From Acidobacteriota bacterium (lineage in GTDB: Bacteria; Acidobacteriota; UBA890; WLXD01): DNA of 64,000 nucleotides. Below the pieces are notes generated by a model that saw only the letters and a list, made by a program, of their open reading frames with translations, was not told the DNA's origin and did not search any database. The stretch's first letter is position 1, and every line of letters starts with the position of its first letter. Positions 1 through 64,000 of this stretch are shown here, piece by piece. The stretch spans positions 1,088,001 through 1,152,000 of the forward strand of contig CBDBHB010000008.1 of NCBI GenBank assembly GCA_965205505.1. Reading direction: 5' to 3'. A program made the position numbers and the translations under genes.

Positions 1-55
1 GCCCAAGGAGGGACTTGAACCCCCACGGGCCGAAGCCCACCAGGTCCTGAACCTA
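1..55 (-). tRNA. 3' fragment of tRNA-Leu(CAG); probable att-site remnant, not a full tRNA
   Basis: Reverse complement reads CTAGG-TT-CAG-GA-CCTGG (anticodon arm), GTGGGCTTCGGCCCGT (long variable arm), GGGGGTTCAAGTCCCTC (T arm), CTTGGGC (acceptor 3' strand). No D arm or 5' acceptor strand at 56-90. Confidence 0.8.
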
Positions 56-547
56 GTGGGCGGGTGCGGGCGGTGCCCTGTCGGTGTCTCAACGACTGCG
101 TGCGCGGAACGCACACTCAATGACCTGGTCACCCGTCTGGCACCGGAGACGGTCGGCAGGCTTGTTGTGGGGGGCCCGTCGGTCTCCAACGCCCGGCCTG
201 TGGCTCCAGGGTTGCGGCCACAGCAGGGCGTTGGCGGCCCCGCAGCCGTGCTACGGCGGAGTCTAGGTGTGTGCATTCGTGTAACTACCGTGGAGCTAGA
301 TCGCCCGTGGACCGAACGAGAGTTCGAGGGGGGGGAGTCCGACTGGGACCCTTGCGCTCCGGCTGCCGGGACGGCGAGGTTTCACGGGGTCCCGTAGCCC
401 CAACCAGCTCGGGGAAGCGAGGGTTGCCTACACCAGCCGCCACCTGCTCGCTGAGCAGGACGGCGGCTCCGAGGACAACAATCAACACCCAGAGGGCAGA
501 CACCACGGATCCGCGGCGTGACTCCGGACAGGCTCTTCGGCACGGTG

Positions 548-715
548 TGGACTCCTGGACTCGCGTTAGAAGCGAGGCTGGACCCTTTGCGGCACACCAC
601 GGCAAGCTGTGGACCCCGGTGCCGTTGCAAGAAGCGTGTATTTTAGTGAGTCTGGACCCCCAAGAGGACCCCCATAACCATTCTTGGCTCTAGATGTCAT
701 GCTAAATTATTGAAG
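548..715. promoter_or_regulatory. Putative integrase arm-type repeats and IHF-like site next to the tRNA-Thr fragment
   Basis: Direct repeats of (T/A)GGAC(C/T)C at 548, 556, 579, 610, 653 and 665, the last two 12 bp apart. AT-rich TAAATTATTGAAG at 703-715 resembles the IHF consensus on the minus strand. Confidence 0.4.
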
Positions 716-720
716 ACAAA

Positions 721-773
721 GAGCCGGCGCGCGGATTTGAACCGCGGACCTGCTGATTACGAATCAGCTGCTC
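721..773 (-). tRNA. 3' fragment of tRNA-Thr(CGT); probable att core
   Basis: Reverse complement GAGCAGCTGATT-CGT-AATCAGCAGGTCCGCGGTTCAAATCCGCGCGCCGGCTC gives the anticodon arm, T arm and acceptor 3' strand. The 5' strand and D loop are missing at 774-800. Confidence 0.82.
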
Positions 774-949
774 CCGATCGGCACCGTGGGGCCTCCTTCT
801 TCTTCTCGATCTAGGATGTGCGGACTGCCGCATCGTTAGATCGCTGTCAGCTACTGGGTCCGAGACGCTCTTAGTTATCCCTTTCTATAAAATTAGGTCC
901 ATTGCTAATGTTATCCAAAGAGCTAACTGAGTATGGTTTCTTCGAAGCT

Positions 950-1002
950 CCACCGAGCGGCTCGGCGATCTCGTAGGGGCCTAGTTTGGTGCCGGGTTCC
1001 AT
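950..1002 (-). pseudogene. N-terminal stub of a Hanks-type Ser/Thr protein kinase
   Basis: MEPGTKLGPYEIAEPLGG then an abrupt switch to an AT-rich patch (871-950). Matches the common G-T-[RK]-L-G-P-Y-E kinase start. Confidence 0.65.
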
Positions 1003-1033
1003 GGCGTTACCACAGTGGCGTGAATCGTCTCGC

Positions 1034-2287
1034 TCAGAAGGTTTCCTGCTTGAGCTTGAACATATCGGTGAGCTCCGGGCTGCGATCGTCGCCCACGACA
1101 CGGTGGGCGGCGTACTCGCCCATCATGATGCCGTGCTTGTAGCCGTGGCCTGAGCCACCGCCGACGATCCAGACGTTGTCGAGCTCGGGGTGGCGGTCGA
1201 CGATGAAATGGTTGTCGATGCTGTACTCGGTTTGGCACACGCGCGACTCGAGCACCGGCTGGTCGGCAAGAGCCGGGAAGGTGCGCGTCACGAACCGGCG
1301 GGTCTGCTCGATCTCCTCGGCGGTGACGATCCGTTCGCCGGTGTCCGGATCGAACGGGACGTTGTCGAAATAGGGCGCCACCTTCCAGCCGCGGCCCTCG
1401 ATGCTCGGGAAGCCGTAGACGAGCGGCATCCCCCAGGTCGGACAGTTGGGGTAGAGAAACCGGTCATCGTCGCTCGGCACCCCGTACCAGAAGGTGATCC
1501 GCCGCGGGGTGCGCAGCTTCTTCTTCATCACGGAGGGAAACACTTTGGGAAGCCACGGACCGCACGCGAACACGAAGGTGTCAGCCGACACCGACTCGCG
1601 GGTCGAGAGATCGAGCTCCAGCAGCTTGCCTCCGGCTCGCCTACCGAGCTCTGCCCTGGCGGTAGTCAGGGTGCCACCTCCACGTTCGAAGGCGCTGGCA
1701 ACGGCGAAGCAGGCCCGACGCGCCATGAGGACACCGGTGCTGGGGACGTAGAACCCGAACTCGAAGTCCTCGTGATTGAACTGAGGAAAGCGTCGCGACA
1801 GCTCGTCGTGCGGAATCACTTCGTTGTCGATCCCATGGCTGTCGAACACGCTCTTGGAGGCTCGCAGGTACTCGGACCATTGGGGCGCGAGCGTGAGCTG
1901 ACCCGTACGGTAAAAGAGTGGCAACCCGCCCCACTCTCTCTGACGCGCTTCCCACCGGTCGAACGCCTGCATGACCCACCGAGTGTAGATCTCGCGCTCG
2001 CCATACTGGGCGCGGATCTGCCGGGTTTCCCCGCCCGAGGCCGCGCGGGCGTTGCCGGCGCCGTAGGCGTCGATAAGCGTGACCCGGTGCCCCATCTCGC
2101 GCAGGTAAAGCGCCGTCCAGCCGCCGAACGCTCCTGCCCCGATAACCGCTACGTCCGCCGTCGATGTGGCCGCCGACCCGGACGCCTGCACTGGGGTGGC
2201 CGCTGCCTGCGGCGGTCTTGCGCCGCCCAATGCCAGAGCACCAGCCCCGGTCAGCTTGAGGAACGTGCGTCGATCATGTCGTGACAT
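1034..2287 (-). CDS. Tat-signal FAD-dependent amine oxidase, monomeric sarcosine oxidase/DAO family (copy 1)
   Basis: DRRTFLK leader, GAGAFG dinucleotide motif, ASGGETRQIR, CGPW, VCQTEYS (Cys at the covalent-FAD position of MSOX) and GGSGHGYKH. GGAGG RBS upstream. Confidence 0.88.
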   Translation of the reverse strand: MSRHDRRTFLKLTGAGALALGGARPPQAAATPVQASGSAATSTADVAVIGAGAFGGWTALYLREMGHRVTLIDAYGAGNARAASGGETRQIRAQYGEREIYTRWVMQAFDRWEARQREWGGLPLFYRTGQLTLAPQWSEYLRASKSVFDSHGIDNEVIPHDELSRRFPQFNHEDFEFGFYVPSTGVLMARRACFAVASAFERGGGTLTTARAELGRRAGGKLLELDLSTRESVSADTFVFACGPWLPKVFPSVMKKKLRTPRRITFWYGVPSDDDRFLYPNCPTWGMPLVYGFPSIEGRGWKVAPYFDNVPFDPDTGERIVTAEEIEQTRRFVTRTFPALADQPVLESRVCQTEYSIDNHFIVDRHPELDNVWIVGGGSGHGYKHGIMMGEYAAHRVVGDDRSPELTDMFKLKQETF

Positions 2288-2315
2288 GGCGCCCTCCGCG
2301 GTTGGCGATGATGGC

Positions 2316-2402
2316 CTCGCGTGCCCGGTACACCTCGCCCATGCCGCCAGCGCCGAGCTGCTCGACGACTTCGTAGGGGCCTAGTCGAGTGCCAGGGTCC
2401 AT
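2316..2402 (-). pseudogene. N-terminal stub of a Hanks-type Ser/Thr protein kinase
   Basis: MDPGTRLGPYEVVEQLGAGGMGEVYRAR (subdomain I glycine loop), breaking off directly into the RBS region of the oxidase gene. Confidence 0.8.
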
Positions 2403-2489
2403 GGCGCTACCACAAGGGGTGGGTGAGCGCCTGAAGACTACAGCTGGGGGACGCGAGGGTCCACGGGTGGGACCGCAATGGATGCCTCT

Positions 2490-2595
2490 CAGCGCCCTTC
2501 TAACGTTCACGGGCACACAGCCCGCCCAAGTGCCGAGGCTGCCGACGGCTCGTAGCCGGGCGTTCTTGGAGCCTCTAAGAAGGCACATGACTGGT
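2490..2595. repeat. Diverged ~105 bp intergenic direct repeat, copy A
   Basis: Aligns almost without gaps to 4341-4445. Shared CAGCGCCCTTCTAACGT...GAGGCTG...CGTAGC.GGGC.TTCT...CTAAG.AG.CA.ATGA.TGGT. Confidence 0.75.
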
Positions 2596-2952
2596 ACCAC
2601 AGAACGCCTAGCGCCACACACACGTCTCTATCCCGCCACGGTCTGGCAACGGGCTAATCGCACGCAAATCACCCCCCGACAGGCCCTCGCTTTCCCCACA
2701 CGGCGGCAGCAGTCTGTCCGGGCGGACCCTCTGCTACCAGGCCGGGAGTCTCACAGTCAGTTTTCGATCGTCACCAATGGATCAGTTTGCATCGGCGCTA
2801 GCAACCTCAACGAGACCCAGCCATGATGGGTTGACAGACGGTCATTGAAATCGAGTTTCAGTCAGGAACGCCTTGTCTGCATCTGAGAGTTTCTGAAGAA
2901 TGAGAACAAGCTGGACAAGGTTAGTCACGTTCTAGTCAATGCTCGGGTCGTC

Positions 2953-4200
2953 ATGCCATCAGCTCATATCGCACGACGCCGATATCTAGCTGCACTGGTC
3001 CTGTGCGGGCTGGTCCTGACGACAGCCAGGGCTGAGGCGCGCACCCACTTCACCGTTCTCGAGGACGGCTCGATCCAGGTCGAGATCTACGCCTACGTGT
3101 GGGGGCCCGGCGCATCGCCGGAGCTGGCGGCGCGCTGGAAGCGCGCCATGGACGAGTTCTGGAATAAGCTGGCCGCCCTGCATTCGTGCCGTCCCATACG
3201 CTTTGTCTCATACGTCCAGTACACGGAGGCAGGGTCCGATATCGAGCTGCCGCCCGAAGATATGCTGGGCAACCTGGTTGCCGGTCTCGCGACGCCGGAG
3301 GGCTGGGACACTATCTACGTTCCCGACGCCAGCGACGCCGACTATCGCGCAAACGTCTTGCCGTTTGGCTACAGCCTGCTGTACGGCTGGCAGCACGACG
3401 AGTGGGACGACGACAACTTCGTCGACGACAACTTCGTCGACGACAACTACGGTTGGATGCCCAACGGGATCGACGACGACGTGGTCGCGCACGAGGGTGG
3501 CCACCTACTTGGTTTGGCGGATCGCTATACGGATCGGATCGACGCCGACGGCAACACGGTGTCGGTCCCCGATCGCGGCTGGGAAAATACAATCATGGCC
3601 GATCGGGACGTGGCGATGGGGAATCCGAAGCATGCCGAGGCCTTCGACGAGATGATCCGCGAAGCCGAGGAGCAGCTCGGAATCGACATCCCGGCCTGCC
3701 TGCGCTTCACCATCGAGCTCGAGGCGACGCAGTTCGATATGCCCAACCGCTGCACCGTCGACGAGCTGGACGTCAACCTCGGCGTGAGCATCGGTGCCGA
3801 CAGCGGCTACACGCACGGCTCGGGCACGATGCGGTGGCGCGAGCGCAGGCGCTGCGAGGGGACCTACCTCGACCACCACTCAACGATCAATCCAGTGATC
3901 GTCATGGTCGAGACCGAGCTGCAGCAAGCCGGCGGACGATCCGGCTACGTGGTGCGGCTTGTCTCCCAAGACGAGACTAGTACGAGGCTGACCAGCGGCC
4001 AGACCGCGCAAGTCCAGGGTACGCTCAATGGCTTCCTCGCTGCCTGTCCGCTGCCGCAACTCGGCGGCACGCTCGCCGAGTTCTTCTATACCGACCGCAT
4101 AGAGGACGGCGCATCCTATCGTTGCACAATCAACTTGGACCGGCGGAGCTTCCGAGCGGAGGGTAGCGCCACACTGTGGGTGTGGATGGACCGCCATTAA
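2953..4200 (+). CDS. Secreted zinc metalloprotease-like protein (metzincin-type motif)
   Basis: Signal peptide ending AEA, HEGGHLLGLADRY (HExxHxxGxxD) and downstream NTIM Met-turn. Confidence 0.72.
   Translation: MPSAHIARRRYLAALVLCGLVLTTARAEARTHFTVLEDGSIQVEIYAYVWGPGASPELAARWKRAMDEFWNKLAALHSCRPIRFVSYVQYTEAGSDIELPPEDMLGNLVAGLATPEGWDTIYVPDASDADYRANVLPFGYSLLYGWQHDEWDDDNFVDDNFVDDNYGWMPNGIDDDVVAHEGGHLLGLADRYTDRIDADGNTVSVPDRGWENTIMADRDVAMGNPKHAEAFDEMIREAEEQLGIDIPACLRFTIELEATQFDMPNRCTVDELDVNLGVSIGADSGYTHGSGTMRWRERRRCEGTYLDHHSTINPVIVMVETELQQAGGRSGYVVRLVSQDETSTRLTSGQTAQVQGTLNGFLAACPLPQLGGTLAEFFYTDRIEDGASYRCTINLDRRSFRAEGSATLWVWMDRH
3409..3448 (+). repeat. In-frame 15 bp tandem repeat (DDNFV x2 plus partial)
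   Basis: GACGACAACTTCGTC twice, then GACGACAACT. Confidence 0.9.
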
Positions 4201-4340
4201 GGGCGTTGGTCCATGGCTCGGAGCTGAGGCCAGACCCGCCTCGTACTCAGGCCAATTTCGGAAGCCCAGATCGAGACTTGTCAGGTCGCTCAAATCGTTC
4301 TCTGACGAAAGCCCCCTGCCGGGATTCATCGCGGCCCCCC

Positions 4341-4445
4341 CAGCGCCCTTCTAACGTCCAAGGCGCACAACTCCCGAACCCGTGGAGGCTGTCGGCGGCC
4401 CGTAGCGGGGCCTTCTCGGGCCTCCTAAGCAGACATATGATTGGT
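4341..4445. repeat. Diverged ~105 bp intergenic direct repeat, copy B
   Basis: Homologous to 2490-2595. The two copies bracket the metalloprotease gene. Confidence 0.75.
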
Positions 4446-4515
4446 GTCTGCTCTGGCATCGCGGACGGGGGGAATCGAAGGTCGCTGAGTGGCTCGCGAG
4501 ACTCGGCTGGTAACG

Positions 4516-4590
4516 CTACGGGTCCGTAGGCACGAGCCGCTTCAGCTCGTCGAACCGGTTGGTAACCAGCGTCACATGGCCGCCGGTGGT
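4516..4590 (-). pseudogene. C-terminal remnant of a PD40-bearing Ser/Thr kinase
   Basis: Translates to TTGGHVTLVTNRFDELKRLVPTDP*, matching the V-x-N-W-F-[DE]-E-L-K-R-L-V-P terminus of such kinases with a TGG to CGG change. Not in the ORF track. Confidence 0.6.
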
Positions 4591-5110
4591 CTGGCGCACT
4601 GGCTAGTGCCGGGGGAACGACACGAAACGCTGACAACGACTATCGCACGGTCCCCAAGAGACCCAAGTTTCGCGGGTCGCCGCCAGTCCTAGCGGGAGGC
4701 GAGCCCCAGCATAGCGACCCGCATGCCTGAGCCTAGTCCGACGGGCTCGGTGCGACCTGACACAGGCTGACACCGTGGTCTTCGGAGCCTTGAAGCGCGG
4801 CCGCGCTCCTTCGCGAACTCGTTCGCGTCGCAGACAAGCGCCTGGGGCTCGGGGGGTTGGGAGTCCTGCCCAAGGCGCAGGTTTCCTTCCTCCTGCACGT
4901 CCGTGCCCACTTCCAGTTATAAAAAGTGCTGTGCTGCCATCATTGTCATCAAAGAATAATGTCAGTAATGAAAGATAGTTTACACACCTTAAAAGACACT
5001 ATTACGTTGTCTAAGTTATGTAACCACGCAAGACATCAGAAACGCGGCACCTGCAACAGTTCGGCCTGTAGCAGATTCTCGCAACGCAACACTCGAAGGA
5101 GGAAGGCATC

Positions 5111-6247
5111 GTGAGACGGATTACGTCCCTTGTTACCGCAGCTTCGGTGTTGTTGCTCGCCACAGCGACCATAGCCGACCATTTAGTCGTGCCGGGCATA
5201 AGCATCAAACAGCTCGACGAGGCAGACTTCCATACCCTGTTCCCTAGCAGCCCTATTTGTGCGCTGGGAGTTCTTCTACTCCCCGGCTTCGAACTCAGTA
5301 ACCCTGATGACACATTGTATACGGACGGTGATACAGTCGCCCGAATCCAGTCGGCTGTGTATGAAGGTACGGGGGCTGCTGCTGGCCTCTTCGCCTATGC
5401 GTACCAGAGCGATTGCACCGGTGGGAATGTGGCACCCTACACCGTCGAGTTCCCACTCGCCGGCGCGACCCTGCATGCAACGAGCGGTGGTCTGAGTACC
5501 GAGCCCCTCACCTACATATCCACCCATTTCAATTCGCCGGTGCCCTTTGAGCCCCTCCCACGCACCCTCTTCACCGGCAACCTTGCCAACTTCAACCTGT
5601 CGGAGTTTGGTGGGTCTTACGGGATCGGCGGCGACACCGCGGCTGGATGGACGGACGCCAGACAGGTGGGCGATTTGGTTGAGGGCATCTCGACAACTGA
5701 TAACTTCTGGTCTAGCTCGATCCTTCTTTTCGTGACCGACCGGCCGCCGGTCGTCAGCCACGCCACGGTGACCGCTGGCATAGCCGCCGGCCAGCCCAAT
5801 ACGGTGGCCGCGTGCCTGCCCCAGCCGGGAGTCGGGCCCGCACCGGGTCTGCCTCCAGGTGACATCATCGTCGAGCCGACAGATGAGATAGGCGAGGTAA
5901 CAAGCGTCAAAGTTGACATAAAGCCCGGCAGCGACCCGAATGCCCTCAACACCAAGCGCCGCGGTCAGCTGCCCATCGGTATCTACGGCTCCGCCACCTT
6001 CGATGTGCGCGAGATAGATCTTTCCACTCTCATGGTTGAGTGCATGGGCAGCACTTCAGTCGGTATTCGCTTCGCGTTTGAGGATCTGGTCGTAGAAGAC
6101 GGGTTCCTTGATCTGATCCTTCACGTTCCAGTGGAGTCCTTCCCATGGGGCGCGCCCAGAGGCGCGCTGGTTACTCTCACGGTATCGGGCCTCCTCTATG
6201 ATGGAACGCCGTTCGTCGGAGAAGATGTCGTAATGGTCGTCAAATAG
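5111..6247 (+). CDS. Exported hypothetical protein with C-terminal 'DIKPGSDPN' domain
   Basis: AGGAGG RBS, signal peptide, Pro/Gly linker, then VDIKPGSDPNALN...GQLPIGIYGS...DGFLDLILH. AT-rich promoter-like region at 4915-5030. Confidence 0.75.
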   Translation: MRRITSLVTAASVLLLATATIADHLVVPGISIKQLDEADFHTLFPSSPICALGVLLLPGFELSNPDDTLYTDGDTVARIQSAVYEGTGAAAGLFAYAYQSDCTGGNVAPYTVEFPLAGATLHATSGGLSTEPLTYISTHFNSPVPFEPLPRTLFTGNLANFNLSEFGGSYGIGGDTAAGWTDARQVGDLVEGISTTDNFWSSSILLFVTDRPPVVSHATVTAGIAAGQPNTVAACLPQPGVGPAPGLPPGDIIVEPTDEIGEVTSVKVDIKPGSDPNALNTKRRGQLPIGIYGSATFDVREIDLSTLMVECMGSTSVGIRFAFEDLVVEDGFLDLILHVPVESFPWGAPRGALVTLTVSGLLYDGTPFVGEDVVMVVK

Positions 6248-6306
6248 AGATGGCGGCCTCGACGAGCTCGAGGCGATTCCGGGTTCGCTCCTCTGCCGGG
6301 CAGCTC

Positions 6307-6440
6307 TATCGGGAAGACAATCGCCAGGATCTTGTCGGCAACGCTACGGCCTCCCATTGCCAGCCAGACCGCCAGGCACACGAGCACGTTGCAGAGAATA
6401 CCGCGACCTAACTAACGCGGCGACGAACGAGAGTGCCGCC
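6307..6440 (-). pseudogene. Internal fragment of a formate/nitrite transporter (FocA/NirC family)
   Basis: ALSFVAALVR, frameshift, then RGILCNVLVCLAVWLAMGGRSVADKILAIVFPI (FNT signature G-I-x-C-N-x-L-V-C-L-A-V-W). No start or remainder nearby. Confidence 0.75.
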
Positions 6441-6662
6441 GACCCGCGAGCGGCGAGTACAGCCCTGAGCTTCTCGGAAGACACGTTGCGTCGACGCCGG
6501 AGGCACACGGAGTGTCTTCGTCCCATGTCGCCCGGCACCGGAACGATGTAGGCTCGTCTTGGCTCGAGCACCGCGGACCGGACGCCTACGGTCGATGAGG
6601 CTCGGGATCGGAGTGAGCCCAACGCGGAGGCCGCTCCTGCTTCGGATGGCAAGAGAGGATCG

Positions 6663-7889
6663 ATGATCGCTCTCGGAGATCTTCGTCGATACTTCGTCGG
6701 GACCGCGACCATCGGCGCGTGCCTCGCCTGCGTTTTCCTCGCCGCTGTCGAGAGTGCCGTTGCCGAGAGCGCCGTTGCCGAGACGCGCGGCTACGTGATC
6801 GCGATGGTTCACACGGCGACCTACGCAGACGCCGACACTTGTCCCATGGGCGGCAACGGGGGGCCGGTCGAGCTCCGGACACGACGCCTGATGGGCACCG
6901 GCTACAGCGAGGCGGAGGCCCTCGCGATCGTCGCCAATGAGGGACGGGACGCCGAGGGGAAACGGGTGGAGGCGGCGGAGCTGTTCGGCAGTTTTGCCCT
7001 CGGGCAGGGCTGGGGCGGTCTCGAGGTCAACCCGGGCAACGCCCCGTATCTGCTGCCGGACCCACACATCGAAACGGCGCAGGGCCGGTTCGCGCCTGGC
7101 TTCAATCTCGACGGTCGGGCGGACCCCGATGACTTCGAAGATCCGGAGACCCACGAGAAGGGCGTCGACAACGAGATATGGCGGGTTATCGGCTGCTTCG
7201 ACACGTTCCATGTCAGAAAGCCTGTCCGGGCGTACAACGAGAACATCACCTGGGATGCGGTGCTCGACGGGATGCCGGCGTGGCTGATCTCCGTTTCCGG
7301 CGAGGATCTCAGCCGCGACGGGGATGTGACGGTGACATTCGACCGGGCACTGAACGTCGCTCTGCGCGACGCGACCGGCGGTCTCTTGTCTGGCGCGACC
7401 TACACGATCGATCCCGATCCACGCTCGCACAGCGTGTTCAGGGGACGTATCGACAACCGGGTATTGACCATCGAGCCGGGGGACTTCTCGATGCAGGGAG
7501 AGTCGCAGTTCTACGCGATTCTCCGTCTTACTCACACCCACCTGCGTCTTCAGATGCTGCCCGACGGGAGCGTGACGGGACTCCTCGGGGGCTACCAGCC
7601 CTGGTCTGATTACTATCAGTGGCTGGCCGTTCGCGGAGAAACCGACGGGCAGATCGATCTGCCGGGCGTCTATTACGCCATGAAGCGCCTCGCCGACGGC
7701 GTGCCCGATCCGGCGACCGGTGAGAACACCGCCATCTCGGCCACCTACTGGCTGGAGGCCGTACCGGCGTTCCACACCGAGTTGTCGGGCGGCGTGGTGA
7801 GCGTCGCAGTGGGGCCAGGGCCGAAGCTCAGTGGCCCGGCAGCGATCCAAATCGTGTCGCCGCCGGGCGAGACGGAAGCGCAGCAGTGA
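6663..7889 (+). CDS. Exported hypothetical protein, first gene of the DUF1592/DUF1552 operon
   Basis: 408 aa ORF with AGAGGA RBS, hydrophobic leader, AESAV tandem duplication and GTGA overlap with the next gene. Confidence 0.75.
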   Translation: MIALGDLRRYFVGTATIGACLACVFLAAVESAVAESAVAETRGYVIAMVHTATYADADTCPMGGNGGPVELRTRRLMGTGYSEAEALAIVANEGRDAEGKRVEAAELFGSFALGQGWGGLEVNPGNAPYLLPDPHIETAQGRFAPGFNLDGRADPDDFEDPETHEKGVDNEIWRVIGCFDTFHVRKPVRAYNENITWDAVLDGMPAWLISVSGEDLSRDGDVTVTFDRALNVALRDATGGLLSGATYTIDPDPRSHSVFRGRIDNRVLTIEPGDFSMQGESQFYAILRLTHTHLRLQMLPDGSVTGLLGGYQPWSDYYQWLAVRGETDGQIDLPGVYYAMKRLADGVPDPATGENTAISATYWLEAVPAFHTELSGGVVSVAVGPGPKLSGPAAIQIVSPPGETEAQQ

Positions 7890-9598
7890 CAACCGACTCG
7901 GCGACAGCAGGTCGCGCTGCAACACGTACGGGACGCTGCCCCCCCGCGCCCTGTCGGCGGCGACACCGTCGCCGGCTGTCGATACGGCGGATGTTGCCGC
8001 TCGCCCTGGGGTTTCTACTAGTAGCCCCCGCTGCGTCCCCGGCGCCGAATCCCCCCGGAGACTTGAGCTTCGTTCGTCTGACGGAGTCGCAGTACCGGCG
8101 GGCCATCCACGACATCTTCGGCGACAGCATCCGTGTTGACGACAGCGCCGTCGATCGCGGCGCCCGCGAAGGCGGGCTGCTGGCGATCGGAGCCCGAAAG
8201 CTGACGCTGAGCGCAGCCGAGCTCGAGCGCTCCGAGGCGCTCGCGCAACGAATCGCCGAGCAAGTGATTGATCCGCGACGCCGCGCAACCCTGATTCCCT
8301 GCACACCGAACGACGCGGGTATACCGGACGACGCGTGCGCCACGCGGTTCGTCACCCGGGTGGGGCTGTTTCTGTTCCGCCGTCCGCTCGAGGACGGCGA
8401 GGTTCGCGCGTATGTCGCCATGGCGAATGCCGCGACGCACACCCTCGACGACTTCTATGCCGGCTTGCGTGCGTCACTGGTCGGGATGCTCGTCGCCCCC
8501 GACTTCCTGCTTCGCCTCGAGCGCTCCGAGCCGGACCCCGACCGACCGGGAACGATGCGGTTGGACGCCTATTCGCGGGCCGCGCGGCTCAGCTTCTTTC
8601 TCTGGGACAGCACACCGGACGGTGAGCTGATCGAGGCGGCGCGATCCGGCGAGCTGCTCACGCCGGAGGGATTGAGCCGACAGGTCGAGCGACTGCTCAA
8701 CTCGCCGCGCCTGGAGAATGGCCTGCGCGCGTTCTTCTCGGACATGCTGGGGTTCGACGAGTTCGCAACGTTGACCGTCGACTCGAGCCTTTATCCCAAG
8801 TTCACCAAGAATGTCGAGGACGACGCCCGAGAGCAGACCCTCCGCACGATCGTCGACCAGCTGTTGCACAAGAACCGCGACTACCGAGAGCTGCTCGTTA
8901 CCCGCGAGACTTTCCTGACGCCCTCGCTCGCCGCCATCTACGGTGTGCCGCTGGCGCGATCGCAGGAGATGGGCGGGGCTGTACCGTGGGTTCCCTACCG
9001 CTTTGCGGATGACGACCCGCGAGTCGGCCTGCTGACGCACGTGAGCTTCCTGTCCCTGCACTCCCATCCCGGGACCACGTCGCCGACGCTGCGAGGCCAG
9101 GCGGTGCGCGAGAACCTTCTGTGCCAGATCGTGCCGCCGCCGCCCGGGGACGTCGATTTCAGCTTCGTCCAGGACACCAACAACCCCGACTTCAAGACCG
9201 TGCGCCAGCGCTTGTCGGTGCATCGGGAGAATCCGACGTGCGCCGGCTGCCACAGCCTCACCGATCCGATCGGCCTCACGCTCGAGGTGTTCGACACCTC
9301 CGGCGTCTACCGCACGACCGAGAACGGAGCGCCCATCGACCCGAGCGGCGAGCTCAACGGAAAGCCGTACGAGGAGATCACCGGTCTCGTGGAGATCCTC
9401 CGGCAAGAGCCGGCGGCAACGTCCTGTTTGATCAACCGGGCCTTTTCCTACGGCGCCGCCAGAACACCGACGCGGGATGAGCGCGCCTGGCTCGACGAGC
9501 TGACGTCGGAGCTGCGACGCGACGGCGTGAGGTGGCGCAACCTGATGCGTCGCATCACGCAGCAGCCCGACTTCTACACCCTCGGTACCGACGCCTGA
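7886..9598 (+). CDS. DUF1587/DUF1595/DUF1592/DUF1588/DUF1585 domain protein with c-type haem motif (start may be 7991)
   Basis: RLTESQYRRAIHDIFG, ARLSFFLWDSTPD, TSPTLRG, LLCQIVPPPP and CAGCH (CxxCH). Confidence 0.85.
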   Translation: MTTDSATAGRAATRTGRCPPAPCRRRHRRRLSIRRMLPLALGFLLVAPAASPAPNPPGDLSFVRLTESQYRRAIHDIFGDSIRVDDSAVDRGAREGGLLAIGARKLTLSAAELERSEALAQRIAEQVIDPRRRATLIPCTPNDAGIPDDACATRFVTRVGLFLFRRPLEDGEVRAYVAMANAATHTLDDFYAGLRASLVGMLVAPDFLLRLERSEPDPDRPGTMRLDAYSRAARLSFFLWDSTPDGELIEAARSGELLTPEGLSRQVERLLNSPRLENGLRAFFSDMLGFDEFATLTVDSSLYPKFTKNVEDDAREQTLRTIVDQLLHKNRDYRELLVTRETFLTPSLAAIYGVPLARSQEMGGAVPWVPYRFADDDPRVGLLTHVSFLSLHSHPGTTSPTLRGQAVRENLLCQIVPPPPGDVDFSFVQDTNNPDFKTVRQRLSVHRENPTCAGCHSLTDPIGLTLEVFDTSGVYRTTENGAPIDPSGELNGKPYEEITGLVEILRQEPAATSCLINRAFSYGAARTPTRDERAWLDELTSELRRDGVRWRNLMRRITQQPDFYTLGTDA

Positions 9599-9608
9599 GG
9601 AGCGGAAC

Positions 9609-10952
9609 ATGAGCGAATTCGACAAGATCAGCCGGCGTACCGTGCTGCGCGGCGTTCTGGGCGGGACAGGCGCCGTGGCGGTCGGGTTGCCAGTGCTCGA
9701 GTGCTTTCTGAACACGAACGGTACCGCCTACGCCGCCACTGGCTCATCGCTGCCACCCTGCTTCGGGACGTGGTTCTGGAGTCTCGGGCTGTCCCCCGGA
9801 CACTGGGAACCGACGGCCACGGGACCCGACTACGTCCTGCCGGACCACCTCGCCGCCCTGAATCCCATCAAGGAGAAGATGAACCTGTTCAGCGGCATGC
9901 AGGTGTTCCTCGACGGCAAGGCCAATCAGAACCACTATTCCGGCGCCCAGGGGCAAGCCACCGGCATCGTCTCCAAGAACGGCAGCGACTACACCACGAG
10001 CATCGACCACATCATCGGCGAGACGATCGGCAAGGGTACGAGGTTCCGATCGATCGAGATGGCGTGCGACGGCGACAGCCTCGCCGGCTGGAGCGCGCGC
10101 GGCTCCAACGGGATGAACCCCTCCGAGATATCGCCCCTGCAGCTGTACAGCCGTATCTTCGGCGACGGGTTCATTGATCCCAGCGCTGCCGAGTTCAAGC
10201 CCGATCCGGCCGTGATGGTGCGTCGAAGCGTGCTTTCTGCGGTTTCCGACGAGCGCAAGAGCCTGATGGCCACAGTTTCCGCGTCGGACCGGGCACGCCT
10301 CGACGAGTACTTCACGTCGCTGCGCGATCTCGAGCAGAAGCTGGCCTTCGAGCTCGAGCGGCCCGCCGATCTGCCCGCCTGTACGGTTCCGGTGGAAGCC
10401 ACGGACGACATCGGCCCGCTCGTGGGCCAGGTGGGGGAAACGCACCGACAGTTCGCGCAGCTGGCCGCGCACGCGCTGGCGTGCGGCCAGACGCGGGTCT
10501 TCAACCTGACGCTGGGCAACGCGTTTTCCCGGCTCCGCATCCCCGGAGATCCCAGTGGCTACCACTCGCTGACGCACGAGGAGCCGATCGATACCGACCA
10601 GGGGTATCAGCCCAAGTGCAAGTGGCTCGCGGAGCAGTGCATGGGCTTCTTTGCGGAGCTGGTGCAGACCTTGGACTCGATCCAGGAAGGAGACGGCACG
10701 CTGCTGGACCGAACCGTGGTCTTCGCGTTCACCGACCACGGCGAGGCGCGGATGCACTCGATGAAGCGTTACCCGATTCTGACCGCTGGCAGCGGCGGCG
10801 GCAGGATGAAGACGGGCCTCCACATGGCAGCCGAGGGCGACGCGGCCACCCGCGTCGGCTTGACCCTCCAGAAGGCGTTCGGTGTGGTGAGTGGGGCCTG
10901 GGGGACCGAGTCCAACGAGGTATCGAGCCCCTTCAGCGAGGTGCTGGCATGA
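9609..10952 (+). CDS. DUF1552 (HXXSHH-type) protein with Tat leader
   Basis: SRRTVLRG...GLPVLE leader, DRARLDEYFTSLRDLE, ALACGQTRV, YHSLTHE and EGDGTLLD. Confidence 0.87.
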   Translation: MSEFDKISRRTVLRGVLGGTGAVAVGLPVLECFLNTNGTAYAATGSSLPPCFGTWFWSLGLSPGHWEPTATGPDYVLPDHLAALNPIKEKMNLFSGMQVFLDGKANQNHYSGAQGQATGIVSKNGSDYTTSIDHIIGETIGKGTRFRSIEMACDGDSLAGWSARGSNGMNPSEISPLQLYSRIFGDGFIDPSAAEFKPDPAVMVRRSVLSAVSDERKSLMATVSASDRARLDEYFTSLRDLEQKLAFELERPADLPACTVPVEATDDIGPLVGQVGETHRQFAQLAAHALACGQTRVFNLTLGNAFSRLRIPGDPSGYHSLTHEEPIDTDQGYQPKCKWLAEQCMGFFAELVQTLDSIQEGDGTLLDRTVVFAFTDHGEARMHSMKRYPILTAGSGGGRMKTGLHMAAEGDAATRVGLTLQKAFGVVSGAWGTESNEVSSPFSEVLA

Positions 10953-12337
10953 GGCAGGGAGGTGCCAGGATGCGGAGTCGTTTGTCCCGCTCGGGCCGCT
11001 CCGCGGCCGTGCCGCTGGTCGCGGCTGCCGTTGTCGCCTCGCTTGCTGTCGGGCCGCCAAAGTCGCCACCGAGCGGCGACATCGTGGCGCCGCCGACCGT
11101 GCCGCCGGGCGTCACGCTCGTGGAGGTGATGCGCGAGCTGATGGCATCGTCGGATCAGGTGTTGTGGACGCGGCTCGGTGCCGCCGACGGGTGGACCCTG
11201 CTGTTCAGCGACGCTGATCCGCCGGGTGTTGCCACCTGTGTGGATGACTGTGCCCGGCAGTTCCCGCCGCTTCTGGCGCCTGACGGAGCGGAGTCTCACG
11301 GGGACTGGTCGCTGGTGCGCCGGCCCGACGACGGCACGCAATGGGCGTATCAGTCGCGCCCGCTCTACACGTGGTCGGAGGAACAGGAGCCGGGGGAGGT
11401 CGCCACCAACGTCGGGTTGGCCGAGACGACGGGGTCAAAGGTGGCCGAATACCTGGTTCCGGCCGGCTCGCTGATGCCCCCCGAGGGGTGGCACGTAGCT
11501 CGGTTCGACCCGGGCGCGTCGATCTCCGTACCTGATGGTATCGAGGTGAGGTTGGTTGCCTCAGCCCAGGCAGTCGTTCTGACCGATTTCGATGGCCGTA
11601 CGCTCTATGCCTTCGACGGCGATGCCGCCGACGATGGTCAAACGTGCACCGATCATGGCTGCGACATTCAGTGGCTTCCCGTGGCCGCGGCCCAGCTCGC
11701 CATGGCTTTCGGCGAGTTCTCCGTGGTGACCCGTGGCGATGGGTCTCGGCAGTGGGCCTACAGGCATCAGCCTTTGTATCGGTACGCCGGCGACCCGCTT
11801 CCGGGAGATGTCCATGGAGACAACGCCGATCCCCGGTGGCAAGTCACCGTGTTGACGCGGAACTTCCGGCCGCCGCAGGTGGCGGTCACCTCGCTGGCGG
11901 GCTACGGCGACGTTCTCTCGATCAACGGCATGACCCTCTACATGGGCACGGCTTTCGAGAAGTACTGGGGGGGACGAAGCATGCGCGACAGCTTCAAGGT
12001 CCTTTACTCCAGGGGGAAGCTATTAGGCGGCGGTGCCTGTGTGGGTGACGAATGCCTCGAGACCTGGCGTCCGGTCGCTGCCGCTGCGGACGCTGAATCG
12101 AACGGGTTCTGGGAGGTGATCACGCGTCGTGACGGAACCCGACAGTGGGCGTACAGGGGCTTCGCCCTCTACACTTTCGCCGGTGATGAGGCTCCCGGGC
12201 AGCACCGGGGGCAGGCCACATATACCTTCGTCAAGCTGGACGGGTCGCCCGAAAACCTCGAGCGAGCCACCTGGTTGGCCCATATCGGCAGCATGTCGGG
12301 CGGAGCGGGAGTGTACTGGAACATTGCCAAGCCGTGA
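10949..12337 (+). CDS. Secreted repeat protein with Y-X4-D motifs (COG4315/Lipoprotein_15-like), three modules
   Basis: ATGA overlap with the upstream stop. Three units of C-x3/4-C...[WF]xP...RxDGxxQWAYxxxxLY. Confidence 0.82.
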   Translation: MRQGGARMRSRLSRSGRSAAVPLVAAAVVASLAVGPPKSPPSGDIVAPPTVPPGVTLVEVMRELMASSDQVLWTRLGAADGWTLLFSDADPPGVATCVDDCARQFPPLLAPDGAESHGDWSLVRRPDDGTQWAYQSRPLYTWSEEQEPGEVATNVGLAETTGSKVAEYLVPAGSLMPPEGWHVARFDPGASISVPDGIEVRLVASAQAVVLTDFDGRTLYAFDGDAADDGQTCTDHGCDIQWLPVAAAQLAMAFGEFSVVTRGDGSRQWAYRHQPLYRYAGDPLPGDVHGDNADPRWQVTVLTRNFRPPQVAVTSLAGYGDVLSINGMTLYMGTAFEKYWGGRSMRDSFKVLYSRGKLLGGGACVGDECLETWRPVAAAADAESNGFWEVITRRDGTRQWAYRGFALYTFAGDEAPGQHRGQATYTFVKLDGSPENLERATWLAHIGSMSGGAGVYWNIAKP

Positions 12338-12362
12338 TCTGAAAACGAATCAAGGAGGTAGC

Positions 12363-12728
12363 ATGCGGCGCGTCCTGGTCGTCTTGATAGCTGTTGTCCT
12401 CGTGAACACGGTACCGGCTCTCGCCAGCGAGGTTACCGTCACCGGTGAGCTCGTCGACCACGTGTGCTTCTCCAGGAGCGGCGCAGACGGCGGTGCGGGC
12501 CCCGACCACGCCGCCTGCGCGCAATCGTGCGCAAGCAACGGGCAGCCCGTGGCGCTCGTGACCGACAGCGGCGATGTCTACAGGCTGGCGGGCACCGTCA
12601 CCGACAACAACAACGCCGCCCTGGTGCCGCACATGAGCCACACGGTCGAGGTGACCGGCGAGTTGGGCGAGGTGGACGGGATTCCGACCATCACGGCCGA
12701 TGCCGTCACGCACGTCTCCGCTGGCTGA
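12363..12728 (+). CDS. Small exported protein with Cys/His cluster
   Basis: AAGGAGG RBS, signal peptide ending ALA, VTGELVDHVC...HAACAQSC...GQP. Confidence 0.78.
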   Translation: MRRVLVVLIAVVLVNTVPALASEVTVTGELVDHVCFSRSGADGGAGPDHAACAQSCASNGQPVALVTDSGDVYRLAGTVTDNNNAALVPHMSHTVEVTGELGEVDGIPTITADAVTHVSAG

Positions 12729-12732
12729 GCGC

Positions 12733-13179
12733 ATGCAAGTGAGGACGTTCGCGATCGCGGCGGTGCTGACCCTTGCAGTGGCCGCGCCGGTGTCGGCGCA
12801 GATCATGGAGATGAACGGGACCTGGGAGATGATTCCCGACAAGTGCCTCGGCTCCTGGCCCGACCAGGAGACGCTGGTGTTCAAGAGCGTCGAAGGCATC
12901 CAACGCTACACTGCAACGTGGATCGACAACGGCGAGAGCGGAGGCCGCGAGTACGAGATTCAGTACGACGGGCACGACCACGCGGCCAGCAGCGTCCTGG
13001 CCGACACCGTCTCGGTCCGTCGTCTCGGCGAAAAGTCGGAGTTCGTGATGAACAAGCGCGACGGGCAGATCGCCGAGACCTACACGCGCGTGCTGGTCGA
13101 CGACGACCGCACCCTGATCTCGGTCGGTCGCAGTGCGACCGGGGAAGTTCGTTGGGTGCGGGTCTTCGAGAAACAGTGA
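12733..13179 (+). CDS. Small exported beta-rich hypothetical protein
   Basis: Signal peptide ending VSA, GTW motif, C-terminal VFEKQ. Starts 4 bp after the previous stop. Confidence 0.72.
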   Translation: MQVRTFAIAAVLTLAVAAPVSAQIMEMNGTWEMIPDKCLGSWPDQETLVFKSVEGIQRYTATWIDNGESGGREYEIQYDGHDHAASSVLADTVSVRRLGEKSEFVMNKRDGQIAETYTRVLVDDDRTLISVGRSATGEVRWVRVFEKQ

Positions 13180-13410
13180 GTCGGTCGGTCGCCGCATCGA
13201 GATGACGAGACGGTTGGACCGGACCGACCCCGCAATCGGAGTCCAGCACACGGGCCCCACGGGATTCGACCCGTGCCGACGGGGATCGGCGTACGCCCGG
13301 GCACGTACGTTGCTGGGACCCAAGTAGAAAGTGAGTGGGCGGCGCTGATGTCAGCAGCCGCCCCATCCCGCCAAGCTGGCCGGATCCCCTTTGTTCATGG
13401 GCCTTACCTA

Positions 13411-13465
13411 GGTAGCGGGGGCAGGATTTGAACCTGCGACCTTCGGGTTATGAGCCCGACGAGCT
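13411..13465 (-). tRNA. 3' fragment of initiator tRNA-Met(CAT); probable att remnant
   Basis: Reverse complement AGCTCGTCGGGCT-CAT-AACCCGAAGGTCGCAGGTTCAAATCCTGCCCCCGCTACC with the GGG/CCC initiator anticodon stem. The expected CGCGGGG...GAGCAG 5' end is absent. Confidence 0.85.
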
Positions 13466-13616
13466 TGCCGGAACTCACTCGGAGGCCATCTTGGCTGGCC
13501 ACGCCCCATTCCCGAAGCACCACTTTTTTCGACTCGGACTTCGATATGGTCTTAGGGTATTTCGCAACGTTGCCACTGTGACCAGCACTCTCATGGGCGA
13601 ATGGAGTCTGAGCTCG

Positions 13617-14618
13617 ATGATCACCACCACACAAACCCACGTCTGCCTGATTCTGATCCTTGGTCTGGGGATCTTCGGTTGTGCGCGAACCACCGCCCGG
13701 GTGAGCCTCGACCCGATCGACGCCGAGACGCCTCGCAACCTGACCCGCCACCGCGCCGAGGACCGTACACCCACCTGGTCGACGCTGGGGCAGATGCTGC
13801 TCTTCGAGTCGGACCGCGCCGGCAATCGCGACATCTGGTCGATGGTTCCGGACGGCTCCTCCGCCCTGGCAATGACCGATAACGCCGGCGACGACATGTA
13901 CCCGGCCTGGTCGCCCGGCGGTGGGCGGTTCGTGTTCCAGAGCGCGCGGGGCGGTGTTGCCGGTCTATGGGTCATGGAGATCGGCACGCAGCGGGTGACG
14001 CTGTTGCTCGAGGACGACAGCCCGGAGCTGACACCCGACTGGTCGCCGGATCTGCGGTGGATCGCCTTCACGTCGGAGCGCTCCGGCAACCCCGACCTTT
14101 GGGTGGTCGCGGCTCCGCCGCCGGGGTCGAGCACCGGCTCCGCGCCGCCGCCGCGACAGCTCACCGATAACTCCTACCGCGATGTTTGGCCGCGCTGGTC
14201 GCCCGACGGCGCCTCCATCCTCTTCTTCTCGCGTCGCGACACCGCCGGGGAGCGCGACGAGCTCTACCTCATGCGCTGGAGCGACGGGTCGGTGCGGCGA
14301 TTGACGGTCAACCCGTCACACCACGACTTCGGGCCCTCCTGGTCACCGGACGGAGAGCACATCGTCGCCGCCGTGTCGGACTCCGTAAGCGACCGCGCCC
14401 TGGTGATCTACGACCTCGGTGGCAACCCCGTGCACCGATTCGCCGAAGGCTATCACCGAGTGTTCCAGCCGGTCTGGTCACCCGATGGCCACTCGATCGC
14501 CTACGCCGGGCGAGTGCGAGATGGGGTGGGCGCGGAGATCTTTGTCACGATGGTTCCTGAGCTGTCGATCGCCGCTCACGGGGAGATACAAAGCCCTGAT
14601 GCGGAGCTACCCCGGTAA
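13617..14618 (+). CDS. TolB-like PD40 beta-propeller, probable lipoprotein
   Basis: Lipobox-like IFGC and repeated PxWSPDG motifs. The ORF-track start at 13428 lies inside the tRNA fragment. Confidence 0.82.
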   Translation: MITTTQTHVCLILILGLGIFGCARTTARVSLDPIDAETPRNLTRHRAEDRTPTWSTLGQMLLFESDRAGNRDIWSMVPDGSSALAMTDNAGDDMYPAWSPGGGRFVFQSARGGVAGLWVMEIGTQRVTLLLEDDSPELTPDWSPDLRWIAFTSERSGNPDLWVVAAPPPGSSTGSAPPPRQLTDNSYRDVWPRWSPDGASILFFSRRDTAGERDELYLMRWSDGSVRRLTVNPSHHDFGPSWSPDGEHIVAAVSDSVSDRALVIYDLGGNPVHRFAEGYHRVFQPVWSPDGHSIAYAGRVRDGVGAEIFVTMVPELSIAAHGEIQSPDAELPR

Positions 14619-14705
14619 GAAAACGGGGCATTGCAACCGGCGGGAGCCACACAACCGGCGGGAACCTCTCGGGAATGATCATCGGTTCTGTTTCGTGCGA
14701 TGCTG

Positions 14706-14767
14706 ACCGAAAAATATTTCTGTCGGTCTTGACATCTGCCGATCTACCGACAAGAATACTTTTCGGT
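14706..14767 (+). promoter_or_regulatory. Sigma70-type promoter flanked by two palindromic operators
   Basis: TTGACA at 14729-14734 and AAGAAT 17 bp later. ACCGA-N12-TCGGT at 14706-14727 and 14746-14767 match 19/22 when one is inverted. Confidence 0.7.
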
Positions 14768-14833
14768 ATCTACTCGCGCCCTTTTTCACCTACCCGAGGG
14801 CACCAGCCAAGCCCTCCAGTGAGGAACCCGCCG

Positions 14834-15682
14834 ATGACAGAGCAAGTCAACGCCCGCCGCTTCGAGGTCGCATTGGAGGTCGCAGCTTCACGCGAAGATG
14901 TCTGGCACTCCATCGCCACCGGCGACGGGCTGGCCAACTGGTTCCCGGCCAGCGCTGAAGTCGTGCCCGGCGTCGGTGGCCGCATCGTGTGGGACTGGGG
15001 CGACGCCTACCGATGGCCCTTGACCATCGACGCCTGGGAGACGGGCGAGCGGCTCATGGCGCGCTACGAATCGCGTGTCGAGGACGAGGACGGCGGCAAG
15101 GTGCCGCTGTTCGTCGAGTTCCTCCTCGAAGGTGAGGGTGGCCATACCCGGTTGCGACTGGTCCACTCCGGATTCGGCCCCGGCACCAACTTCGACGAGG
15201 AATACGACGGTATCAGCCAAGGGTGGCCGGTCGAGCTACAGAGCCTGAAGGTGTACCTGGAGCATCACCGAGGTACCCATCGACAGCTCGCCTGGGCCCG
15301 GACGTCGACACCATTGGCACCCGACGCCGCCATGCACCGTCTGCTTGGCGACGACGGAATCCGACTTCGTCCGGCAATCAACGAGCTGGAGCAAGGCGCG
15401 CCCTTTGTGGCACAGCTCGGGCCCGACGCGCCGCTGGAATGCACCGTCGCGAGCTCGCCAACCGCCATCGGTCTCTGCGGCACGTCCCGCGCACTCGACC
15501 ACGCCTTCTTCCATGCGCACACCTACCATCATCCTCAGCAAGACACCACCCACGTCTGGCTCTGGCTAGCTCAGTACAACGCCCCGGCGGAGCGCGTCGG
15601 GCGCTATCAGACAGCGATGGACGCGACACTCCGTAGGGCGTTCGCCTCCTCGACATCGATGACGACCGGAGCCGTGGCGTGA
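14834..15682 (+). CDS. SRPBCC/AHSA1-like domain protein
   Basis: VWHSIATGDGLANWF, TRLRLVHSGF and GWPVELQSLKVYLE. Confidence 0.82.
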   Translation: MTEQVNARRFEVALEVAASREDVWHSIATGDGLANWFPASAEVVPGVGGRIVWDWGDAYRWPLTIDAWETGERLMARYESRVEDEDGGKVPLFVEFLLEGEGGHTRLRLVHSGFGPGTNFDEEYDGISQGWPVELQSLKVYLEHHRGTHRQLAWARTSTPLAPDAAMHRLLGDDGIRLRPAINELEQGAPFVAQLGPDAPLECTVASSPTAIGLCGTSRALDHAFFHAHTYHHPQQDTTHVWLWLAQYNAPAERVGRYQTAMDATLRRAFASSTSMTTGAVA

Positions 15683-16317
15683 CGGAGGCCTTGTCGGCTG
15701 GTGATCGCATCGATGTGATCGGCGAGACGAAACGTGCCCAGGTGCTCTTGCACCCCATCCGGTTGGCGATTCTGGAGGCGCTCGAGGCGCCCGGCTCCGC
15801 CAGCAAGCTAGCGGGGCGTCTCGACGCTTCTCGTCAACGGCTCAACTATCACCTACGCGAGCTCGAGGCGGCTGGACTGGTGCGTCTGACCGAGGAACGG
15901 CGGCGCGGCAGCGTCTGCGAGCGTATCTATCGCCGCGCCGGCGACACCTACGCGATCTCGGCCGCAGCCCTCGGCAACCTGGGTACCAGTCCGGAGCGGG
16001 TCGCAGATCATCGGTCATCGGCCTACCAGATCGCCGTGGCCAGTCAGGCGATCGCCGACATCGCGAAGCTGCTAGAGGGTGCCGAAGTCGCCGGTAAGCG
16101 CCTCCCTACCCTAACGCTAGATGGCGAGGTTGCCTTCGCGTCCCCAGAGTCACGCCAGAGGTTTGCCGAAGAGCTCACCGAGACGGTCGCCGAACTCGTG
16201 CGGAAGTACCATGCCGAGGGGCCCGAGGATCGTGTCTACAAGCTATACGTCGGCGCGTACCCGAAGCCCAAGCCGACACCGGAGACCAAGGCCGCCCCGA
16301 ACTGCGATAGCCCTTGA
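15679..16317 (+). CDS. ArsR-like winged-helix transcriptional regulator
   Basis: LLHPIRLAILEAL...SRQRLNYHLRELEAAGLV. GTGA overlap with the upstream gene. Confidence 0.85.
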   Translation: MTEALSAGDRIDVIGETKRAQVLLHPIRLAILEALEAPGSASKLAGRLDASRQRLNYHLRELEAAGLVRLTEERRRGSVCERIYRRAGDTYAISAAALGNLGTSPERVADHRSSAYQIAVASQAIADIAKLLEGAEVAGKRLPTLTLDGEVAFASPESRQRFAEELTETVAELVRKYHAEGPEDRVYKLYVGAYPKPKPTPETKAAPNCDSP

Positions 16318-16349
16318 CCAACGCTACCCACCAAACCGAGAACACGAAC

Positions 16350-16773
16350 ATGGCTGACATCTTTCATGACTTCAGGATCCAGGCATCGCCCGAGCGTGTT
16401 TTCGAGGCCATCAGCACCCCGGCCGGACTCGATCAGTGGTGGACGAAAACCTTCGCCGGCGAGGCCCGCCTGGGCGCCGAGTACGAGCTCGGTTTCGGGC
16501 CAGGATACGGCTGGCGCGCCAAGGTAACCCGCTGTGAGCCCGGCTCCGAGCTCGAGCTCGAGATGGTCGACGCGCATGGAAGACTGGCTCGGCACGCGTG
16601 TCGGTTTCGCGCTCACCGCCGAAGGCGATGCCACCACCGTGCGCTTCCACCACACGGGATGGCCGCAAGCGAATGCCCACTATCGGCACTCCAGCTACTG
16701 CTGGGCCATGTACGTACGGATCATGGGGCGTGTCCTCGAGCACGGCGAGAGCGTTCCCTACGAGGAGCGTTAG
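16350..16773 (+). pseudogene. SRPBCC domain protein split by a frameshift near 16575
   Basis: MADIFHDF...GLDQWWT in one frame continues as EDWLGTRVGFAL...FHHTGW...SYCWAMY in another. Confidence 0.78.
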
Positions 16774-18298
16774 TCGCCGGCGGTGGCGCGCGCCGTGTAG
16801 ATCCGACCGAAGCGATCGACGGCCTCGACCATGACGTCGCGGGCGGTGTCGGACACCGGCGCGTAGAACAAGTGCCCCGTCGGCCTCGGCTCCACCCACG
16901 GCTGGCGGGGCGGTAGCCCCTCGCCGGCGTGCAGCTTGACGCTCATCGGGTCGGGGCCGATGCGTCGCGCCATCTCGCCGCGCCGCACTCCATCCTCGTA
17001 CAACAGGACGGTCCACTGCGGATCCCAGTCCCAGACGTTGGCGACGATCTCGTCGGGCGCCGCAGGGTCGGTGCCGCGTGGGTACACGCGCATCTGGTGG
17101 TCGAACCCCCTCCCGGTCGACTTGTATCGCCAGGTAACTTCCTCGCCGGCGATCTCGTAGACCGAGTACCCCGCGGTGTGCCGTCCCAGCAGATCGGTCC
17201 GCTCCACCAGGCACCGCACACGGTGCCGCTGACATGCTCGTGGGTCCCCTGCTCGAACACGTGCTCGTTCTCGTGCGTATGCCCGGTGAGGATGTGTGCG
17301 ACATACGGCTCGAGCAGCCGATAGAGCTCGTCGCGGTTGGTGATCGCCCCTGACAGGGTCGGGCTCGACTGTCCGCTGCGAACGTGGACGCTCCCCAGCG
17401 CCGGGACGTGCGTCGCCACGATCACCGTACGACCGGGCGCAACCAGGGCCAGATCGTTGCGCAGCCAGGTCAGCGCCTCCTCGGTCAGATAGGCGATATA
17501 TCCCTCGCCGTGCCAGAACACGTCGTCGAGGACGGCGTAGTGGACGGCTCCACGATCGAAGGAGTAACGGCTGGGGCCGAAGTGCCCGCGGAAGGTTACC
17601 GTGGAGGCCGCGTCGGTACCGGCCTGGTCGACATCATGATTGCCGACGACCTGGAAGAACGGAACACCCATGAGCGACACGGCGCGCTCGTACTCAGGAT
17701 AAAGCGCCAGGTTGTCGTACATGATGTCGCCATCGGCGATGCCGACGACCTCGCGATCGCCGAGGCCCCGCAGGGTGAGCTGCACGTCGGGGATCGTCTG
17801 CGTGTGAAACCACCGCATCTCCTCAGGGGTTTTCGTCTGGGGGTCAGCAAACAGCAGCAGCGCGTGCTCCTCGTCGGAGACACCGAGCCTCTGAAGCTCG
17901 AACACCGTCTGCTGTGTCGAACGTTGCGGATCGATGGCGGCATAGTGGCGCGCCGTGCCCGTCGGATTGGTCGGGACCCGAAATCCCGCCGGCGTGGTGA
18001 TGTGCACGAACTCCCGATCCGAGGAGGTCACCAGCTCGAATGTTCCGTCGGAGCCAGTCGCGACCACCTGCAACCCGTCGCTCACGCCGACTCCGGAGAT
18101 TCCGCCGTCGACGGTCCGTACCTGACCGCGGACTCGGATCGGTAACCCCGTCACCGGCGCCGCTTGCAACGGCGCGAACGGATCGGCGATCAGCCGTTCG
18201 GCGAGCAGCGATCCAGCGAAGGCACCGAAGCCATAACGCAGAAACCGGCGTCGGTTGAGAACGGAGTTGGCAACAGACGTCGAGTACTGATTGCCCAT
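16770..18298 (-). pseudogene. Tat-signal calcineurin-like metallophosphoesterase, frameshifted near 17170
   Basis: NRRRFLR leader, ADPQ, GD, GNHD, GHTH, CGAWW and DGTPRG. The C-terminal GYSVYE...ANVWDWD domain is in another frame. Confidence 0.82.
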
Positions 18299-18558
18299 CG
18301 TTCCCCTCGATCCGTAGCTTGGCAAAGACCGGCAGTTCACTACGAGCCCGCTGCCGTCAAATCTCTGGAGCGGTTTGATGCTATCGGGACTGCAAGCAAC
18401 CCACCAGGATTTTCACGAGCAATCGAATTATGCTGACATGGTTGGCAGTGACCTCGGTCAACTGGTCATCCGGTCGAGAAGAAAGCGACGGCTAGCGCCC
18501 AGAACCTCTGCACCGAGGCCCGATTCTCACACCGAGAGCCCGGTGCTCGTCTCTGGAA

Positions 18559-18591
18559 GGGAACCCTTCCCCGCGTTGGAGAAGGGTTCCC
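18559..18591. terminator. Stem-loop downstream of the GST gene
   Basis: GGGAACCCTTC / GAAGGGTTCCC perfect 11 bp stem. No clear U tract. Confidence 0.45.
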
Positions 18592-18663
18592 GACTCAGCA
18601 GCCCGGGCCGCGCGGCATGCAGGCATCGGCGATCATGCGCGCGGCGAGCACCCTACCGTGTCT

Positions 18664-19335
18664 TCAGGCCATCGACATCGTGCGCTGACCCATGGCCGCG
18701 TCGTAGGCCATCAACTTCCGAAGCCACGCACGGGTCTGCGGGCGATCGTCGCCGAGCTTCAGGTTGTCGTGAAAGAACTGCGCGATGGGATGCTGCGCCG
18801 CCATCTCGGCGGTCATGTCCGCCAGGTACAACGGCGCGGCACAGACGATATCGGCGGCGGTGAGGCCATCGCCCACCAGGAACTTGTCGGCGCCCACCTT
18901 CTGCTCGAGGTCGGCCGTGCACTCGGAGAGCATCTGGTTGGCCTGGGCGAGCGCGTCAGGGTCGGCCTCGGGCGAGAACGCCTGACCGAAGACCATGCCG
19001 ATCGCCGGGCCGATCTGCGTGCTGGCAAAACCCTCCCACGTCTCGATCTCGCCGAAGGTAGTGTAGTCGTCGGTGAAGATCGATGGCGTGTCGTGGAAGT
19101 TCGCCTCGATGTAGCGCAGGATCGCGCCCGAATCGAAGATCACGGTCTCGCCGTGCTGCAGAATCGGAAAGCGCGGCTGCCGCGACAAGCTCACTGCCGT
19201 GGCGCGGTCGCCGGGATAGTTGTCCAGCTCCACGGGTACGCGATCGTACTCGAGCCCCTTGTAGCCGAGGGCGATACGGATCTTGACACTGTTGGGGGAG
19301 CCGGTGAGCTCATGCAGCGTGAGCGTAGCGCTCAT
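18664..19335 (-). CDS. Glutathione S-transferase family protein
   Basis: SPNSVKIRIAL, FPIL, DSGAILRYI and FLVGDGLTAADI. GGAGG RBS. Confidence 0.88.
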   Translation of the reverse strand: MSATLTLHELTGSPNSVKIRIALGYKGLEYDRVPVELDNYPGDRATAVSLSRQPRFPILQHGETVIFDSGAILRYIEANFHDTPSIFTDDYTTFGEIETWEGFASTQIGPAIGMVFGQAFSPEADPDALAQANQMLSECTADLEQKVGADKFLVGDGLTAADIVCAAPLYLADMTAEMAAQHPIAQFFHDNLKLGDDRPQTRAWLRKLMAYDAAMGQRTMSMA

Positions 19336-19503
19336 GGATTCCTCCATCGTGTTTGGGGTGGCCGTTTCGTTCGAGTCGCTTCTGCACGACCCGCTTCTAC
19401 CCTATGACGTTTGATCGGCGTCGTTTCGGACCGTGCCAGGGTTTTTGTTCAACCCTTCACACACCCGGAAGATATCTGTTCTCCCCGGAAGTCGCTTGAA
19501 TCA

Positions 19504-22500
19504 TCACCGCTCCCCTGAGTCGGTCGGCTCCAAGCGCCACCACCACTGGGGCGCCAATGGCCGCTGCCGGGGCCAGACCTCGGTGAGCGTGTCGGCCTCG
19601 TACAGTCGGCCGTTCTTCATTACGTAGCTGATCGACGTCGTGTTCGCGAGGTCCTCGAGTGGATTCTCGTCGAGCACCTGGAGATCGGCGAGCTTGCCTA
19701 CCTCTAGTGAGCCGATGTCACCGGCCAAACCGATGGCGTCGGCGCTACCGAGTGTCGCGATGCGCAGCGCCTGATGGTTGCCCATGCCGCCGGAAGCCAT
19801 CATCCACAGCTCCCAATGCGTACCCAGACCCTGCACCTCACCATGCGAGCCGAGGCCAGCTTTGCCGCCCGCCTCCACCCACTTGGCGAGCTGTATCGCG
19901 TGCAGCGGGTGAACGTACTGGTCGTCGCGATAGAACTGCACACTCTTCCACTTGTCGAGCTCGTCGTGCGGCGTGAAAAACTTCGGTCGCTCGATCTCGT
20001 CGACGTTGGTATGCGTCAGGTAGTACTCGCGACCGGAAGGGCCTCCGTAGGCAACGATGAAGGTGGGCGTGTACGTCAGGCCGCTGAACTGCCCGAGCTC
20101 GACGACGTCCCCGTAGAACGGACTTATCGGCAGGGAATGCTCGAGGCCAGCGTAGCCGTCCTGCATGAGTGTGAGGTTCATGGCGAAGTTGGAGCCGCCC
20201 TCGGTGGTGGGCGTCAACCCCAGCTCCCGCGCTGCCATGATGACCCACTGGCGCACTTTGCGATCACCGGCCATGTACTGCTTGATGGTGCGGGTATTGA
20301 AGTGATCAGAGTAGCGGCGCAGCACGTCACGCGCGTCGTCGAGGCTCTTGATGTCGTCGGCGGAGAACACCCCCGGCCCCGTGGAGTAGAGGCGCGGCCC
20401 GACAAGCTCGCCCACCTCCATGAGATCGCTGTAGGTCACGATGTCTTCGGACGACGTCTGCGGGTCGCGCTGCGTGGTGACGCCATAGGCGAGCTGTGCG
20501 AGGAATTGCGAAACCTGACCGCGATGAAGCCCCCACGCCACCCACGTATGGGCGTGGATATCCACCAGCCCCGGTAGGATGGTCTTGCCGGCCAAATCGC
20601 GGACCTCGGCGTCAGAGGGATAGTCGACCTCGCCGGACCGGCCGATGGCGACGATACGGTTGTCGGTAACCACGATATCCCCCGAGGGGATGACCTCCAC
20701 GCCGCGCATGGTGATGAGCCTGGCTCCTCGAAGGACCAGTGTTCCTCGCGGCTTGTCTTTAACTACCCGGATCTCCACATCGACGCGGTGCGCCTCATAC
20801 TCAGGCCGTTCGTCGTCACCGTTTTCATCCTCGTTGGCCTCGTCAGCGTCCGAATCTTCTTCGGCTACCGCCGTTACGACGTCGCCCTCGCTCGCATCCG
20901 CCGCGGCGTTGTCGGCCTGTTTCGACGCTTCCGTCACCGCTTCCGCCATGGCGATGTCGTGGCGGAAGAAGCTGCGCCCGATCGAGTAGTAGGCAACGGC
21001 ACCGTCGTTAGTCCAGCCGATGAAGTCGCCGCCGATACGTGTCAACCGCCACGTCGGTACGACCGATGACTCGGACGCTGAAACCTCTGGCGCCTCGCCA
21101 CCCACCGGCGGCACGGTGATCATGTAGACGTTGCGGCTCACGCGCACTAGCGCCCGATTGCCGTCGGGCGAGATCACCACCTCGTCGGGCGTCGGTGGGT
21201 CACCACGCGGGCCTCCGGGCGAGGGCGCCGTTACCTTGATGATCGGCCTGAAATCGGTACCGTCGTAACGCATCGACAGCAGGCCTTCCGACCCGGCCCA
21301 CACGTAGACGCGCTCGGGATCTGGCCCAAGGTGGGGCGCGTTGCGCCCCTGCTGTGTGGCCCCGGCGCCAACCCAGGTAATGCGTGTCGGCACACCACCG
21401 TCGGCCGGCAACCACACGTACTTGAGCTCCGCGGCGCCACCGTGCCGACCGAAATCTTCCAGCGTGCGCATGCGGTGCATCCTCGATCCGCGCACCGCCA
21501 CCAGCCGCGATCCGTCGCGCATGTAGCTCAGCTTGTCGAAGAACGCCGCAGTGGGCGTGAGTCGCTCCGGCTCCCCGGTGCTGTCGGCCCGAACCCGATA
21601 AATGTTGCCGCCGTCAGTGTCGTTCCAGGTGACGTAGGAGATGAACTGCCCGTCCGGCGACCAGGCCGGCGCGTGCTCCACATCGGTCGACGAGGTCAGC
21701 CGCGTCGCGTCTCTGATGACGGGATGCGCCGCAGTCCCCTGCCCCGGGCCGGCTTCTGCCGCGGCCATGAGGTCGTCGAGGTCCGTCGGAAGCGGCGGCA
21801 GATCGGCAATCCACAGGCGATCGAGCGCCGCAAAAACCACCCGCGAGCCATCCGGAGAGGGTCGCGCGCCGCGGATCTGCGACACCGTCAACATCTCGTC
21901 ATCGATCGGATAGTCGAACTTTACCAGTGGACCGAGTTCCTGGCTGACCGCAGCGGTGAAGGGAATCGGGGTCACCGCCCCCGAGGGCACCTCCACCCGC
22001 CAGATCTTGCCGTCGTAGCTGGTGATCAAGGCGCTGGAGTCCGGCGTGAAGGCCGAGCCGGGGTAAACGTCGCGATCGCGCCTACCGCCTCCTTGGCTGT
22101 CGTCACGCTGGACATCCATCAACAACCAGCGTTCCTCGCCGGTCGACAGGCCGATGAGCTTGAGTGCCTCGCGCGCGTCGTATCGCGTGGCGTAGACGAG
22201 CCAGCGTCCATCGGGGCTGGCGATCGGGCGCAGGGCACCCTCGAGCTCATGGCTGCGCACATGAACCCGTCCCGTGTCACGATCGAGCTGGCCGATCTGA
22301 TAGGGCCCCACCAAGCGTGCCGAGCTGCGAGCACCGTGATCCGGACCGAAGTCATCGCGCCACGCGGCGTGGCTGGCAGTGACGAAGCCACCGCCCAGGT
22401 CTCCCCGCAGATTGACCCACAGGTAACGAGGATCATCCGACAGCGCGGCGCCGAAGAGCCCCGGTTGCGATCCATCGTCGTCGTCGGCCGATCCGGTTAG

Positions 22501-23040
22501 CTGCAGACCCGATCCCCCATCGACGTGATAGAGCCACAGCTGCGATCCCTTGGTGGCGATCACGTAGTCGCCGTCGGGAGTCCAAATCGGCGACAGGTAA
22601 TTGTCCTTCTCGCTGGTGGTCAGCGCGTGCGCATCGCCACCATCGGCATCGGCGATCCACAGGTTCTCGGACCCGTTGCGGTCGCTCACGAATACCAACT
22701 GCGAGCCGTCCGGCGAGTAGCGTGGCTGCATATCGTAGGCTTGACCATCGGTAATGCGAGTCGCCGTTCCGCCAATCACTGGGAGCGTGTACAGATCGCC
22801 CAGAAGCTCGAACGCTATGGTGCTCCCGTCCGGCGACAGGTCGAGCGAGATCCAGGTGCCCTCGTCGGTAGTGAACTCCAGGGTGCGCGTGGTGATCAGG
22901 GGCAGCCTATCGGACTCCTTGGCCGCGGCGGCCGACTCGTCATTTTCGGCCGGCGTCTGAGCAAGTGCCGGCAGCGCAACCAAGGCACAGACGACGAGGC
23001 ATCGGACGACTCCGGCGTAGCGAGATGGAAGGCTGCTCAT
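19504..23040 (-). CDS. Exported amidohydrolase with N-terminal PD40 beta-propellers
   Basis: Signal peptide, TDEGTWISLDLSPDG, repeated SPDG, then PGLVDIHAH, GSHG and GSLEVGKLADL. Confidence 0.88.
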   Translation of the reverse strand: MSSLPSRYAGVVRCLVVCALVALPALAQTPAENDESAAAAKESDRLPLITTRTLEFTTDEGTWISLDLSPDGSTIAFELLGDLYTLPVIGGTATRITDGQAYDMQPRYSPDGSQLVFVSDRNGSENLWIADADGGDAHALTTSEKDNYLSPIWTPDGDYVIATKGSQLWLYHVDGGSGLQLTGSADDDDGSQPGLFGAALSDDPRYLWVNLRGDLGGGFVTASHAAWRDDFGPDHGARSSARLVGPYQIGQLDRDTGRVHVRSHELEGALRPIASPDGRWLVYATRYDAREALKLIGLSTGEERWLLMDVQRDDSQGGGRRDRDVYPGSAFTPDSSALITSYDGKIWRVEVPSGAVTPIPFTAAVSQELGPLVKFDYPIDDEMLTVSQIRGARPSPDGSRVVFAALDRLWIADLPPLPTDLDDLMAAAEAGPGQGTAAHPVIRDATRLTSSTDVEHAPAWSPDGQFISYVTWNDTDGGNIYRVRADSTGEPERLTPTAAFFDKLSYMRDGSRLVAVRGSRMHRMRTLEDFGRHGGAAELKYVWLPADGGVPTRITWVGAGATQQGRNAPHLGPDPERVYVWAGSEGLLSMRYDGTDFRPIIKVTAPSPGGPRGDPPTPDEVVISPDGNRALVRVSRNVYMITVPPVGGEAPEVSASESSVVPTWRLTRIGGDFIGWTNDGAVAYYSIGRSFFRHDIAMAEAVTEASKQADNAAADASEGDVVTAVAEEDSDADEANEDENGDDERPEYEAHRVDVEIRVVKDKPRGTLVLRGARLITMRGVEVIPSGDIVVTDNRIVAIGRSGEVDYPSDAEVRDLAGKTILPGLVDIHAHTWVAWGLHRGQVSQFLAQLAYGVTTQRDPQTSSEDIVTYSDLMEVGELVGPRLYSTGPGVFSADDIKSLDDARDVLRRYSDHFNTRTIKQYMAGDRKVRQWVIMAARELGLTPTTEGGSNFAMNLTLMQDGYAGLEHSLPISPFYGDVVELGQFSGLTYTPTFIVAYGGPSGREYYLTHTNVDEIERPKFFTPHDELDKWKSVQFYRDDQYVHPLHAIQLAKWVEAGGKAGLGSHGEVQGLGTHWELWMMASGGMGNHQALRIATLGSADAIGLAGDIGSLEVGKLADLQVLDENPLEDLANTTSISYVMKNGRLYEADTLTEVWPRQRPLAPQWWWRLEPTDSGER

Positions 23041-23182
23041 CGGTCTCCAGGGGCTACGGCGAGCGCTCGGGGTCCGTTGCCCCGTTCCGGCTGCAAGGGT
23101 TACGCTGCGCCCTCACCTGTCACCGCTCGCCAGGCTCTTGAAACGGCGCCTGTCGAGTCTACATTGGTAGGAACGTCGTTCC

Positions 23183-23305
23183 ATGTCGCTTGCCGCCGGC
23201 ACCGAGCTGGACCACCCCTACGTGGCGGCGATCTACGGGCTCGAGCGGTCGGCGAACGATAACGATACGACTTCCGGAGACACCAGAGCGCTGAGGCATG
23301 GGTGA
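23183..23305 (+). pseudogene. Internally deleted Ser/Thr kinase stub
   Basis: MSLAAGTEL-DHPYVAAIYGLERS...TRAL: kinase start joined directly to the HPNIAAIYGLE-type subdomain IV motif. 40 aa, below the ORF-track cutoff. Confidence 0.65.
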
Positions 23306-23314
23306 GACGATCCG

Positions 23315-23798
23315 ATGATGAGTGACGCAAGCAACACCGACGATGGCGCGGCCGTACGGATTCCACCGCCGCTGATCTATCTGGCGGGGATCATCGTCGC
23401 AAGCCTGGTGCACGCCTACGTGCGGCCAATGCCGCTGATGCTCGAATTCGGGCCGCGGCTGGCGGTGTCGCTGACGTTCGTGATGCTAGGCATCGTGCTG
23501 ATGGCGGGCGCGGTGGGTCTGTTCAAGCGCACCGGACAGGACCCCAAGCCATGGAAGTCGACACCAGAGATCATCTCCACTGGCGTCTACCGCTTCACCC
23601 GCAACCCGATGTACCTGGGCCTAGCGCTACTGCAGATCGGCATCGGCGCCGGATTGGAGAACGGGTGGATTGTGGTGTTTGTGCCGCCGGTACTGCTCGC
23701 TGTCTCGGACGGCGATCCGTCACGAGGAAGCCTATCTGGAAGGCAAGTTCGGCGACGTGTACCTGGAATACAAGCGCTCGGTGCGCCGCTGGCTCTGA
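23315..23798 (+). pseudogene. Isoprenylcysteine carboxylmethyltransferase/PEMT family membrane protein, frameshifted near 23705
   Basis: IPPPLIY and TGVYRFTRNPMYLG. The terminus AIRHEEAYLEGKFGDVYLEYKRSVRRWL* is in another frame. Confidence 0.82.
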
Positions 23799-23835
23799 GC
23801 AACAACGCCGACACGTTGAGCTGCTCCGCAGCCAA

Positions 23836-24624
23836 TCAGCTGACAATTCCCTGCTCCTCGAGAAAGCGAAGCACGGCGGTCCAGGGGCGTGGGCAGTCAT
23901 TGTGTCCGCACGGCATGCGAACGATCGGTGTCCCCGCGGCGCGGGCAAGCGCCTCGCCATGGCCATAGGGGATCACCTGATCTAGTTCACCGTGCAACAC
24001 GAGGGTCGGAGCCACGCGCGACGCTGCCACCGCCAGGTTGTCGAAGGGATCGAGCACCAGAGCTCGCGGCAGATACCACGGTCCAGCCGCAGCTACGCTG
24101 GTGAACGTCGACTCCAGCACCAGCGCTGCAACTGGCCGAACGGCGCCAAGCGCACAGGCAGCGCCGCCGCCCAGAGAACGCCCGTAGGCGACGATTCGGG
24201 CGCCGTCGACATCTGGCTGCTGAAGGAGGAAATCGAAGGCTGCGACCATCGTGTCGGTGATCGACTCCTGGGTCGCCTTGCCTCCCGACCGGCCGTAGCT
24301 CGGGTACTCCACCAGGAGCACACCGAGCCCAGCCTCGGTGAGGTGCCCGACCGGCGCCAGCCAGTCGTCGATGAGCTCGCCGTTGCCGTGCGAGAAGATG
24401 ACCACCGGAAACGGTGCCAAGGTCGGGGCGGGACGCAAGAGCCACGCTTCGACCGCCGCGGCATCCCCGAGCCAAGCGGTCTCCGCCCCAACTGGCAGCG
24501 CCGGCGCGGGCCCCGGATGAGGTAGACGCGGATACATCACGCCTCGCTGCACGCCCAGGATCACGCCGACGTAGGCGAGGCCGAGCAGCGCAATAACGGC
24601 CGCGCTAGTCAACGATCTCTGCAA
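23836..24624 (-). CDS. Alpha/beta hydrolase with N-terminal membrane anchor
   Basis: HGNGE, GRSLG nucleophile elbow, HGELD and GHND. Confidence 0.85.
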   Translation of the reverse strand: MQRSLTSAAVIALLGLAYVGVILGVQRGVMYPRLPHPGPAPALPVGAETAWLGDAAAVEAWLLRPAPTLAPFPVVIFSHGNGELIDDWLAPVGHLTEAGLGVLLVEYPSYGRSGGKATQESITDTMVAAFDFLLQQPDVDGARIVAYGRSLGGGAACALGAVRPVAALVLESTFTSVAAAGPWYLPRALVLDPFDNLAVAASRVAPTLVLHGELDQVIPYGHGEALARAAGTPIVRMPCGHNDCPRPWTAVLRFLEEQGIVS

Positions 24625-25531
24625 GTCTCAGCAACCTAGCGGGGTGTCTCACGAACCGGGCGGCTGCTCTCTTCAAGCTCTTCACGGCATCCCAAGCGGC
24701 ACGCTGCAGCAGGTTCGCGTCGGCCGCCGAGAGGGCACTGATATCACTTGCGGCACCTTCCCCCGACTGGCCGAAGCGCGTGCTGAGGCGCAATGCAGGC
24801 AGTCCTTCCGGTGACCGTCCCAGCAGGGTCGCGTAGAAGACACAGGCCGCAACATAGGTTCCGCTCGGTGACGGGTGGCTTTGGTCCTCGTGGTACAGCG
24901 CCAGGGTCGGCCTCCCCTGAATCGCCAGGGCCCAGGCGATACCGACCGGCGACACCATCGCGCCGAGCTCGTCGGCGATACTCGTGTAGGCGTCGGTCAA
25001 TGCCTGTTGCGTCTCCGGGCGATGCTGTCGGGCCCAGGTGAGATAGAACACTGTTCGGGCACCGGACTTCCTGATCTCCGCGTCCAGCAGCCTGGCGTAC
25101 TTGAAGAACTGCTCGCGATCGGTGATCGGGCGAGTGCTCTGCTCCTGCAGCACGACGTGGCTCCAGCCGCCCTGGCGGATCGCTTCGACGGCGTTACCCT
25201 CCGACCAATGACGCTCGAGGGTCGCCCCACCGACCGTCACCTTCGCCACCTCCACGGCAGGAGCATCCGGGACCAACGCCGCCAGGCGCTGGGTCAGCAG
25301 CGGTAGATCGTTCACATACGTGTAGCTGTTACCGATGAACAGCACACGCAGACCGGCCTGCGACGTGACGGTAGGCGCTGCGGTCGCGTCGGCGAAGGTC
25401 GGGCTCGCCGCCGACCCGCAGACGGATAGTACGACCAACACGACGACGATGGCGCAGGGGCGCTGCGTCGCGGGCATCCGAGGTCTGCTACGAGCCGTCG
25501 TCACGAGCCCGAGCATCCTACGCTCCGCCAC
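24605..25531 (-). CDS. SGNH/GDSL-like hydrolase
   Basis: VLFIGNSYT, VVLQEQS and DQSHPS. Start uncertain. Confidence 0.8.
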   Translation of the reverse strand: MAERRMLGLVTTARSRPRMPATQRPCAIVVVLVVLSVCGSAASPTFADATAAPTVTSQAGLRVLFIGNSYTYVNDLPLLTQRLAALVPDAPAVEVAKVTVGGATLERHWSEGNAVEAIRQGGWSHVVLQEQSTRPITDREQFFKYARLLDAEIRKSGARTVFYLTWARQHRPETQQALTDAYTSIADELGAMVSPVGIAWALAIQGRPTLALYHEDQSHPSPSGTYVAACVFYATLLGRSPEGLPALRLSTRFGQSGEGAASDISALSAADANLLQRAAWDAVKSLKRAAARFVRHPARLLRLAEIVD

Positions 25532-26306
25532 GCGGCAGGAAGAGCTCCACCTGAAAGCCCTCGGCGTAGCTGGCGTCGATTCTCAGCTCCGCGGCAATCG
25601 TGGCGTTCAGCTCGAGGATCCGGTCGTCGAAGCCGCTACCGCGATGCTGCAGGTTCCGCTCTTGCTGTGACCGGTGGAACCGCAGCATCTGCCGCTTCCA
25701 TTGCGAGTCGCTCTCGTCGAACGGGAGATACGCGTCGACTCGTATGTCGATGGTCTTGGGATCGCGCTGGTACAGCGCCAGCACGTGTCTCGCGGCATTC
25801 GGCGCCATCTCGCGGAACGTCGCGAACGTGCGACGGTGCCCGGCGTTGGTGTCGTTACCATGGGGGAGCATCACGATGTCGGGCTCGATTCCGTAAAACA
25901 GCGCCGCCAGGGCGTCGCGCGAGTCAGCGTCCAGACGCAGCTCTCCGTTATCGCTGACCGGGAGGCGTAGGAACACGACGTTGTCCGGGGGGAGCCCGAA
26001 GAAGCGCAGCGCTTCAACCTGCTCCGTCTCGCGAACATCGATCTTCCGCTGGTCGGTGGCGGGCGTCAGGAACGAGTCCAACACACCGGACGCGCCGCCG
26101 GTGAGCACCGCCAGGGTGATATCGGCGGCCGCCTCGAAGAAGTACCTCATGGTGACCGCGACCTCGTCGAAGTCGTCGGGGTGCTGTGCCAGTACGAGAA
26201 TACGGAGCGCCGGCGGCGGGCTCAGCTCAGCCAGTGACTGGGGGCCTTCGGCCGCCCCCCCAAGCTGGAGGAGAAACTCGGTACACGCCGTCGTGGTCGT
26301 AGTCAC
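25518..26306 (-). CDS. PIG-L family deacetylase
   Basis: LVLAQHPDD, VRETEQ, DTNAGH and FHRSQ. Confidence 0.8.
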   Translation of the reverse strand: MTTTTTACTEFLLQLGGAAEGPQSLAELSPPPALRILVLAQHPDDFDEVAVTMRYFFEAAADITLAVLTGGASGVLDSFLTPATDQRKIDVRETEQVEALRFFGLPPDNVVFLRLPVSDNGELRLDADSRDALAALFYGIEPDIVMLPHGNDTNAGHRRTFATFREMAPNAARHVLALYQRDPKTIDIRVDAYLPFDESDSQWKRQMLRFHRSQQERNLQHRGSGFDDRILELNATIAAELRIDASYAEGFQVELFLPRGGA

Positions 26307-27085
26307 GCCGCCCAGTGCTGATCGCGCACAAACAGCAACCGATCATCGTCCGACATGTCCGGCCGGAAACCATAGCCCTCTTCAGCGAAGTCCTTGAGAC
26401 CGTCGAGTCTGTCCACCCGATTCTTGACGACGAACCGCGCCATCAACCCACGAGCGCGTTTCGCGGAGAAGCTGATTGTCTTCGGCTGGCCGTCGCGGAT
26501 CTCTTTGAACAGGGCCGTAACCAAGGGTGGCTTCAGCTCACCAGAGCGGACGCCCTTGAAGTACTCGTTCGACGCGAGGTTGAGGATCAGCCTGACCGGA
26601 CGTTGTTCGTGCTCGGCATTGAGTGCCTCGGTCAAGCGGCCGCCCCAGAAGTCGTACAGGTTCTTGCCGCGCTCGTTGTCGAGCCGCGTCCCCATCTCCA
26701 GACGATAGGGCTGGATCAAGTCCAGCGGCCGAAGCAACCCGTAGAAGCCAGACAGAATGCGCAGCCGGCGTTGCGCCCACGTGAGGTCGCGCTTCGACAG
26801 GCTCGCCGCGGCCAGCCCGCGGTACACGTCGCCGCCGAAGGCCAACAGGCACGGCTTCGAGTTGTCGGGTGTAAACGGCAGCGTCATCTCGTGGAATCGC
26901 TGCCGATTTAGCTCGGCCAGCGGCTGGCTGAGCTTCATCAGCTTGCGCAAATCGGCAACGGTGAGCTTGCGGCAGCGCTTCAGCAACAGCTTGATGTCGC
27001 GCTCGAAGCGCGGCTCCGTGGTCGGCAGCCCGTCGGCGCGGAATCCAAAGTCCATCGTCTTGGCGGGAGAAAGCAAGGTCAGCAT
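26303..27085 (-). CDS. yaaA: Peroxide stress protein YaaA (DUF328)
   Basis: LLSPAKT, GDVYRGL, ILSGFYGLLRPLDLIQPYRLEMG, NLASNEY and AKRARGLMARF. Confidence 0.93.
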   Translation of the reverse strand: MLTLLSPAKTMDFGFRADGLPTTEPRFERDIKLLLKRCRKLTVADLRKLMKLSQPLAELNRQRFHEMTLPFTPDNSKPCLLAFGGDVYRGLAAASLSKRDLTWAQRRLRILSGFYGLLRPLDLIQPYRLEMGTRLDNERGKNLYDFWGGRLTEALNAEHEQRPVRLILNLASNEYFKGVRSGELKPPLVTALFKEIRDGQPKTISFSAKRARGLMARFVVKNRVDRLDGLKDFAEEGYGFRPDMSDDDRLLFVRDQHWAA

Positions 27086-27106
27086 GGGTCACTCGGTCTC
27101 GATGTT

Positions 27107-27216
27107 CTAGCAGGCCGTGGTGAAAGTGTGGTGGGTCTGGTTCTCCTCTCTCCTTGCTTCCACTTCGCAAGACCCTGTCGCCAGACCCACCACACTTTCA
27201 CCACGGCCTGCTCTAG
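27107..27216. mobile_element. MITE-like element with perfect 32 bp inverted repeats
   Basis: AGCAGGCCGTGGTGAAAGTGTGGTGGGTCTGG (27109-27140) and its exact reverse complement (27181-27212), 40 bp spacer, CTAG at both ends. Confidence 0.7.
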
Positions 27217-27397
27217 GCAACCGGAAAACACGGTGCCAGGGGCTGTGGGTAGGCGGATAGATTCTACCTCTTGCGGAGGAAGTTCTCGGTTCCGCCGGAG
27301 CACGCCTCGAGTACCGGAGCAAGGAACTCTTTTGACACCCAGGGGCTGGCATTCTAGGTTGCCCGGCAGTTGGCGATCACTACACGTGGAGGCTGTC

Positions 27398-28117
27398 ATG
27401 GCAGACAAGGACGAGAAGTTGTCACGACGTGGGTTTCTCGGCGGGACCGCAGCCGCTGCCATCGGCGGCCAGGCACTTGCGGCGTCGAGCCAGGACCAGT
27501 CCGCGGAAGAGCAAGCGCCGCGCCTGGTCTCATCGGTGACGATCCCGCCGCAGTCGGGGCGCGGGGTGTTCCTGGAGCGCGATCAGTGGATCAAGGTGAT
27601 CACTCCCGAGGGCACGCAGGTCTCGGATCTGTTCGCCTTCGTGCGCCACGCACCAGACGAGTATCTGTGCCCCCGAACCACGATGACGCGTCAACGGCGC
27701 CTGTATCCCCAGGTGGGCGAGCCGTTCTACAGCAACAAGCGACGGCCGCTGCTGATGCTCGAAGAAGACACCGTCGGCGTGCACGATCTCTTCTATCCGG
27801 CTTGTGACAAGTACATGTATCGCGACTACTGGGGAGACGAGAATCATCCGAGCTGTCGCGGCAACCTGAACGCCGTGTTGAAAGAGCTCGATTTCGAGCC
27901 CGGCGGCTACGCCGAGCCCCATAACCTGTTCCAGAACTCTCCAGCGATCGACATGGAAGGGAATCTGCAAGTCCGCGAGTCACCGGCAAAGCCGGGAGAT
28001 TATGTCCTGCTCAAGGCGCTCGATGACCTGCTGGTAGTTGCCACCTCGTGCTCGGTCGATCGCGGCGTGCTCAACGGCGACCGGCCCAAGGAGATCCTCC
28101 TGGAGGTCTACGTGTGA
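27398..28117 (+). CDS. DUF1989 (urea carboxylase-associated family) protein with Tat leader
   Basis: SRRGFLG leader, GTQVSDL, DTVGVHDLFYPAC, HPSCRGNL, HNLFQN, PGDYV and ATSCS. Confidence 0.85.
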   Translation: MADKDEKLSRRGFLGGTAAAAIGGQALAASSQDQSAEEQAPRLVSSVTIPPQSGRGVFLERDQWIKVITPEGTQVSDLFAFVRHAPDEYLCPRTTMTRQRRLYPQVGEPFYSNKRRPLLMLEEDTVGVHDLFYPACDKYMYRDYWGDENHPSCRGNLNAVLKELDFEPGGYAEPHNLFQNSPAIDMEGNLQVRESPAKPGDYVLLKALDDLLVVATSCSVDRGVLNGDRPKEILLEVYV

Positions 28118-30054
28118 CGGCGGTGCGAGGCGCGACATCCGCGTCTGCCACAGCGATCTGTCTGCTGCTACTCGGTGGCGTTGCCTCCTTGGCACCCGGT
28201 AGTGCGAGCGTCCAAGAGCAAGACCGAGCAGCCGCCAGCTTCACTCTGCTCGACGCGACCATCCCGGAGCTGCAGCAGGCGATGGCGAGCGGAGCGGCCA
28301 CCTCGGTCGACTTGGTCGACGCTTATCTGGCACGCATCGAGGCATACGATCAGGCCGGCCCGCGACTGAACGCCATCCTGCACCTCAACCCGAAGGCCCG
28401 CGAGCAGGCCGCGGAGTTCGACCGGGAACGCCGCGATCAGGGACCCCGGGGACCGTTGCACGGTGTGCCGATCATCCTCAAGGACAACTACGACACCGCC
28501 GATATGCCGACGTCGGCCGGGTCGGTAGCGCTGGCCGGTTTCACCCCGGTGGCCGATGCCTTCCAGGTACGCAAGCTTCGCGAGGCCGGGGCAGTGATCC
28601 TCGCCAAGGCGAACATGGAAGAGCTGGCGATGGGCATCACGACGATCAGCTCGCTGGGCGGGCAAACTCTTAATCCGTACGATCCCCGCCGCAATCCCGG
28701 AGGCTCGAGCGGCGGCACGGGGGCAGCCGTCGCAGCCGGCTTCGCCGCTTTCGGCATGGGATCGGATACCTGCGGATCGATTCGCATTCCGGCCTCACAC
28801 AACAACCTTGTCGGCCTGCGGCCCACCAAGGGGCTATCGAGCATCGCTGGCATCGTTCCCCTCTCGCACACGCAGGACGTCGGCGGACCGCTGGCTCGTA
28901 GCGTCACCGATCTGGCCATCGTGCTCGATGCGACGATCGGGCCGGATCCGGACGACCCGGCAACCGCCGTGCTGGAGGGCCGAGAGCTACCGCGCTTCGA
29001 GGACGGGCTCGGCAGCGCAGCAATCGCCGGGACGCGCTTCGGCAAGCTCACCGCGCTGATCGAGCGGGATGTCGCGGAGGACTCGGTTGTCGATGTTATC
29101 GACGCCGCCTTCGAGCATCTCCAGGAGCAGGGGGCAGAGATCATCGATGTCGAGGTGCCGGGAATGCTGGACTTGATAGAGAAGTCCGGCGTCATCCGCC
29201 ACGAGTTCAAGTTCGATTTCATCGACTATCTCTCGGCCCGTGCCGGCGCCCCGATCAGCTCCCTGACAGAGATGCTCCAAGGCGGCCTGCATCATCAGGC
29301 GATGACGAGCCGCTTCGAGAACATCGACGAAGTCGAAGAGCGCGGCTCGGCGGAATACCTCGCCGCACTCAACTGGCGCGAGATCCTGAGAGATACGGTC
29401 GTCCAGGTACTCGACGAGCACGAGCTGGACGCCATCGCGTACCCGACGATCGTGCAGCGCCCGAAGCATGTCGGGGAGCGCCAACGAGGCAGCAACTGCG
29501 CGCTGAGCGCGCAAAGCGGGCTGCCGGCGATCTCGATCCCGGCAGGCTTCACGGCCGATGGCCTCCCGGTGGGATTGGAGCTCCTCGGTCGCCCCTTCGA
29601 CGACGTGCCACTCGTAGCGCTGGCGTTCGCTTTCGAGCAGGGCACGAGTCACCGCGTGTTGCCCTCCGTAACTCCGTCCTTGGTCAACGGGGCGGCGCCG
29701 CCACCGTTGTCGTTCGAGGTATCCGTAACCGAGCGAGAAGACGCCGGTGGGACTTCGACCGTCCGGGGTGCAACGTTCATCCTGGATTCGACGCGGAACC
29801 GACTCCGATACACGCTGACCATCCCCGAAAGCGCATTCGCGGAAGTGCTTGCGGTGACCCTTCACGTCGGAGAAGAGGGTCAGGGTCCCGCCATCGCCCG
29901 CCTCGCCGGCATCGGTGCCAAGCAAAGGGCCGGTGAGATCGAGTTGCGTCCCGCCGATCGGTGGGCGCTGGACAAGGGAGAGATCTACCTACGGGTGTTC
30001 ACTCGCGCTGTTCCGCAAGGCACGCGGCGGGGGCGCCTCGTATTGCCGCGGTAG
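28114..30054 (+). CDS. Exported amidase-signature enzyme with possible C-terminal CHRD-like domain
   Basis: Signal peptide, LHGVPIILKDN, GGSSGG and GSDTCGSIRIPA. Extra ~110 aa C-terminal domain. Confidence 0.88.
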   Translation: MTAVRGATSASATAICLLLLGGVASLAPGSASVQEQDRAAASFTLLDATIPELQQAMASGAATSVDLVDAYLARIEAYDQAGPRLNAILHLNPKAREQAAEFDRERRDQGPRGPLHGVPIILKDNYDTADMPTSAGSVALAGFTPVADAFQVRKLREAGAVILAKANMEELAMGITTISSLGGQTLNPYDPRRNPGGSSGGTGAAVAAGFAAFGMGSDTCGSIRIPASHNNLVGLRPTKGLSSIAGIVPLSHTQDVGGPLARSVTDLAIVLDATIGPDPDDPATAVLEGRELPRFEDGLGSAAIAGTRFGKLTALIERDVAEDSVVDVIDAAFEHLQEQGAEIIDVEVPGMLDLIEKSGVIRHEFKFDFIDYLSARAGAPISSLTEMLQGGLHHQAMTSRFENIDEVEERGSAEYLAALNWREILRDTVVQVLDEHELDAIAYPTIVQRPKHVGERQRGSNCALSAQSGLPAISIPAGFTADGLPVGLELLGRPFDDVPLVALAFAFEQGTSHRVLPSVTPSLVNGAAPPPLSFEVSVTEREDAGGTSTVRGATFILDSTRNRLRYTLTIPESAFAEVLAVTLHVGEEGQGPAIARLAGIGAKQRAGEIELRPADRWALDKGEIYLRVFTRAVPQGTRRGRLVLPR

Positions 30055-30793
30055 CTACCTGGTGGCGAGGAACATCTCGTGTGCCCCCGGTTCCACCTCG
30101 GAGTGCCCGAATGGCAGCACCGCGGTGCCGACGAAGCCGACGTCGGCCAGCATCGCCAGCCAGTCATCTCGCGCGAACAGGCCACAGGTCGCATGGTCGT
30201 GTTCTACGCGTACCGTGCCGTCAGCCGATCGAAGCATGTACGCCATGTCGTGCGTGTAGCAGCTGTCGTCGGGGTCGGGGTCGGAAGTCCACTCCAGGTA
30301 GCGCAACGCTCGCCCGTCGCCGTCGTGTCCGCCATGATCGGTCGAGGGACGGAAGTTCTCACGCAAGTGATCCGGGCACACGAGCGCCGCGCCGCCCGGT
30401 GTGCAATGCTCGAAGGCGGTCTGCAGGGCGGCACGCAGGTCGTCGGCGGTCGCCATATAGTCGACGGCGTCGTGAATGAACACGGCGTCGAATTGGCGAC
30501 CCAGGCGCACGGTACGCATGTCGCCCTCGAAGTGCTCGCACTCGGGATTGAGCGTCCGGCTCACCTCCAGCATCCCCGGCGAAAGGTCGACCAGGGTGAT
30601 GTCGAAGTGGGCCTTCATATGAGAGGCGTTGTTGCCTCCGCCGCTGCCCCAGCTCGAGTAGCGATCTCGGTGCCTGTTCGAGCGCTTCCACCAGCGCTCT
30701 GCGGTAGATATCAGCTTCCTCGGCATAGTCCTCGGGCGCCGACAGCAGCGGCCACCACGAGGCCAGCTCGCCGTAGAGCTTTGGAAATCCCAT
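30055..30793 (-). pseudogene. Class I SAM-dependent methyltransferase, frameshifted near 30648
   Basis: MGFPKLYGELASWWPLLS...LLELG continues as SGGGNNASH...VDLSPGML...GDMR in another frame. The break is in a 4-base homopolymer. Confidence 0.85.
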
Positions 30794-30957
30794 GGTGACA
30801 TTCCAGCACAATCGCGGCTCGTCGTCGGCCGGCCAGCGAGCTAGTGGCTGTAACAGAGCACTAGTCGTTTCGTTGGTTCGAGTTGTCCATGTCCGAGAAG
30901 ATCAGCCAGCGCCCGTCGGGCCCGTGCGCATAATGTCCTCTAGACTCCCGTCGCTGT

Positions 30958-31165
30958 CTAGCTGGCTGTGGGCTGCTCCAGCCTGTCGGCGATCCACTGA
31001 TTGATGCTCTTCCCATCGCGCCTCGCCGCCACATAGATATGGCGATGGAGCTCCGACGACAGTCGCAGCATCAGCCGGCCCGAGAAAGGCTTGTCGGGAT
31101 GCGGCCGATGGGAAACGGCCCGAACGCCGTTGAGATAGATGCGGACCCGCGATCCCCGTCCCTTG
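30958..31165 (-). pseudogene. Collapsed hicA-hicB toxin-antitoxin remnant
   Basis: GSRVRIYLNGVRAVSHRPHP (HicA-like) fused in frame to DKPFSGRLMLRLSSELHRHIYVAARRDGKSINQWI (HicB C-terminal RHH). Confidence 0.72.
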
Positions 31166-31193
31166 GCAGCTTGCCGATCGAATCTTCGGCCCG

Positions 31194-32447
31194 CTAGCTC
31201 CACTGGCGCCATCCCATCCAGCCGAAGAACGCGATGGCGCCCAGCAGCGCCGCGACCGTCGGCTTCCTGTTGGCGAGGTCCCCCACCCACTCGCGCCGGC
31301 CATTGAGGATCAGCAGCACCAGCGCGAGCATCGGAATAAACATCGCACCGATCACGGCGTAGAGTTTTTGCACCTCCCTGAAGCTCATCAGCAGGCCGAG
31401 CGTCGGCACCATCGCGATTCCCAGCAGGTAGCCTCGGTAGGGAGCCGATCGTGTGTCGATCGCAACCCCTGGCTCTTGACTCCCGGCCGGGTCGGGACTG
31501 CGGATGAACAGACGCCAGACATCAGCAAACAGGTACGGTACCGACTGCCACACGCCCAGCAGGCTGCTGAAGACGGCGCCAAACGCACCGATCAGGAATA
31601 GCCAACGGCCCCAAAGCCCCAAGGAGCCCTCGAGGCTATCGGCGAGCGACACGAGCAGCCCGGCGCCCTGGCCCTCGATGCGTACCGTGGTCCCGATGAT
31701 CACCATGGCGATCCCAAAGAGGATGGTCATGGCATACGCCACCCCCAGATCAATGCGGCAGGTCGCAAGATCACCTGGCCCCACTCGTCCCTTCTCACGG
31801 ATCCAGTAGCCATAGCACAGCACGGTCAACGTGCCGCCGACGCCGCCGATCAACGCCACCGTCCAAGTGATGCCCTCCCCGCCTGCGGCAGGGATCGTGG
31901 GAACGAACAACCCGCGGAGCACCTCCCCCGCCCCCGGAGACAGCAGAGCCCCAGTCAACAGGACAGTGCCGAACATCACCGCGATGCAGACGCTCATCAC
32001 CTTCTCGAACAGAACGAATCCGCCCACCCAAACCAGCGCCAGCCCGGTCAGGCTCGACAGAACTCCAAAGGCGATCTTGCCGTCGGCCGCGTCGTCGAAG
32101 ATCGGCACCATGGCGTGAAGCGTGACGCCGCAGGCGCTCATCAACGCCGAGCCGACGAAGAACGACCACAGGAGCAGGTAGGGCAGAAACAGCCAGCCCA
32201 CAGCTCGACCCAGTCGACGGGCAATCCCTTCGAGGAGTGTCTGCCCAGTCGCCAGCTGCCACCGCGTCAGCCCCTCATTGAGCAGGAACTTGAGGAACCC
32301 GCCGACGACGACGGCCCAGAGCACCGCCGTCCCGAGCTGACTACCCGTGAAACTCGCGGTGGCAAGATCGCCGGCCCCGACACCCGTGGCGGCCACCAGC
32401 AGCCCGGGCCCGATGACCGCAAACAAGCTCCGCCGATTCCAACTCAC
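31194..32447 (-). CDS. Nramp-like/APC superfamily transporter
   Basis: GPGLLVAATGVGAGDL, many hydrophobic segments and IGGVGG. Confidence 0.82.
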   Translation of the reverse strand: MSWNRRSLFAVIGPGLLVAATGVGAGDLATASFTGSQLGTAVLWAVVVGGFLKFLLNEGLTRWQLATGQTLLEGIARRLGRAVGWLFLPYLLLWSFFVGSALMSACGVTLHAMVPIFDDAADGKIAFGVLSSLTGLALVWVGGFVLFEKVMSVCIAVMFGTVLLTGALLSPGAGEVLRGLFVPTIPAAGGEGITWTVALIGGVGGTLTVLCYGYWIREKGRVGPGDLATCRIDLGVAYAMTILFGIAMVIIGTTVRIEGQGAGLLVSLADSLEGSLGLWGRWLFLIGAFGAVFSSLLGVWQSVPYLFADVWRLFIRSPDPAGSQEPGVAIDTRSAPYRGYLLGIAMVPTLGLLMSFREVQKLYAVIGAMFIPMLALVLLILNGRREWVGDLANRKPTVAALLGAIAFFGWMGWRQWS

Positions 32448-32580
32448 GGGGATCTATTCTATATAGCTTCGAGAAACTGACGGATTCTCTTCTTGGTCAG
32501 ATAGAAGCCGGCTAGTGCTGCGCCCCCAACCGCCCCGAGTAGTCTGGTCGCGACATCAAGTGGTTTCCGGGCGCCTGGCC

Positions 32581-33605
32581 CTACCGACGTATGTGGCTGC
32601 CGAAGACGCGACGCTCGACAGCCTCGACGATCTGCTGGCCGTTGGAGCTGTTGGTTCAACAGCGCGTACCCGAGGTTCTCCTCGACCCCATACATGAAGT
32701 CGGCGATGAAGATCACGTTGTTGCCGCCGTGGTAGACGTACCGGCGCGACCGATCCGTCACGATGCCCAGGCCCAGCCCCCAGCTGAGCTCCCGATCGCC
32801 ATCCGTCTCGACACTCACAGCAGAATTCGCGAGCGCGGAGTACGGCCCGCCGGAACGAATCTCCGAAGCCAGATGCGTCCCGAACGCGGCGAGATCTGCG
32901 GCTGTCGTGTGCAGCGTCGAGCTGGAGAGCGGCACATGAAGCTCCCATTTGTCTGGGCTGCCCTCACCATCATGACCGAGTGAATGTTGCGCCGGATCTC
33001 GGTGTCGAGCAGGAAGCTGCTGCGGGCCATTCCCAGTGGCTCGAAGACCCTTTCCGTCGCCAACTCATTCAGGCTCTTACCGGTCATCTCTTCCACGATC
33101 CGCTGCAGGAGAACGTAGCCCTCGCCGGAATAGCGGTACTCGGTGCCCGGGTCGTCGACAAACTCGAGCCGGTCGCCGGGCGCAAAGAGCTCGGAGTAGC
33201 TTTCAGCGGCGAGATTCAAACGGCTGCGCCAATTGGGCAGCCCGCCGCGATGCGTCAGCAGGATCCGCGCGGTGAGGCTTGCGGCGCGCGCGTCGTGGGC
33301 GAGCTCCGGAATCTCTGGCACCAGCGCAACGAGGGGTGCGTCGAGCTCCAGCGTCCCGTCGCGCGCCAGCGAATAGACGACGTATGCGAATACCGGCTTG
33401 CTGATGGATGCGGCCTCGAACGCGGTACCCGCATCGATGGGCTCGAGGGTAGCGAGCCTCTTGGAACCGCCGACGTGCTCGTAGAGAAGACCCTCGTCGT
33501 TGAACAGGGCGAATCCGAGACCGGGCACTCCCTTCTCGACGATGAGGTCATCCAGGAACGGACCCAGCGCCTCGAACTCGACTGAAGGGCTGGGGTTCGA
33601 GCACG
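32581..33605 (-). pseudogene. Serine hydrolase (beta-lactamase family), 5'-truncated and multiply frameshifted
   Basis: VPGL, ASISK (SxxK), LLTHRGG, YSGEGY, FEPLGM and YHGGN spread over several frames, ending ERRVFGSHIRR*. Confidence 0.78.
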
Positions 33606-33737
33606 GCGCACGAGCTCGCTGATATGCTCGAAGTACTCGTCGAACGGCACCCAGTAGTCAGGCGCGAGAATCGAGACCTTGTAACCGAAGCGATCGAGGT
33701 TGAGCGTCAGCGACGATGAGCTCGTCGTGGGTGGCCC

Positions 33738-35000
33738 TCAACGCTCGGGGTCGGTAACTCCCCCCGTTTCGACCGCCGTGGCCGCGAGCGCCTTGACCGC
33801 GAACGTCGTGCCGGCGTGCGTCAGGAAGTTCGAGGTTGTGAAGCTATTGCGTATGGATTGGGTCCACCAGTAACCCCCAGCCCGCTGGTTCGCCTTCAAC
33901 CAGCCGACACCGCGCTGGATCGCGGCGTGCGACGCCGGCACGCCGGCCTGTCGCAGGACGTACATGACGAAGCCGGTGCCGTAGCCATCACTTTCGACAG
34001 TAACCGGGGGATCGGTGTCGAGCCCCTTGCGCATACGCCATACGCCGAGCTTTCCCGAGGCCCAGCCACCGTCGTCACGCTGCAGATCGAGAAGCTCGTC
34101 GATCCAGCGTTGGCGATCGGCGTCGCTGACCAGCCCCTCGTTGACGCTGCCGGCCCACAGCAGCATGCCGCGGTTGTGGGCGAACTCGGGCGGGTTCGCG
34201 TCGATGTGGTCGCGAATCCTGCGCATCCCCTCCACGGCGGCGTCAGTGCTGGCGTAGTCGCCCGGAGCCATGCCGGTAGCGATCGCCATCAGCGTGACGG
34301 GCCACTGGCGATCGTAGAACGGCGGCCAGTTGGATACAAACCCAGTCCAGTGGCCCCCTTCGTCCTGTAGCGACCAGGCGCGGTCGAGCGCCTCCACGGT
34401 GATGTCGCTGAGCTCTTTTTCACCGGACTGGGCCTCGTTGATGGCCAGAAACGCAGACGTGCCAACGACGTCCGGCACGTCTGGGGCGGGCGCATCGTTG
34501 CCAGGCACGTCGTTGGCGCGCCAGGAGCGCACGAAACGGGCAGCCTGACTGTGTACGATCTCGAATGCACGGCGCTCGCCGAAGATCTCGGGCGGCGCCG
34601 TGAGATACAGACCGTTCGTATGGCATGTGACGCAGCCGTACTTCTCACCCCACGTCACGGCAACCCGATCGAGGAAGCTGGCGGCGCGCTCCATCGAGAA
34701 CGTGTCGGCGAGAGCGTCCTCACGCGCGTAGGGTCCTAGCTCCGCTGACGCCAGCAGCGTTGCGAGCTCCTCATTGCTCATCGACTCGGTGTCGGGGATC
34801 GCGACGTCGGCGGCCTGCTGCGCCTGGATCGGCGGATGCGACGCTGCGTTGACGGTCGCGGTCGTGCTCAGCACCGACACCGCCACCAGCAGGACAGCCG
34901 CCAGCACTCCCGCCAGTGCCAGACCCGCTCGGACCTTCGTGGGCTCGTCGCCAGGTGGTCGTAGTTCGGTCCGATCCCCGCCGTGTCGATCGTCGCCCAT
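33738..35000 (-). CDS. Membrane-anchored prenyltransferase/squalene-cyclase repeat protein
   Basis: LQDEGGHW, LQRDDGGW and NQRAGGYW QW-type repeats, SDGYGTG and CVTCH. No DXDD cyclase motif seen. Confidence 0.75.
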   Translation of the reverse strand: MGDDRHGGDRTELRPPGDEPTKVRAGLALAGVLAAVLLVAVSVLSTTATVNAASHPPIQAQQAADVAIPDTESMSNEELATLLASAELGPYAREDALADTFSMERAASFLDRVAVTWGEKYGCVTCHTNGLYLTAPPEIFGERRAFEIVHSQAARFVRSWRANDVPGNDAPAPDVPDVVGTSAFLAINEAQSGEKELSDITVEALDRAWSLQDEGGHWTGFVSNWPPFYDRQWPVTLMAIATGMAPGDYASTDAAVEGMRRIRDHIDANPPEFAHNRGMLLWAGSVNEGLVSDADRQRWIDELLDLQRDDGGWASGKLGVWRMRKGLDTDPPVTVESDGYGTGFVMYVLRQAGVPASHAAIQRGVGWLKANQRAGGYWWTQSIRNSFTTSNFLTHAGTTFAVKALAATAVETGGVTDPER

Positions 35001-35199
35001 CGTCGTTCTCCTGTCTGTGTGAGCTCGTCTTGTCGGATGCAGCAATCGCGCGCTTGGAGCTACGCCACCCTACCATGTCGGCTGCGCTAACGGCCGGACC
35101 AAGTCGGATCCCTGACGACATCTACAACCAGGGACCGACCTCGTCAGAGTGAGCCAGCTTGCGCTCAGCCCCTTCGAGGGCTTCGCACGCACGTATTGC

Positions 35200-36453
35200 T
35201 CAGAAGGTGTCCGTCTTGAGCTTGAACGTGTCGGCCAACTCCGGGCTGCGATCGTCCCCCACGACACGATGTGCCACGTAGTCGCCCATCATGATGCCGT
35301 GTTTGTAGCCGTGGCCGGAGCCGCCGCCGACGATCCAGACGTTGTCCATCTCTGGATGGCGGTCGACGATGAAGTTCTCATCGACACTGTTCTCGTATTG
35401 GCATACACGCGACTCGAGCACCGGCTGGTCCGCGAGAGCAGGGAAGGCGTGCGCCACGAACTGGCGCGCCTGCTCGATCTCCTCGGCGGTTACGACCCGC
35501 TCGTCGGTGTCCGGATCGAACGGGATGCTGTCGAAATAGGGTGCCACCTTCCAGCCGCGGCCCTCGATGCTCGGGAAACCATAGGCGCCGCGCATCCCCC
35601 ATGTCGGACAGTTGGGGTAGATGAACCGGTTGTCGTCGGTCGGCACGCCGTACCAGAAGGTGATCCGGCGCGGAGTCTGGAGCTTGTTCTTCATCACGGA
35701 GGGAAACACCTTCGGCAGCCATGGCCCGCACGCGAAGACGAACGTGTCTGCCGACACCGGCTCGCCGGTCGAGAGCTCGAGCTCCAGTAGCTTGCCTCCG
35801 GCGCGCCGCCCGGGCTTGGCCCTCGCAGTGACCAGCGTGCCGCCCTCACTCTCGAAGGCACCCGCGACGGCGAAACAGGCACGCCGTGCCATGAGCACAC
35901 CGGTGCTGGGCACAGAGAACCCGAATTCGAACTCCTGGTGGTTGAACTGAGGATAGCGCCGAGACAGCTCGTCGTGAGGCACGATTTCGTTGTCGATCCC
36001 GTGCCGATCGAGCACTTCCTTGGAGGCTCGCAGGTACTCGGACCATTGGCGCGCGAGAGTGAGCTGACCCGTACGGTAGAAGAGTGGCCGTCCACCCCAC
36101 TCCCTCTGGCGCGCTTCCCAACGGTCGAACGCCTGCACGACCCATCGGGTGTAGATCTCGCGTTCGCCATATTGGGTGCGGATCTGCCGACTCTCCCCGC
36201 CGGAGGCCGCCCTTGCGTTGCCTGCGCCATAGGCGTCGATGAGGGTGACCCGATGCCCCATCTCTCGCAGATAAAGGGCTGTCCAGCCGCCGAACGCTCC
36301 CGCCCCGATGACCGCTACGTCAGCCGTCGACGCGGCCGCCGGTCTGGACGTATGCACCGCGGTGGCCGCTGCTTGCAGCCCTTTGGTGCCGCCCAGCGCC
36401 AGCGCGCCAGCCCCGGTGAGCTTGAGGAACGTGCGTCGATCATGCCGCGACAT
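35200..36453 (-). CDS. Tat-signal FAD-dependent amine oxidase, monomeric sarcosine oxidase/DAO family (copy 2)
   Basis: Colinear paralogue of 1034..2287 with VCQYENS and GGSGHGYKH. True start is MSRHDRR at 36453. Confidence 0.88.
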   Translation of the reverse strand: MSRHDRRTFLKLTGAGALALGGTKGLQAAATAVHTSRPAAASTADVAVIGAGAFGGWTALYLREMGHRVTLIDAYGAGNARAASGGESRQIRTQYGEREIYTRWVVQAFDRWEARQREWGGRPLFYRTGQLTLARQWSEYLRASKEVLDRHGIDNEIVPHDELSRRYPQFNHQEFEFGFSVPSTGVLMARRACFAVAGAFESEGGTLVTARAKPGRRAGGKLLELELSTGEPVSADTFVFACGPWLPKVFPSVMKNKLQTPRRITFWYGVPTDDNRFIYPNCPTWGMRGAYGFPSIEGRGWKVAPYFDSIPFDPDTDERVVTAEEIEQARQFVAHAFPALADQPVLESRVCQYENSVDENFIVDRHPEMDNVWIVGGGSGHGYKHGIMMGDYVAHRVVGDDRSPELADTFKLKTDTF

Positions 36454-36530
36454 GGCCCTGCTCCAAGGTTGGTAGTGATGCCCGGCTGCTTGCAGGGCTC
36501 CCACGGCCCACAGCCAGGGGTGGTACCTGG

Positions 36531-37580
36531 CTACCTGTGCTCCTCGCTTGTCTCCTGATAGCGCGCGCCGCTCAGGGTGTGAGAGAGCGAGTAGTTCCCC
36601 TCGTGACACGCATACTCGTAGAGTTGGTCGTTGAGGCGCTCGAACGGAACCTGTCCTCCCCAGACGCTGTCGTACATCGTGAGGTCGTCGATCATGAACT
36701 TGTAAAGAATGCTTTCTTCGGCCACCCGGGTAAAGCGTTCGATGACCCTGCGATCTTCCGAGGGAGGGACACCGCGGAGCGCGTGATCGGGATTCAAGTT
36801 GGTGGTCTCGACCACCAGCGTGTCCCCTTCCCAACGACCCCACGAGTCACCGAACCAGGGACGAATGTCGTTCGGAAGCGGTGCGGGCTCACCGAGCCGG
36901 ATGATCCGGACGTCGTGCACCATCTCCGTCATGATCATCACGTGATCGGCGTTCTGCACGATCGTGTAGTTGCTGAGGTAGAAGTAGTTGGGGAGCATCG
37001 GCGGACCGGCGTTGGAACCGAACGATACGAGGCAACGGTCCTCCAGCGGCAGGAGCTCGGGATGATCGTACGGGCCGAACTCGCTCTTGAGCTCGGCAAG
37101 CACCTCGATCCGCCGGCGTCCCTCCGGCGTCAGCTCCGGCACGCGGCCATCCGCCGGAGTCGTGATCAGCGAGCTCCTGGCCACCCCATTCACGACCGCC
37201 ACGCGGTCACCGGCCTCGGTCGGCGCGGCGCCCTCGGCAGCGTCAACCCCGTCTCCAAAACGTCTCCAATAGCCATTGTCAGTCAGCACCTCCGGGCGAT
37301 GGCTGGGCGCCTGGCCCGCCTCGATTTCCGTAACCTGTTCCGGGCTGAGAACGGGCCCCAGTCCTTCCGGGCGCTGCACAGGGGTAAGCGTGGCGTTGGT
37401 CCAGTTCCCCTGGAGATCCGGGTGGCCGTGCGGCGTCCTCGGCACCTGCCACGCCGCGGCGTCGGAAGCAGCACTCTGCGCCGCCGCGGTCGACCACAGC
37501 GTCGCCGCCGACAACGAGATCACAGCAGCGGCCATGGCACATTGCCTGAGCGCCAGCGAGGTGCAGAGATTCGCCTTCAT
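36531..37580 (-). CDS. Conserved exported hypothetical protein
   Basis: Signal peptide, VPRTPHGHPDLQGNW, GDSWGRWEGDTLVVETTN and YEYACHEGNY. Confidence 0.8.
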   Translation of the reverse strand: MKANLCTSLALRQCAMAAAVISLSAATLWSTAAAQSAASDAAAWQVPRTPHGHPDLQGNWTNATLTPVQRPEGLGPVLSPEQVTEIEAGQAPSHRPEVLTDNGYWRRFGDGVDAAEGAAPTEAGDRVAVVNGVARSSLITTPADGRVPELTPEGRRRIEVLAELKSEFGPYDHPELLPLEDRCLVSFGSNAGPPMLPNYFYLSNYTIVQNADHVMIMTEMVHDVRIIRLGEPAPLPNDIRPWFGDSWGRWEGDTLVVETTNLNPDHALRGVPPSEDRRVIERFTRVAEESILYKFMIDDLTMYDSVWGGQVPFERLNDQLYEYACHEGNYSLSHTLSGARYQETSEEHR

Positions 37581-37917
37581 CTTTACCCGGGATTTCCCAG
37601 ATGACCCTTGTCGAATCACGCTCTTGGCTTGGCCAGTACTGGGACGCCTGGAATCGACCCCTGATCGTTGGGCTCCTCAAGGGATTCGCTGCGCAAACAA
37701 TACCACCCATCATGAGCTGTAATCCCTTGCCCTCGAGCGGCTACGAGGTACTGCCTCCCTGTCCGCGCAGACTGCTGCTGGGGCCGGGATCAAAGATCCA
37801 TCTGGGGAATCCGGGCTATTATCTGGGAGGATTTCCATCTGCCGCATCCCGCCCACGGATGGCGGCCCGCACCGCGCGGTCGATCCCCGCGACCCGTGAC
37901 GATGGAGGCGAGTAAGG

Positions 37918-40332
37918 ATGCCGAGCTTCGAGCGCCGGCGGCGTATGCCGCGACCTGGTGCGATCGCAGCGCTCACCGCTGTCGCGTCCGTGTCCGCGAT
38001 CGTCCTGCTGACGACCGGCTGTGGCCCGGGAGCGTCTCCGAAGGCGACCCTCGACGAGCTCCGCGGCGACCGCAAGCTCAACGTCCTGCTGGTGACGCTC
38101 GACACGACGCGCGCCGATCGTATCGGCGTGTACGGCTTCGACGAGGTCGACACACCGGTCATCGATGGGCTTGCCGCCCGCGGCGTTACCTTCATGCGCG
38201 CCTACGCCTCGACGCCGCTGACGCTGCCCTCGCACACCTCGCTGTTCACCGGAACCCACCCGCCTTACCACGGGGTACGTGACAACGGCGCCCACATCGC
38301 CGCGGAAGAGCTGCAGACCCTGGCCGAGAGCTTCCAGGAGGCCGGCTACCGCACCGGCGCCTTCGTCGGAGCTTTCGTCCTCGACTCGCGCTGGGGCCTG
38401 GCCCAGGGGTTCGACCGCTACTTCGACGATTTCGAGCTGCCCAAGCAGCGATCGATCTTTCTGAGCCGCTTGCAGCGTTCCGGATCGGAGGTCATCGACA
38501 CCGCCCTGGCGTGGGCCGGAGAGGACGACACCACCCCGTTCTTCATGTGGGTGCACCTGTACGATCCGCACTCCCCGTACGATCCGCCCGAGCCCTTCAG
38601 GTCTCGATACGCCGACCGGCCGTACGTCGGTGAGATCGCCTGGACCGACTCCTTGGTCGGCAGGCTGACCTCGTGGCTGGACGACTCCGGCCGCTCCGAC
38701 GAGACCTACGTCGTGGTAGCAGCCGATCACGGCGAAAGTCTCGGTGAGCACGGCGAAAACGAGCACGGCCTGCTGCTGTACGAGTCGGCCATCCGGGTGC
38801 CGCTGATCATCGCCACGCCGTTCGACAAGCCGCAGGGCATCCAGCGCCATGAGCTGGTCTCGTTGATCGACGTCATGCCGACCGTGTTGGAGTTGACCGG
38901 GCTGGAGATCCCCGAAGAGGTACATGGCAGGAGCCTGGTACCCCTGTTTACCAACGACGCCGAGGTCGAGGGCGGGACCGACGAGCGCGTCTATGTCGAG
39001 ACCTTCTACCCGCGCCTGCATTTCGGCTGGAGCGAGCTTCAGGCGATCCTCGAGCCCACCCACAAGCTCATCATCTCGCCCGAGCCAGAGCTCTACGATC
39101 TCGTGCAGGACCCGGAGGAGCAGCAGAACCTCGCATCGCAGCGCGCCGCCACGGCAGAGGCGCTGCGCCGGGAGGTCGAGGAGCTGGTGGCGCGGCTCGA
39201 GGAGAACGGCACCCCGGCGGCCACCGCCACGCTCGACCAGGAGAGTCTCCGGCAGCTCGCCGCACTCGGGTACATCGGCGGCTATAGCGCCGACGCAAAC
39301 GATCCAGACGTCGAGCGCGCCAACCCGAGGGACAAGATCGAGATCTACAACGACCTGCTGAGGGCGCACCGGCTGATCGTCCAGAACGAGCTGGCCGAGG
39401 CCGAGGTGCTTCTGCGGGGGGTCATCGCCGAGGATGCCGGAGTGGTCGATGCGCACCAGTCGCTCGGCAACCTGCTCTTCGACCAGCTCCGCCACGACGA
39501 GGCGGTCGAGGCCTTCGAGAGCGCACTCTCTATGCGGCCCGAGGATGCGGTCCTGGTGCGCTTGCTCACCAGCACGCAGATACAGGCCGGTCGGATCGAC
39601 GAGGCCGAGAAGGTGTTGCTGGACTTCATCGACGTCCTGGAGCCGGATGCCCGGCTGTACATCAGCCTCGGGCGCATCAAGGAGACCCGGGGCTCCTACA
39701 CCGAGGCGGCGACCTATTTCAACGAGGCGGTGCGCCTCAGCGAGGATGCCCCGACGAACAACATCAGGGCCGCCGCGCACCGCGGGCTGGGGGCCGTCCA
39801 TCTGGCCGCCGGCCGGCCGCGCCTGGCGGAGGAACACCTGAACATGGCGCGCGACTTCAACGACAGCCTCGCCGATCTGCACTTCCAACGGGGGTTGCTG
39901 TTCGAGGCCAGGGGACAGCCGGACGAGGCGATCGGAGCCTACCGCCGTGAGCTCGAGAACGCTCCGCGCAACATCAGGGCCGCCTTCAAACTCAGCGTCA
40001 TCTACCGCAACCGCGGCGACCTCGTCGACGAGGAACGCTACCTGCGTCTGGCCCTCGAGATCGACCCGCAGTTCGCCAGTGGGCGCCTTTTCCTCGCCCG
40101 CATCTACCTGGTGAAGAACGAGAGCCTCGACGAGGCCGTGTCGCTCGTCGAGGGGGCGCTGGAGCAACTCGAGTCGTCGACGGCGCGTGGGGTGCCGCAA
40201 GAGAGGACCAGGCAGGACCAGGTTCTGGGCCATCTCTTGCTGGCGGATATCTACAATCGACTCGGGAGAAACGAGCTCTCCAACCAGCACGCGCGTCTTG
40301 GCATGCAGCTCCGAGACGGGACACCACGCTGA
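37918..40332 (+). CDS. Sulfatase-like (alkaline phosphatase superfamily) lipoprotein with C-terminal TPRs
   Basis: Lipobox-like TTGC, VLLVTLDTTRAD, PLTLPSHTSLFTG, HLYDPH, ADHGESLGEHGE and LAALGY, then TPR helices. Confidence 0.88.
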   Translation: MPSFERRRRMPRPGAIAALTAVASVSAIVLLTTGCGPGASPKATLDELRGDRKLNVLLVTLDTTRADRIGVYGFDEVDTPVIDGLAARGVTFMRAYASTPLTLPSHTSLFTGTHPPYHGVRDNGAHIAAEELQTLAESFQEAGYRTGAFVGAFVLDSRWGLAQGFDRYFDDFELPKQRSIFLSRLQRSGSEVIDTALAWAGEDDTTPFFMWVHLYDPHSPYDPPEPFRSRYADRPYVGEIAWTDSLVGRLTSWLDDSGRSDETYVVVAADHGESLGEHGENEHGLLLYESAIRVPLIIATPFDKPQGIQRHELVSLIDVMPTVLELTGLEIPEEVHGRSLVPLFTNDAEVEGGTDERVYVETFYPRLHFGWSELQAILEPTHKLIISPEPELYDLVQDPEEQQNLASQRAATAEALRREVEELVARLEENGTPAATATLDQESLRQLAALGYIGGYSADANDPDVERANPRDKIEIYNDLLRAHRLIVQNELAEAEVLLRGVIAEDAGVVDAHQSLGNLLFDQLRHDEAVEAFESALSMRPEDAVLVRLLTSTQIQAGRIDEAEKVLLDFIDVLEPDARLYISLGRIKETRGSYTEAATYFNEAVRLSEDAPTNNIRAAAHRGLGAVHLAAGRPRLAEEHLNMARDFNDSLADLHFQRGLLFEARGQPDEAIGAYRRELENAPRNIRAAFKLSVIYRNRGDLVDEERYLRLALEIDPQFASGRLFLARIYLVKNESLDEAVSLVEGALEQLESSTARGVPQERTRQDQVLGHLLLADIYNRLGRNELSNQHARLGMQLRDGTPR

Positions 40333-40334
40333 CG

Positions 40335-41558
40335 ATGGTTGTGCGGGTCGGCCTATACGGCGTCGGCTGCTCTTTCCTGGCGGCTACGAGCCTCCTCGGC
40401 TCGACTCTGGAGACTGCTGCCTGGCTGGGGGGGATGGCTGCGCGCGTCGCAGCCGTACAGGAACCGGAGACCGCGCAGACGCCAACAGAGGAGTTCGACG
40501 CGGCGATGCAGACCGGTAAAGCGGCGATGCAGAACGGCGATTTCGAGTCGGTGCTCAGGGCGGCGACGGCGTACGAGCGCGCCCACGAGTTGCGTCCGGG
40601 GCACGTCGAGACCTGTTTGGCGCTCGGTCGCGTCTACCGCCGTCTCACCCTCCCTGACAAGACGATCGCGCTCGTTGACGATTGTCAGGCCGCGGCTGGC
40701 CGGGTCCCGAATCTCGAGCTGATGCGGGGACGTACACTGCTCCAGATGGGCAGGGGGTCGGCGGCGCGAGCCGCCTTCGAGGCGGCGACGACGGCGGGCT
40801 CCGTGGAGGCGCGCTTCGATCTCGCGTTGTTGGCGCGGGATGAGGGCGACCTCGACGTCGCGGTGGAGCAGCTCGAAGCACTGATCCGGATACGCCCGCG
40901 CCGAGCGATAGCGTACGTGCGCCTTGCCGACGTTTATATCGATCGACTCGAGATCTCGACCGCCGAAGGATTAATCCAACGTGTCCTCGAGATGCAGGTC
41001 GGCGGCGCGGCGCAGGCGCACCAGCTGCTCGGTTCCATTCGCTACAAGGCTGGCGATCTGGAGGGTGCGGTGACGCACGGGCGCGAGGCAATCAAGCTCG
41101 ACCCGGATTTCAAACTGGCCCACTACGACCTGGCGCTCGCCCTTCGCTCCAGCGGTCAGCGGGAGGAGGCCCAACGGCTGATGCAGCGCTTCCAGGAGAT
41201 CAGCAGCGCCGAAGAACAGCGCGTGCTCGAGCTGAATCGCGCCACGCAGATCGGCTTGCGGAACGCGCAGGGACTCTACTACTTCCGCCGCGGCGAGCTG
41301 GCCGTGGCGCTGGAGCTCTTCGAGGCCGCGGTCGAGTTGGCGCCCGACGATGCGTTGATCCACTTCAACATCGGCCTGTCCCGGGCAGCGCTCGATCAGC
41401 AGGAAGGTGCGATCACGGCCCTGGAGAGAGCGCGCGAGCTGCAGCCGGAGCGTGCCGAGACATACGAGGTTCTCGCCGCCGCCTACCGCGCGCTGGGCCA
41501 GTCAGCGGATGCCCAGCGCATCGACGAGCTGCGCCAGCAGCTCGAGGGACAGGACTGA
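40335..41558 (+). CDS. TPR repeat protein
   Basis: Repeated A...LxP...AxxxLG/A helical units. Starts 2 bp after the previous stop. Confidence 0.82.
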   Translation: MVVRVGLYGVGCSFLAATSLLGSTLETAAWLGGMAARVAAVQEPETAQTPTEEFDAAMQTGKAAMQNGDFESVLRAATAYERAHELRPGHVETCLALGRVYRRLTLPDKTIALVDDCQAAAGRVPNLELMRGRTLLQMGRGSAARAAFEAATTAGSVEARFDLALLARDEGDLDVAVEQLEALIRIRPRRAIAYVRLADVYIDRLEISTAEGLIQRVLEMQVGGAAQAHQLLGSIRYKAGDLEGAVTHGREAIKLDPDFKLAHYDLALALRSSGQREEAQRLMQRFQEISSAEEQRVLELNRATQIGLRNAQGLYYFRRGELAVALELFEAAVELAPDDALIHFNIGLSRAALDQQEGAITALERARELQPERAETYEVLAAAYRALGQSADAQRIDELRQQLEGQD

Positions 41559-41704
41559 CGAGCTGCGCCAGCAGCCCGAGCGTGCCGCAACGTACGCGAT
41601 TCTCGCCGCCACCTATCGTGCGCTGGTCGGGGCGGGGGATGCACAGCGCAATGGCGGGCTGCACCAGCAGCAACAAGGGCCAGCGCTGACGAGCTGCACC
41701 AGCA
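41442..41704 (+). repeat. Degenerate ~130 bp tandem duplication of the TPR gene 3' end
   Basis: QPERAETYEVLAAAYRALG...DAQR recurs after the stop as QPERAATYAILAATYRALV...DAQR. GACGAGCTGC.CCAGCAG occurs at the unit boundaries. Confidence 0.8.
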
Positions 41705-41806
41705 GGGTGCGGCTCAGCCAACGCTGGCCCTCGCGGTCATCGGCGATCCAGGGCCGCTCTCAGCCCTGGATCACCGGATCCCGTTTTGTCGTTGCGCGTC
41801 AGCGCA

Positions 41807-44803
41807 TTAGAAGGAGAGTCGTACTCCCAACCTGAACTGCCGCCCAGGATTCAGTGAGCCAACTGTGCGGGGCGCCCCGACGCTGGAGATTCTGCCTCCG
41901 GACGAGTCGCGGGCTACCTGGTAGGTACGGTCTCTTCGCTCGGAGACGCCGGTCGGAGACTGGCTGTTGAGCAAGTTGAATCCGTCGACCATCAGCTCAA
42001 TCCGACTACTCGCCCCCATGTCGAAGGACTTCGAGAGCCGCAGATCGAGCTGCTTGTGCGAGTCCCACGTCCTGCTGCCGACCTTCTCGATGTTGGTGTT
42101 GCCGTAGTCGGCGTTGAAGTCGGAGCGAATCCGGGAGTTCCTTTGTTGAAGGTTCCACGGTCGACCCGACGCCAGGTTCCAGTACATACCCGCAAGGATG
42201 TCTCCGGGCAGCCTGTAGTTGGCCAGTACCTTCCAGCTCCACTTCCTGCTGAAGCGCAACGGACCAGACTCCGCGAACGGGTGGCCGTTGAAGTTGGGGT
42301 TGTCCTCCTGGTCGAAACCCCTTCCCCAGATGCTCTGACCGTCGCCGTTCTCCTTCGTTCCCCGGTTGTTCTGGTAGGCAACCGAGGTGCTGAAGTTGAG
42401 GCCGGAGCCGGTGCGCCGGCGGTCCAGCAGCAACGTCACGATGTCGTGCGTTCGGGTGTAGTAGGGGCTGTTGGTGAAGGCCTGGTCAGTGAAGCCAGTG
42501 TCCTTGGCGTAGAGCGTTTGCGTCTGCCCGGTCGCCGTGCTTCCGTCCGCCAACAACGTGTCGGGGGCGGTGTATTCGAAGGCCTCGAACACATGGTCAA
42601 TCTGGTCGTCGTAGTTGAAAAAGTTGTTGTCTTCTTTGTGGATATAGTCGACACCCACGACCCAGTTGTCGACGAACTCATACTCGAAACCGATGTTGAT
42701 TACATCGGTGTGCAACGAATGCAAGTCCTCGGGGATCGGGAATTGTGGGGCGTCCAACGTCCTCAGGTACTGGGGTTGAAAAACAAAGTTTTGCAGCGCT
42801 ATCGCTTGTGCGTCGGTCAGGTTTTCGAAATCGACGTCGGCGGCGAAGAAATCGTCCGGGAGCTCCCCTTTTCCCATAAAGTACGAGGCGTAGGACTGGT
42901 AACCGAAGTCTTCGTTAAATGCGCCGCCGCTGGCTCTCGAGATGTGTCCGATGGCGACCTTCTCGAAGTAACGCCCCCAGCTGCCATGCGCGACGGCACG
43001 GCCATCGCCTGACACATCCATGGTAAATCCAATCCGTGGCGCCAAGTTGTAGTACTTCGTTTGCAGCGACGATCCCGCGGGAGCCCAGGGAGCAGTTACA
43101 CCGGTGCGCTCGCCGCCCCGTCCACAGCACCGGTCGTAACCGTTCGTCCGGTCGTAGCGCAGCCCGAGGTTGAGGGTGAAGTCGTCGCTAACGGTAACGT
43201 TATCCTGAAGAAAGGCCGAGCTGCGTACGATGTTGGCCTCGAGGCCAACGTCGTAGATATACCCGTATACGTACATGCCCGCTGTGGTCCCGGCATAGTT
43301 GTAGGTATACAGACCGCCCTCGCCGGTATAACTGCTGATCCAGCTGGACCAGCTGTCGTTGTAGTCGATACCGATCTTGGCGTCATGCGCGACGCCCAGG
43401 AAGTTGTCGACGTACTGGGTCACCGTCGCCGTGAGCTCTTTCCGGGCGTTGTCCTCGTCCTCCAAGAAGCCGCGGGTGAGCCTCCTCGACGTGTTCAAGT
43501 GATACTGGGGTACATCACAGCCGACGCTTCCTCGGCCACCTTCACACTTTATCGGGAGGCGCTCGTATGCCCCCGAATATCCTGCGAAGCGGACATCGGT
43601 GAAGGTGTTGTCGCCTAGTTGGGCTTGCCAGCTGAACAACCAGGTCGTGGTCGAGATATCGGTATCCATGCCGACGATGAGCGGCGAACCTGGTCGCTGA
43701 CTCTCATTCGTCCCTCCGCCCGGATCATGGTTGATCATCGCACCGAGCGTGTGTCTGTCGTTGACCAAGTAATCCAGCCTGCCGTGCAGGCGCCACATAT
43801 CGAGGCCTTGCTGGCCATCTTCGACGGCGATGTCACCGTCAAGCCAGATCTGGTCGGCGACCTGCGAATCGAGCTTCTGTTGACGGGCGGCGCTGGCAAA
43901 GAAGAGCATCTTGTTCCGCACAATCGGGCCACCGATAGTGGCGGAAAAATCGCGTTCGTAGGAGAATTTTCCGCGCTCGAGATCGATGATGCCGCCGGAG
44001 TTGTCGCTTCTCAGCGAGCCGTTCTGGAAGTAGAAAGAGCCGGTACCGTGAAACTCGTTGGTACCGCCCTTGGTGATCATGTTGACCATCGCGCCAGTGA
44101 AGTTGCTGTACTCGGCGCTGGCGCCGATACCGACGATCTGGATCTCGGCGATGGCATCCACGTTCGGGTTGACCCAGGTGTTACCCCAGTCGCCCTCGTT
44201 AACGTCAACGCCGTTGAGCCGGTAGCCGTTGGTTGCCGAACCCACGCGATGCGAGCTGGAGCCCTCGGAGTGGTTGCCGCCGGCGCCATAGGCTCCCTTG
44301 TCGGCGAAACCAGGGGCGAAGTTCGTCATCTCGGTGAACTCACGCGCCACCGGAACGTTTTCCAGCATCTCCGCGCTGTATGACGTCGTAAGCGAGGACG
44401 ACTCCAAGTCGATCAACGGCGTCTCGGAGATCACGGTGACGGTCTCTGAGACCCCCGCCAGCTCCAGCTCCGCAATCACGTTTGTGGTTGTGCCGACGCT
44501 CACCGGAACGTTGTAGGCCATCGACTGGAACCCGGTGAGTGCGACCGTCACGATGTACGTTCCCGGCCTGAGATTACGAAACCGGAAGGTACCCGCGAGG
44601 TCGCTTGTCACCGAGAGAGATTCCTGGATGAGGTTGTCTCCCTCGATGGTGGCGGTGGCGCCGGGCAGCCCCGCGCCATCCGCGTCGTGAACCTCTCCGG
44701 CGATAATTCCAGTGCTTCGAGCTCCCTGCGCCATCACCTGCGCGGGGAGTATGAGGAGCATCGCGACGATCGCGATGGTCAAAATACTTAACTTGGTGCG
44801 CAT
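41807..44803 (-). CDS. TonB-dependent receptor, Oar type with N-terminal carboxypeptidase-regulatory-like domain
   Basis: Signal peptide, LPGATATI, ITKGGTNEFHG, LNLGLRYD, APRIG and C-terminal RQFRLGVRLSF. Confidence 0.9.
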   Translation of the reverse strand: MRTKLSILTIAIVAMLLILPAQVMAQGARSTGIIAGEVHDADGAGLPGATATIEGDNLIQESLSVTSDLAGTFRFRNLRPGTYIVTVALTGFQSMAYNVPVSVGTTTNVIAELELAGVSETVTVISETPLIDLESSSLTTSYSAEMLENVPVAREFTEMTNFAPGFADKGAYGAGGNHSEGSSSHRVGSATNGYRLNGVDVNEGDWGNTWVNPNVDAIAEIQIVGIGASAEYSNFTGAMVNMITKGGTNEFHGTGSFYFQNGSLRSDNSGGIIDLERGKFSYERDFSATIGGPIVRNKMLFFASAARQQKLDSQVADQIWLDGDIAVEDGQQGLDMWRLHGRLDYLVNDRHTLGAMINHDPGGGTNESQRPGSPLIVGMDTDISTTTWLFSWQAQLGDNTFTDVRFAGYSGAYERLPIKCEGGRGSVGCDVPQYHLNTSRRLTRGFLEDEDNARKELTATVTQYVDNFLGVAHDAKIGIDYNDSWSSWISSYTGEGGLYTYNYAGTTAGMYVYGYIYDVGLEANIVRSSAFLQDNVTVSDDFTLNLGLRYDRTNGYDRCCGRGGERTGVTAPWAPAGSSLQTKYYNLAPRIGFTMDVSGDGRAVAHGSWGRYFEKVAIGHISRASGGAFNEDFGYQSYASYFMGKGELPDDFFAADVDFENLTDAQAIALQNFVFQPQYLRTLDAPQFPIPEDLHSLHTDVINIGFEYEFVDNWVVGVDYIHKEDNNFFNYDDQIDHVFEAFEYTAPDTLLADGSTATGQTQTLYAKDTGFTDQAFTNSPYYTRTHDIVTLLLDRRRTGSGLNFSTSVAYQNNRGTKENGDGQSIWGRGFDQEDNPNFNGHPFAESGPLRFSRKWSWKVLANYRLPGDILAGMYWNLASGRPWNLQQRNSRIRSDFNADYGNTNIEKVGSRTWDSHKQLDLRLSKSFDMGASSRIELMVDGFNLLNSQSPTGVSERRDRTYQVARDSSGGRISSVGAPRTVGSLNPGRQFRLGVRLSF

Positions 44804-45122
44804 TCCACTTCCTCCTGGGGAGACACCCGTCATCCAAACGGGCAATGCTTACTTGATATACTTCAGCGCTGCAAGAACCGTGCCCATCGGCCCTTTCCGT
44901 GGCCTCGGCCGGTACCGCGCTTGCGCAAACTCAACATTCTGGCGCCAGGCCCACGTCTACTGGGCGATTCTGTCCAATTGTCCCGATCAGTCGTCGCTGG
45001 ACTGGAGGCGAACACAGCACGAGACGAGACCTGCTCTGCGGGTCCACGGCCCGTTCGGCGCCGCTGAATCCAATTAATTGGGTCCGTCGCTCCAATGGTT
45101 TGGTCCCTCCGGGAATCCCGTC

Positions 45123-45157
45123 GACCCATTAATGGTCGAGTTGACCACATAGTGGTC
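45123..45157. promoter_or_regulatory. Paired GACC-N7-GGTC palindromes in a divergent promoter region
   Basis: GACCCATTAATGGTC (45123-45137) and GACCACATAGTGGTC (45143-45157), 20 bp apart, in an AT-richer stretch. Confidence 0.45.
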
Positions 45158-45414
45158 TGCATTTTCCGGGCGTTAATTAGCACCACGCGGATGACGTTGT
45201 CAATAGGGTCGAGACCCATGACACAAACTATTCACGGTGTCCTCTTCGTTTCTTGTCCTCGTATCCTTTGAATCCTCTACATCCCTCATACTTCCTTTAC
45301 GACCCCCTGGCGCCTGTGACATGGATCGCACCGTGGAGCGGCCGGCGGATCCATGCTTGAATGAGCTGCGGGGTGGCTCGCCAGGCCCACCACACTTCCA
45401 CCACGGGAGGAAGC

Positions 45415-47067
45415 GTGAAAAGGCGTGACTTCATCAAGCTCGGCGCGGCTGTCGGCGCCATCGCAGGCCGGCCAGCTACGCTGCCTGCAACCGCAAGACA
45501 GCAGCCAGGGGCCACAACCGAGACCTATCGATCGAGGGGCGGCCGCGACCTGGCCATCGTCAACGCCAAGATCGTCACGATGGAGCCCGGGGAGCCGGAA
45601 GCGGAGGCCGCCCTCGTTCGAGGTGGCCGCCTGGTCCTGGTCGGAGACAGCAACGAGGTGCGCTCGCAGGCCGGTCGCGTCCAGATCTTCGACGCCGCGG
45701 GGCGGACGGTCGTACCGGGATTCATCGATGCCCACACTCACGTGGAGGTGGCCTGCGTCGCCGAGACCTATCAAGCAAAGGTCCACACACCTCCTCTTGG
45801 CAGCCTTCGAGAGGTCATCGACGTCCTGCGCTCCACGACGGCCGAGACATCCGCGGGCGAGTGGGTGATCGCCCGCGGATCGTTCGCTCTCGAGCGGCGG
45901 GTCAGCGAGGGCCGACTGCTGACCCGGCAAGATCTCGACGCCGTTACCGAGGACCACCCCTTGATCGTGTTTTCCGGACGTCACGTGGCCATGCTGAACA
46001 CGAAAGCGATCCTCACGATGGGGCTCTGGGACCCGGACTCGACACCGCCTCGTGGAGCGATCGTTCATCGCGACGCCTCCGGCGTACCGACCGGCACCGC
46101 GACCGAGCTCTACTACTTGCTGCCCTCGTACTCGATCGAACAGGTCAAGGCCGCCATCCGAAAGCACGTCGGCCCGATGTTCGTCGCCAACGGTACGACG
46201 TCCGTCTATACCGTCCCTTACTCCACCAGCGACATCACCGCCGATCTCGAGCTACAAGCAGCCGGCGAGCTGCCGCTGCGTGTGCGCATGTACTACCACG
46301 TGCCCCACATGATCTCCCTGCAGGGTCTTCTCGATACCGGTCTGGTCTCCGGCTTCGGCGACGAGATGTTTCGGCTGGGGGGTGTAAAGCTCTTTGTCGA
46401 CGGGCTCGGCGGCAATGGTCTCGGAGACCCGCTCGAGGACTACAAGTGGACCCAGGAGGAGCTCGACGACGTAGTGTTCCAGGCTCACACGAGCGGTCTC
46501 CAGGTGCTGATGCACGTGATCACACCGGGGGCCATTCATCGGGCCGCGACCGCTGTCGAGAAAGCGCTTCGTCGTGACCCGCGACCCCATCGTCATCGGC
46601 TCGAGCACGGTGGCAGTGTCGAGACGGTCGAAGAGATGCGCTGGCTGCGCGACCTGGGGTTACGTCTGGTCGTCACCCCCAGCCGTGGACGGCCGGGACG
46701 TCGCACACCACGTTACCGAACGCTGGTGCGGGAGGGACTCGAGATCATCGGCATCACCGATACCACCGGTACCGTGCCAGGCTCCTCCGCACCGCTACCG
46801 AAGATCGCCGCGGCGATGGTATCGGTCGACGACGGCGGCGGGGCGCCCGCCGGAGAGACGCTGACCTTCGACGAGGCGCTGCGTCTGTACACGCTCTGGG
46901 CGGCACGCGGTGGTCTGGAAGAAGCCGACAAGGGCTCGATCGCCGTCGGCAAGCTGGGTGACTTCGCGGTGCTCTCTGATGACCCACGCAGCCTTGCCGG
47001 TGAGGATCTGTTCGGGGTTCAGGTGGAGGCGACGATCCTTGGCGGCGAGGTCGTGTTCGAGCGCTAG
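45415..47067 (+). CDS. Tat-signal amidohydrolase 3 family protein (YtcJ-like)
   Basis: GGAGG RBS then GTG, KRRDFIK leader, PGFIDAHTH, GVKLFVDG, RHRLEHG and KGSIAVGKLGDF. Confidence 0.88.
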   Translation: MKRRDFIKLGAAVGAIAGRPATLPATARQQPGATTETYRSRGGRDLAIVNAKIVTMEPGEPEAEAALVRGGRLVLVGDSNEVRSQAGRVQIFDAAGRTVVPGFIDAHTHVEVACVAETYQAKVHTPPLGSLREVIDVLRSTTAETSAGEWVIARGSFALERRVSEGRLLTRQDLDAVTEDHPLIVFSGRHVAMLNTKAILTMGLWDPDSTPPRGAIVHRDASGVPTGTATELYYLLPSYSIEQVKAAIRKHVGPMFVANGTTSVYTVPYSTSDITADLELQAAGELPLRVRMYYHVPHMISLQGLLDTGLVSGFGDEMFRLGGVKLFVDGLGGNGLGDPLEDYKWTQEELDDVVFQAHTSGLQVLMHVITPGAIHRAATAVEKALRRDPRPHRHRLEHGGSVETVEEMRWLRDLGLRLVVTPSRGRPGRRTPRYRTLVREGLEIIGITDTTGTVPGSSAPLPKIAAAMVSVDDGGGAPAGETLTFDEALRLYTLWAARGGLEEADKGSIAVGKLGDFAVLSDDPRSLAGEDLFGVQVEATILGGEVVFER

Positions 47068-47096
47068 CAGGCCGTGGGCTCACCCAGAGTTATCCG

Positions 47097-48140
47097 CTAG
47101 CGCTCACCGAAGATGCTCTTGGCTAGCATCACGTGCACCCCGAGGCTGTCGTCGACGATCTGTGTCATGCGTATATCGGCCGCCATGGCCGCCAGCCGGT
47201 TTGCTTCCACAGGCGTCATTGAGCGCGTCTCCACCAAGAAGTCGATGGCCTCCTGAACGGCGATCTCGGTAGCCTTCGTGAGGTCCGGGTCCGACCCCAT
47301 GGCGATGAAATGGGTCGGGGTCTCGGCGCGCGGCCAGCGGAGTTTCAGGTCCTTGCGGACGATCAATTGCAAGCGCCCGCGGACCGAGCTCTCCAACGCA
47401 GTGCCCCCCACCTCGCCATCACCCTGGGCGGCGTGCGAGTCTCCGACGAAGAGATTTGCGCCCTCGACAAAGACCGGAAGAAAGAGCGTTGTCCCGGCTA
47501 CCAGTTCCTTATTGTCGATGTTGCCGCCCCAGCGATCCGGGGGATTGCTGCTCACACGTCCGGCCTCGGGCGGCGGCGCCACGCCGAGGATGCCAAAGAA
47601 AGGCCGTAGGGGGATCTCGATTCCCGGTTCCAGCGGCGCGATCATGCGCTCCATATCGAAACGGATCAGCTGACTGCGAGGCTCCGTACAGTTCACTGGC
47701 AGGAAGGTCCAAGCCTCGTTGCAGGCCTGATAGCCATACGGGATCGCCAGGTCGACGTCGAGGATCCGTACCTCGAGGGCATCCCCCGGTTGCGCCCCCT
47801 CCACCCAGATCGGTCCGGTAACGATGTGACCGCCGGGGCCGCGGTCGCTCACCTCGGCGTGGATCGCCCGCAACGACGCTTGGATCTCCGAGGGCGCAGC
47901 GCCCAGACGTTCGAGATAATCGGGACCTGCGGTGATCAGGCTGTCGACATCGACGACATCACCCGACTCGACCCGCAAGACCGGCGCCAGCCGCGCATCG
48001 AAGTACCCCCATGCAACGGTCTGTGGCGTCGCCTCGAGGCGATGGACGGTTTCCGGAGCCTGAGTCGGGCGGCCACCGGCGGCGGCACCGGCCGCGCTCA
48101 TCAATACGAGCAGTGCCACGAGCGTCACCGCGATCCTCAT
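47097..48140 (-). CDS. Acetamidase/formamidase family protein with signal peptide
   Basis: GHIVTGPIWVEGAQPGD, GGNIDNKEL and GDSHAAQGDGEV. Confidence 0.88.
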   Translation of the reverse strand: MRIAVTLVALLVLMSAAGAAAGGRPTQAPETVHRLEATPQTVAWGYFDARLAPVLRVESGDVVDVDSLITAGPDYLERLGAAPSEIQASLRAIHAEVSDRGPGGHIVTGPIWVEGAQPGDALEVRILDVDLAIPYGYQACNEAWTFLPVNCTEPRSQLIRFDMERMIAPLEPGIEIPLRPFFGILGVAPPPEAGRVSSNPPDRWGGNIDNKELVAGTTLFLPVFVEGANLFVGDSHAAQGDGEVGGTALESSVRGRLQLIVRKDLKLRWPRAETPTHFIAMGSDPDLTKATEIAVQEAIDFLVETRSMTPVEANRLAAMAADIRMTQIVDDSLGVHVMLAKSIFGER

Positions 48141-48270
48141 GGGTACCCTCCGCTACTGGTCCGTCATGGTCGTTCCCCGCACGCTACAGCGATCCGAGCA
48201 GCGGTTCCAGCGACGGGTCGTCCTCCGGCTCAGCCCGGCCGGACCTGTCCGACGGTTCGGGATAGGATAA

Positions 48271-50109
48271 TTGATCCCGATTACCGGAGAATCACGGGTG
48301 CGATTATGCGATGGTGCGGGTCGACGATCCTGGCCCCGAAGCACGGCTCGGAGGCTCGCGTGCGCCGCCGTAGTCGGGTTCCTCATACCGGCACCTGAAG
48401 CGGTCCCGCAGACTGCTCAGCGTGGCGCTGCTGGCAGCGACGGCAACGGTCAGGCCATGATCCGCTTGTCCGATGCCAGCCGTGCCGCCGGGCTTCGATT
48501 CGACCACTTCGCCGGCCTCAGCGCAGAGAAGCACCTGCCGGAGATCATGGGCGGTGGCGTCGCCTGGCTGGACTACGATGTCGACGGCCACTGGGATCTG
48601 TATCTCGTCGACAGCGGAGCGCTGCCGGGTGCAGCCCCCGTACGAACGCCGCCTCCGGGAGCCGGCGCCAACGCGATGTTTCGCGCTCGCCCGGGCGGTT
48701 TCTTCGACCGCGCCGACGGCGCCCGAGTGGCGCACAGCGGGTTCGGAATGGGCGTCACCGCCGGCGACTACGACGGCGACGGATTCGTCGATCTGTTCGT
48801 TACCAATTTCGGCCCTAACGTCCTCTATCGCAACAACGGCGACGGCACCTTTGGCGACGTGACTGCGACGTTGGGTCTCGGTGACGCGCGCTGGGGCAGC
48901 AGCGCCGCCTGGGGAGATCTCGACCTCGACGGGTTCCCGGAGCTCTACGTGGCGAACTACCTCCACTACGAGGTCGCCACGGCGCGCGTCTGCGGTGATC
49001 TTCCCCGCGGGAAGCGCGGCTACTGCCCGCCTGAGCTCTACGATGGCATCACCGACGTCCTCTACCGAAACATCGGCGGTCGAGCATTCGAGGACATCAC
49101 GGTGACGGCCGGGGTCGCGAATGCCGCCGACGGCAAGGGATTGGGCGTGATCATCGCCAATACCGATGGTGATCGGCTACCCGACATCTACGTGGCCAAT
49201 GACGGCACGCGCAACTTCCTCTACGCGAACCGAGGCGCGCTGCGCTTTGAGGATCAGGGGCTGTTCTCGGGTGCCGGCCTGAGCGTGAACGGGGCTCCGC
49301 AATCGGGCATGGGGGTGGATATAGGCGACCTGGACGGCGATGGTCTTCCGGAGATCGGAGTGACGAACTTCGAGGCCCAGGCCATCAACATGTACCGTTC
49401 AACGACGCCGGGGCTGTTTCTCGACGAGACGTTTCGCTTCGGCACCGGCGAGAGGACGTGGAACACGCTCGGGTTCGGGCTCGTTTTCGTGGACCTGGAT
49501 GGTGACGGTGACCGGGACGTGGTGATCGCCAACGGGCACGTGTCCGATGCCGTCGACAACTTTGCCCAGCCCAACCAGGTTTTCGCCAACCGCCACGCCG
49601 AGCGCTGGCTGGGCGACTCGACGAGGGCCGAGGGCATGCTCCAAGAGATCAGCACGGAGGCGGGGTCGGCCCTGCAGCACGCTCGCGTCTCGCGCGCCCT
49701 CGCCCACGGGGACGCCGACGGAGATGGCTGGCCAGACCTCGTCGTGTCCAACATCGACGGCCCGATCGAGCTGCTGCGGAACATCTCCGCGCGAGGGAAT
49801 CGACGAGTGGTGCTGAGGCTGCGGGGCCGCGACGCCAATCGCGATGCCTTTGGCAGCCGTGTCATGGTTACCAGCTACCCGATCTCGAATCGGCCCTTCA
49901 AGCAATTCTTCGAGGTCACGAGTGCGACGTCCTATATCTCGCAGAGCAGCACCGACATTCACGTCGGGCTGGGAGGCGCCAGCGGCGCCGAGTTCGAGGT
50001 GGTGTGGCCCGGCGGGACGAGCGAGCCCCTAGGGTTCATCGAGGCCGGCCAGCTGGTGCTGGCGCAACAGGGCAACGGCGTGGTGGCGACACGCCGGCTA
50101 AGCCGATGA
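48271..50109 (+). CDS. CRTAC1-family protein (FG-GAP/VCBS repeats plus ASPIC/UnbV); start uncertain
   Basis: LPEIMGGGVAWLDYD, repeated D-x-D-G-D-G-x-x-D, NRDAFGSRV, SYISQS and HVGLG. Confidence 0.85.
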   Translation: MIPITGESRVRLCDGAGRRSWPRSTARRLACAAVVGFLIPAPEAVPQTAQRGAAGSDGNGQAMIRLSDASRAAGLRFDHFAGLSAEKHLPEIMGGGVAWLDYDVDGHWDLYLVDSGALPGAAPVRTPPPGAGANAMFRARPGGFFDRADGARVAHSGFGMGVTAGDYDGDGFVDLFVTNFGPNVLYRNNGDGTFGDVTATLGLGDARWGSSAAWGDLDLDGFPELYVANYLHYEVATARVCGDLPRGKRGYCPPELYDGITDVLYRNIGGRAFEDITVTAGVANAADGKGLGVIIANTDGDRLPDIYVANDGTRNFLYANRGALRFEDQGLFSGAGLSVNGAPQSGMGVDIGDLDGDGLPEIGVTNFEAQAINMYRSTTPGLFLDETFRFGTGERTWNTLGFGLVFVDLDGDGDRDVVIANGHVSDAVDNFAQPNQVFANRHAERWLGDSTRAEGMLQEISTEAGSALQHARVSRALAHGDADGDGWPDLVVSNIDGPIELLRNISARGNRRVVLRLRGRDANRDAFGSRVMVTSYPISNRPFKQFFEVTSATSYISQSSTDIHVGLGGASGAEFEVVWPGGTSEPLGFIEAGQLVLAQQGNGVVATRRLSR

Positions 50110-51677
50110 TCCCTGCCGTCGGCGCGTTGATGGCAGCGATTTACGCAGTCCCCGTGACGCCCGTGCGCGTGTGCTCGTTGGCAGCCGAAGATGTCCAGGA
50201 TGGTCAGATAGCGCAGGCTCTCTCGGCTGACGAAGGTGCCGCCCGCGAGCGCTTCATCGCCGCACTCAGGCTGGCCGAGCAGGGCAGCGTCGAGGAGGCA
50301 TTGGAGGCTGCCGCCGAGGGCCTGGTGTTGGACGAGGACAACGCCAACGGGCTCAACCTCGTCGGGCAGCTCTACGAGCAACTGGGCCGCGGGGCGGAGG
50401 CCGAGGACGCCTACTTGAAAGCGTCCAACGCCGACCCCGAGTGGCCAATGCCGTACCGCAACCTGGGGAACCTCTACGTGGCGCGCGGTCAGCCAAACGA
50501 CGCCGTGGTTGCCTTTCAGCGCGCCTGGAAGCTCGATCCGGAGAGCGTCCAGCTGGCTGTCGATCTCGTCGTGGCACAGATCGGTTCTGGCGATCTGGCC
50601 GGCGCGATCGTCACCGCCGAGATCGCCGTTGAACGGGCCCCCGACGATCCTACGTTGCTCGAATTGCTCGCCCGCACCCTTGGCGCCAGTGAGCTGGTGG
50701 ATGACCATCTCCAGCGCGCGCCCGCGGCCTTCCGACGGGCGATCGCGCTCGACCCCGAGCACGCCGACCTGTGGTTGGCTCTGGGTACCACCTACGACCG
50801 GCTGGCGCTGGGCACCCAGGCCGAACAGGCCTATCGACGCGCCATCGACCTCGGTCTCGACAACGCCCAAGTGCGTTATGAGCTCGGTCAGATTCTGTCG
50901 CGTCAGAACCAGTTTGCAGCGGCGCTGGAGGAGTATGAGCGCGCCATCGTCGCGGACGCCGACGGAGATGGCTGGCCGGACCTCGCCGTGTCCAACAATG
51001 CCGACTTCGCGGCCGCCTACTACGCACGCGGCGAGGCGCTCTTCGAGCTCGGCCGCGCCGAGGAGGCTCTGGCCGACTTCGAGCACGCCATGCGGATATC
51101 GCCCGGCGACCCCGATGCGGTGCTGGCGGCAGTGCAGGTCTACATGGTGCGCGGTGACCAAGCGTCTGCAGAGCGATTGCTGAGCGAGATCGCCTCGACA
51201 GCGACCAGCAAGCGTGCCGAGATCTCCCTCGCGGTGGGCCGGCTACGCCTGCGGCAAGGGCGCGACGAGGAGGTCATCGAGGTGCTCACGTCCGTCCTGA
51301 GCACCGCTCCGCAGCTGATCGAGGCGCGTTATCTCACCGGGCAGGCGCTGCTCCGGCTCGGACGCATCGACGCGGGCCGTACGGTGCTTTCCGAGTACCA
51401 GCGCCTGCTGACGGAGGGCCACGCTCGCGGTATCGACCTGCTGCGCAACGAGGTGGTGGGTCGGTGGCAGATCTATGTGCTGCGCGGGCGCGTGTACATC
51501 TACGAAGGGCGGCTCGACCTGGCGCTCGAGCAGATCGAGTCGGCCACGGTGCTGGCGCCCGACAATCCCGATGTCTGGCAAGCGCTCGCCGAGCTGCATG
51601 ATCTGCGGAACGAGGCCGAGGCCGCCGCGGCTGCTCGCCGCCGGGCCGAGTCACTGCGCGGGTCCGGCGTTAGCTGA
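50106..51677 (+). CDS. TPR repeat protein carrying an inserted FG-GAP loop
   Basis: ATGA overlap with the CRTAC1 stop, many TPR units and DADGDGWPDLAVSN insert. Confidence 0.82.
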   Translation: MIPAVGALMAAIYAVPVTPVRVCSLAAEDVQDGQIAQALSADEGAARERFIAALRLAEQGSVEEALEAAAEGLVLDEDNANGLNLVGQLYEQLGRGAEAEDAYLKASNADPEWPMPYRNLGNLYVARGQPNDAVVAFQRAWKLDPESVQLAVDLVVAQIGSGDLAGAIVTAEIAVERAPDDPTLLELLARTLGASELVDDHLQRAPAAFRRAIALDPEHADLWLALGTTYDRLALGTQAEQAYRRAIDLGLDNAQVRYELGQILSRQNQFAAALEEYERAIVADADGDGWPDLAVSNNADFAAAYYARGEALFELGRAEEALADFEHAMRISPGDPDAVLAAVQVYMVRGDQASAERLLSEIASTATSKRAEISLAVGRLRLRQGRDEEVIEVLTSVLSTAPQLIEARYLTGQALLRLGRIDAGRTVLSEYQRLLTEGHARGIDLLRNEVVGRWQIYVLRGRVYIYEGRLDLALEQIESATVLAPDNPDVWQALAELHDLRNEAEAAAAARRRAESLRGSGVS

Positions 51678-51894
51678 TCCTTTGCGATCCCCGGGTTGCA
51701 GTTGAGGTCATCGACGCCGCCCTGGCGTGGGCCCGTGAGGACGACACGAAGGGGTTGTACCCTCGCCTCTACGGCAAGTTCCCCCGCGTATTGGGATACT
51801 AGTGCTCCTGATCATGACCTCGCTGCCGGCGCAGGTTCTGCGGCGGCGAGACAACTTCATAGTGATCACAAGTTGGCTCACCGGAGCGGGTTCC

Positions 51895-53964
51895 ATGGCC
51901 AAATATCACGTTGTCCTAGCAAGGCAAGCTAGCTCCTTCGCCGCAATCATGCTGTTGGCAGGCCTTTCTTACGCCGGCGGGCAGCTCTCCCCGACCGAAA
52001 GCCAGATCCTGAGCGCTCTGGATACCGACAGGACAATCGCCCTCACCCGCCGTCTCTCGGAGGAACTCGTCAAGAACGACTCGGGTGCGGGTGCCGGCTC
52101 GGCCATCGCCGGCAGCGCCGATGAGCGCCTCTTGGCCGGCTTCATCGAAGCGGAGATGAAGCGGCTAGGTTTGGATGTTCGGCGGGAGAGCTTCCCCGTG
52201 CACGCCTATGACTACGGGGAAGTGTCGCTAATCGCCGCTGGGAAAAGGCTCCCTGCGATCACCCTGCACACCGCCGCCGGTACCTCGGGTGCAGCCGAGG
52301 GAGTGCCCTATTCGAAGGGCAACACCGCGGGCGGAGGGACACTGCGGACGAAGCTGGTAGACGCCGAGGATGGGTTTGCCTCGGACTATGCGAAGCTGGA
52401 CGAAGTGCGGGGCAAAGCGGTACTCGTGCGCCGGCCAGGATGGCCCAGCGGCTACGTGGTGATGGAAGCGGCACAGCGGGGAGCCTCCGCCATCCTGTTC
52501 TACGACTATGGCAATTACAGCGGTGACTCGCCGGAAGACGCGTTGCAGCAGATGACCCTCGCGTATCGTGACCCGATCCCTGCAGTGACGATCAGCAACC
52601 GCGATGCCGCATGGCTCAAGGAACGGCTTGCCGAGGGCGAGGTGATGATCGAGCTGGAGAACCGGGTCGATGTCGACTACGGCTTTTCCGAGAACGTCAT
52701 CGGCATGCTACGGGGCAGGGAGTTTCCGGACGAGTGGATCGTGGTCTCGGCACACCACGACCGCTGGTTCCAAGGAGCCCAGGATGACAGCGTTGGTGTG
52801 GCCGTCATGCTGGAGCTGGCCCGCGTGATCTCGGAAGGTTACCGACCGCGGCGCAGCTTCCTGTTCATTGCCTTTGGAAGCGAAGAAGTCGGAGGACTGT
52901 GGACCGAGTACGACTGGCTGGCGGGTTCCCATGCGTTCATCCGGGCGCACCCCGAAGTCACCTCGCGTCTGGCCTACGCCTACAACGTCGATGGCGCCGG
53001 GTGGTCGGGGCGTGAGGGCCGGGTGTATGCCACACTCGATCAGGTTGCCTTGCAGCGCGAATTGCTGGCGGAGCTCGATCTTCAGGATCGGGTGACGGTG
53101 CAACCGGGTGTGGCCCGATGGAACGACGCCTGGTCACTCGGAGGCGTCCGGGGCGGAGCGGTCTCATATCTCTCCTGGGAGGGTGAATACGGTCGTTACT
53201 ACCACACAGAGCACGACGTCTACCGTGCCGACGACTACACAAACCTGATCGACGACCTGCGGCTCGGAGCACTCGGCGTGCTTCGGGTCGATCAGTCGGT
53301 CGTTTTGCCAATTCGTTTCTCGGACGTCGCCGACTGGGTTTCCGGGCAACTCCGGAGCATGGAGGGAATACTCTCCGACGTTGCCGGGGGGTCGGAGCTG
53401 CTCCGCGAGGCTCAGAAGGGAGCCGACATTCTACGTACGCAGGCCGACAAAGCAGAGGCGGCCTATTCGTCGATAGGTGATGCCGCTGATGCAACGTTGC
53501 TGAACGCCTTGCTGATGAACACTCGCCACGACCTCGTTCCTTGGCTACTCAACACAGAAGAGCGCCTGCGAGGAAGCCGCTACGCGGAAGACTTCGCCGC
53601 TCTCCAGAGGGCTCGTCTTGCTGCTGCAGCAGGGGATACGGAGGCAACGGCGAGGGCACTCGAGGAGGTCAACACGATGCAGTGGGGCAAGCGGGTCTCA
53701 ACGGCGACCTACCGCGCAGAAAGACTGCTCTCGTACGAGCCGATCGGTTGGATGCGGGAGTTTGACCAGCACCCGCGTCCGGTCAGTCCGGAACTCCACG
53801 CTATCTACTCGCAGCTCAGGGAGGGCGGCGGTAGTTCACGTCTGGCCTCCAGGATCGCCAGGCTCAAGGCGCAGGCGGAGGGCTCGCTGCGCGAGGCGCT
53901 GTTCATAGTAGGCGGCAAACTCCGGGAAGCCGCAAGCAAGCTTGCCGAGGCACAGCTGCCCTGA
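51895..53964 (+). CDS. Exported M28 family metallopeptidase with PA domain (copy 1)
   Basis: Signal peptide, GKAVLV (PA), SAHHD, GAQDD, GSEE, NVD and YHT. Confidence 0.87.
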   Translation: MAKYHVVLARQASSFAAIMLLAGLSYAGGQLSPTESQILSALDTDRTIALTRRLSEELVKNDSGAGAGSAIAGSADERLLAGFIEAEMKRLGLDVRRESFPVHAYDYGEVSLIAAGKRLPAITLHTAAGTSGAAEGVPYSKGNTAGGGTLRTKLVDAEDGFASDYAKLDEVRGKAVLVRRPGWPSGYVVMEAAQRGASAILFYDYGNYSGDSPEDALQQMTLAYRDPIPAVTISNRDAAWLKERLAEGEVMIELENRVDVDYGFSENVIGMLRGREFPDEWIVVSAHHDRWFQGAQDDSVGVAVMLELARVISEGYRPRRSFLFIAFGSEEVGGLWTEYDWLAGSHAFIRAHPEVTSRLAYAYNVDGAGWSGREGRVYATLDQVALQRELLAELDLQDRVTVQPGVARWNDAWSLGGVRGGAVSYLSWEGEYGRYYHTEHDVYRADDYTNLIDDLRLGALGVLRVDQSVVLPIRFSDVADWVSGQLRSMEGILSDVAGGSELLREAQKGADILRTQADKAEAAYSSIGDAADATLLNALLMNTRHDLVPWLLNTEERLRGSRYAEDFAALQRARLAAAAGDTEATARALEEVNTMQWGKRVSTATYRAERLLSYEPIGWMREFDQHPRPVSPELHAIYSQLREGGGSSRLASRIARLKAQAEGSLREALFIVGGKLREAASKLAEAQLP

Positions 53965-54057
53965 GCACTCATCCCCCAGCTTCAGGCTCTTTCTCCTACA
54001 ACCTGTACGTTCGCAGGCGCCTTCCCGCCATCCGGTCGCCTATCTGCGCGGAGAGAA

Positions 54058-55050
54058 ATGATGACCATCCCGAGAGGCAAGGGCCTGATCGCGCTGCTAC
54101 TCCTGTTCTTGGTCGCGGTGGCCGTGGTTGTGGCCGTGCCGCAGCGTTACATGATCAGGTACCAGGCCTGGGACCCCGCCGAGGCCCCGCCGCTCCTCGA
54201 CCAGGTGGACGAGGGGCCCGGAGTGCGCTGGCACGACGACTACTTCACTGTTCAAGCCCTCGATGCGCGCACCTTCGCCATTGGCGAGCCGCGCTATTAC
54301 CAGCAGAACTACAACTACCTGCTCCTGGGAACCGAGCGCGCCGTGTTGTTCGACGCCGGCCCCGGCGTTCGCGACATCCGACCGGTCGCGCAGGCGCTCA
54401 CCGATCTCCCCTTGACCTTCGTGCCTTCCCATTTCCACGTCGACCACGTAGGCAACGAGATCACCTTCGAGCACGTGGCGGTGATCGATCTTCCCTACTT
54501 GCGTGCTCGCGCGCCCGACAACCGTCTGCAGCTCACGGACCGCGAGCACGTGGGATTCCACGAGGGCATTGCCCCGCCCACTCTCGAGGTCGACGAGTGG
54601 ATCTCGGCCGGAGGCACCATGCAGCTGGGCGACCGCGCGCTGCGAGTCCTCTACACGCCCGGCCACACGGAAGACTCGATCTCGCTTCTCGACGTGGGTT
54701 CCGGCCAGCTGTTCTCAGGCGATTTCATTTATCCCGGACCGCTGTACGCGTATATGCCGAACAGCGGCATGGGCGACTACGTGCAGGCCGCTGACACGGT
54801 GCTGAGCTCCGCTCCGGCAGGCGTCCGCATCTTCGGCGCGCACCGGGGCGGGCAGCCCGGAGCGCCACGGCTGACCCTGGCCGATGTGCAGGAACTCAGA
54901 GCCGCGCTGGACGCGATACGAAGCGGAGAACTCTCGGGCGAGGGGTTCTACCCGGTCCGGTACCGGATCAACTCGCGGCTGCGCCTACTCGCGGACCCCT
55001 GGTGGTTGCAGAACTGGACGCCACGCCGCCCGTCGTTGGCAGGTCGCTGA
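54058..55050 (+). CDS. Membrane-anchored MBL-fold metallo-hydrolase
   Basis: N-terminal hydrophobic helix, SHFHVDH, TPGHT, FSGD and GAH. Confidence 0.87.
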   Translation: MMTIPRGKGLIALLLLFLVAVAVVVAVPQRYMIRYQAWDPAEAPPLLDQVDEGPGVRWHDDYFTVQALDARTFAIGEPRYYQQNYNYLLLGTERAVLFDAGPGVRDIRPVAQALTDLPLTFVPSHFHVDHVGNEITFEHVAVIDLPYLRARAPDNRLQLTDREHVGFHEGIAPPTLEVDEWISAGGTMQLGDRALRVLYTPGHTEDSISLLDVGSGQLFSGDFIYPGPLYAYMPNSGMGDYVQAADTVLSSAPAGVRIFGAHRGGQPGAPRLTLADVQELRAALDAIRSGELSGEGFYPVRYRINSRLRLLADPWWLQNWTPRRPSLAGR

Positions 55051-55118
55051 TGCCGCGGATCAGCGCCGGCATCCTGCTCTACCGGCGCGGCCAAGTAAGC
55101 CTGGAGGTTCTCATAGTG
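55050..55118 (+). pseudogene. N-terminal stub of a NUDIX hydrolase (COG4119-like)
   Basis: MPRISAGILLYRRGQVSLEVLIV with TGATG coupling to the MBL stop. It breaks where HPGGP is expected. Confidence 0.65.
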
Positions 55119-55148
55119 ATCGCAAGATGGCTCACCGGAGCGGGTTCC

Positions 55149-57221
55149 ATGGTCAAGTATCACGTTGTCCTGACAAGGCAAGCTAGCTTCTTTGCCGCCA
55201 TCATGCTGTTGGCAGGCCTTTCTCAGGCCGGCGCGCAGCTCTCCTCGACCGAAAGCCAGATCCTGAGCGCTCTGGATAGCGACAGGACCATCGCCCTCAC
55301 CCGCCGTCTCTCGGAGGAGCTCGTCAAGAACGACTCGGGTGCGGGTGCCGGCTCGGCCATCGCCGGCAGCGCCGATGAGCGCCTCTTGGCCGGCTTCATC
55401 GAGGCGGAGATGACGCGGATGGGTCTGGAGGTGCGGCGCGAGAGCTTTCCCGTGCACGCCTACGACTACGGCAAAGTACTGCTGCGGGCATCGGGCAGAC
55501 AGCTGGCAGCGATCACCCAGCACTCCGGCGGCGGGACCTGGGGCACTGCCGAGCGCGTGCCGTATACGAAGGGCAACACGTCGGGTGGACAGCGGTTGCA
55601 AGCGGCCTTGCTCGATGCCGGAGAAGGCTGGGTCCATGACTACGCTGATCTGAGCGAGGTGCGCGGCAAGGCCGTGCTGGTGCGCCGTGGAGCGGATTGG
55701 CTCAACAGCCAGGTCGTGATGGAGGCGGCAGAGCAGGGAGCGTCCGCGATCTTGCTCTACGACTACGACAGCGGTGCCGAGGCTCCCCAGGACTCGATCC
55801 AGCAGATGAGCATCGTCTACCGCGACCCGATCCCGACCGTGACGATCAGCAACCGCGATGCCGCATGGCTCAAGGAGCGCCTTGCCGACGGCGAGGTGAC
55901 GATCGAGCTGGAGAACCGGGTCGATGTCGACTACGGCTTCTCGGAGAACGTCATCGGCATGATCCGGGGCACGGAGTATCCGGACGAGTGGATCGTGGTC
56001 TCGGCCCACCACGACCGCTGGTTCCAAGGAGCCCAAGATGACAGCGTCGGAGTGGCCGTCGTGCTGGAACTGGCCCGCGTCATCTCGGAGGGTTACCGGC
56101 CGCGGCGCAGCTTCTTGTTCATTACCTTTGGCAGCGAGGAAGTCGGGGGGCTGTGGACCCAGTTCGACTGGCTGGCGGGCTCCCACGCGTTCATCCGGGC
56201 GCACCCCGAGATCACGTCGCGACTGGCCTATGCCTTCAACGTCGACCTCGCTGGATGGAGGGGGCGCGAGGGCCAGGTGCGTGCCACCCTCGACCAGGTT
56301 GCCTTCCAACGTGAATTGCTGGCCGACCTCGGCCTCGACGAGCGGGTAACGGTGCGTGAGCACGTCAGCACCGGCGTCGATGCCTGGTCTTTGGGAGGGG
56401 TTCGGGGCGGAGCGGTGGCAACCCTGAGCTGGACGGGTGACGTCCCCTACAGCCGCTACTACCACACGCAGCACGATGTCTATCGAGCCGAGGACTACGC
56501 CAACCTGGAGCACGACCTGCGACACGGGGCACTCGGCGTGCTGCGGATGGACCAGGCTGTCGTCCTGCCCGTCGGCTTCTCGGAGATCGCCGACTGGGTC
56601 ACCGAACAGCTCGACAGGATCGAGCAGACGGTCTCCTCGCTCTCGACACCGACGGACCTGCTTCGCGACGCCAGACAGGCGGCAGAGCGCCTTCGCGCGC
56701 AGGCTGAAAGGCTGGCAGCGACCTCAGCGTCCGTGGAGGATGGCAATCACGCAGCGGTCGTCAACGCGCTCTTGATGAGGACCCGACACGATCTCGTTCC
56801 CTGGCTTCTGAGCACAGAAGGACGCCTGAGAGGAAGCCGTTACGCGGAAGATTTCGCTGCACTCCAGAGAGCCCGTCTCGCTGCCACGGATGAAGATACG
56901 GAGGCTGCGGCGAGCGCGCTCGAGGATGTCAACACGATGCTGTGGGGCAAGCGGGTCTCGCCCGAGACCTACCGTGCTGAGAGGCTGCTGTCCTACGAGC
57001 CGACCGGTTGGATGTGGGAGTTCGACCAGCACCCACGTCCGGTCGGTCCGGAGCTGCACACCATCTACTCGCAGCTCGGGGCGGGACGCGGCGCCGCTTC
57101 GGTCGCCGGGATCGGCAGGCTCGAGGCGCAGGCGGAGGGCTCGCTGCGTGAGGCATTGTTCATCGTCAACGGTAAGCTCCGGGAAGCTGCGAGGGCCCTT
57201 GCCGATGGTCCTCCACCGTGA
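55149..57221 (+). CDS. Exported M28 family metallopeptidase with PA domain (copy 2)
   Basis: Colinear paralogue of 51895..53964 with the same metal-ligand motifs. Confidence 0.87.
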   Translation: MVKYHVVLTRQASFFAAIMLLAGLSQAGAQLSSTESQILSALDSDRTIALTRRLSEELVKNDSGAGAGSAIAGSADERLLAGFIEAEMTRMGLEVRRESFPVHAYDYGKVLLRASGRQLAAITQHSGGGTWGTAERVPYTKGNTSGGQRLQAALLDAGEGWVHDYADLSEVRGKAVLVRRGADWLNSQVVMEAAEQGASAILLYDYDSGAEAPQDSIQQMSIVYRDPIPTVTISNRDAAWLKERLADGEVTIELENRVDVDYGFSENVIGMIRGTEYPDEWIVVSAHHDRWFQGAQDDSVGVAVVLELARVISEGYRPRRSFLFITFGSEEVGGLWTQFDWLAGSHAFIRAHPEITSRLAYAFNVDLAGWRGREGQVRATLDQVAFQRELLADLGLDERVTVREHVSTGVDAWSLGGVRGGAVATLSWTGDVPYSRYYHTQHDVYRAEDYANLEHDLRHGALGVLRMDQAVVLPVGFSEIADWVTEQLDRIEQTVSSLSTPTDLLRDARQAAERLRAQAERLAATSASVEDGNHAAVVNALLMRTRHDLVPWLLSTEGRLRGSRYAEDFAALQRARLAATDEDTEAAASALEDVNTMLWGKRVSPETYRAERLLSYEPTGWMWEFDQHPRPVGPELHTIYSQLGAGRGAASVAGIGRLEAQAEGSLREALFIVNGKLREAARALADGPPP

Positions 57222-57385
57222 GTACCGGCCCCTCTAATCGGAAGAGTCGGTTAGCTCCCTACTGTTAAACCGCGTCCGGTCGTGATACGCTTAAGCTAGA
57301 CTTCCGACGGCAACGAAGCCCGAATTCGGAGTACGTGGTCGGAAGCTCCTGGCACGCTCCGTTTCCCGCCGATCGAGGAGAGCCC

Positions 57386-58768
57386 ATGAGCCCCAGGAAA
57401 GGCGAGGGCAAGAAAGACGGCATGAGCCGCCGCGACTTCGCCAAGACCTCCGCTGCCGTGGGTGCCGCTGCAGTCACGCTCCCGAAAGAGCTACGTGCCG
57501 CGACGGCCTTGGGGAAAAGACGCCAGAGCTCTCCGAACGGCTGGACAGCGGGCACGACAATTCCGGCGGAATACTACGTCGACGAGCGGCAATACGTCGC
57601 GGATGAGCGTTCGCTCGCCGAGAGCCTCTGGCTCTACGTCGACCACGAAAGCCGCATCCGCGAGCCGGGCGACTACTTCGTTTTCGAGTACGGGCGCGCC
57701 GAGAGCGTCATCGTGCTACGTGACACGGCGGGAGAGGTCAGGGCGTTCTACAACGTCTGCCGGCATCGAGGATCACGTCTGTGCCGGCACGACGGCGATC
57801 CGATTCCGGGCGATCCTCGCCTGTCCGTCCGCCAACTCGGCGAGAGCGGCAGCACACCGGTGTTTCGCTGCCCGTACCACGCCTGGACCTATGACATCGA
57901 CGGCAACCTGATCTATGCCTACGGCATGCAGGACGACTTCGACCCGGTGGACAACGGCCTGGTCCCGTGTCACGTGCGAACGGCGGAGGGCAGCATCTTC
58001 GTCAGCCTGTCGCGGCAGAACGAGCCACCGGACTTCGAGTCCGCTGTCTCACAGCTACGGATCATGGGGCATTACTACGGACATGCAGGCCTGAAGATCG
58101 CCGCGCGGGAGAGCCACCCGATCCATGCCAACTGGAAGCTGGTGCTGGAGAACTTCTCGGAGTGCTATCACTGCGGGCCAACCCACAAGGGATTGACCAC
58201 GACCCACAACTACGACTACGACGCCACGCCCGAGCAGCTGGCGGCGCGCAACGCTGCGGTAGCCGAATGGCTGACACCGGCGGGCAGGATACGGCCCGAG
58301 GCCCCCGAGGGGGGGCCGCGGTTGACCGGCAACCTCAACCCCGGCTTCGTCACGGGCTCTCCCGACGGCAAGTCGGTGGCACCGCTGCTTCCCAACATCG
58401 AGCAGCCGACTCACGGCACCAACGAGGCCTACACGGGCCACTACACCGGCTACTGGCAATCCTACGACGACTATGTTGTCGCGATCCGGTTCACGCCTCG
58501 AGATGTCGAGCTCACCGAAGCTGAGATCATCTGGTTGGTGCACCCGGACGCCGTGGAGGGGAGAGACTACGATCTGGCGACCCTCAAGGCCTTCTGGCAG
58601 GTCATCCTGCAGGAAGACATCTGGGTCATCGGCAACAACCACAGGGGCATTCTCTCGGGCGCCTATCGTTCAGGCCCGTACTCTACCCACGAAAACACCA
58701 CGGCCGAGTTCATCAAGTGGTACATGGCGGAGGTCGTAACGACCGGAGAGCGTCCAGACCCGGCATAG
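57386..58768 (+). CDS. Rieske non-haem iron oxygenase alpha subunit (GbcA/choline monooxygenase-like) with Tat leader, copy 1
   Basis: GAGGAG RBS, SRRDFAK leader, CRH...CPYH, NWKLVLENFSECYHCGPTH and QEDIW. Confidence 0.9.
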   Translation: MSPRKGEGKKDGMSRRDFAKTSAAVGAAAVTLPKELRAATALGKRRQSSPNGWTAGTTIPAEYYVDERQYVADERSLAESLWLYVDHESRIREPGDYFVFEYGRAESVIVLRDTAGEVRAFYNVCRHRGSRLCRHDGDPIPGDPRLSVRQLGESGSTPVFRCPYHAWTYDIDGNLIYAYGMQDDFDPVDNGLVPCHVRTAEGSIFVSLSRQNEPPDFESAVSQLRIMGHYYGHAGLKIAARESHPIHANWKLVLENFSECYHCGPTHKGLTTTHNYDYDATPEQLAARNAAVAEWLTPAGRIRPEAPEGGPRLTGNLNPGFVTGSPDGKSVAPLLPNIEQPTHGTNEAYTGHYTGYWQSYDDYVVAIRFTPRDVELTEAEIIWLVHPDAVEGRDYDLATLKAFWQVILQEDIWVIGNNHRGILSGAYRSGPYSTHENTTAEFIKWYMAEVVTTGERPDPA

Positions 58769-58817
58769 GTTGCCAGCTCCTACAGAGTTCACCGGCCGAA
58801 AGAGCTTGGAGGGCGGG

Positions 58818-60143
58818 ATGAGCAAGAACGAGGAAGCCACCACGTCGACCCGGCGTGACCTGGCGCGCAGCGCCGTTATCGGGTACACGGCCGCCGCCCT
58901 CGGGCTACCGAGGAACCTGCTTGCCCGGGCGATTCCGGATACGGGCCAGATGGGCGACGGGGAATCCGGCCCTGCGGGGTGGGTCCGAGACACAATTGGA
59001 GCCGAGTACTACACGGACGAAGCGCGCTACCTGGTCGATGAGCGCCTGGTGGCCGACCATTTCTGGCAAATGGTCGACCACGAGAGCAGGATCCCCAATG
59101 CGGGCGACTTCTTCGTGTTCGAGTACGGTCGCAGCGAGAGCATTCTGATCGTTCGCGGGCGGGACAACGAAGTGCGCGGCTTTTACAACGTGTGCCGCCA
59201 CCGCGGCTCGCGCCTGTGCCGTCACGATGCGGATCCGATCCCTGAGGATCCACGCCTGTCGGTCAAGCAGCTCGGACAGTCCGGTAGCTCACCGGTGTTC
59301 CGCTGCCCGTACCACGCCTGGACGTACGACACCGAAGGCAGCCTGATCTATGCCTATGGCATGCAGGAAGACTTCGACCCGGCGGACAACGGCCTCATCC
59401 CCTGCCACCTCCGCACGGCAGACGGCTTCATCTTCGTGAACCTGTCGCGAGAGCCGGAGCCGCCGGAGTTCGAGTCAGCGATCGAGCCCTTCCGCCGCAA
59501 GGTGGGTCAATCACACGGCACCGCAGACTTGAAGGTCGGCGAGCGCGTCTACGTCGCGATGCGCGCCAACTGGAAGCTGGCGCTGGAGAACTTCCTGGAG
59601 TGCTACCACTGCGGGCCGTCGCACGACTACCTGTGCTACGTGTTCCCGAACATCGACCTCTCGATCCCGGAATCTCAAAGGCCTGCGCGAGGGATGCCTG
59701 CGGGCTTCGTCAGCGCCACCCTCGACGGCAAGCCGGCGGCACCGTTGCTGCCCGCCTTCGAGAGCAGAACCGGCAGGAAGGTGGGAAGCGACGCGGCAAC
59801 AGGGTGGTCGACCGGGTACTGGTCTCCCAACGAAGACTACGTCTTCGCAGTTCGATTCACCCCCCGTGATGTTGACCTCACCGACGTGGAGTGCACCTGG
59901 CTCGTGCACCCGGATGCGAAGCGAGGAGTGGATTACGACCCGGAGAGGCTGAAGGAGATCTGGTTCGTCACGCTCCTGGAGGACATCTGGTTGTGCGAGA
60001 ACAACCACATTGGCATACGCTCGGGCGCCTACCGGCCCGGGCGCTACGCCACCCATGAGATTGGCCGGATATTGCCGGCTAATTTCATGCACTGGTACGT
60101 GAACGCCGTGGCGGGCAACGTCGGGCGGGTGATGGCGTACTGA
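58818..60143 (+). CDS. Rieske oxygenase alpha subunit with Tat-like leader, copy 2
   Basis: GGAGG RBS, TRRDLAR leader, CRH...CPYH, ENFLECYHCGPSH and LEDIWLCE. Confidence 0.9.
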   Translation: MSKNEEATTSTRRDLARSAVIGYTAAALGLPRNLLARAIPDTGQMGDGESGPAGWVRDTIGAEYYTDEARYLVDERLVADHFWQMVDHESRIPNAGDFFVFEYGRSESILIVRGRDNEVRGFYNVCRHRGSRLCRHDADPIPEDPRLSVKQLGQSGSSPVFRCPYHAWTYDTEGSLIYAYGMQEDFDPADNGLIPCHLRTADGFIFVNLSREPEPPEFESAIEPFRRKVGQSHGTADLKVGERVYVAMRANWKLALENFLECYHCGPSHDYLCYVFPNIDLSIPESQRPARGMPAGFVSATLDGKPAAPLLPAFESRTGRKVGSDAATGWSTGYWSPNEDYVFAVRFTPRDVDLTDVECTWLVHPDAKRGVDYDPERLKEIWFVTLLEDIWLCENNHIGIRSGAYRPGRYATHEIGRILPANFMHWYVNAVAGNVGRVMAY

Positions 60144-60161
60144 CGAGCTTGGAGGATGGGG

Positions 60162-61544
60162 ATGAGCAAGAAAGAGGAAGGCAACAAATCGACCCGGCGT
60201 GACTTGGCGCGTAGCGCTGTTGTCGGCTACACCGCCGCCGCCCTCGGGCTGCCAACGCACCTGCTTGCCAGGGACGTTCCGGATGTGGGCCAGATGGCCG
60301 GCGGGGAATCGGGCGCAGCAGGGTTGCGAAGAGCCACGATTGACGCCGAGTACTACACGGACGGAGAGCGCTGGGCGTTCGATGAGCGCCTGGTGGCCGA
60401 CCATTTCTGGCAAATGGTCGACCATGAGAGCAGGATTCCCGATGCGGGCGACTTCTTCGTGTTCGAGTTCGGTCGCAGCGAGAGCATCCTGATCGTGCGT
60501 GGGCGGGACAACGCAGTGCGCGGCTTCTACAACGTGTGCCGCCACCGCGGCTCGCGCCTGTGTCGTCACGACGCAGATCCGATCCCCGAGGATCCACGCC
60601 TGTCGGTCAAGCAGCTCAGCCAGTCGGGCAGCTCGCCGGTGTTCCGCTGCCCGTACCACGCCTGGACGTACGACACCGAAGGCAGCTTGATCTATGCCTA
60701 CGGCATGCAGGAGGACTTCGATCCGGCGGACAACGGCCTGATCCCCTGCCACCTCCGCACGGCAGACGGCTTCATCTTCGTGAACCTGTCGCGCGAGCCG
60801 GAACCGCCGGAGTTCGAGTCAGCGGTCGAGCCCTTCCGCCGCGATGTGGGCGGACCCCACGGGACCGCACAATTGAAGGTCGGCGAGCGAGTCTTCGTGC
60901 CGATGCACGCCAACTGGAAGCTGGCGCTGGAGAACTTCCTGGAGTGCTACCACTGCGGGCCGTCGCACGACTACCTGTGCTACGTGTACCCGGGCTCTGA
61001 CTTCACGACCGAATCCGAGAAGCAAGGGAAGGGTGGGCTGCTCAACGGATTCGTCACCGGCACAATGGACGGCAAAGCGGCGGCACCGTTGCTGCCCGCC
61101 TTTGAGGGCACCGACGCGAGGACGACGTCACGCACGTCGACCGAAACGACGTCGGGTTGGTCGACCGGATATTGGCTCGGATACGACGATCACGTCTTCG
61201 CGGTTCGATTCACCCCCCGTGATGTCGATCTCACCGACGTGGAATGCACCTGGCTCGTGCATCCGGATGCGAAGCGCGGCGTGGACTACGATCCGGAGAG
61301 GTTGAAGGAGGTGTGGCTCGTCACGCTTCTAGAAGACATCTGGTTGTGCGAGAACAACCACGCCGGCATTTGCTCTGGCGCCTACGCGCCTGGCCGCTAC
61401 GCCACTCATGAGCGTAGCCCGTCCAGATTCATACAGTGGTATATGGCCGCCGTGGCGGGTGACATCGGGCCGGCGCAGAACCCACGTCGCCGTGAGAGTC
61501 CGACTGCGCGCCTCGAGGGTCCAGAGAGTACGTTGCTGACCTGA
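60162..61544 (+). CDS. Rieske oxygenase alpha subunit with Tat-like leader, copy 3
   Basis: Close paralogue of copy 2 with the same motifs and the same upstream GAGCTTGGAGG leader. Confidence 0.9.
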   Translation: MSKKEEGNKSTRRDLARSAVVGYTAAALGLPTHLLARDVPDVGQMAGGESGAAGLRRATIDAEYYTDGERWAFDERLVADHFWQMVDHESRIPDAGDFFVFEFGRSESILIVRGRDNAVRGFYNVCRHRGSRLCRHDADPIPEDPRLSVKQLSQSGSSPVFRCPYHAWTYDTEGSLIYAYGMQEDFDPADNGLIPCHLRTADGFIFVNLSREPEPPEFESAVEPFRRDVGGPHGTAQLKVGERVFVPMHANWKLALENFLECYHCGPSHDYLCYVYPGSDFTTESEKQGKGGLLNGFVTGTMDGKAAAPLLPAFEGTDARTTSRTSTETTSGWSTGYWLGYDDHVFAVRFTPRDVDLTDVECTWLVHPDAKRGVDYDPERLKEVWLVTLLEDIWLCENNHAGICSGAYAPGRYATHERSPSRFIQWYMAAVAGDIGPAQNPRRRESPTARLEGPESTLLT

Positions 61545-61611
61545 ATCTGCGAGTTGCTGCTGCAGGCAACGACAGCCGGCAACGAGCGAGCTCCGCCTAC
61601 CCGACGTGCAT

Positions 61612-63540
61612 ATGAGAGATCGGGATCTTCAGCTGGGAATGTGCCGGGAGATCACCCGTCGCGATTTCGTCTCCGGTATCAGCGTAGCGCTGAGCGGCAG
61701 CCTGGCGCTGCCGTGGGCGCAGACGGACGCCCTGGCGAGCCCCGGGTCTTCGGGGCGGAGCCCGCAGGCCATGGCGGCCGCGTATCCACCGATCCGGACC
61801 GGCATGCGCGGCAGTCACGAAGGCTCCTACGAGGTTGCTCATCAGCTTCGAGATGGCGTGCGCTGGTACAATCCGGAGGAGACCGGTGAGCTCTACGACC
61901 TGATCGTGGTCGGTGGCGGCATCAGTGGCCTCGCATCGGCATGGTTTTTCAGAGAAGCCGTTCCCGGGGCGCGCATCCTGATTCTCGACAACCACGACGA
62001 CTTCGGCGGTCATGCCAAGCGCAACGAGTTCTGGCACGAAGGTCAGATGGAGCTGTCGCATGGCGGCACCATCTTCATCTCCAACTTACACCGGTACAGT
62101 GCGGCAGCCCAGCGCCTGATCCGCGGGATCGGCATCGACGTGAGCCGCTACTCCGAGTTCCTCGATGAGGACCTGTACAGCTCGCTCGGTATGCGCGGGT
62201 CGGTCTTCTTCGACCGCGAAACCTTCGGCACCGATCGGCTGCTGACGGGCGAAGGCAAGCCCTCCTGGCGCGAGTTTCTGGCGCACGCACCCTTGTCCGA
62301 GGCGGCCCGTGAGGACCTTGTACGACTACACGAATCGGACGTCGATTATCTGGCGCACCTCAGCTTGGAGGAGAAGGTCGAGTACCTTCAGCACACGAGC
62401 TACGAAGACTTTCTCTTGCAGGCAGTCAAGATCAGCCCGGAGGCGGTCTCCTTCCTCGAGACGTCCAACGGCTGGGCGATCGGCATCGATGCCATCTCAG
62501 CCTGGACCGGCGCCGGCAGCCGGCCCGGAACCACCGGGCTCGGATTCGGTAACAACGATGAGGGCGCCGAAACCACCGAGGAGCGGGCGTTCTTTCAGTT
62601 CCCGGATGGCAACTCTTCCGTCGCGCGCCTGCTCGTCCGGTCGCTGATCCCCGACGTCGCTCCAGGCACCACGATGGAGGATGTCGTCGCGGCCAGATTC
62701 GACTACGGCAAGCTCGATCGGGAAGACTCGCCCGTGCGCGTGCGTCTGGAGAGCACGGCGGTGCGGGTGGGCCACCGTGGCGACCCGCAGACCGCCGAAG
62801 AAGTCGAGGTCACCTACGTCCGCCACGGCCGCGCCCAACGAGTTCGCGCCGGCCGCTGTGTGCTTGCCTGCTACAACGCGGTCATTCCTCACATTTGCGA
62901 CGAGCTGCCGGATACGCAAGAGCATGCGCTATCGAACGCTCTCAAGGCGCCCCTTATCTACACCAATGTCCTGATCCGCAACTGGACCGCCTTCCAGAAG
63001 CTCGGCACGCACGAGGTGCGCTGCCCGGGCAGTTATTTCGACAATGTAAATCTGACGCCGCCGATCAGCATTGGAGGCTACCGACATGCGCGCACGCCCG
63101 ACGAGCCCACCGTGGTGCGCATGTGGCGCGCCCCCCTGGTGCCCGAGGCCCGCGGGCGGTCCGCGGCGGAGCAATGGAAGGCCGCCCGCCGGAGCCTGGT
63201 GACGACGACGTTCGAGACCTTCGAGCGCAAGATCAGGGATCAGCTCGGCCGCATACTCTCCGCCGGTGGCTTCGACCCGGCGCGCGATATCGAGGCGATC
63301 ACTGTGAACCGCTGGCCGCACGGTTATGCCTACGGCCACGATCTGGAGACCGGCCAGATCGCATGGAGGCTCGATGAGATACCGCCCGAGCGCTCTTCGT
63401 GGATCGTTGCCCGCCAGCCTGTCGGCCGCATCGCCATCGCCAACTCGGACGCGATGGCCGACGCAATGACCGAAGGTGCGATCGGCGCGGCGCATCTGGC
63501 CGTCGAGGCGCTCGTTGCCCCCGAGACAACGCCATTGTGA
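61612..63540 (+). CDS. Spermidine dehydrogenase (SpdH)-like flavoprotein with Tat leader
   Basis: ITRRDFVSG, YPPIRTGMRGSHEGS, VVGGGISG, DFGGHAKRNEF, FPDGN, ITVNRWPHGYAY and RIAIANSD. Confidence 0.85.
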   Translation: MRDRDLQLGMCREITRRDFVSGISVALSGSLALPWAQTDALASPGSSGRSPQAMAAAYPPIRTGMRGSHEGSYEVAHQLRDGVRWYNPEETGELYDLIVVGGGISGLASAWFFREAVPGARILILDNHDDFGGHAKRNEFWHEGQMELSHGGTIFISNLHRYSAAAQRLIRGIGIDVSRYSEFLDEDLYSSLGMRGSVFFDRETFGTDRLLTGEGKPSWREFLAHAPLSEAAREDLVRLHESDVDYLAHLSLEEKVEYLQHTSYEDFLLQAVKISPEAVSFLETSNGWAIGIDAISAWTGAGSRPGTTGLGFGNNDEGAETTEERAFFQFPDGNSSVARLLVRSLIPDVAPGTTMEDVVAARFDYGKLDREDSPVRVRLESTAVRVGHRGDPQTAEEVEVTYVRHGRAQRVRAGRCVLACYNAVIPHICDELPDTQEHALSNALKAPLIYTNVLIRNWTAFQKLGTHEVRCPGSYFDNVNLTPPISIGGYRHARTPDEPTVVRMWRAPLVPEARGRSAAEQWKAARRSLVTTTFETFERKIRDQLGRILSAGGFDPARDIEAITVNRWPHGYAYGHDLETGQIAWRLDEIPPERSSWIVARQPVGRIAIANSDAMADAMTEGAIGAAHLAVEALVAPETTPL

Positions 63541-63568
63541 TCACGGGCTGGCTCACCCCCCGCGTAGG

Positions 63569-64000
63569 CTACCGCTGGTAGACAATCTCGCCACCGAGGA
63601 TTGTGGCATCGACCCCGACGTCGAACATCTCCGCGCCCTGCAACTGCGTCGGGTCTGCCGACAGCACTGCGAAGTCCCCGAGCTTACCCACCGCAATCGA
63701 GCCCTTCTCGCGCTCCTCGAAGCCAGCGCGGGCCGCCCAGATAGTGTGCATCCGCAGGGCGTCCTCGAAGCCGAGCTCCTCGCCCGGCGGCGTGCCGCCG
63801 CCGTCCTCCGGCGAGGCCATCAACGAGGCGATTGCCCCATGGGACTGAACACCGGCACCGTGCCGGTGGCGTCCGAGATCGCCTACGGATCATTCCATAT
63901 CTTGGTCATGCGCTCCACCTCGTCGCTCTCATTCATGGGTAACCGTGGGCGGATCGAACCTTGTCGCGGGATCCCGGGCCGATCCTCACGCCGATCGAAC
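63569..64000 (-). CDS. C-terminal part of an amidohydrolase 3 family protein (paralogue of 45415..47067); runs off the window, frame broken near 63885
   Basis: SDATGTVP...DGGGTPPGEELGFEDALRMHTIWAARAGFEEREKGSIAVGKLGDFAVLS...ATILGGE. Confidence 0.8.

Follow-up and report, generated by a model that had tools for sequence, protein, structure and literature searches.

How would a Rieske oxygenase that carries an export-type leader, and has no reductase gene beside it, be supplied with electrons? The question is raised by a window of 64,000 nt, the whole stretch of DNA analysed here, which covers positions 1,088,001–1,152,000 (forward strand) of contig CBDBHB010000008.1 from an Acidobacteriota bacterium (UBA890; WLXD01; assembly GCA_965205505.1, 96% complete). 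It contains three Rieske oxygenase genes (R1–R3) followed by a gene for an SpdH homologue (F); R and F are also used below for the respective families. Rieske oxygenases are classed by their NAD(P)H reductase/ferredoxin chains and are treated as cytoplasmic. In the reading we favor, R1–R3, alpha subunits of catalytically intact Rieske monooxygenases, would be exported through Tat and fed by periplasmic carriers, namely a cytochrome c and/or the haem b of SpdH-type proteins. We assign a probability of about 0.6 to this reading as a whole, including the electron path and the substrates proposed below. The features of the locus are as follows.

57386..58768, + strand: R1, Rieske oxygenase alpha subunit of 460 aa, Stc2/GbcA-like, with an N-terminal Tat-type leader
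57386..57508, + strand: R1 leader, with a charged n-region, SRRDFAK, 13 uncharged residues, and an A-T-A site
58818..60143, + strand: R2, Rieske oxygenase alpha subunit of 441 aa, with a catalytic-domain loop shorter than that of R1
58818..58931, + strand: R2 leader, with TRRDLAR, 14 uncharged residues, and an A-R-A site; kept in the orthologues P0001–P0012
60162..61544, + strand: R3, Rieske oxygenase alpha subunit of 460 aa; its subclade always has F next (6/6 rows)
60162..60275, + strand: R3 leader, with TRRDLAR and an uncharged stretch
61606..63540, + strand: F, SpdH-type FAD/haem b amine dehydrogenase of 644 aa, full length, with the Tat-type leader TRRDFVS (approximately residues 1–44)

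A Shine–Dalgarno-like sequence (GGAGG/GAGGAG) lies 6–11 nt 5' of the start codons of R1, R2, and R3, and thus the R leaders are translated. A structure model of R1 showed its leader as disordered except for one short helix. The R3–F spacing of 67 bp in the original prediction holds if F starts at the ATG at 61612, but the start at 61606 leaves 61 bp. In two studies, RNA-library contigs (runs X1, X2, X4, and X5) matched small parts of R1, R2, R3, and F with 0–4 mismatches, one contig spanning the R1/R2 junction and another the R3/F junction. Because the libraries come without a DNA control, and because contigs do not prove a transcript, these matches give at most a weak hint that the genes are expressed; stretches without a match carry no information.

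The three co-oriented alpha subunits had been predicted to retain intact Rieske and mononuclear-iron ligands, and the domain and alignment analyses bore this out. Pfam detected the Rieske (PF00355) and Ring_hydroxyl_A (PF00848) domains in each of R1, R2, and R3. In alignments of 114 and 100 sequences, C125/H127/C162/H165 (Rieske centre) and H262/H267 and D411 (mononuclear iron) were invariant, with D411 matching the carboxylate region of Stc2. R1–R3 do not belong to the GbcA equivalog family (NCBIfam NF058607), scoring 231, 218, and 219 bits against a cut-off of 670. The two-domain fold is common to R, Stc2 (3VCA/4QUP), TM1040_3219 (3N0Q), CntA (6Y8J), and GbcA; Foldseek yielded target TM-scores of ~0.8 (E ~1e-31) for Stc2 and 3N0Q. 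Sequence identity is 28–30% to Stc2 and 3N0Q, and 19–22% to CntA. R and the Stc2 group share the Rieske ligands, the ECYHxxxxH iron motif, and the NWK motif, and neither has a beta subunit. Unlike Stc2, the R clade has 17 extra residues inserted between its two Rieske ligand motifs. To our knowledge, the characterised relatives Stc2, CntA, and GbcA are all cytoplasmic. In contrast to these, R carries a Tat-type leader and linker, is linked to cytochrome c and SpdH-type genes, and occurs in a genome without a GbcB- or CntB-type reductase.

A Rieske [2Fe–2S] centre is also found in the Rieske subunit of the bc1 complex and in the small subunit of arsenite oxidase, neither of which is an oxygenase. 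Both have their cluster made in the cytoplasm, are exported through Tat, and exchange electrons with c-type cytochromes. They lack a mononuclear-iron catalytic domain and carry the high-potential CxHxGC/CPCH motifs, whereas R has motifs of the oxygenase type and a complete catalytic domain. No obvious high-potential signature was seen in the Rieske motif of R.

In Tat signals, which lie close to the N-terminus, a [S/T]RRxFLK-like motif is followed by a stretch of weak hydrophobicity. The twin-arginine leaders predicted for each R and for F were confirmed in all four proteins. Loss of the RR pair among homologues had been named as an observation that would speak against export; the pair was kept in 111 of 114 aligned close relatives of R, in the form [S/T/N]RRx[F/L] followed by an uncharged stretch (median run of 16 residues) and a linker of variable length. 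The RR lies at residue 7 to 44 and is separated from the mature IPAEYY motif by 44–107 residues; in the three members without a leader, the protein begins with the mature domain. R2 and R3 do lack the consensus Phe, which had originally been taken to make their export less certain; Leu at this place is a regular variant (13/111 leaders) that the R2 and R3 orthologues keep. In a search of every cluster representative, leaders were confined to matches of at least 49% identity, apart from a 43% fragment and a chance RR at 34%; full-length matches at or below 41% identity were mostly 360–450 aa long and had no leader. Judged by these alignments, the leader is a trait of one R clade. In Fuerstiella (Planctomycetota), the RR of R occurs together with a lipobox (LVGC).

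A simplified Tat rule passed 14 of 15 R and 22 of 26 F proteins of the source genome, compared with 125 of the 3532 remaining rough gene calls. The curated models gave a patchier picture. TIGR01409 detected R1 (19.2 bits, cut-off 16.7), did not match R2 or R3, and scored F at 11 bits. Pfam TAT_signal (PF10518) remained below its cut-off; among 100 relatives, it gave E ≤ 0.01 in seven and reached the cut-off in none, which makes this model too insensitive to decide. The uncharged stretches are short, with 13 residues in R1 and 14 in R2, and a clear AxA cleavage site is missing from many relatives. Tat machinery is present in the genome, with two intact TatC genes, one truncated TatC copy, and one TatA gene. 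On sequence grounds, the leaders of R1, R2, and R3 are conserved Tat-type signals, and their conservation points to export of R through Tat.

The window had been described as lacking a ferredoxin, a flavin reductase, and a beta subunit; a scan of 38 of its ORFs (9 + 29) likewise found no ferredoxin, reductase, or beta subunit. Ferredoxin, FNR-type, and GR-type reductase domains were absent from all 173 scanned neighbour proteins of R. Genome-wide, neither PF00866 (beta subunit) nor PF14759 (Reductase_C) had a match. PF00175 had two matches, which overlapped none of the 13 Fer2 matches: one adjoins a dihydroorotate dehydrogenase-like gene and the other has no Fer2 domain. No protein combined PF00175 with PF00111, as an FNR/[2Fe–2S] fusion would. 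No canonical reductase was found beside any R or elsewhere in the genome. Of Rieske oxygenases without a leader, the genome does encode one confirmed case, fused to an aldehyde dehydrogenase, and a further relative detected by tblastn and PF00355 only. Consequently, some cytoplasmic means of reducing such enzymes must exist. A small Rieske ferredoxin is included in the suf cluster.

Outside the source genus, R is adjoined by a small lipoprotein monohaem cytochrome c with a CxxCH motif and an LAxGC lipobox. The cytochrome c gene lies directly downstream of R in six records (L058, L059/L063, L032/L064, L033, L062, and L065) and is convergent with R in two (L034 and L035), the phyla represented being Acidobacteriota, Binatota, and Planctomycetota. 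The linkage of a lipoprotein cytochrome c to R across three phyla is new. The R-linked cytochrome c is of class I (PF13442), with invariant C77/C80/H81, a conserved distal MP motif, and a lipobox in most members. A contig scan kept the best 80 cytochrome c loci, 79 of which were compared by blast, and L033 was checked separately; R lay upstream in only the 5 best of the 80 loci kept. The 64-kb window itself contains no cytochrome c gene. Within the source genus, an orthologous cytochrome c follows an F paralogue in four of five genomes checked. Hence, each of the adjacent pairs R–F, R–cytochrome c, and F–cytochrome c was observed, and two records bring all three genes together, as F–R–cytochrome c (L032) and F–R–R–cytochrome c (L059). 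These arrangements directly support, and refine, the alternative donor ("a cytochrome") that had been considered originally. Complex prediction for the L058 R (residues 60–473) and its operonic cytochrome c (residues 50–169) gave a score of 0.00 in both runs, which were made without controls, and it speaks neither for nor against the pairing.

F aligned end to end with SpdH (PDB 7D9F/7D9I, E ~3e-148) and keeps the FAD GxGxxG motif and the haem b histidines His54 and His562, so its description as SpdH-like proved correct. When strict regular expressions were applied to the SpdH criterion (FAD motif and two haem b histidines), two motifs were kept in 21 and 22 of the 26 F proteins of the source genome. 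Beyond the FAD motif and haem b ligands, F shares the RRDF leader with P. aeruginosa SpdH (PA3713; 7D9F–7D9J). It differs from SpdH in a conserved extra n-region (DRxLGMxRxIT) before the RR, in being operonic with Rieske oxygenases, and in being one of ~27 paralogues at ~34–78% identity. Given this divergence, the substrates of the F paralogues probably differ among themselves. The haem b ligands of SpdH have been identified, and its haem b is surface-exposed, receives electrons from FAD, and is capable of direct electron transfer, with a reported electrode onset of −0.14 V vs Ag/AgCl (PMC12564564). PA3713 appears among the validated Tat substrates (PMC6085387). F, like R2 and R3, misses the curated Tat models, though this Pseudomonas homologue is a validated substrate. 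F was also present in 27 sampled genomes without R, and thus does not depend on it.

With these results in hand, the favored reading can be laid out as a sequence of steps. R1–R3, probably alpha3 as in Stc2, would receive their [2Fe–2S] cluster in the cytoplasm, be exported folded through Tat, and act in the periplasm or at the periplasmic membrane face. Since the periplasm has no NAD(P)H, the two electrons per turnover would have to reach the Rieske centre from periplasmic carriers. At the level of the family, the partner would be the small lipoprotein monohaem cytochrome c. F may oxidise an amine on its FAD and pass the electrons to its surface haem b. It could thereby plausibly feed the cytochrome c, or R itself, and is also a candidate second step of the pathway. 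R would likely carry out oxidative N-dealkylation or hydroxylation of amines, combined with C–N cleavage of secondary amines by F, and the two may belong to a large set of periplasmic enzymes acting on nitrogen-rich organic matter. We know of no established physiological electron acceptor for SpdH. Redox potentials speak against this scheme: the SpdH onset exceeds the potential typical of oxygenase Rieske centres, and that of His/Met c-type cytochromes is usually higher still. Supply by a haem protein is known or proposed for other monooxygenases: the animal CMP-Neu5Ac hydroxylase, a Rieske oxygenase, draws on the haem b protein cytochrome b5, and for particulate methane monooxygenase a supply from periplasmic methanol dehydrogenase via a cytochrome c has been proposed. 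Both resemble the arrangement proposed for R in being fed by a haem protein without a dedicated NAD(P)H reductase and in recycling electrons from the oxidation of a product or co-substrate. They belong to other families or compartments, and the likeness is one of analogy, with no sequence kinship.

The cytochrome c might be dispensable in the source genus if F were itself the reductase of R, with electrons passing from the amine through FAD to a surface haem b docked on the Rieske domain. The gaps of 10–61 bp between R and a following F in the source genome, the constant R3–F pairing, and the electron-transfer properties of the SpdH haem b all fit this scheme, as does the presence of F in six of the seven R-positive sampled genomes. 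We nevertheless consider it unlikely, because L033, L034, L035, L058, L062, and L065 contain R and the cytochrome c but no F, a search of G038 at E ≤ 1e-60 did not detect F, 39 of 53 R rows have no adjacent F, and F is widespread without R. A related scheme accepts export but tethers R to the outer face of the inner membrane through an uncleaved leader and an Ala/Pro/Thr-rich linker, with membrane-bound donors and F as a mere pathway neighbour. The missing AxA site in many relatives, the long and variable linker, the lipoprotein nature of the cytochrome c partner and, by prediction, of the Fuerstiella R, and the RR anchor on the genome's own bc1-type Rieske protein would agree with tethering. 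Yet 13–16 uncharged residues are short for a membrane span, and R1 and R2 do have A-x-A sites; we regard this arrangement as rather improbable.

The curated Tat models that miss R2, R3, and most relatives, and the cytoplasmic location of Stc2, CntA, and GbcA, could instead be taken to mean that R never leaves the cytoplasm. The RR extension would then be an assembly, regulatory, or membrane-association peptide, and a generic ferredoxin or flavodoxin would be the donor; the leaderless Rieske oxygenases of the genome, which need reducing, and the suf-cluster Rieske ferredoxin are compatible with such a supply. Set against this are the near-universal retention of RR, uncharged stretch, and variable linker, the lipobox variant of Fuerstiella, and the failure to find a canonical reductase. 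Moreover, R is flanked in other lineages by the gene of a lipoprotein cytochrome c, a protein that is extracytoplasmic by nature, and the SpdH family contains a validated Tat substrate (PMC6085387). A cytoplasmic R seems quite improbable to us on this balance, and we retain the reading of exported oxygenases fed by periplasmic carriers.

The literature searched, at the level of titles and abstracts, contained no description of Tat-exported or periplasmic Rieske oxygenases. A bolder version of our reading, which we put forward tentatively and with the odds somewhat against it, is an undescribed Rieske oxygenase class that is Tat-exported, is NAD(P)H-independent, and has a lipoprotein cytochrome c as its dedicated donor. 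Dehydrogenases of the SpdH type, and perhaps also of the PQQ type, would release periplasmic electrons from the same substrates or from the aldehyde/amine products, organic-nitrogen oxygenation would be redox-balanced outside the cytoplasm, and the 17-residue insertion beside the Rieske cluster would be the docking site of the haem partner. If the favored reading is true, an extracytoplasmic R clade running on cytochrome-borne electrons would represent a new class of electron supply. It would likewise account for the ability of some Acidobacteriota, Binatota, and Planctomycetota to attack nitrogen-rich organic matter before uptake, and the source genome's content of ~17 intact leader-bearing R genes and ~27 F genes would reflect an investment in such matter. 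Biocatalysis would gain an oxygenase drivable by a haem protein or an electrode-active dehydrogenase, and the physiological electron acceptor of SpdH would become directly testable.

A 1556-aa open frame over R in G038 was considered as a fusion and rejected, as the two genes in it lie in different frames. A search for long fusions of R from the Tat clade yielded none to a cytochrome or SpdH; the sole match of this search, which we rate as weak evidence, was a 35%-identical fusion to a sodium:solute symporter. Among the 53 R rows, with subclades read from a quick IQ-TREE tree, 12 had R followed by F, including all six of the R3 subclade. Most R paralogues in the source genome adjoin neither F nor the cytochrome c. 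The neighbours of R are enzymes and receptors of the exported type: PQQ dehydrogenases (some with a cytochrome c domain), amidohydrolases, peptidases, and TonB-dependent receptors.

The four genes at the end of the window share one orientation. Their open reading frames were called as follows:

57386-58768, + strand, R1, Rieske oxygenase alpha subunit with a Tat-type leader
58818-60143, + strand, R2, Rieske oxygenase alpha subunit with a Tat-type leader
60162-61544, + strand, R3, Rieske oxygenase alpha subunit with a Tat-type leader
61606-63540 (alternative start ATG 61612), + strand, F, homologue of the FAD/haem b amine dehydrogenase SpdH

Domain search found a Rieske domain and a ring-hydroxylating catalytic domain in each R protein. 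The ligands of both metal centres had been described as intact in the three alpha subunits. Alignments of 100–114 relatives confirmed this: the Rieske ligands C125, H127, C162 and H165 and the iron ligands H262, H267 and D411 were invariant and aligned with the Stc2 motifs. The R genes are catalytically intact, and the catalytic subunit is of a known type. GbcA was the best curated family for R1–R3, but the scores (218–231 bits) fell far under its cut-off (670); the three proteins are therefore no equivalogs of GbcA. The nearest solved structures by sequence were Stc2 (3VCA/4QUP) and 3N0Q (~183 bits), followed by CntA. The AlphaFold2 model of R1 (mean pLDDT 83; residues 1–47 of low confidence except a short helix at 15–24) matched Stc2 and 3N0Q at a target TM-score near 0.8 and 28–30% identity. 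Unlike Stc2, the R clade carries a 17-residue insertion between the Rieske ligand motifs. This span was 41–43 residues in 15/15 intact copies examined in the host genome (G000), and only 15–22 in leaderless relatives.

Good Shine-Dalgarno motifs (GAGGAG, GGAGG and GGAGGA) lie 6–11 nt upstream of the three R start codons; the N-terminal extensions are therefore translated. Leaders were compared in 114 sequences: the best 120 relatives of R2, minus nine, plus the three window proteins. Eight were dropped for N-termini truncated or mis-called within the hydrophobic stretch (P0008, P0014, P0061, P0083, P0085, P0086, P0110, P0111), and P0027 because its N-terminus is identical to that of R1. Conservation among homologues, suggested earlier as a check, was evident: 111 of the 114 kept RRx[F/L] (Phe 98, Leu 13), at residue 7–44 (median 17); the uncharged run that comes next has a median length of 16 residues. 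A highly variable linker sets the RR 44–107 residues from the conserved mature motif IPAEYY. The three exceptions (P0026, P0031 and P0068; 412–415 aa) all start at the mature domain. Export of R2 and R3 had been considered less certain for want of the Phe. This doubt was not borne out, because the Leu variant occurs in 13 leaders and the R2/R3-type leader (TRRDLARSAV.GY.AAA.G.P) is kept in their orthologues, with a varying linker. In a Fuerstiella R, one N-terminus combines RR and a lipobox.

Among all cluster representatives searched, the leader was limited to one clade of at least 49% identity, apart from one 43%-identical fragment with a leader and a chance RR in a 34%-identical match. Full-length matches at ≤41% identity were mostly 360–450 aa long and leaderless. 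Our own simplified Tat rule was passed by 14/15 R and 22/26 F copies of the host genome vs 125/3532 other rough gene calls; the failing copies mostly had mis-called starts, and one F copy lacked its N-terminus. The curated models were weak: among R1–R3 and F, only R1 passed TIGR01409, while F, whose SpdH family is validated for Tat, scored just 11 bits, and Pfam TAT_signal stayed below its cut-off for R, F and relatives. PMC6085387 places the P. aeruginosa SpdH protein PA3713 (signal MTISRRDFLNG...) among validated Tat substrates, and F has the same leader motif. Judged by sequence, the R leaders are conserved Tat-type signals.

The SpdH-like assignment of the gene after R3 was upheld. Over its whole length F aligned with the spermidine dehydrogenase of P. 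aeruginosa (7D9F/7D9I; E ~3e-148), and both haem b histidines, counted on this alignment, were kept (EVAHQ and NRWxHGY). According to PMC12564564, that enzyme has a surface-exposed haem b with His54 and His562 as its ligands, and FAD reduces this haem while substrate is oxidised; direct electron transfer to an electrode has an onset of −0.14 V vs Ag/AgCl. Nearly all of the ~27 SpdH-like paralogues in the host genome have DRxLGMxRxITRRDF leaders; the DRxLGMxRxIT stretch right before the RR pair is missing in P. aeruginosa SpdH.

Canonical reductases are absent from the host genome and from the R neighbourhoods. We scanned up to three genes per side of every R at 27 related and 13 host-genome loci (172 proteins chosen in this way and one more included by hand). 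No reductase had been seen in the window, and ferredoxin, FNR-type and GR-type reductase domains were found in none of the 173 neighbours. A reductase elsewhere had been named as the countercheck. The host genome (5.98 Mb, 96% complete; close relatives labelled Acidobacteriota) gave 0 matches to Reductase_C (PF14759) and 0 to the beta subunit (PF00866). PF00175 matched only twice, once beside a dihydroorotate dehydrogenase-like gene and once as NAD_binding_1 alone, and none of the 13 Fer2 matches coincided with it. The sole small Rieske ferredoxin found is leaderless and lies in an apparent suf cluster.

The recurrent R neighbours were exported-type enzymes: PQQ dehydrogenases (8 R loci, two with a cytochrome c domain), Amidohydro_3 proteins, M28, S9, S15 and M24 peptidases, beta-lactamase-fold proteins and TonB-dependent receptors, with a flavin amine oxidase in one case. 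The window, with its TonB-dependent receptor, sulfatase, amidohydrolases, formamidase and two M28 peptidases, fits this pattern. Outside the window's genus, R is adjoined by a small monohaem cytochrome c (~150–190 aa, PF13442) with an invariant CxxCH and, in most copies, an LAxGC lipobox.

Small cytochrome c genes adjoining R, by genome or locus record
G038 (L058): directly downstream of R; 5 nt past the R stop if the start is TTG 8797
G254 (L059 = L063): order F-R-R-cytochrome c
Polarisedimenticolia MAG (L032 = L064): order F-R-cytochrome c
Binatia MAG (L033): directly downstream of R
Another Acidobacteriota MAG (L062): directly downstream of R
Fuerstiella MAG, Planctomycetota (L065): directly downstream of R
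L034, L035: convergent to R

When genome contigs were searched with a profile of the cytochrome alignment, only the top five of the best 80 loci had R upstream, which marks the R-linked cytochromes as a discrete subgroup; neither R nor F was found at the other 75. Several metagenomic copies start with a peptide equal to the R 3' end in another frame, suggesting that they likewise follow an R gene. The orthologue in the host genome (contig C9:3075004-3075567, lipobox TLAC) comes after an F paralogue, with 47 bp between them, and F is also followed by the cytochrome in G069, G275 and G130. The R, F and lipoprotein cytochrome c genes are linked. Beside the Polarisedimenticolia operon, L032:3911-5881 (−) encodes a 656-aa multihaem cytochrome c with 19 CxxCH in the open frame.

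We infer that folded, cluster-loaded R would be exported by Tat and that its Rieske centre would be reduced by the cytochrome c and/or the SpdH haem b, with amines as the probable substrates. Each periplasmic oxidation of an amine or aldehyde by F, and perhaps by the PQQ dehydrogenases, would yield two electrons; R needs two per oxygenation, making the scheme attractive for redox economy. It is weak on thermodynamics: the Rieske centres of oxygenases usually have low potentials, whereas typical His/Met cytochromes are higher, as is the SpdH electrode onset given above. The R motifs carry no obvious high-potential signature. A possible role of the 17-residue insertion, which lies beside the cluster, is to adjust the potential or to provide a docking site. 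At the level of search listings and abstracts, which is not proof of absence, we found no description of Tat-exported or periplasmic Rieske oxygenases, and a search on SpdH and passages of PMC12564564 and PMC6085387 made no mention of a Rieske partner. What would be new, if true, is the extracytoplasmic compartment of R and, as a consequence, how its electrons are supplied.

Across 301 sampled Acidobacteriota genomes (thresholds E<=1e-90 for R, E<=1e-60 for F), Tat-clade R occurred in seven: 5/5 of the genus, G000 counted, and the distant G038 and G254. It occurred in 0/6 other genomes of the family and 0/15 of the order. Co-occurrence of R with spdH had been proposed for a survey: F is present in 33/301 genomes, among them 6/7 of the R-positive ones. 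The six best-scoring cytochrome c matches were all in R-positive genomes, which counts for at most three lineages because three of the sequences are in the model and four genomes are close kin. A quick tree of 53 R sequences placed cytochrome-linked R from diverse taxa near the base, with a genus-specific radiation above. R-then-F was concentrated in subclades of this radiation (R3 subclade, 6/6 rows), and the order R1-R2-R3-F was conserved in G069.

In the host genome, R has 17 intact paralogues with leaders, besides a split copy and several fragments. F comes directly after R both in the window and at C8:1167626; the gene order is R-F-R-F at C9:2060262-2068061 and F-R-R-fragment-F-F-F at C9:3097755-3110033. 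For Tat machinery, the genome has a TatA gene and two intact TatC copies. The R-F-R-F cluster is followed directly downstream (C9 ~2059100-2059800) by TatA (71 aa, L051:5563-5778, −) and a truncated TatC (131 aa, L051:5126-5521, −; profile positions 2-97 of 208). In L016, an R-R-F cluster has just upstream of it, at 4259-7299, a PQQ dehydrogenase (~651 aa) and two DUF4440/SnoaL-like genes. The same arrangement, at C9:3094264-3097350 (L052), precedes the F-R-R cluster of the host genome; there the PQQ call is based on N-terminal sequence and the L016 orthologue, and one DUF4440 gene was domain-scanned.

The genome has two leaderless Rieske oxygenases, one confirmed and one probable. The confirmed one is a 925-aa fusion to an aldehyde dehydrogenase (L055:8221-10998, +; C6:336220-338997), which adjoins class-III aminotransferase and ABC transporter genes with no evident reductase; it has the look of a cytoplasmic enzyme that handles amines or betaine aldehyde in two steps. 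The R paralogues L041 (C7:158478-160229) and L046 (C8:350385-352016) hardly differ (branch lengths of 0 and 0.0075 in the tree) and appear to stem from recent duplication, possibly through a mobile element; L041 has a phage-type integrase and an HsdM fragment next to it, and a flavin amine oxidase gene (PF01593, 294 bits) comes after L046.

Directly upstream of R1 in the window are two paralogous M28/PA-domain peptidases (51802-53964, 720 aa; 55002-57221, 739 aa; both +) whose N-terminal stretches are nearly identical; between them lies a metallo-beta-lactamase-fold gene (54058-55050). In L014, too, an M28/PA gene precedes the orthologue of R1. At 7886-10949 (+), a DUF1552 protein comes after a Planctomycete-type DUF1592/DUF1588/DUF1595/DUF1585 protein; the pair appears unrelated to R and F.
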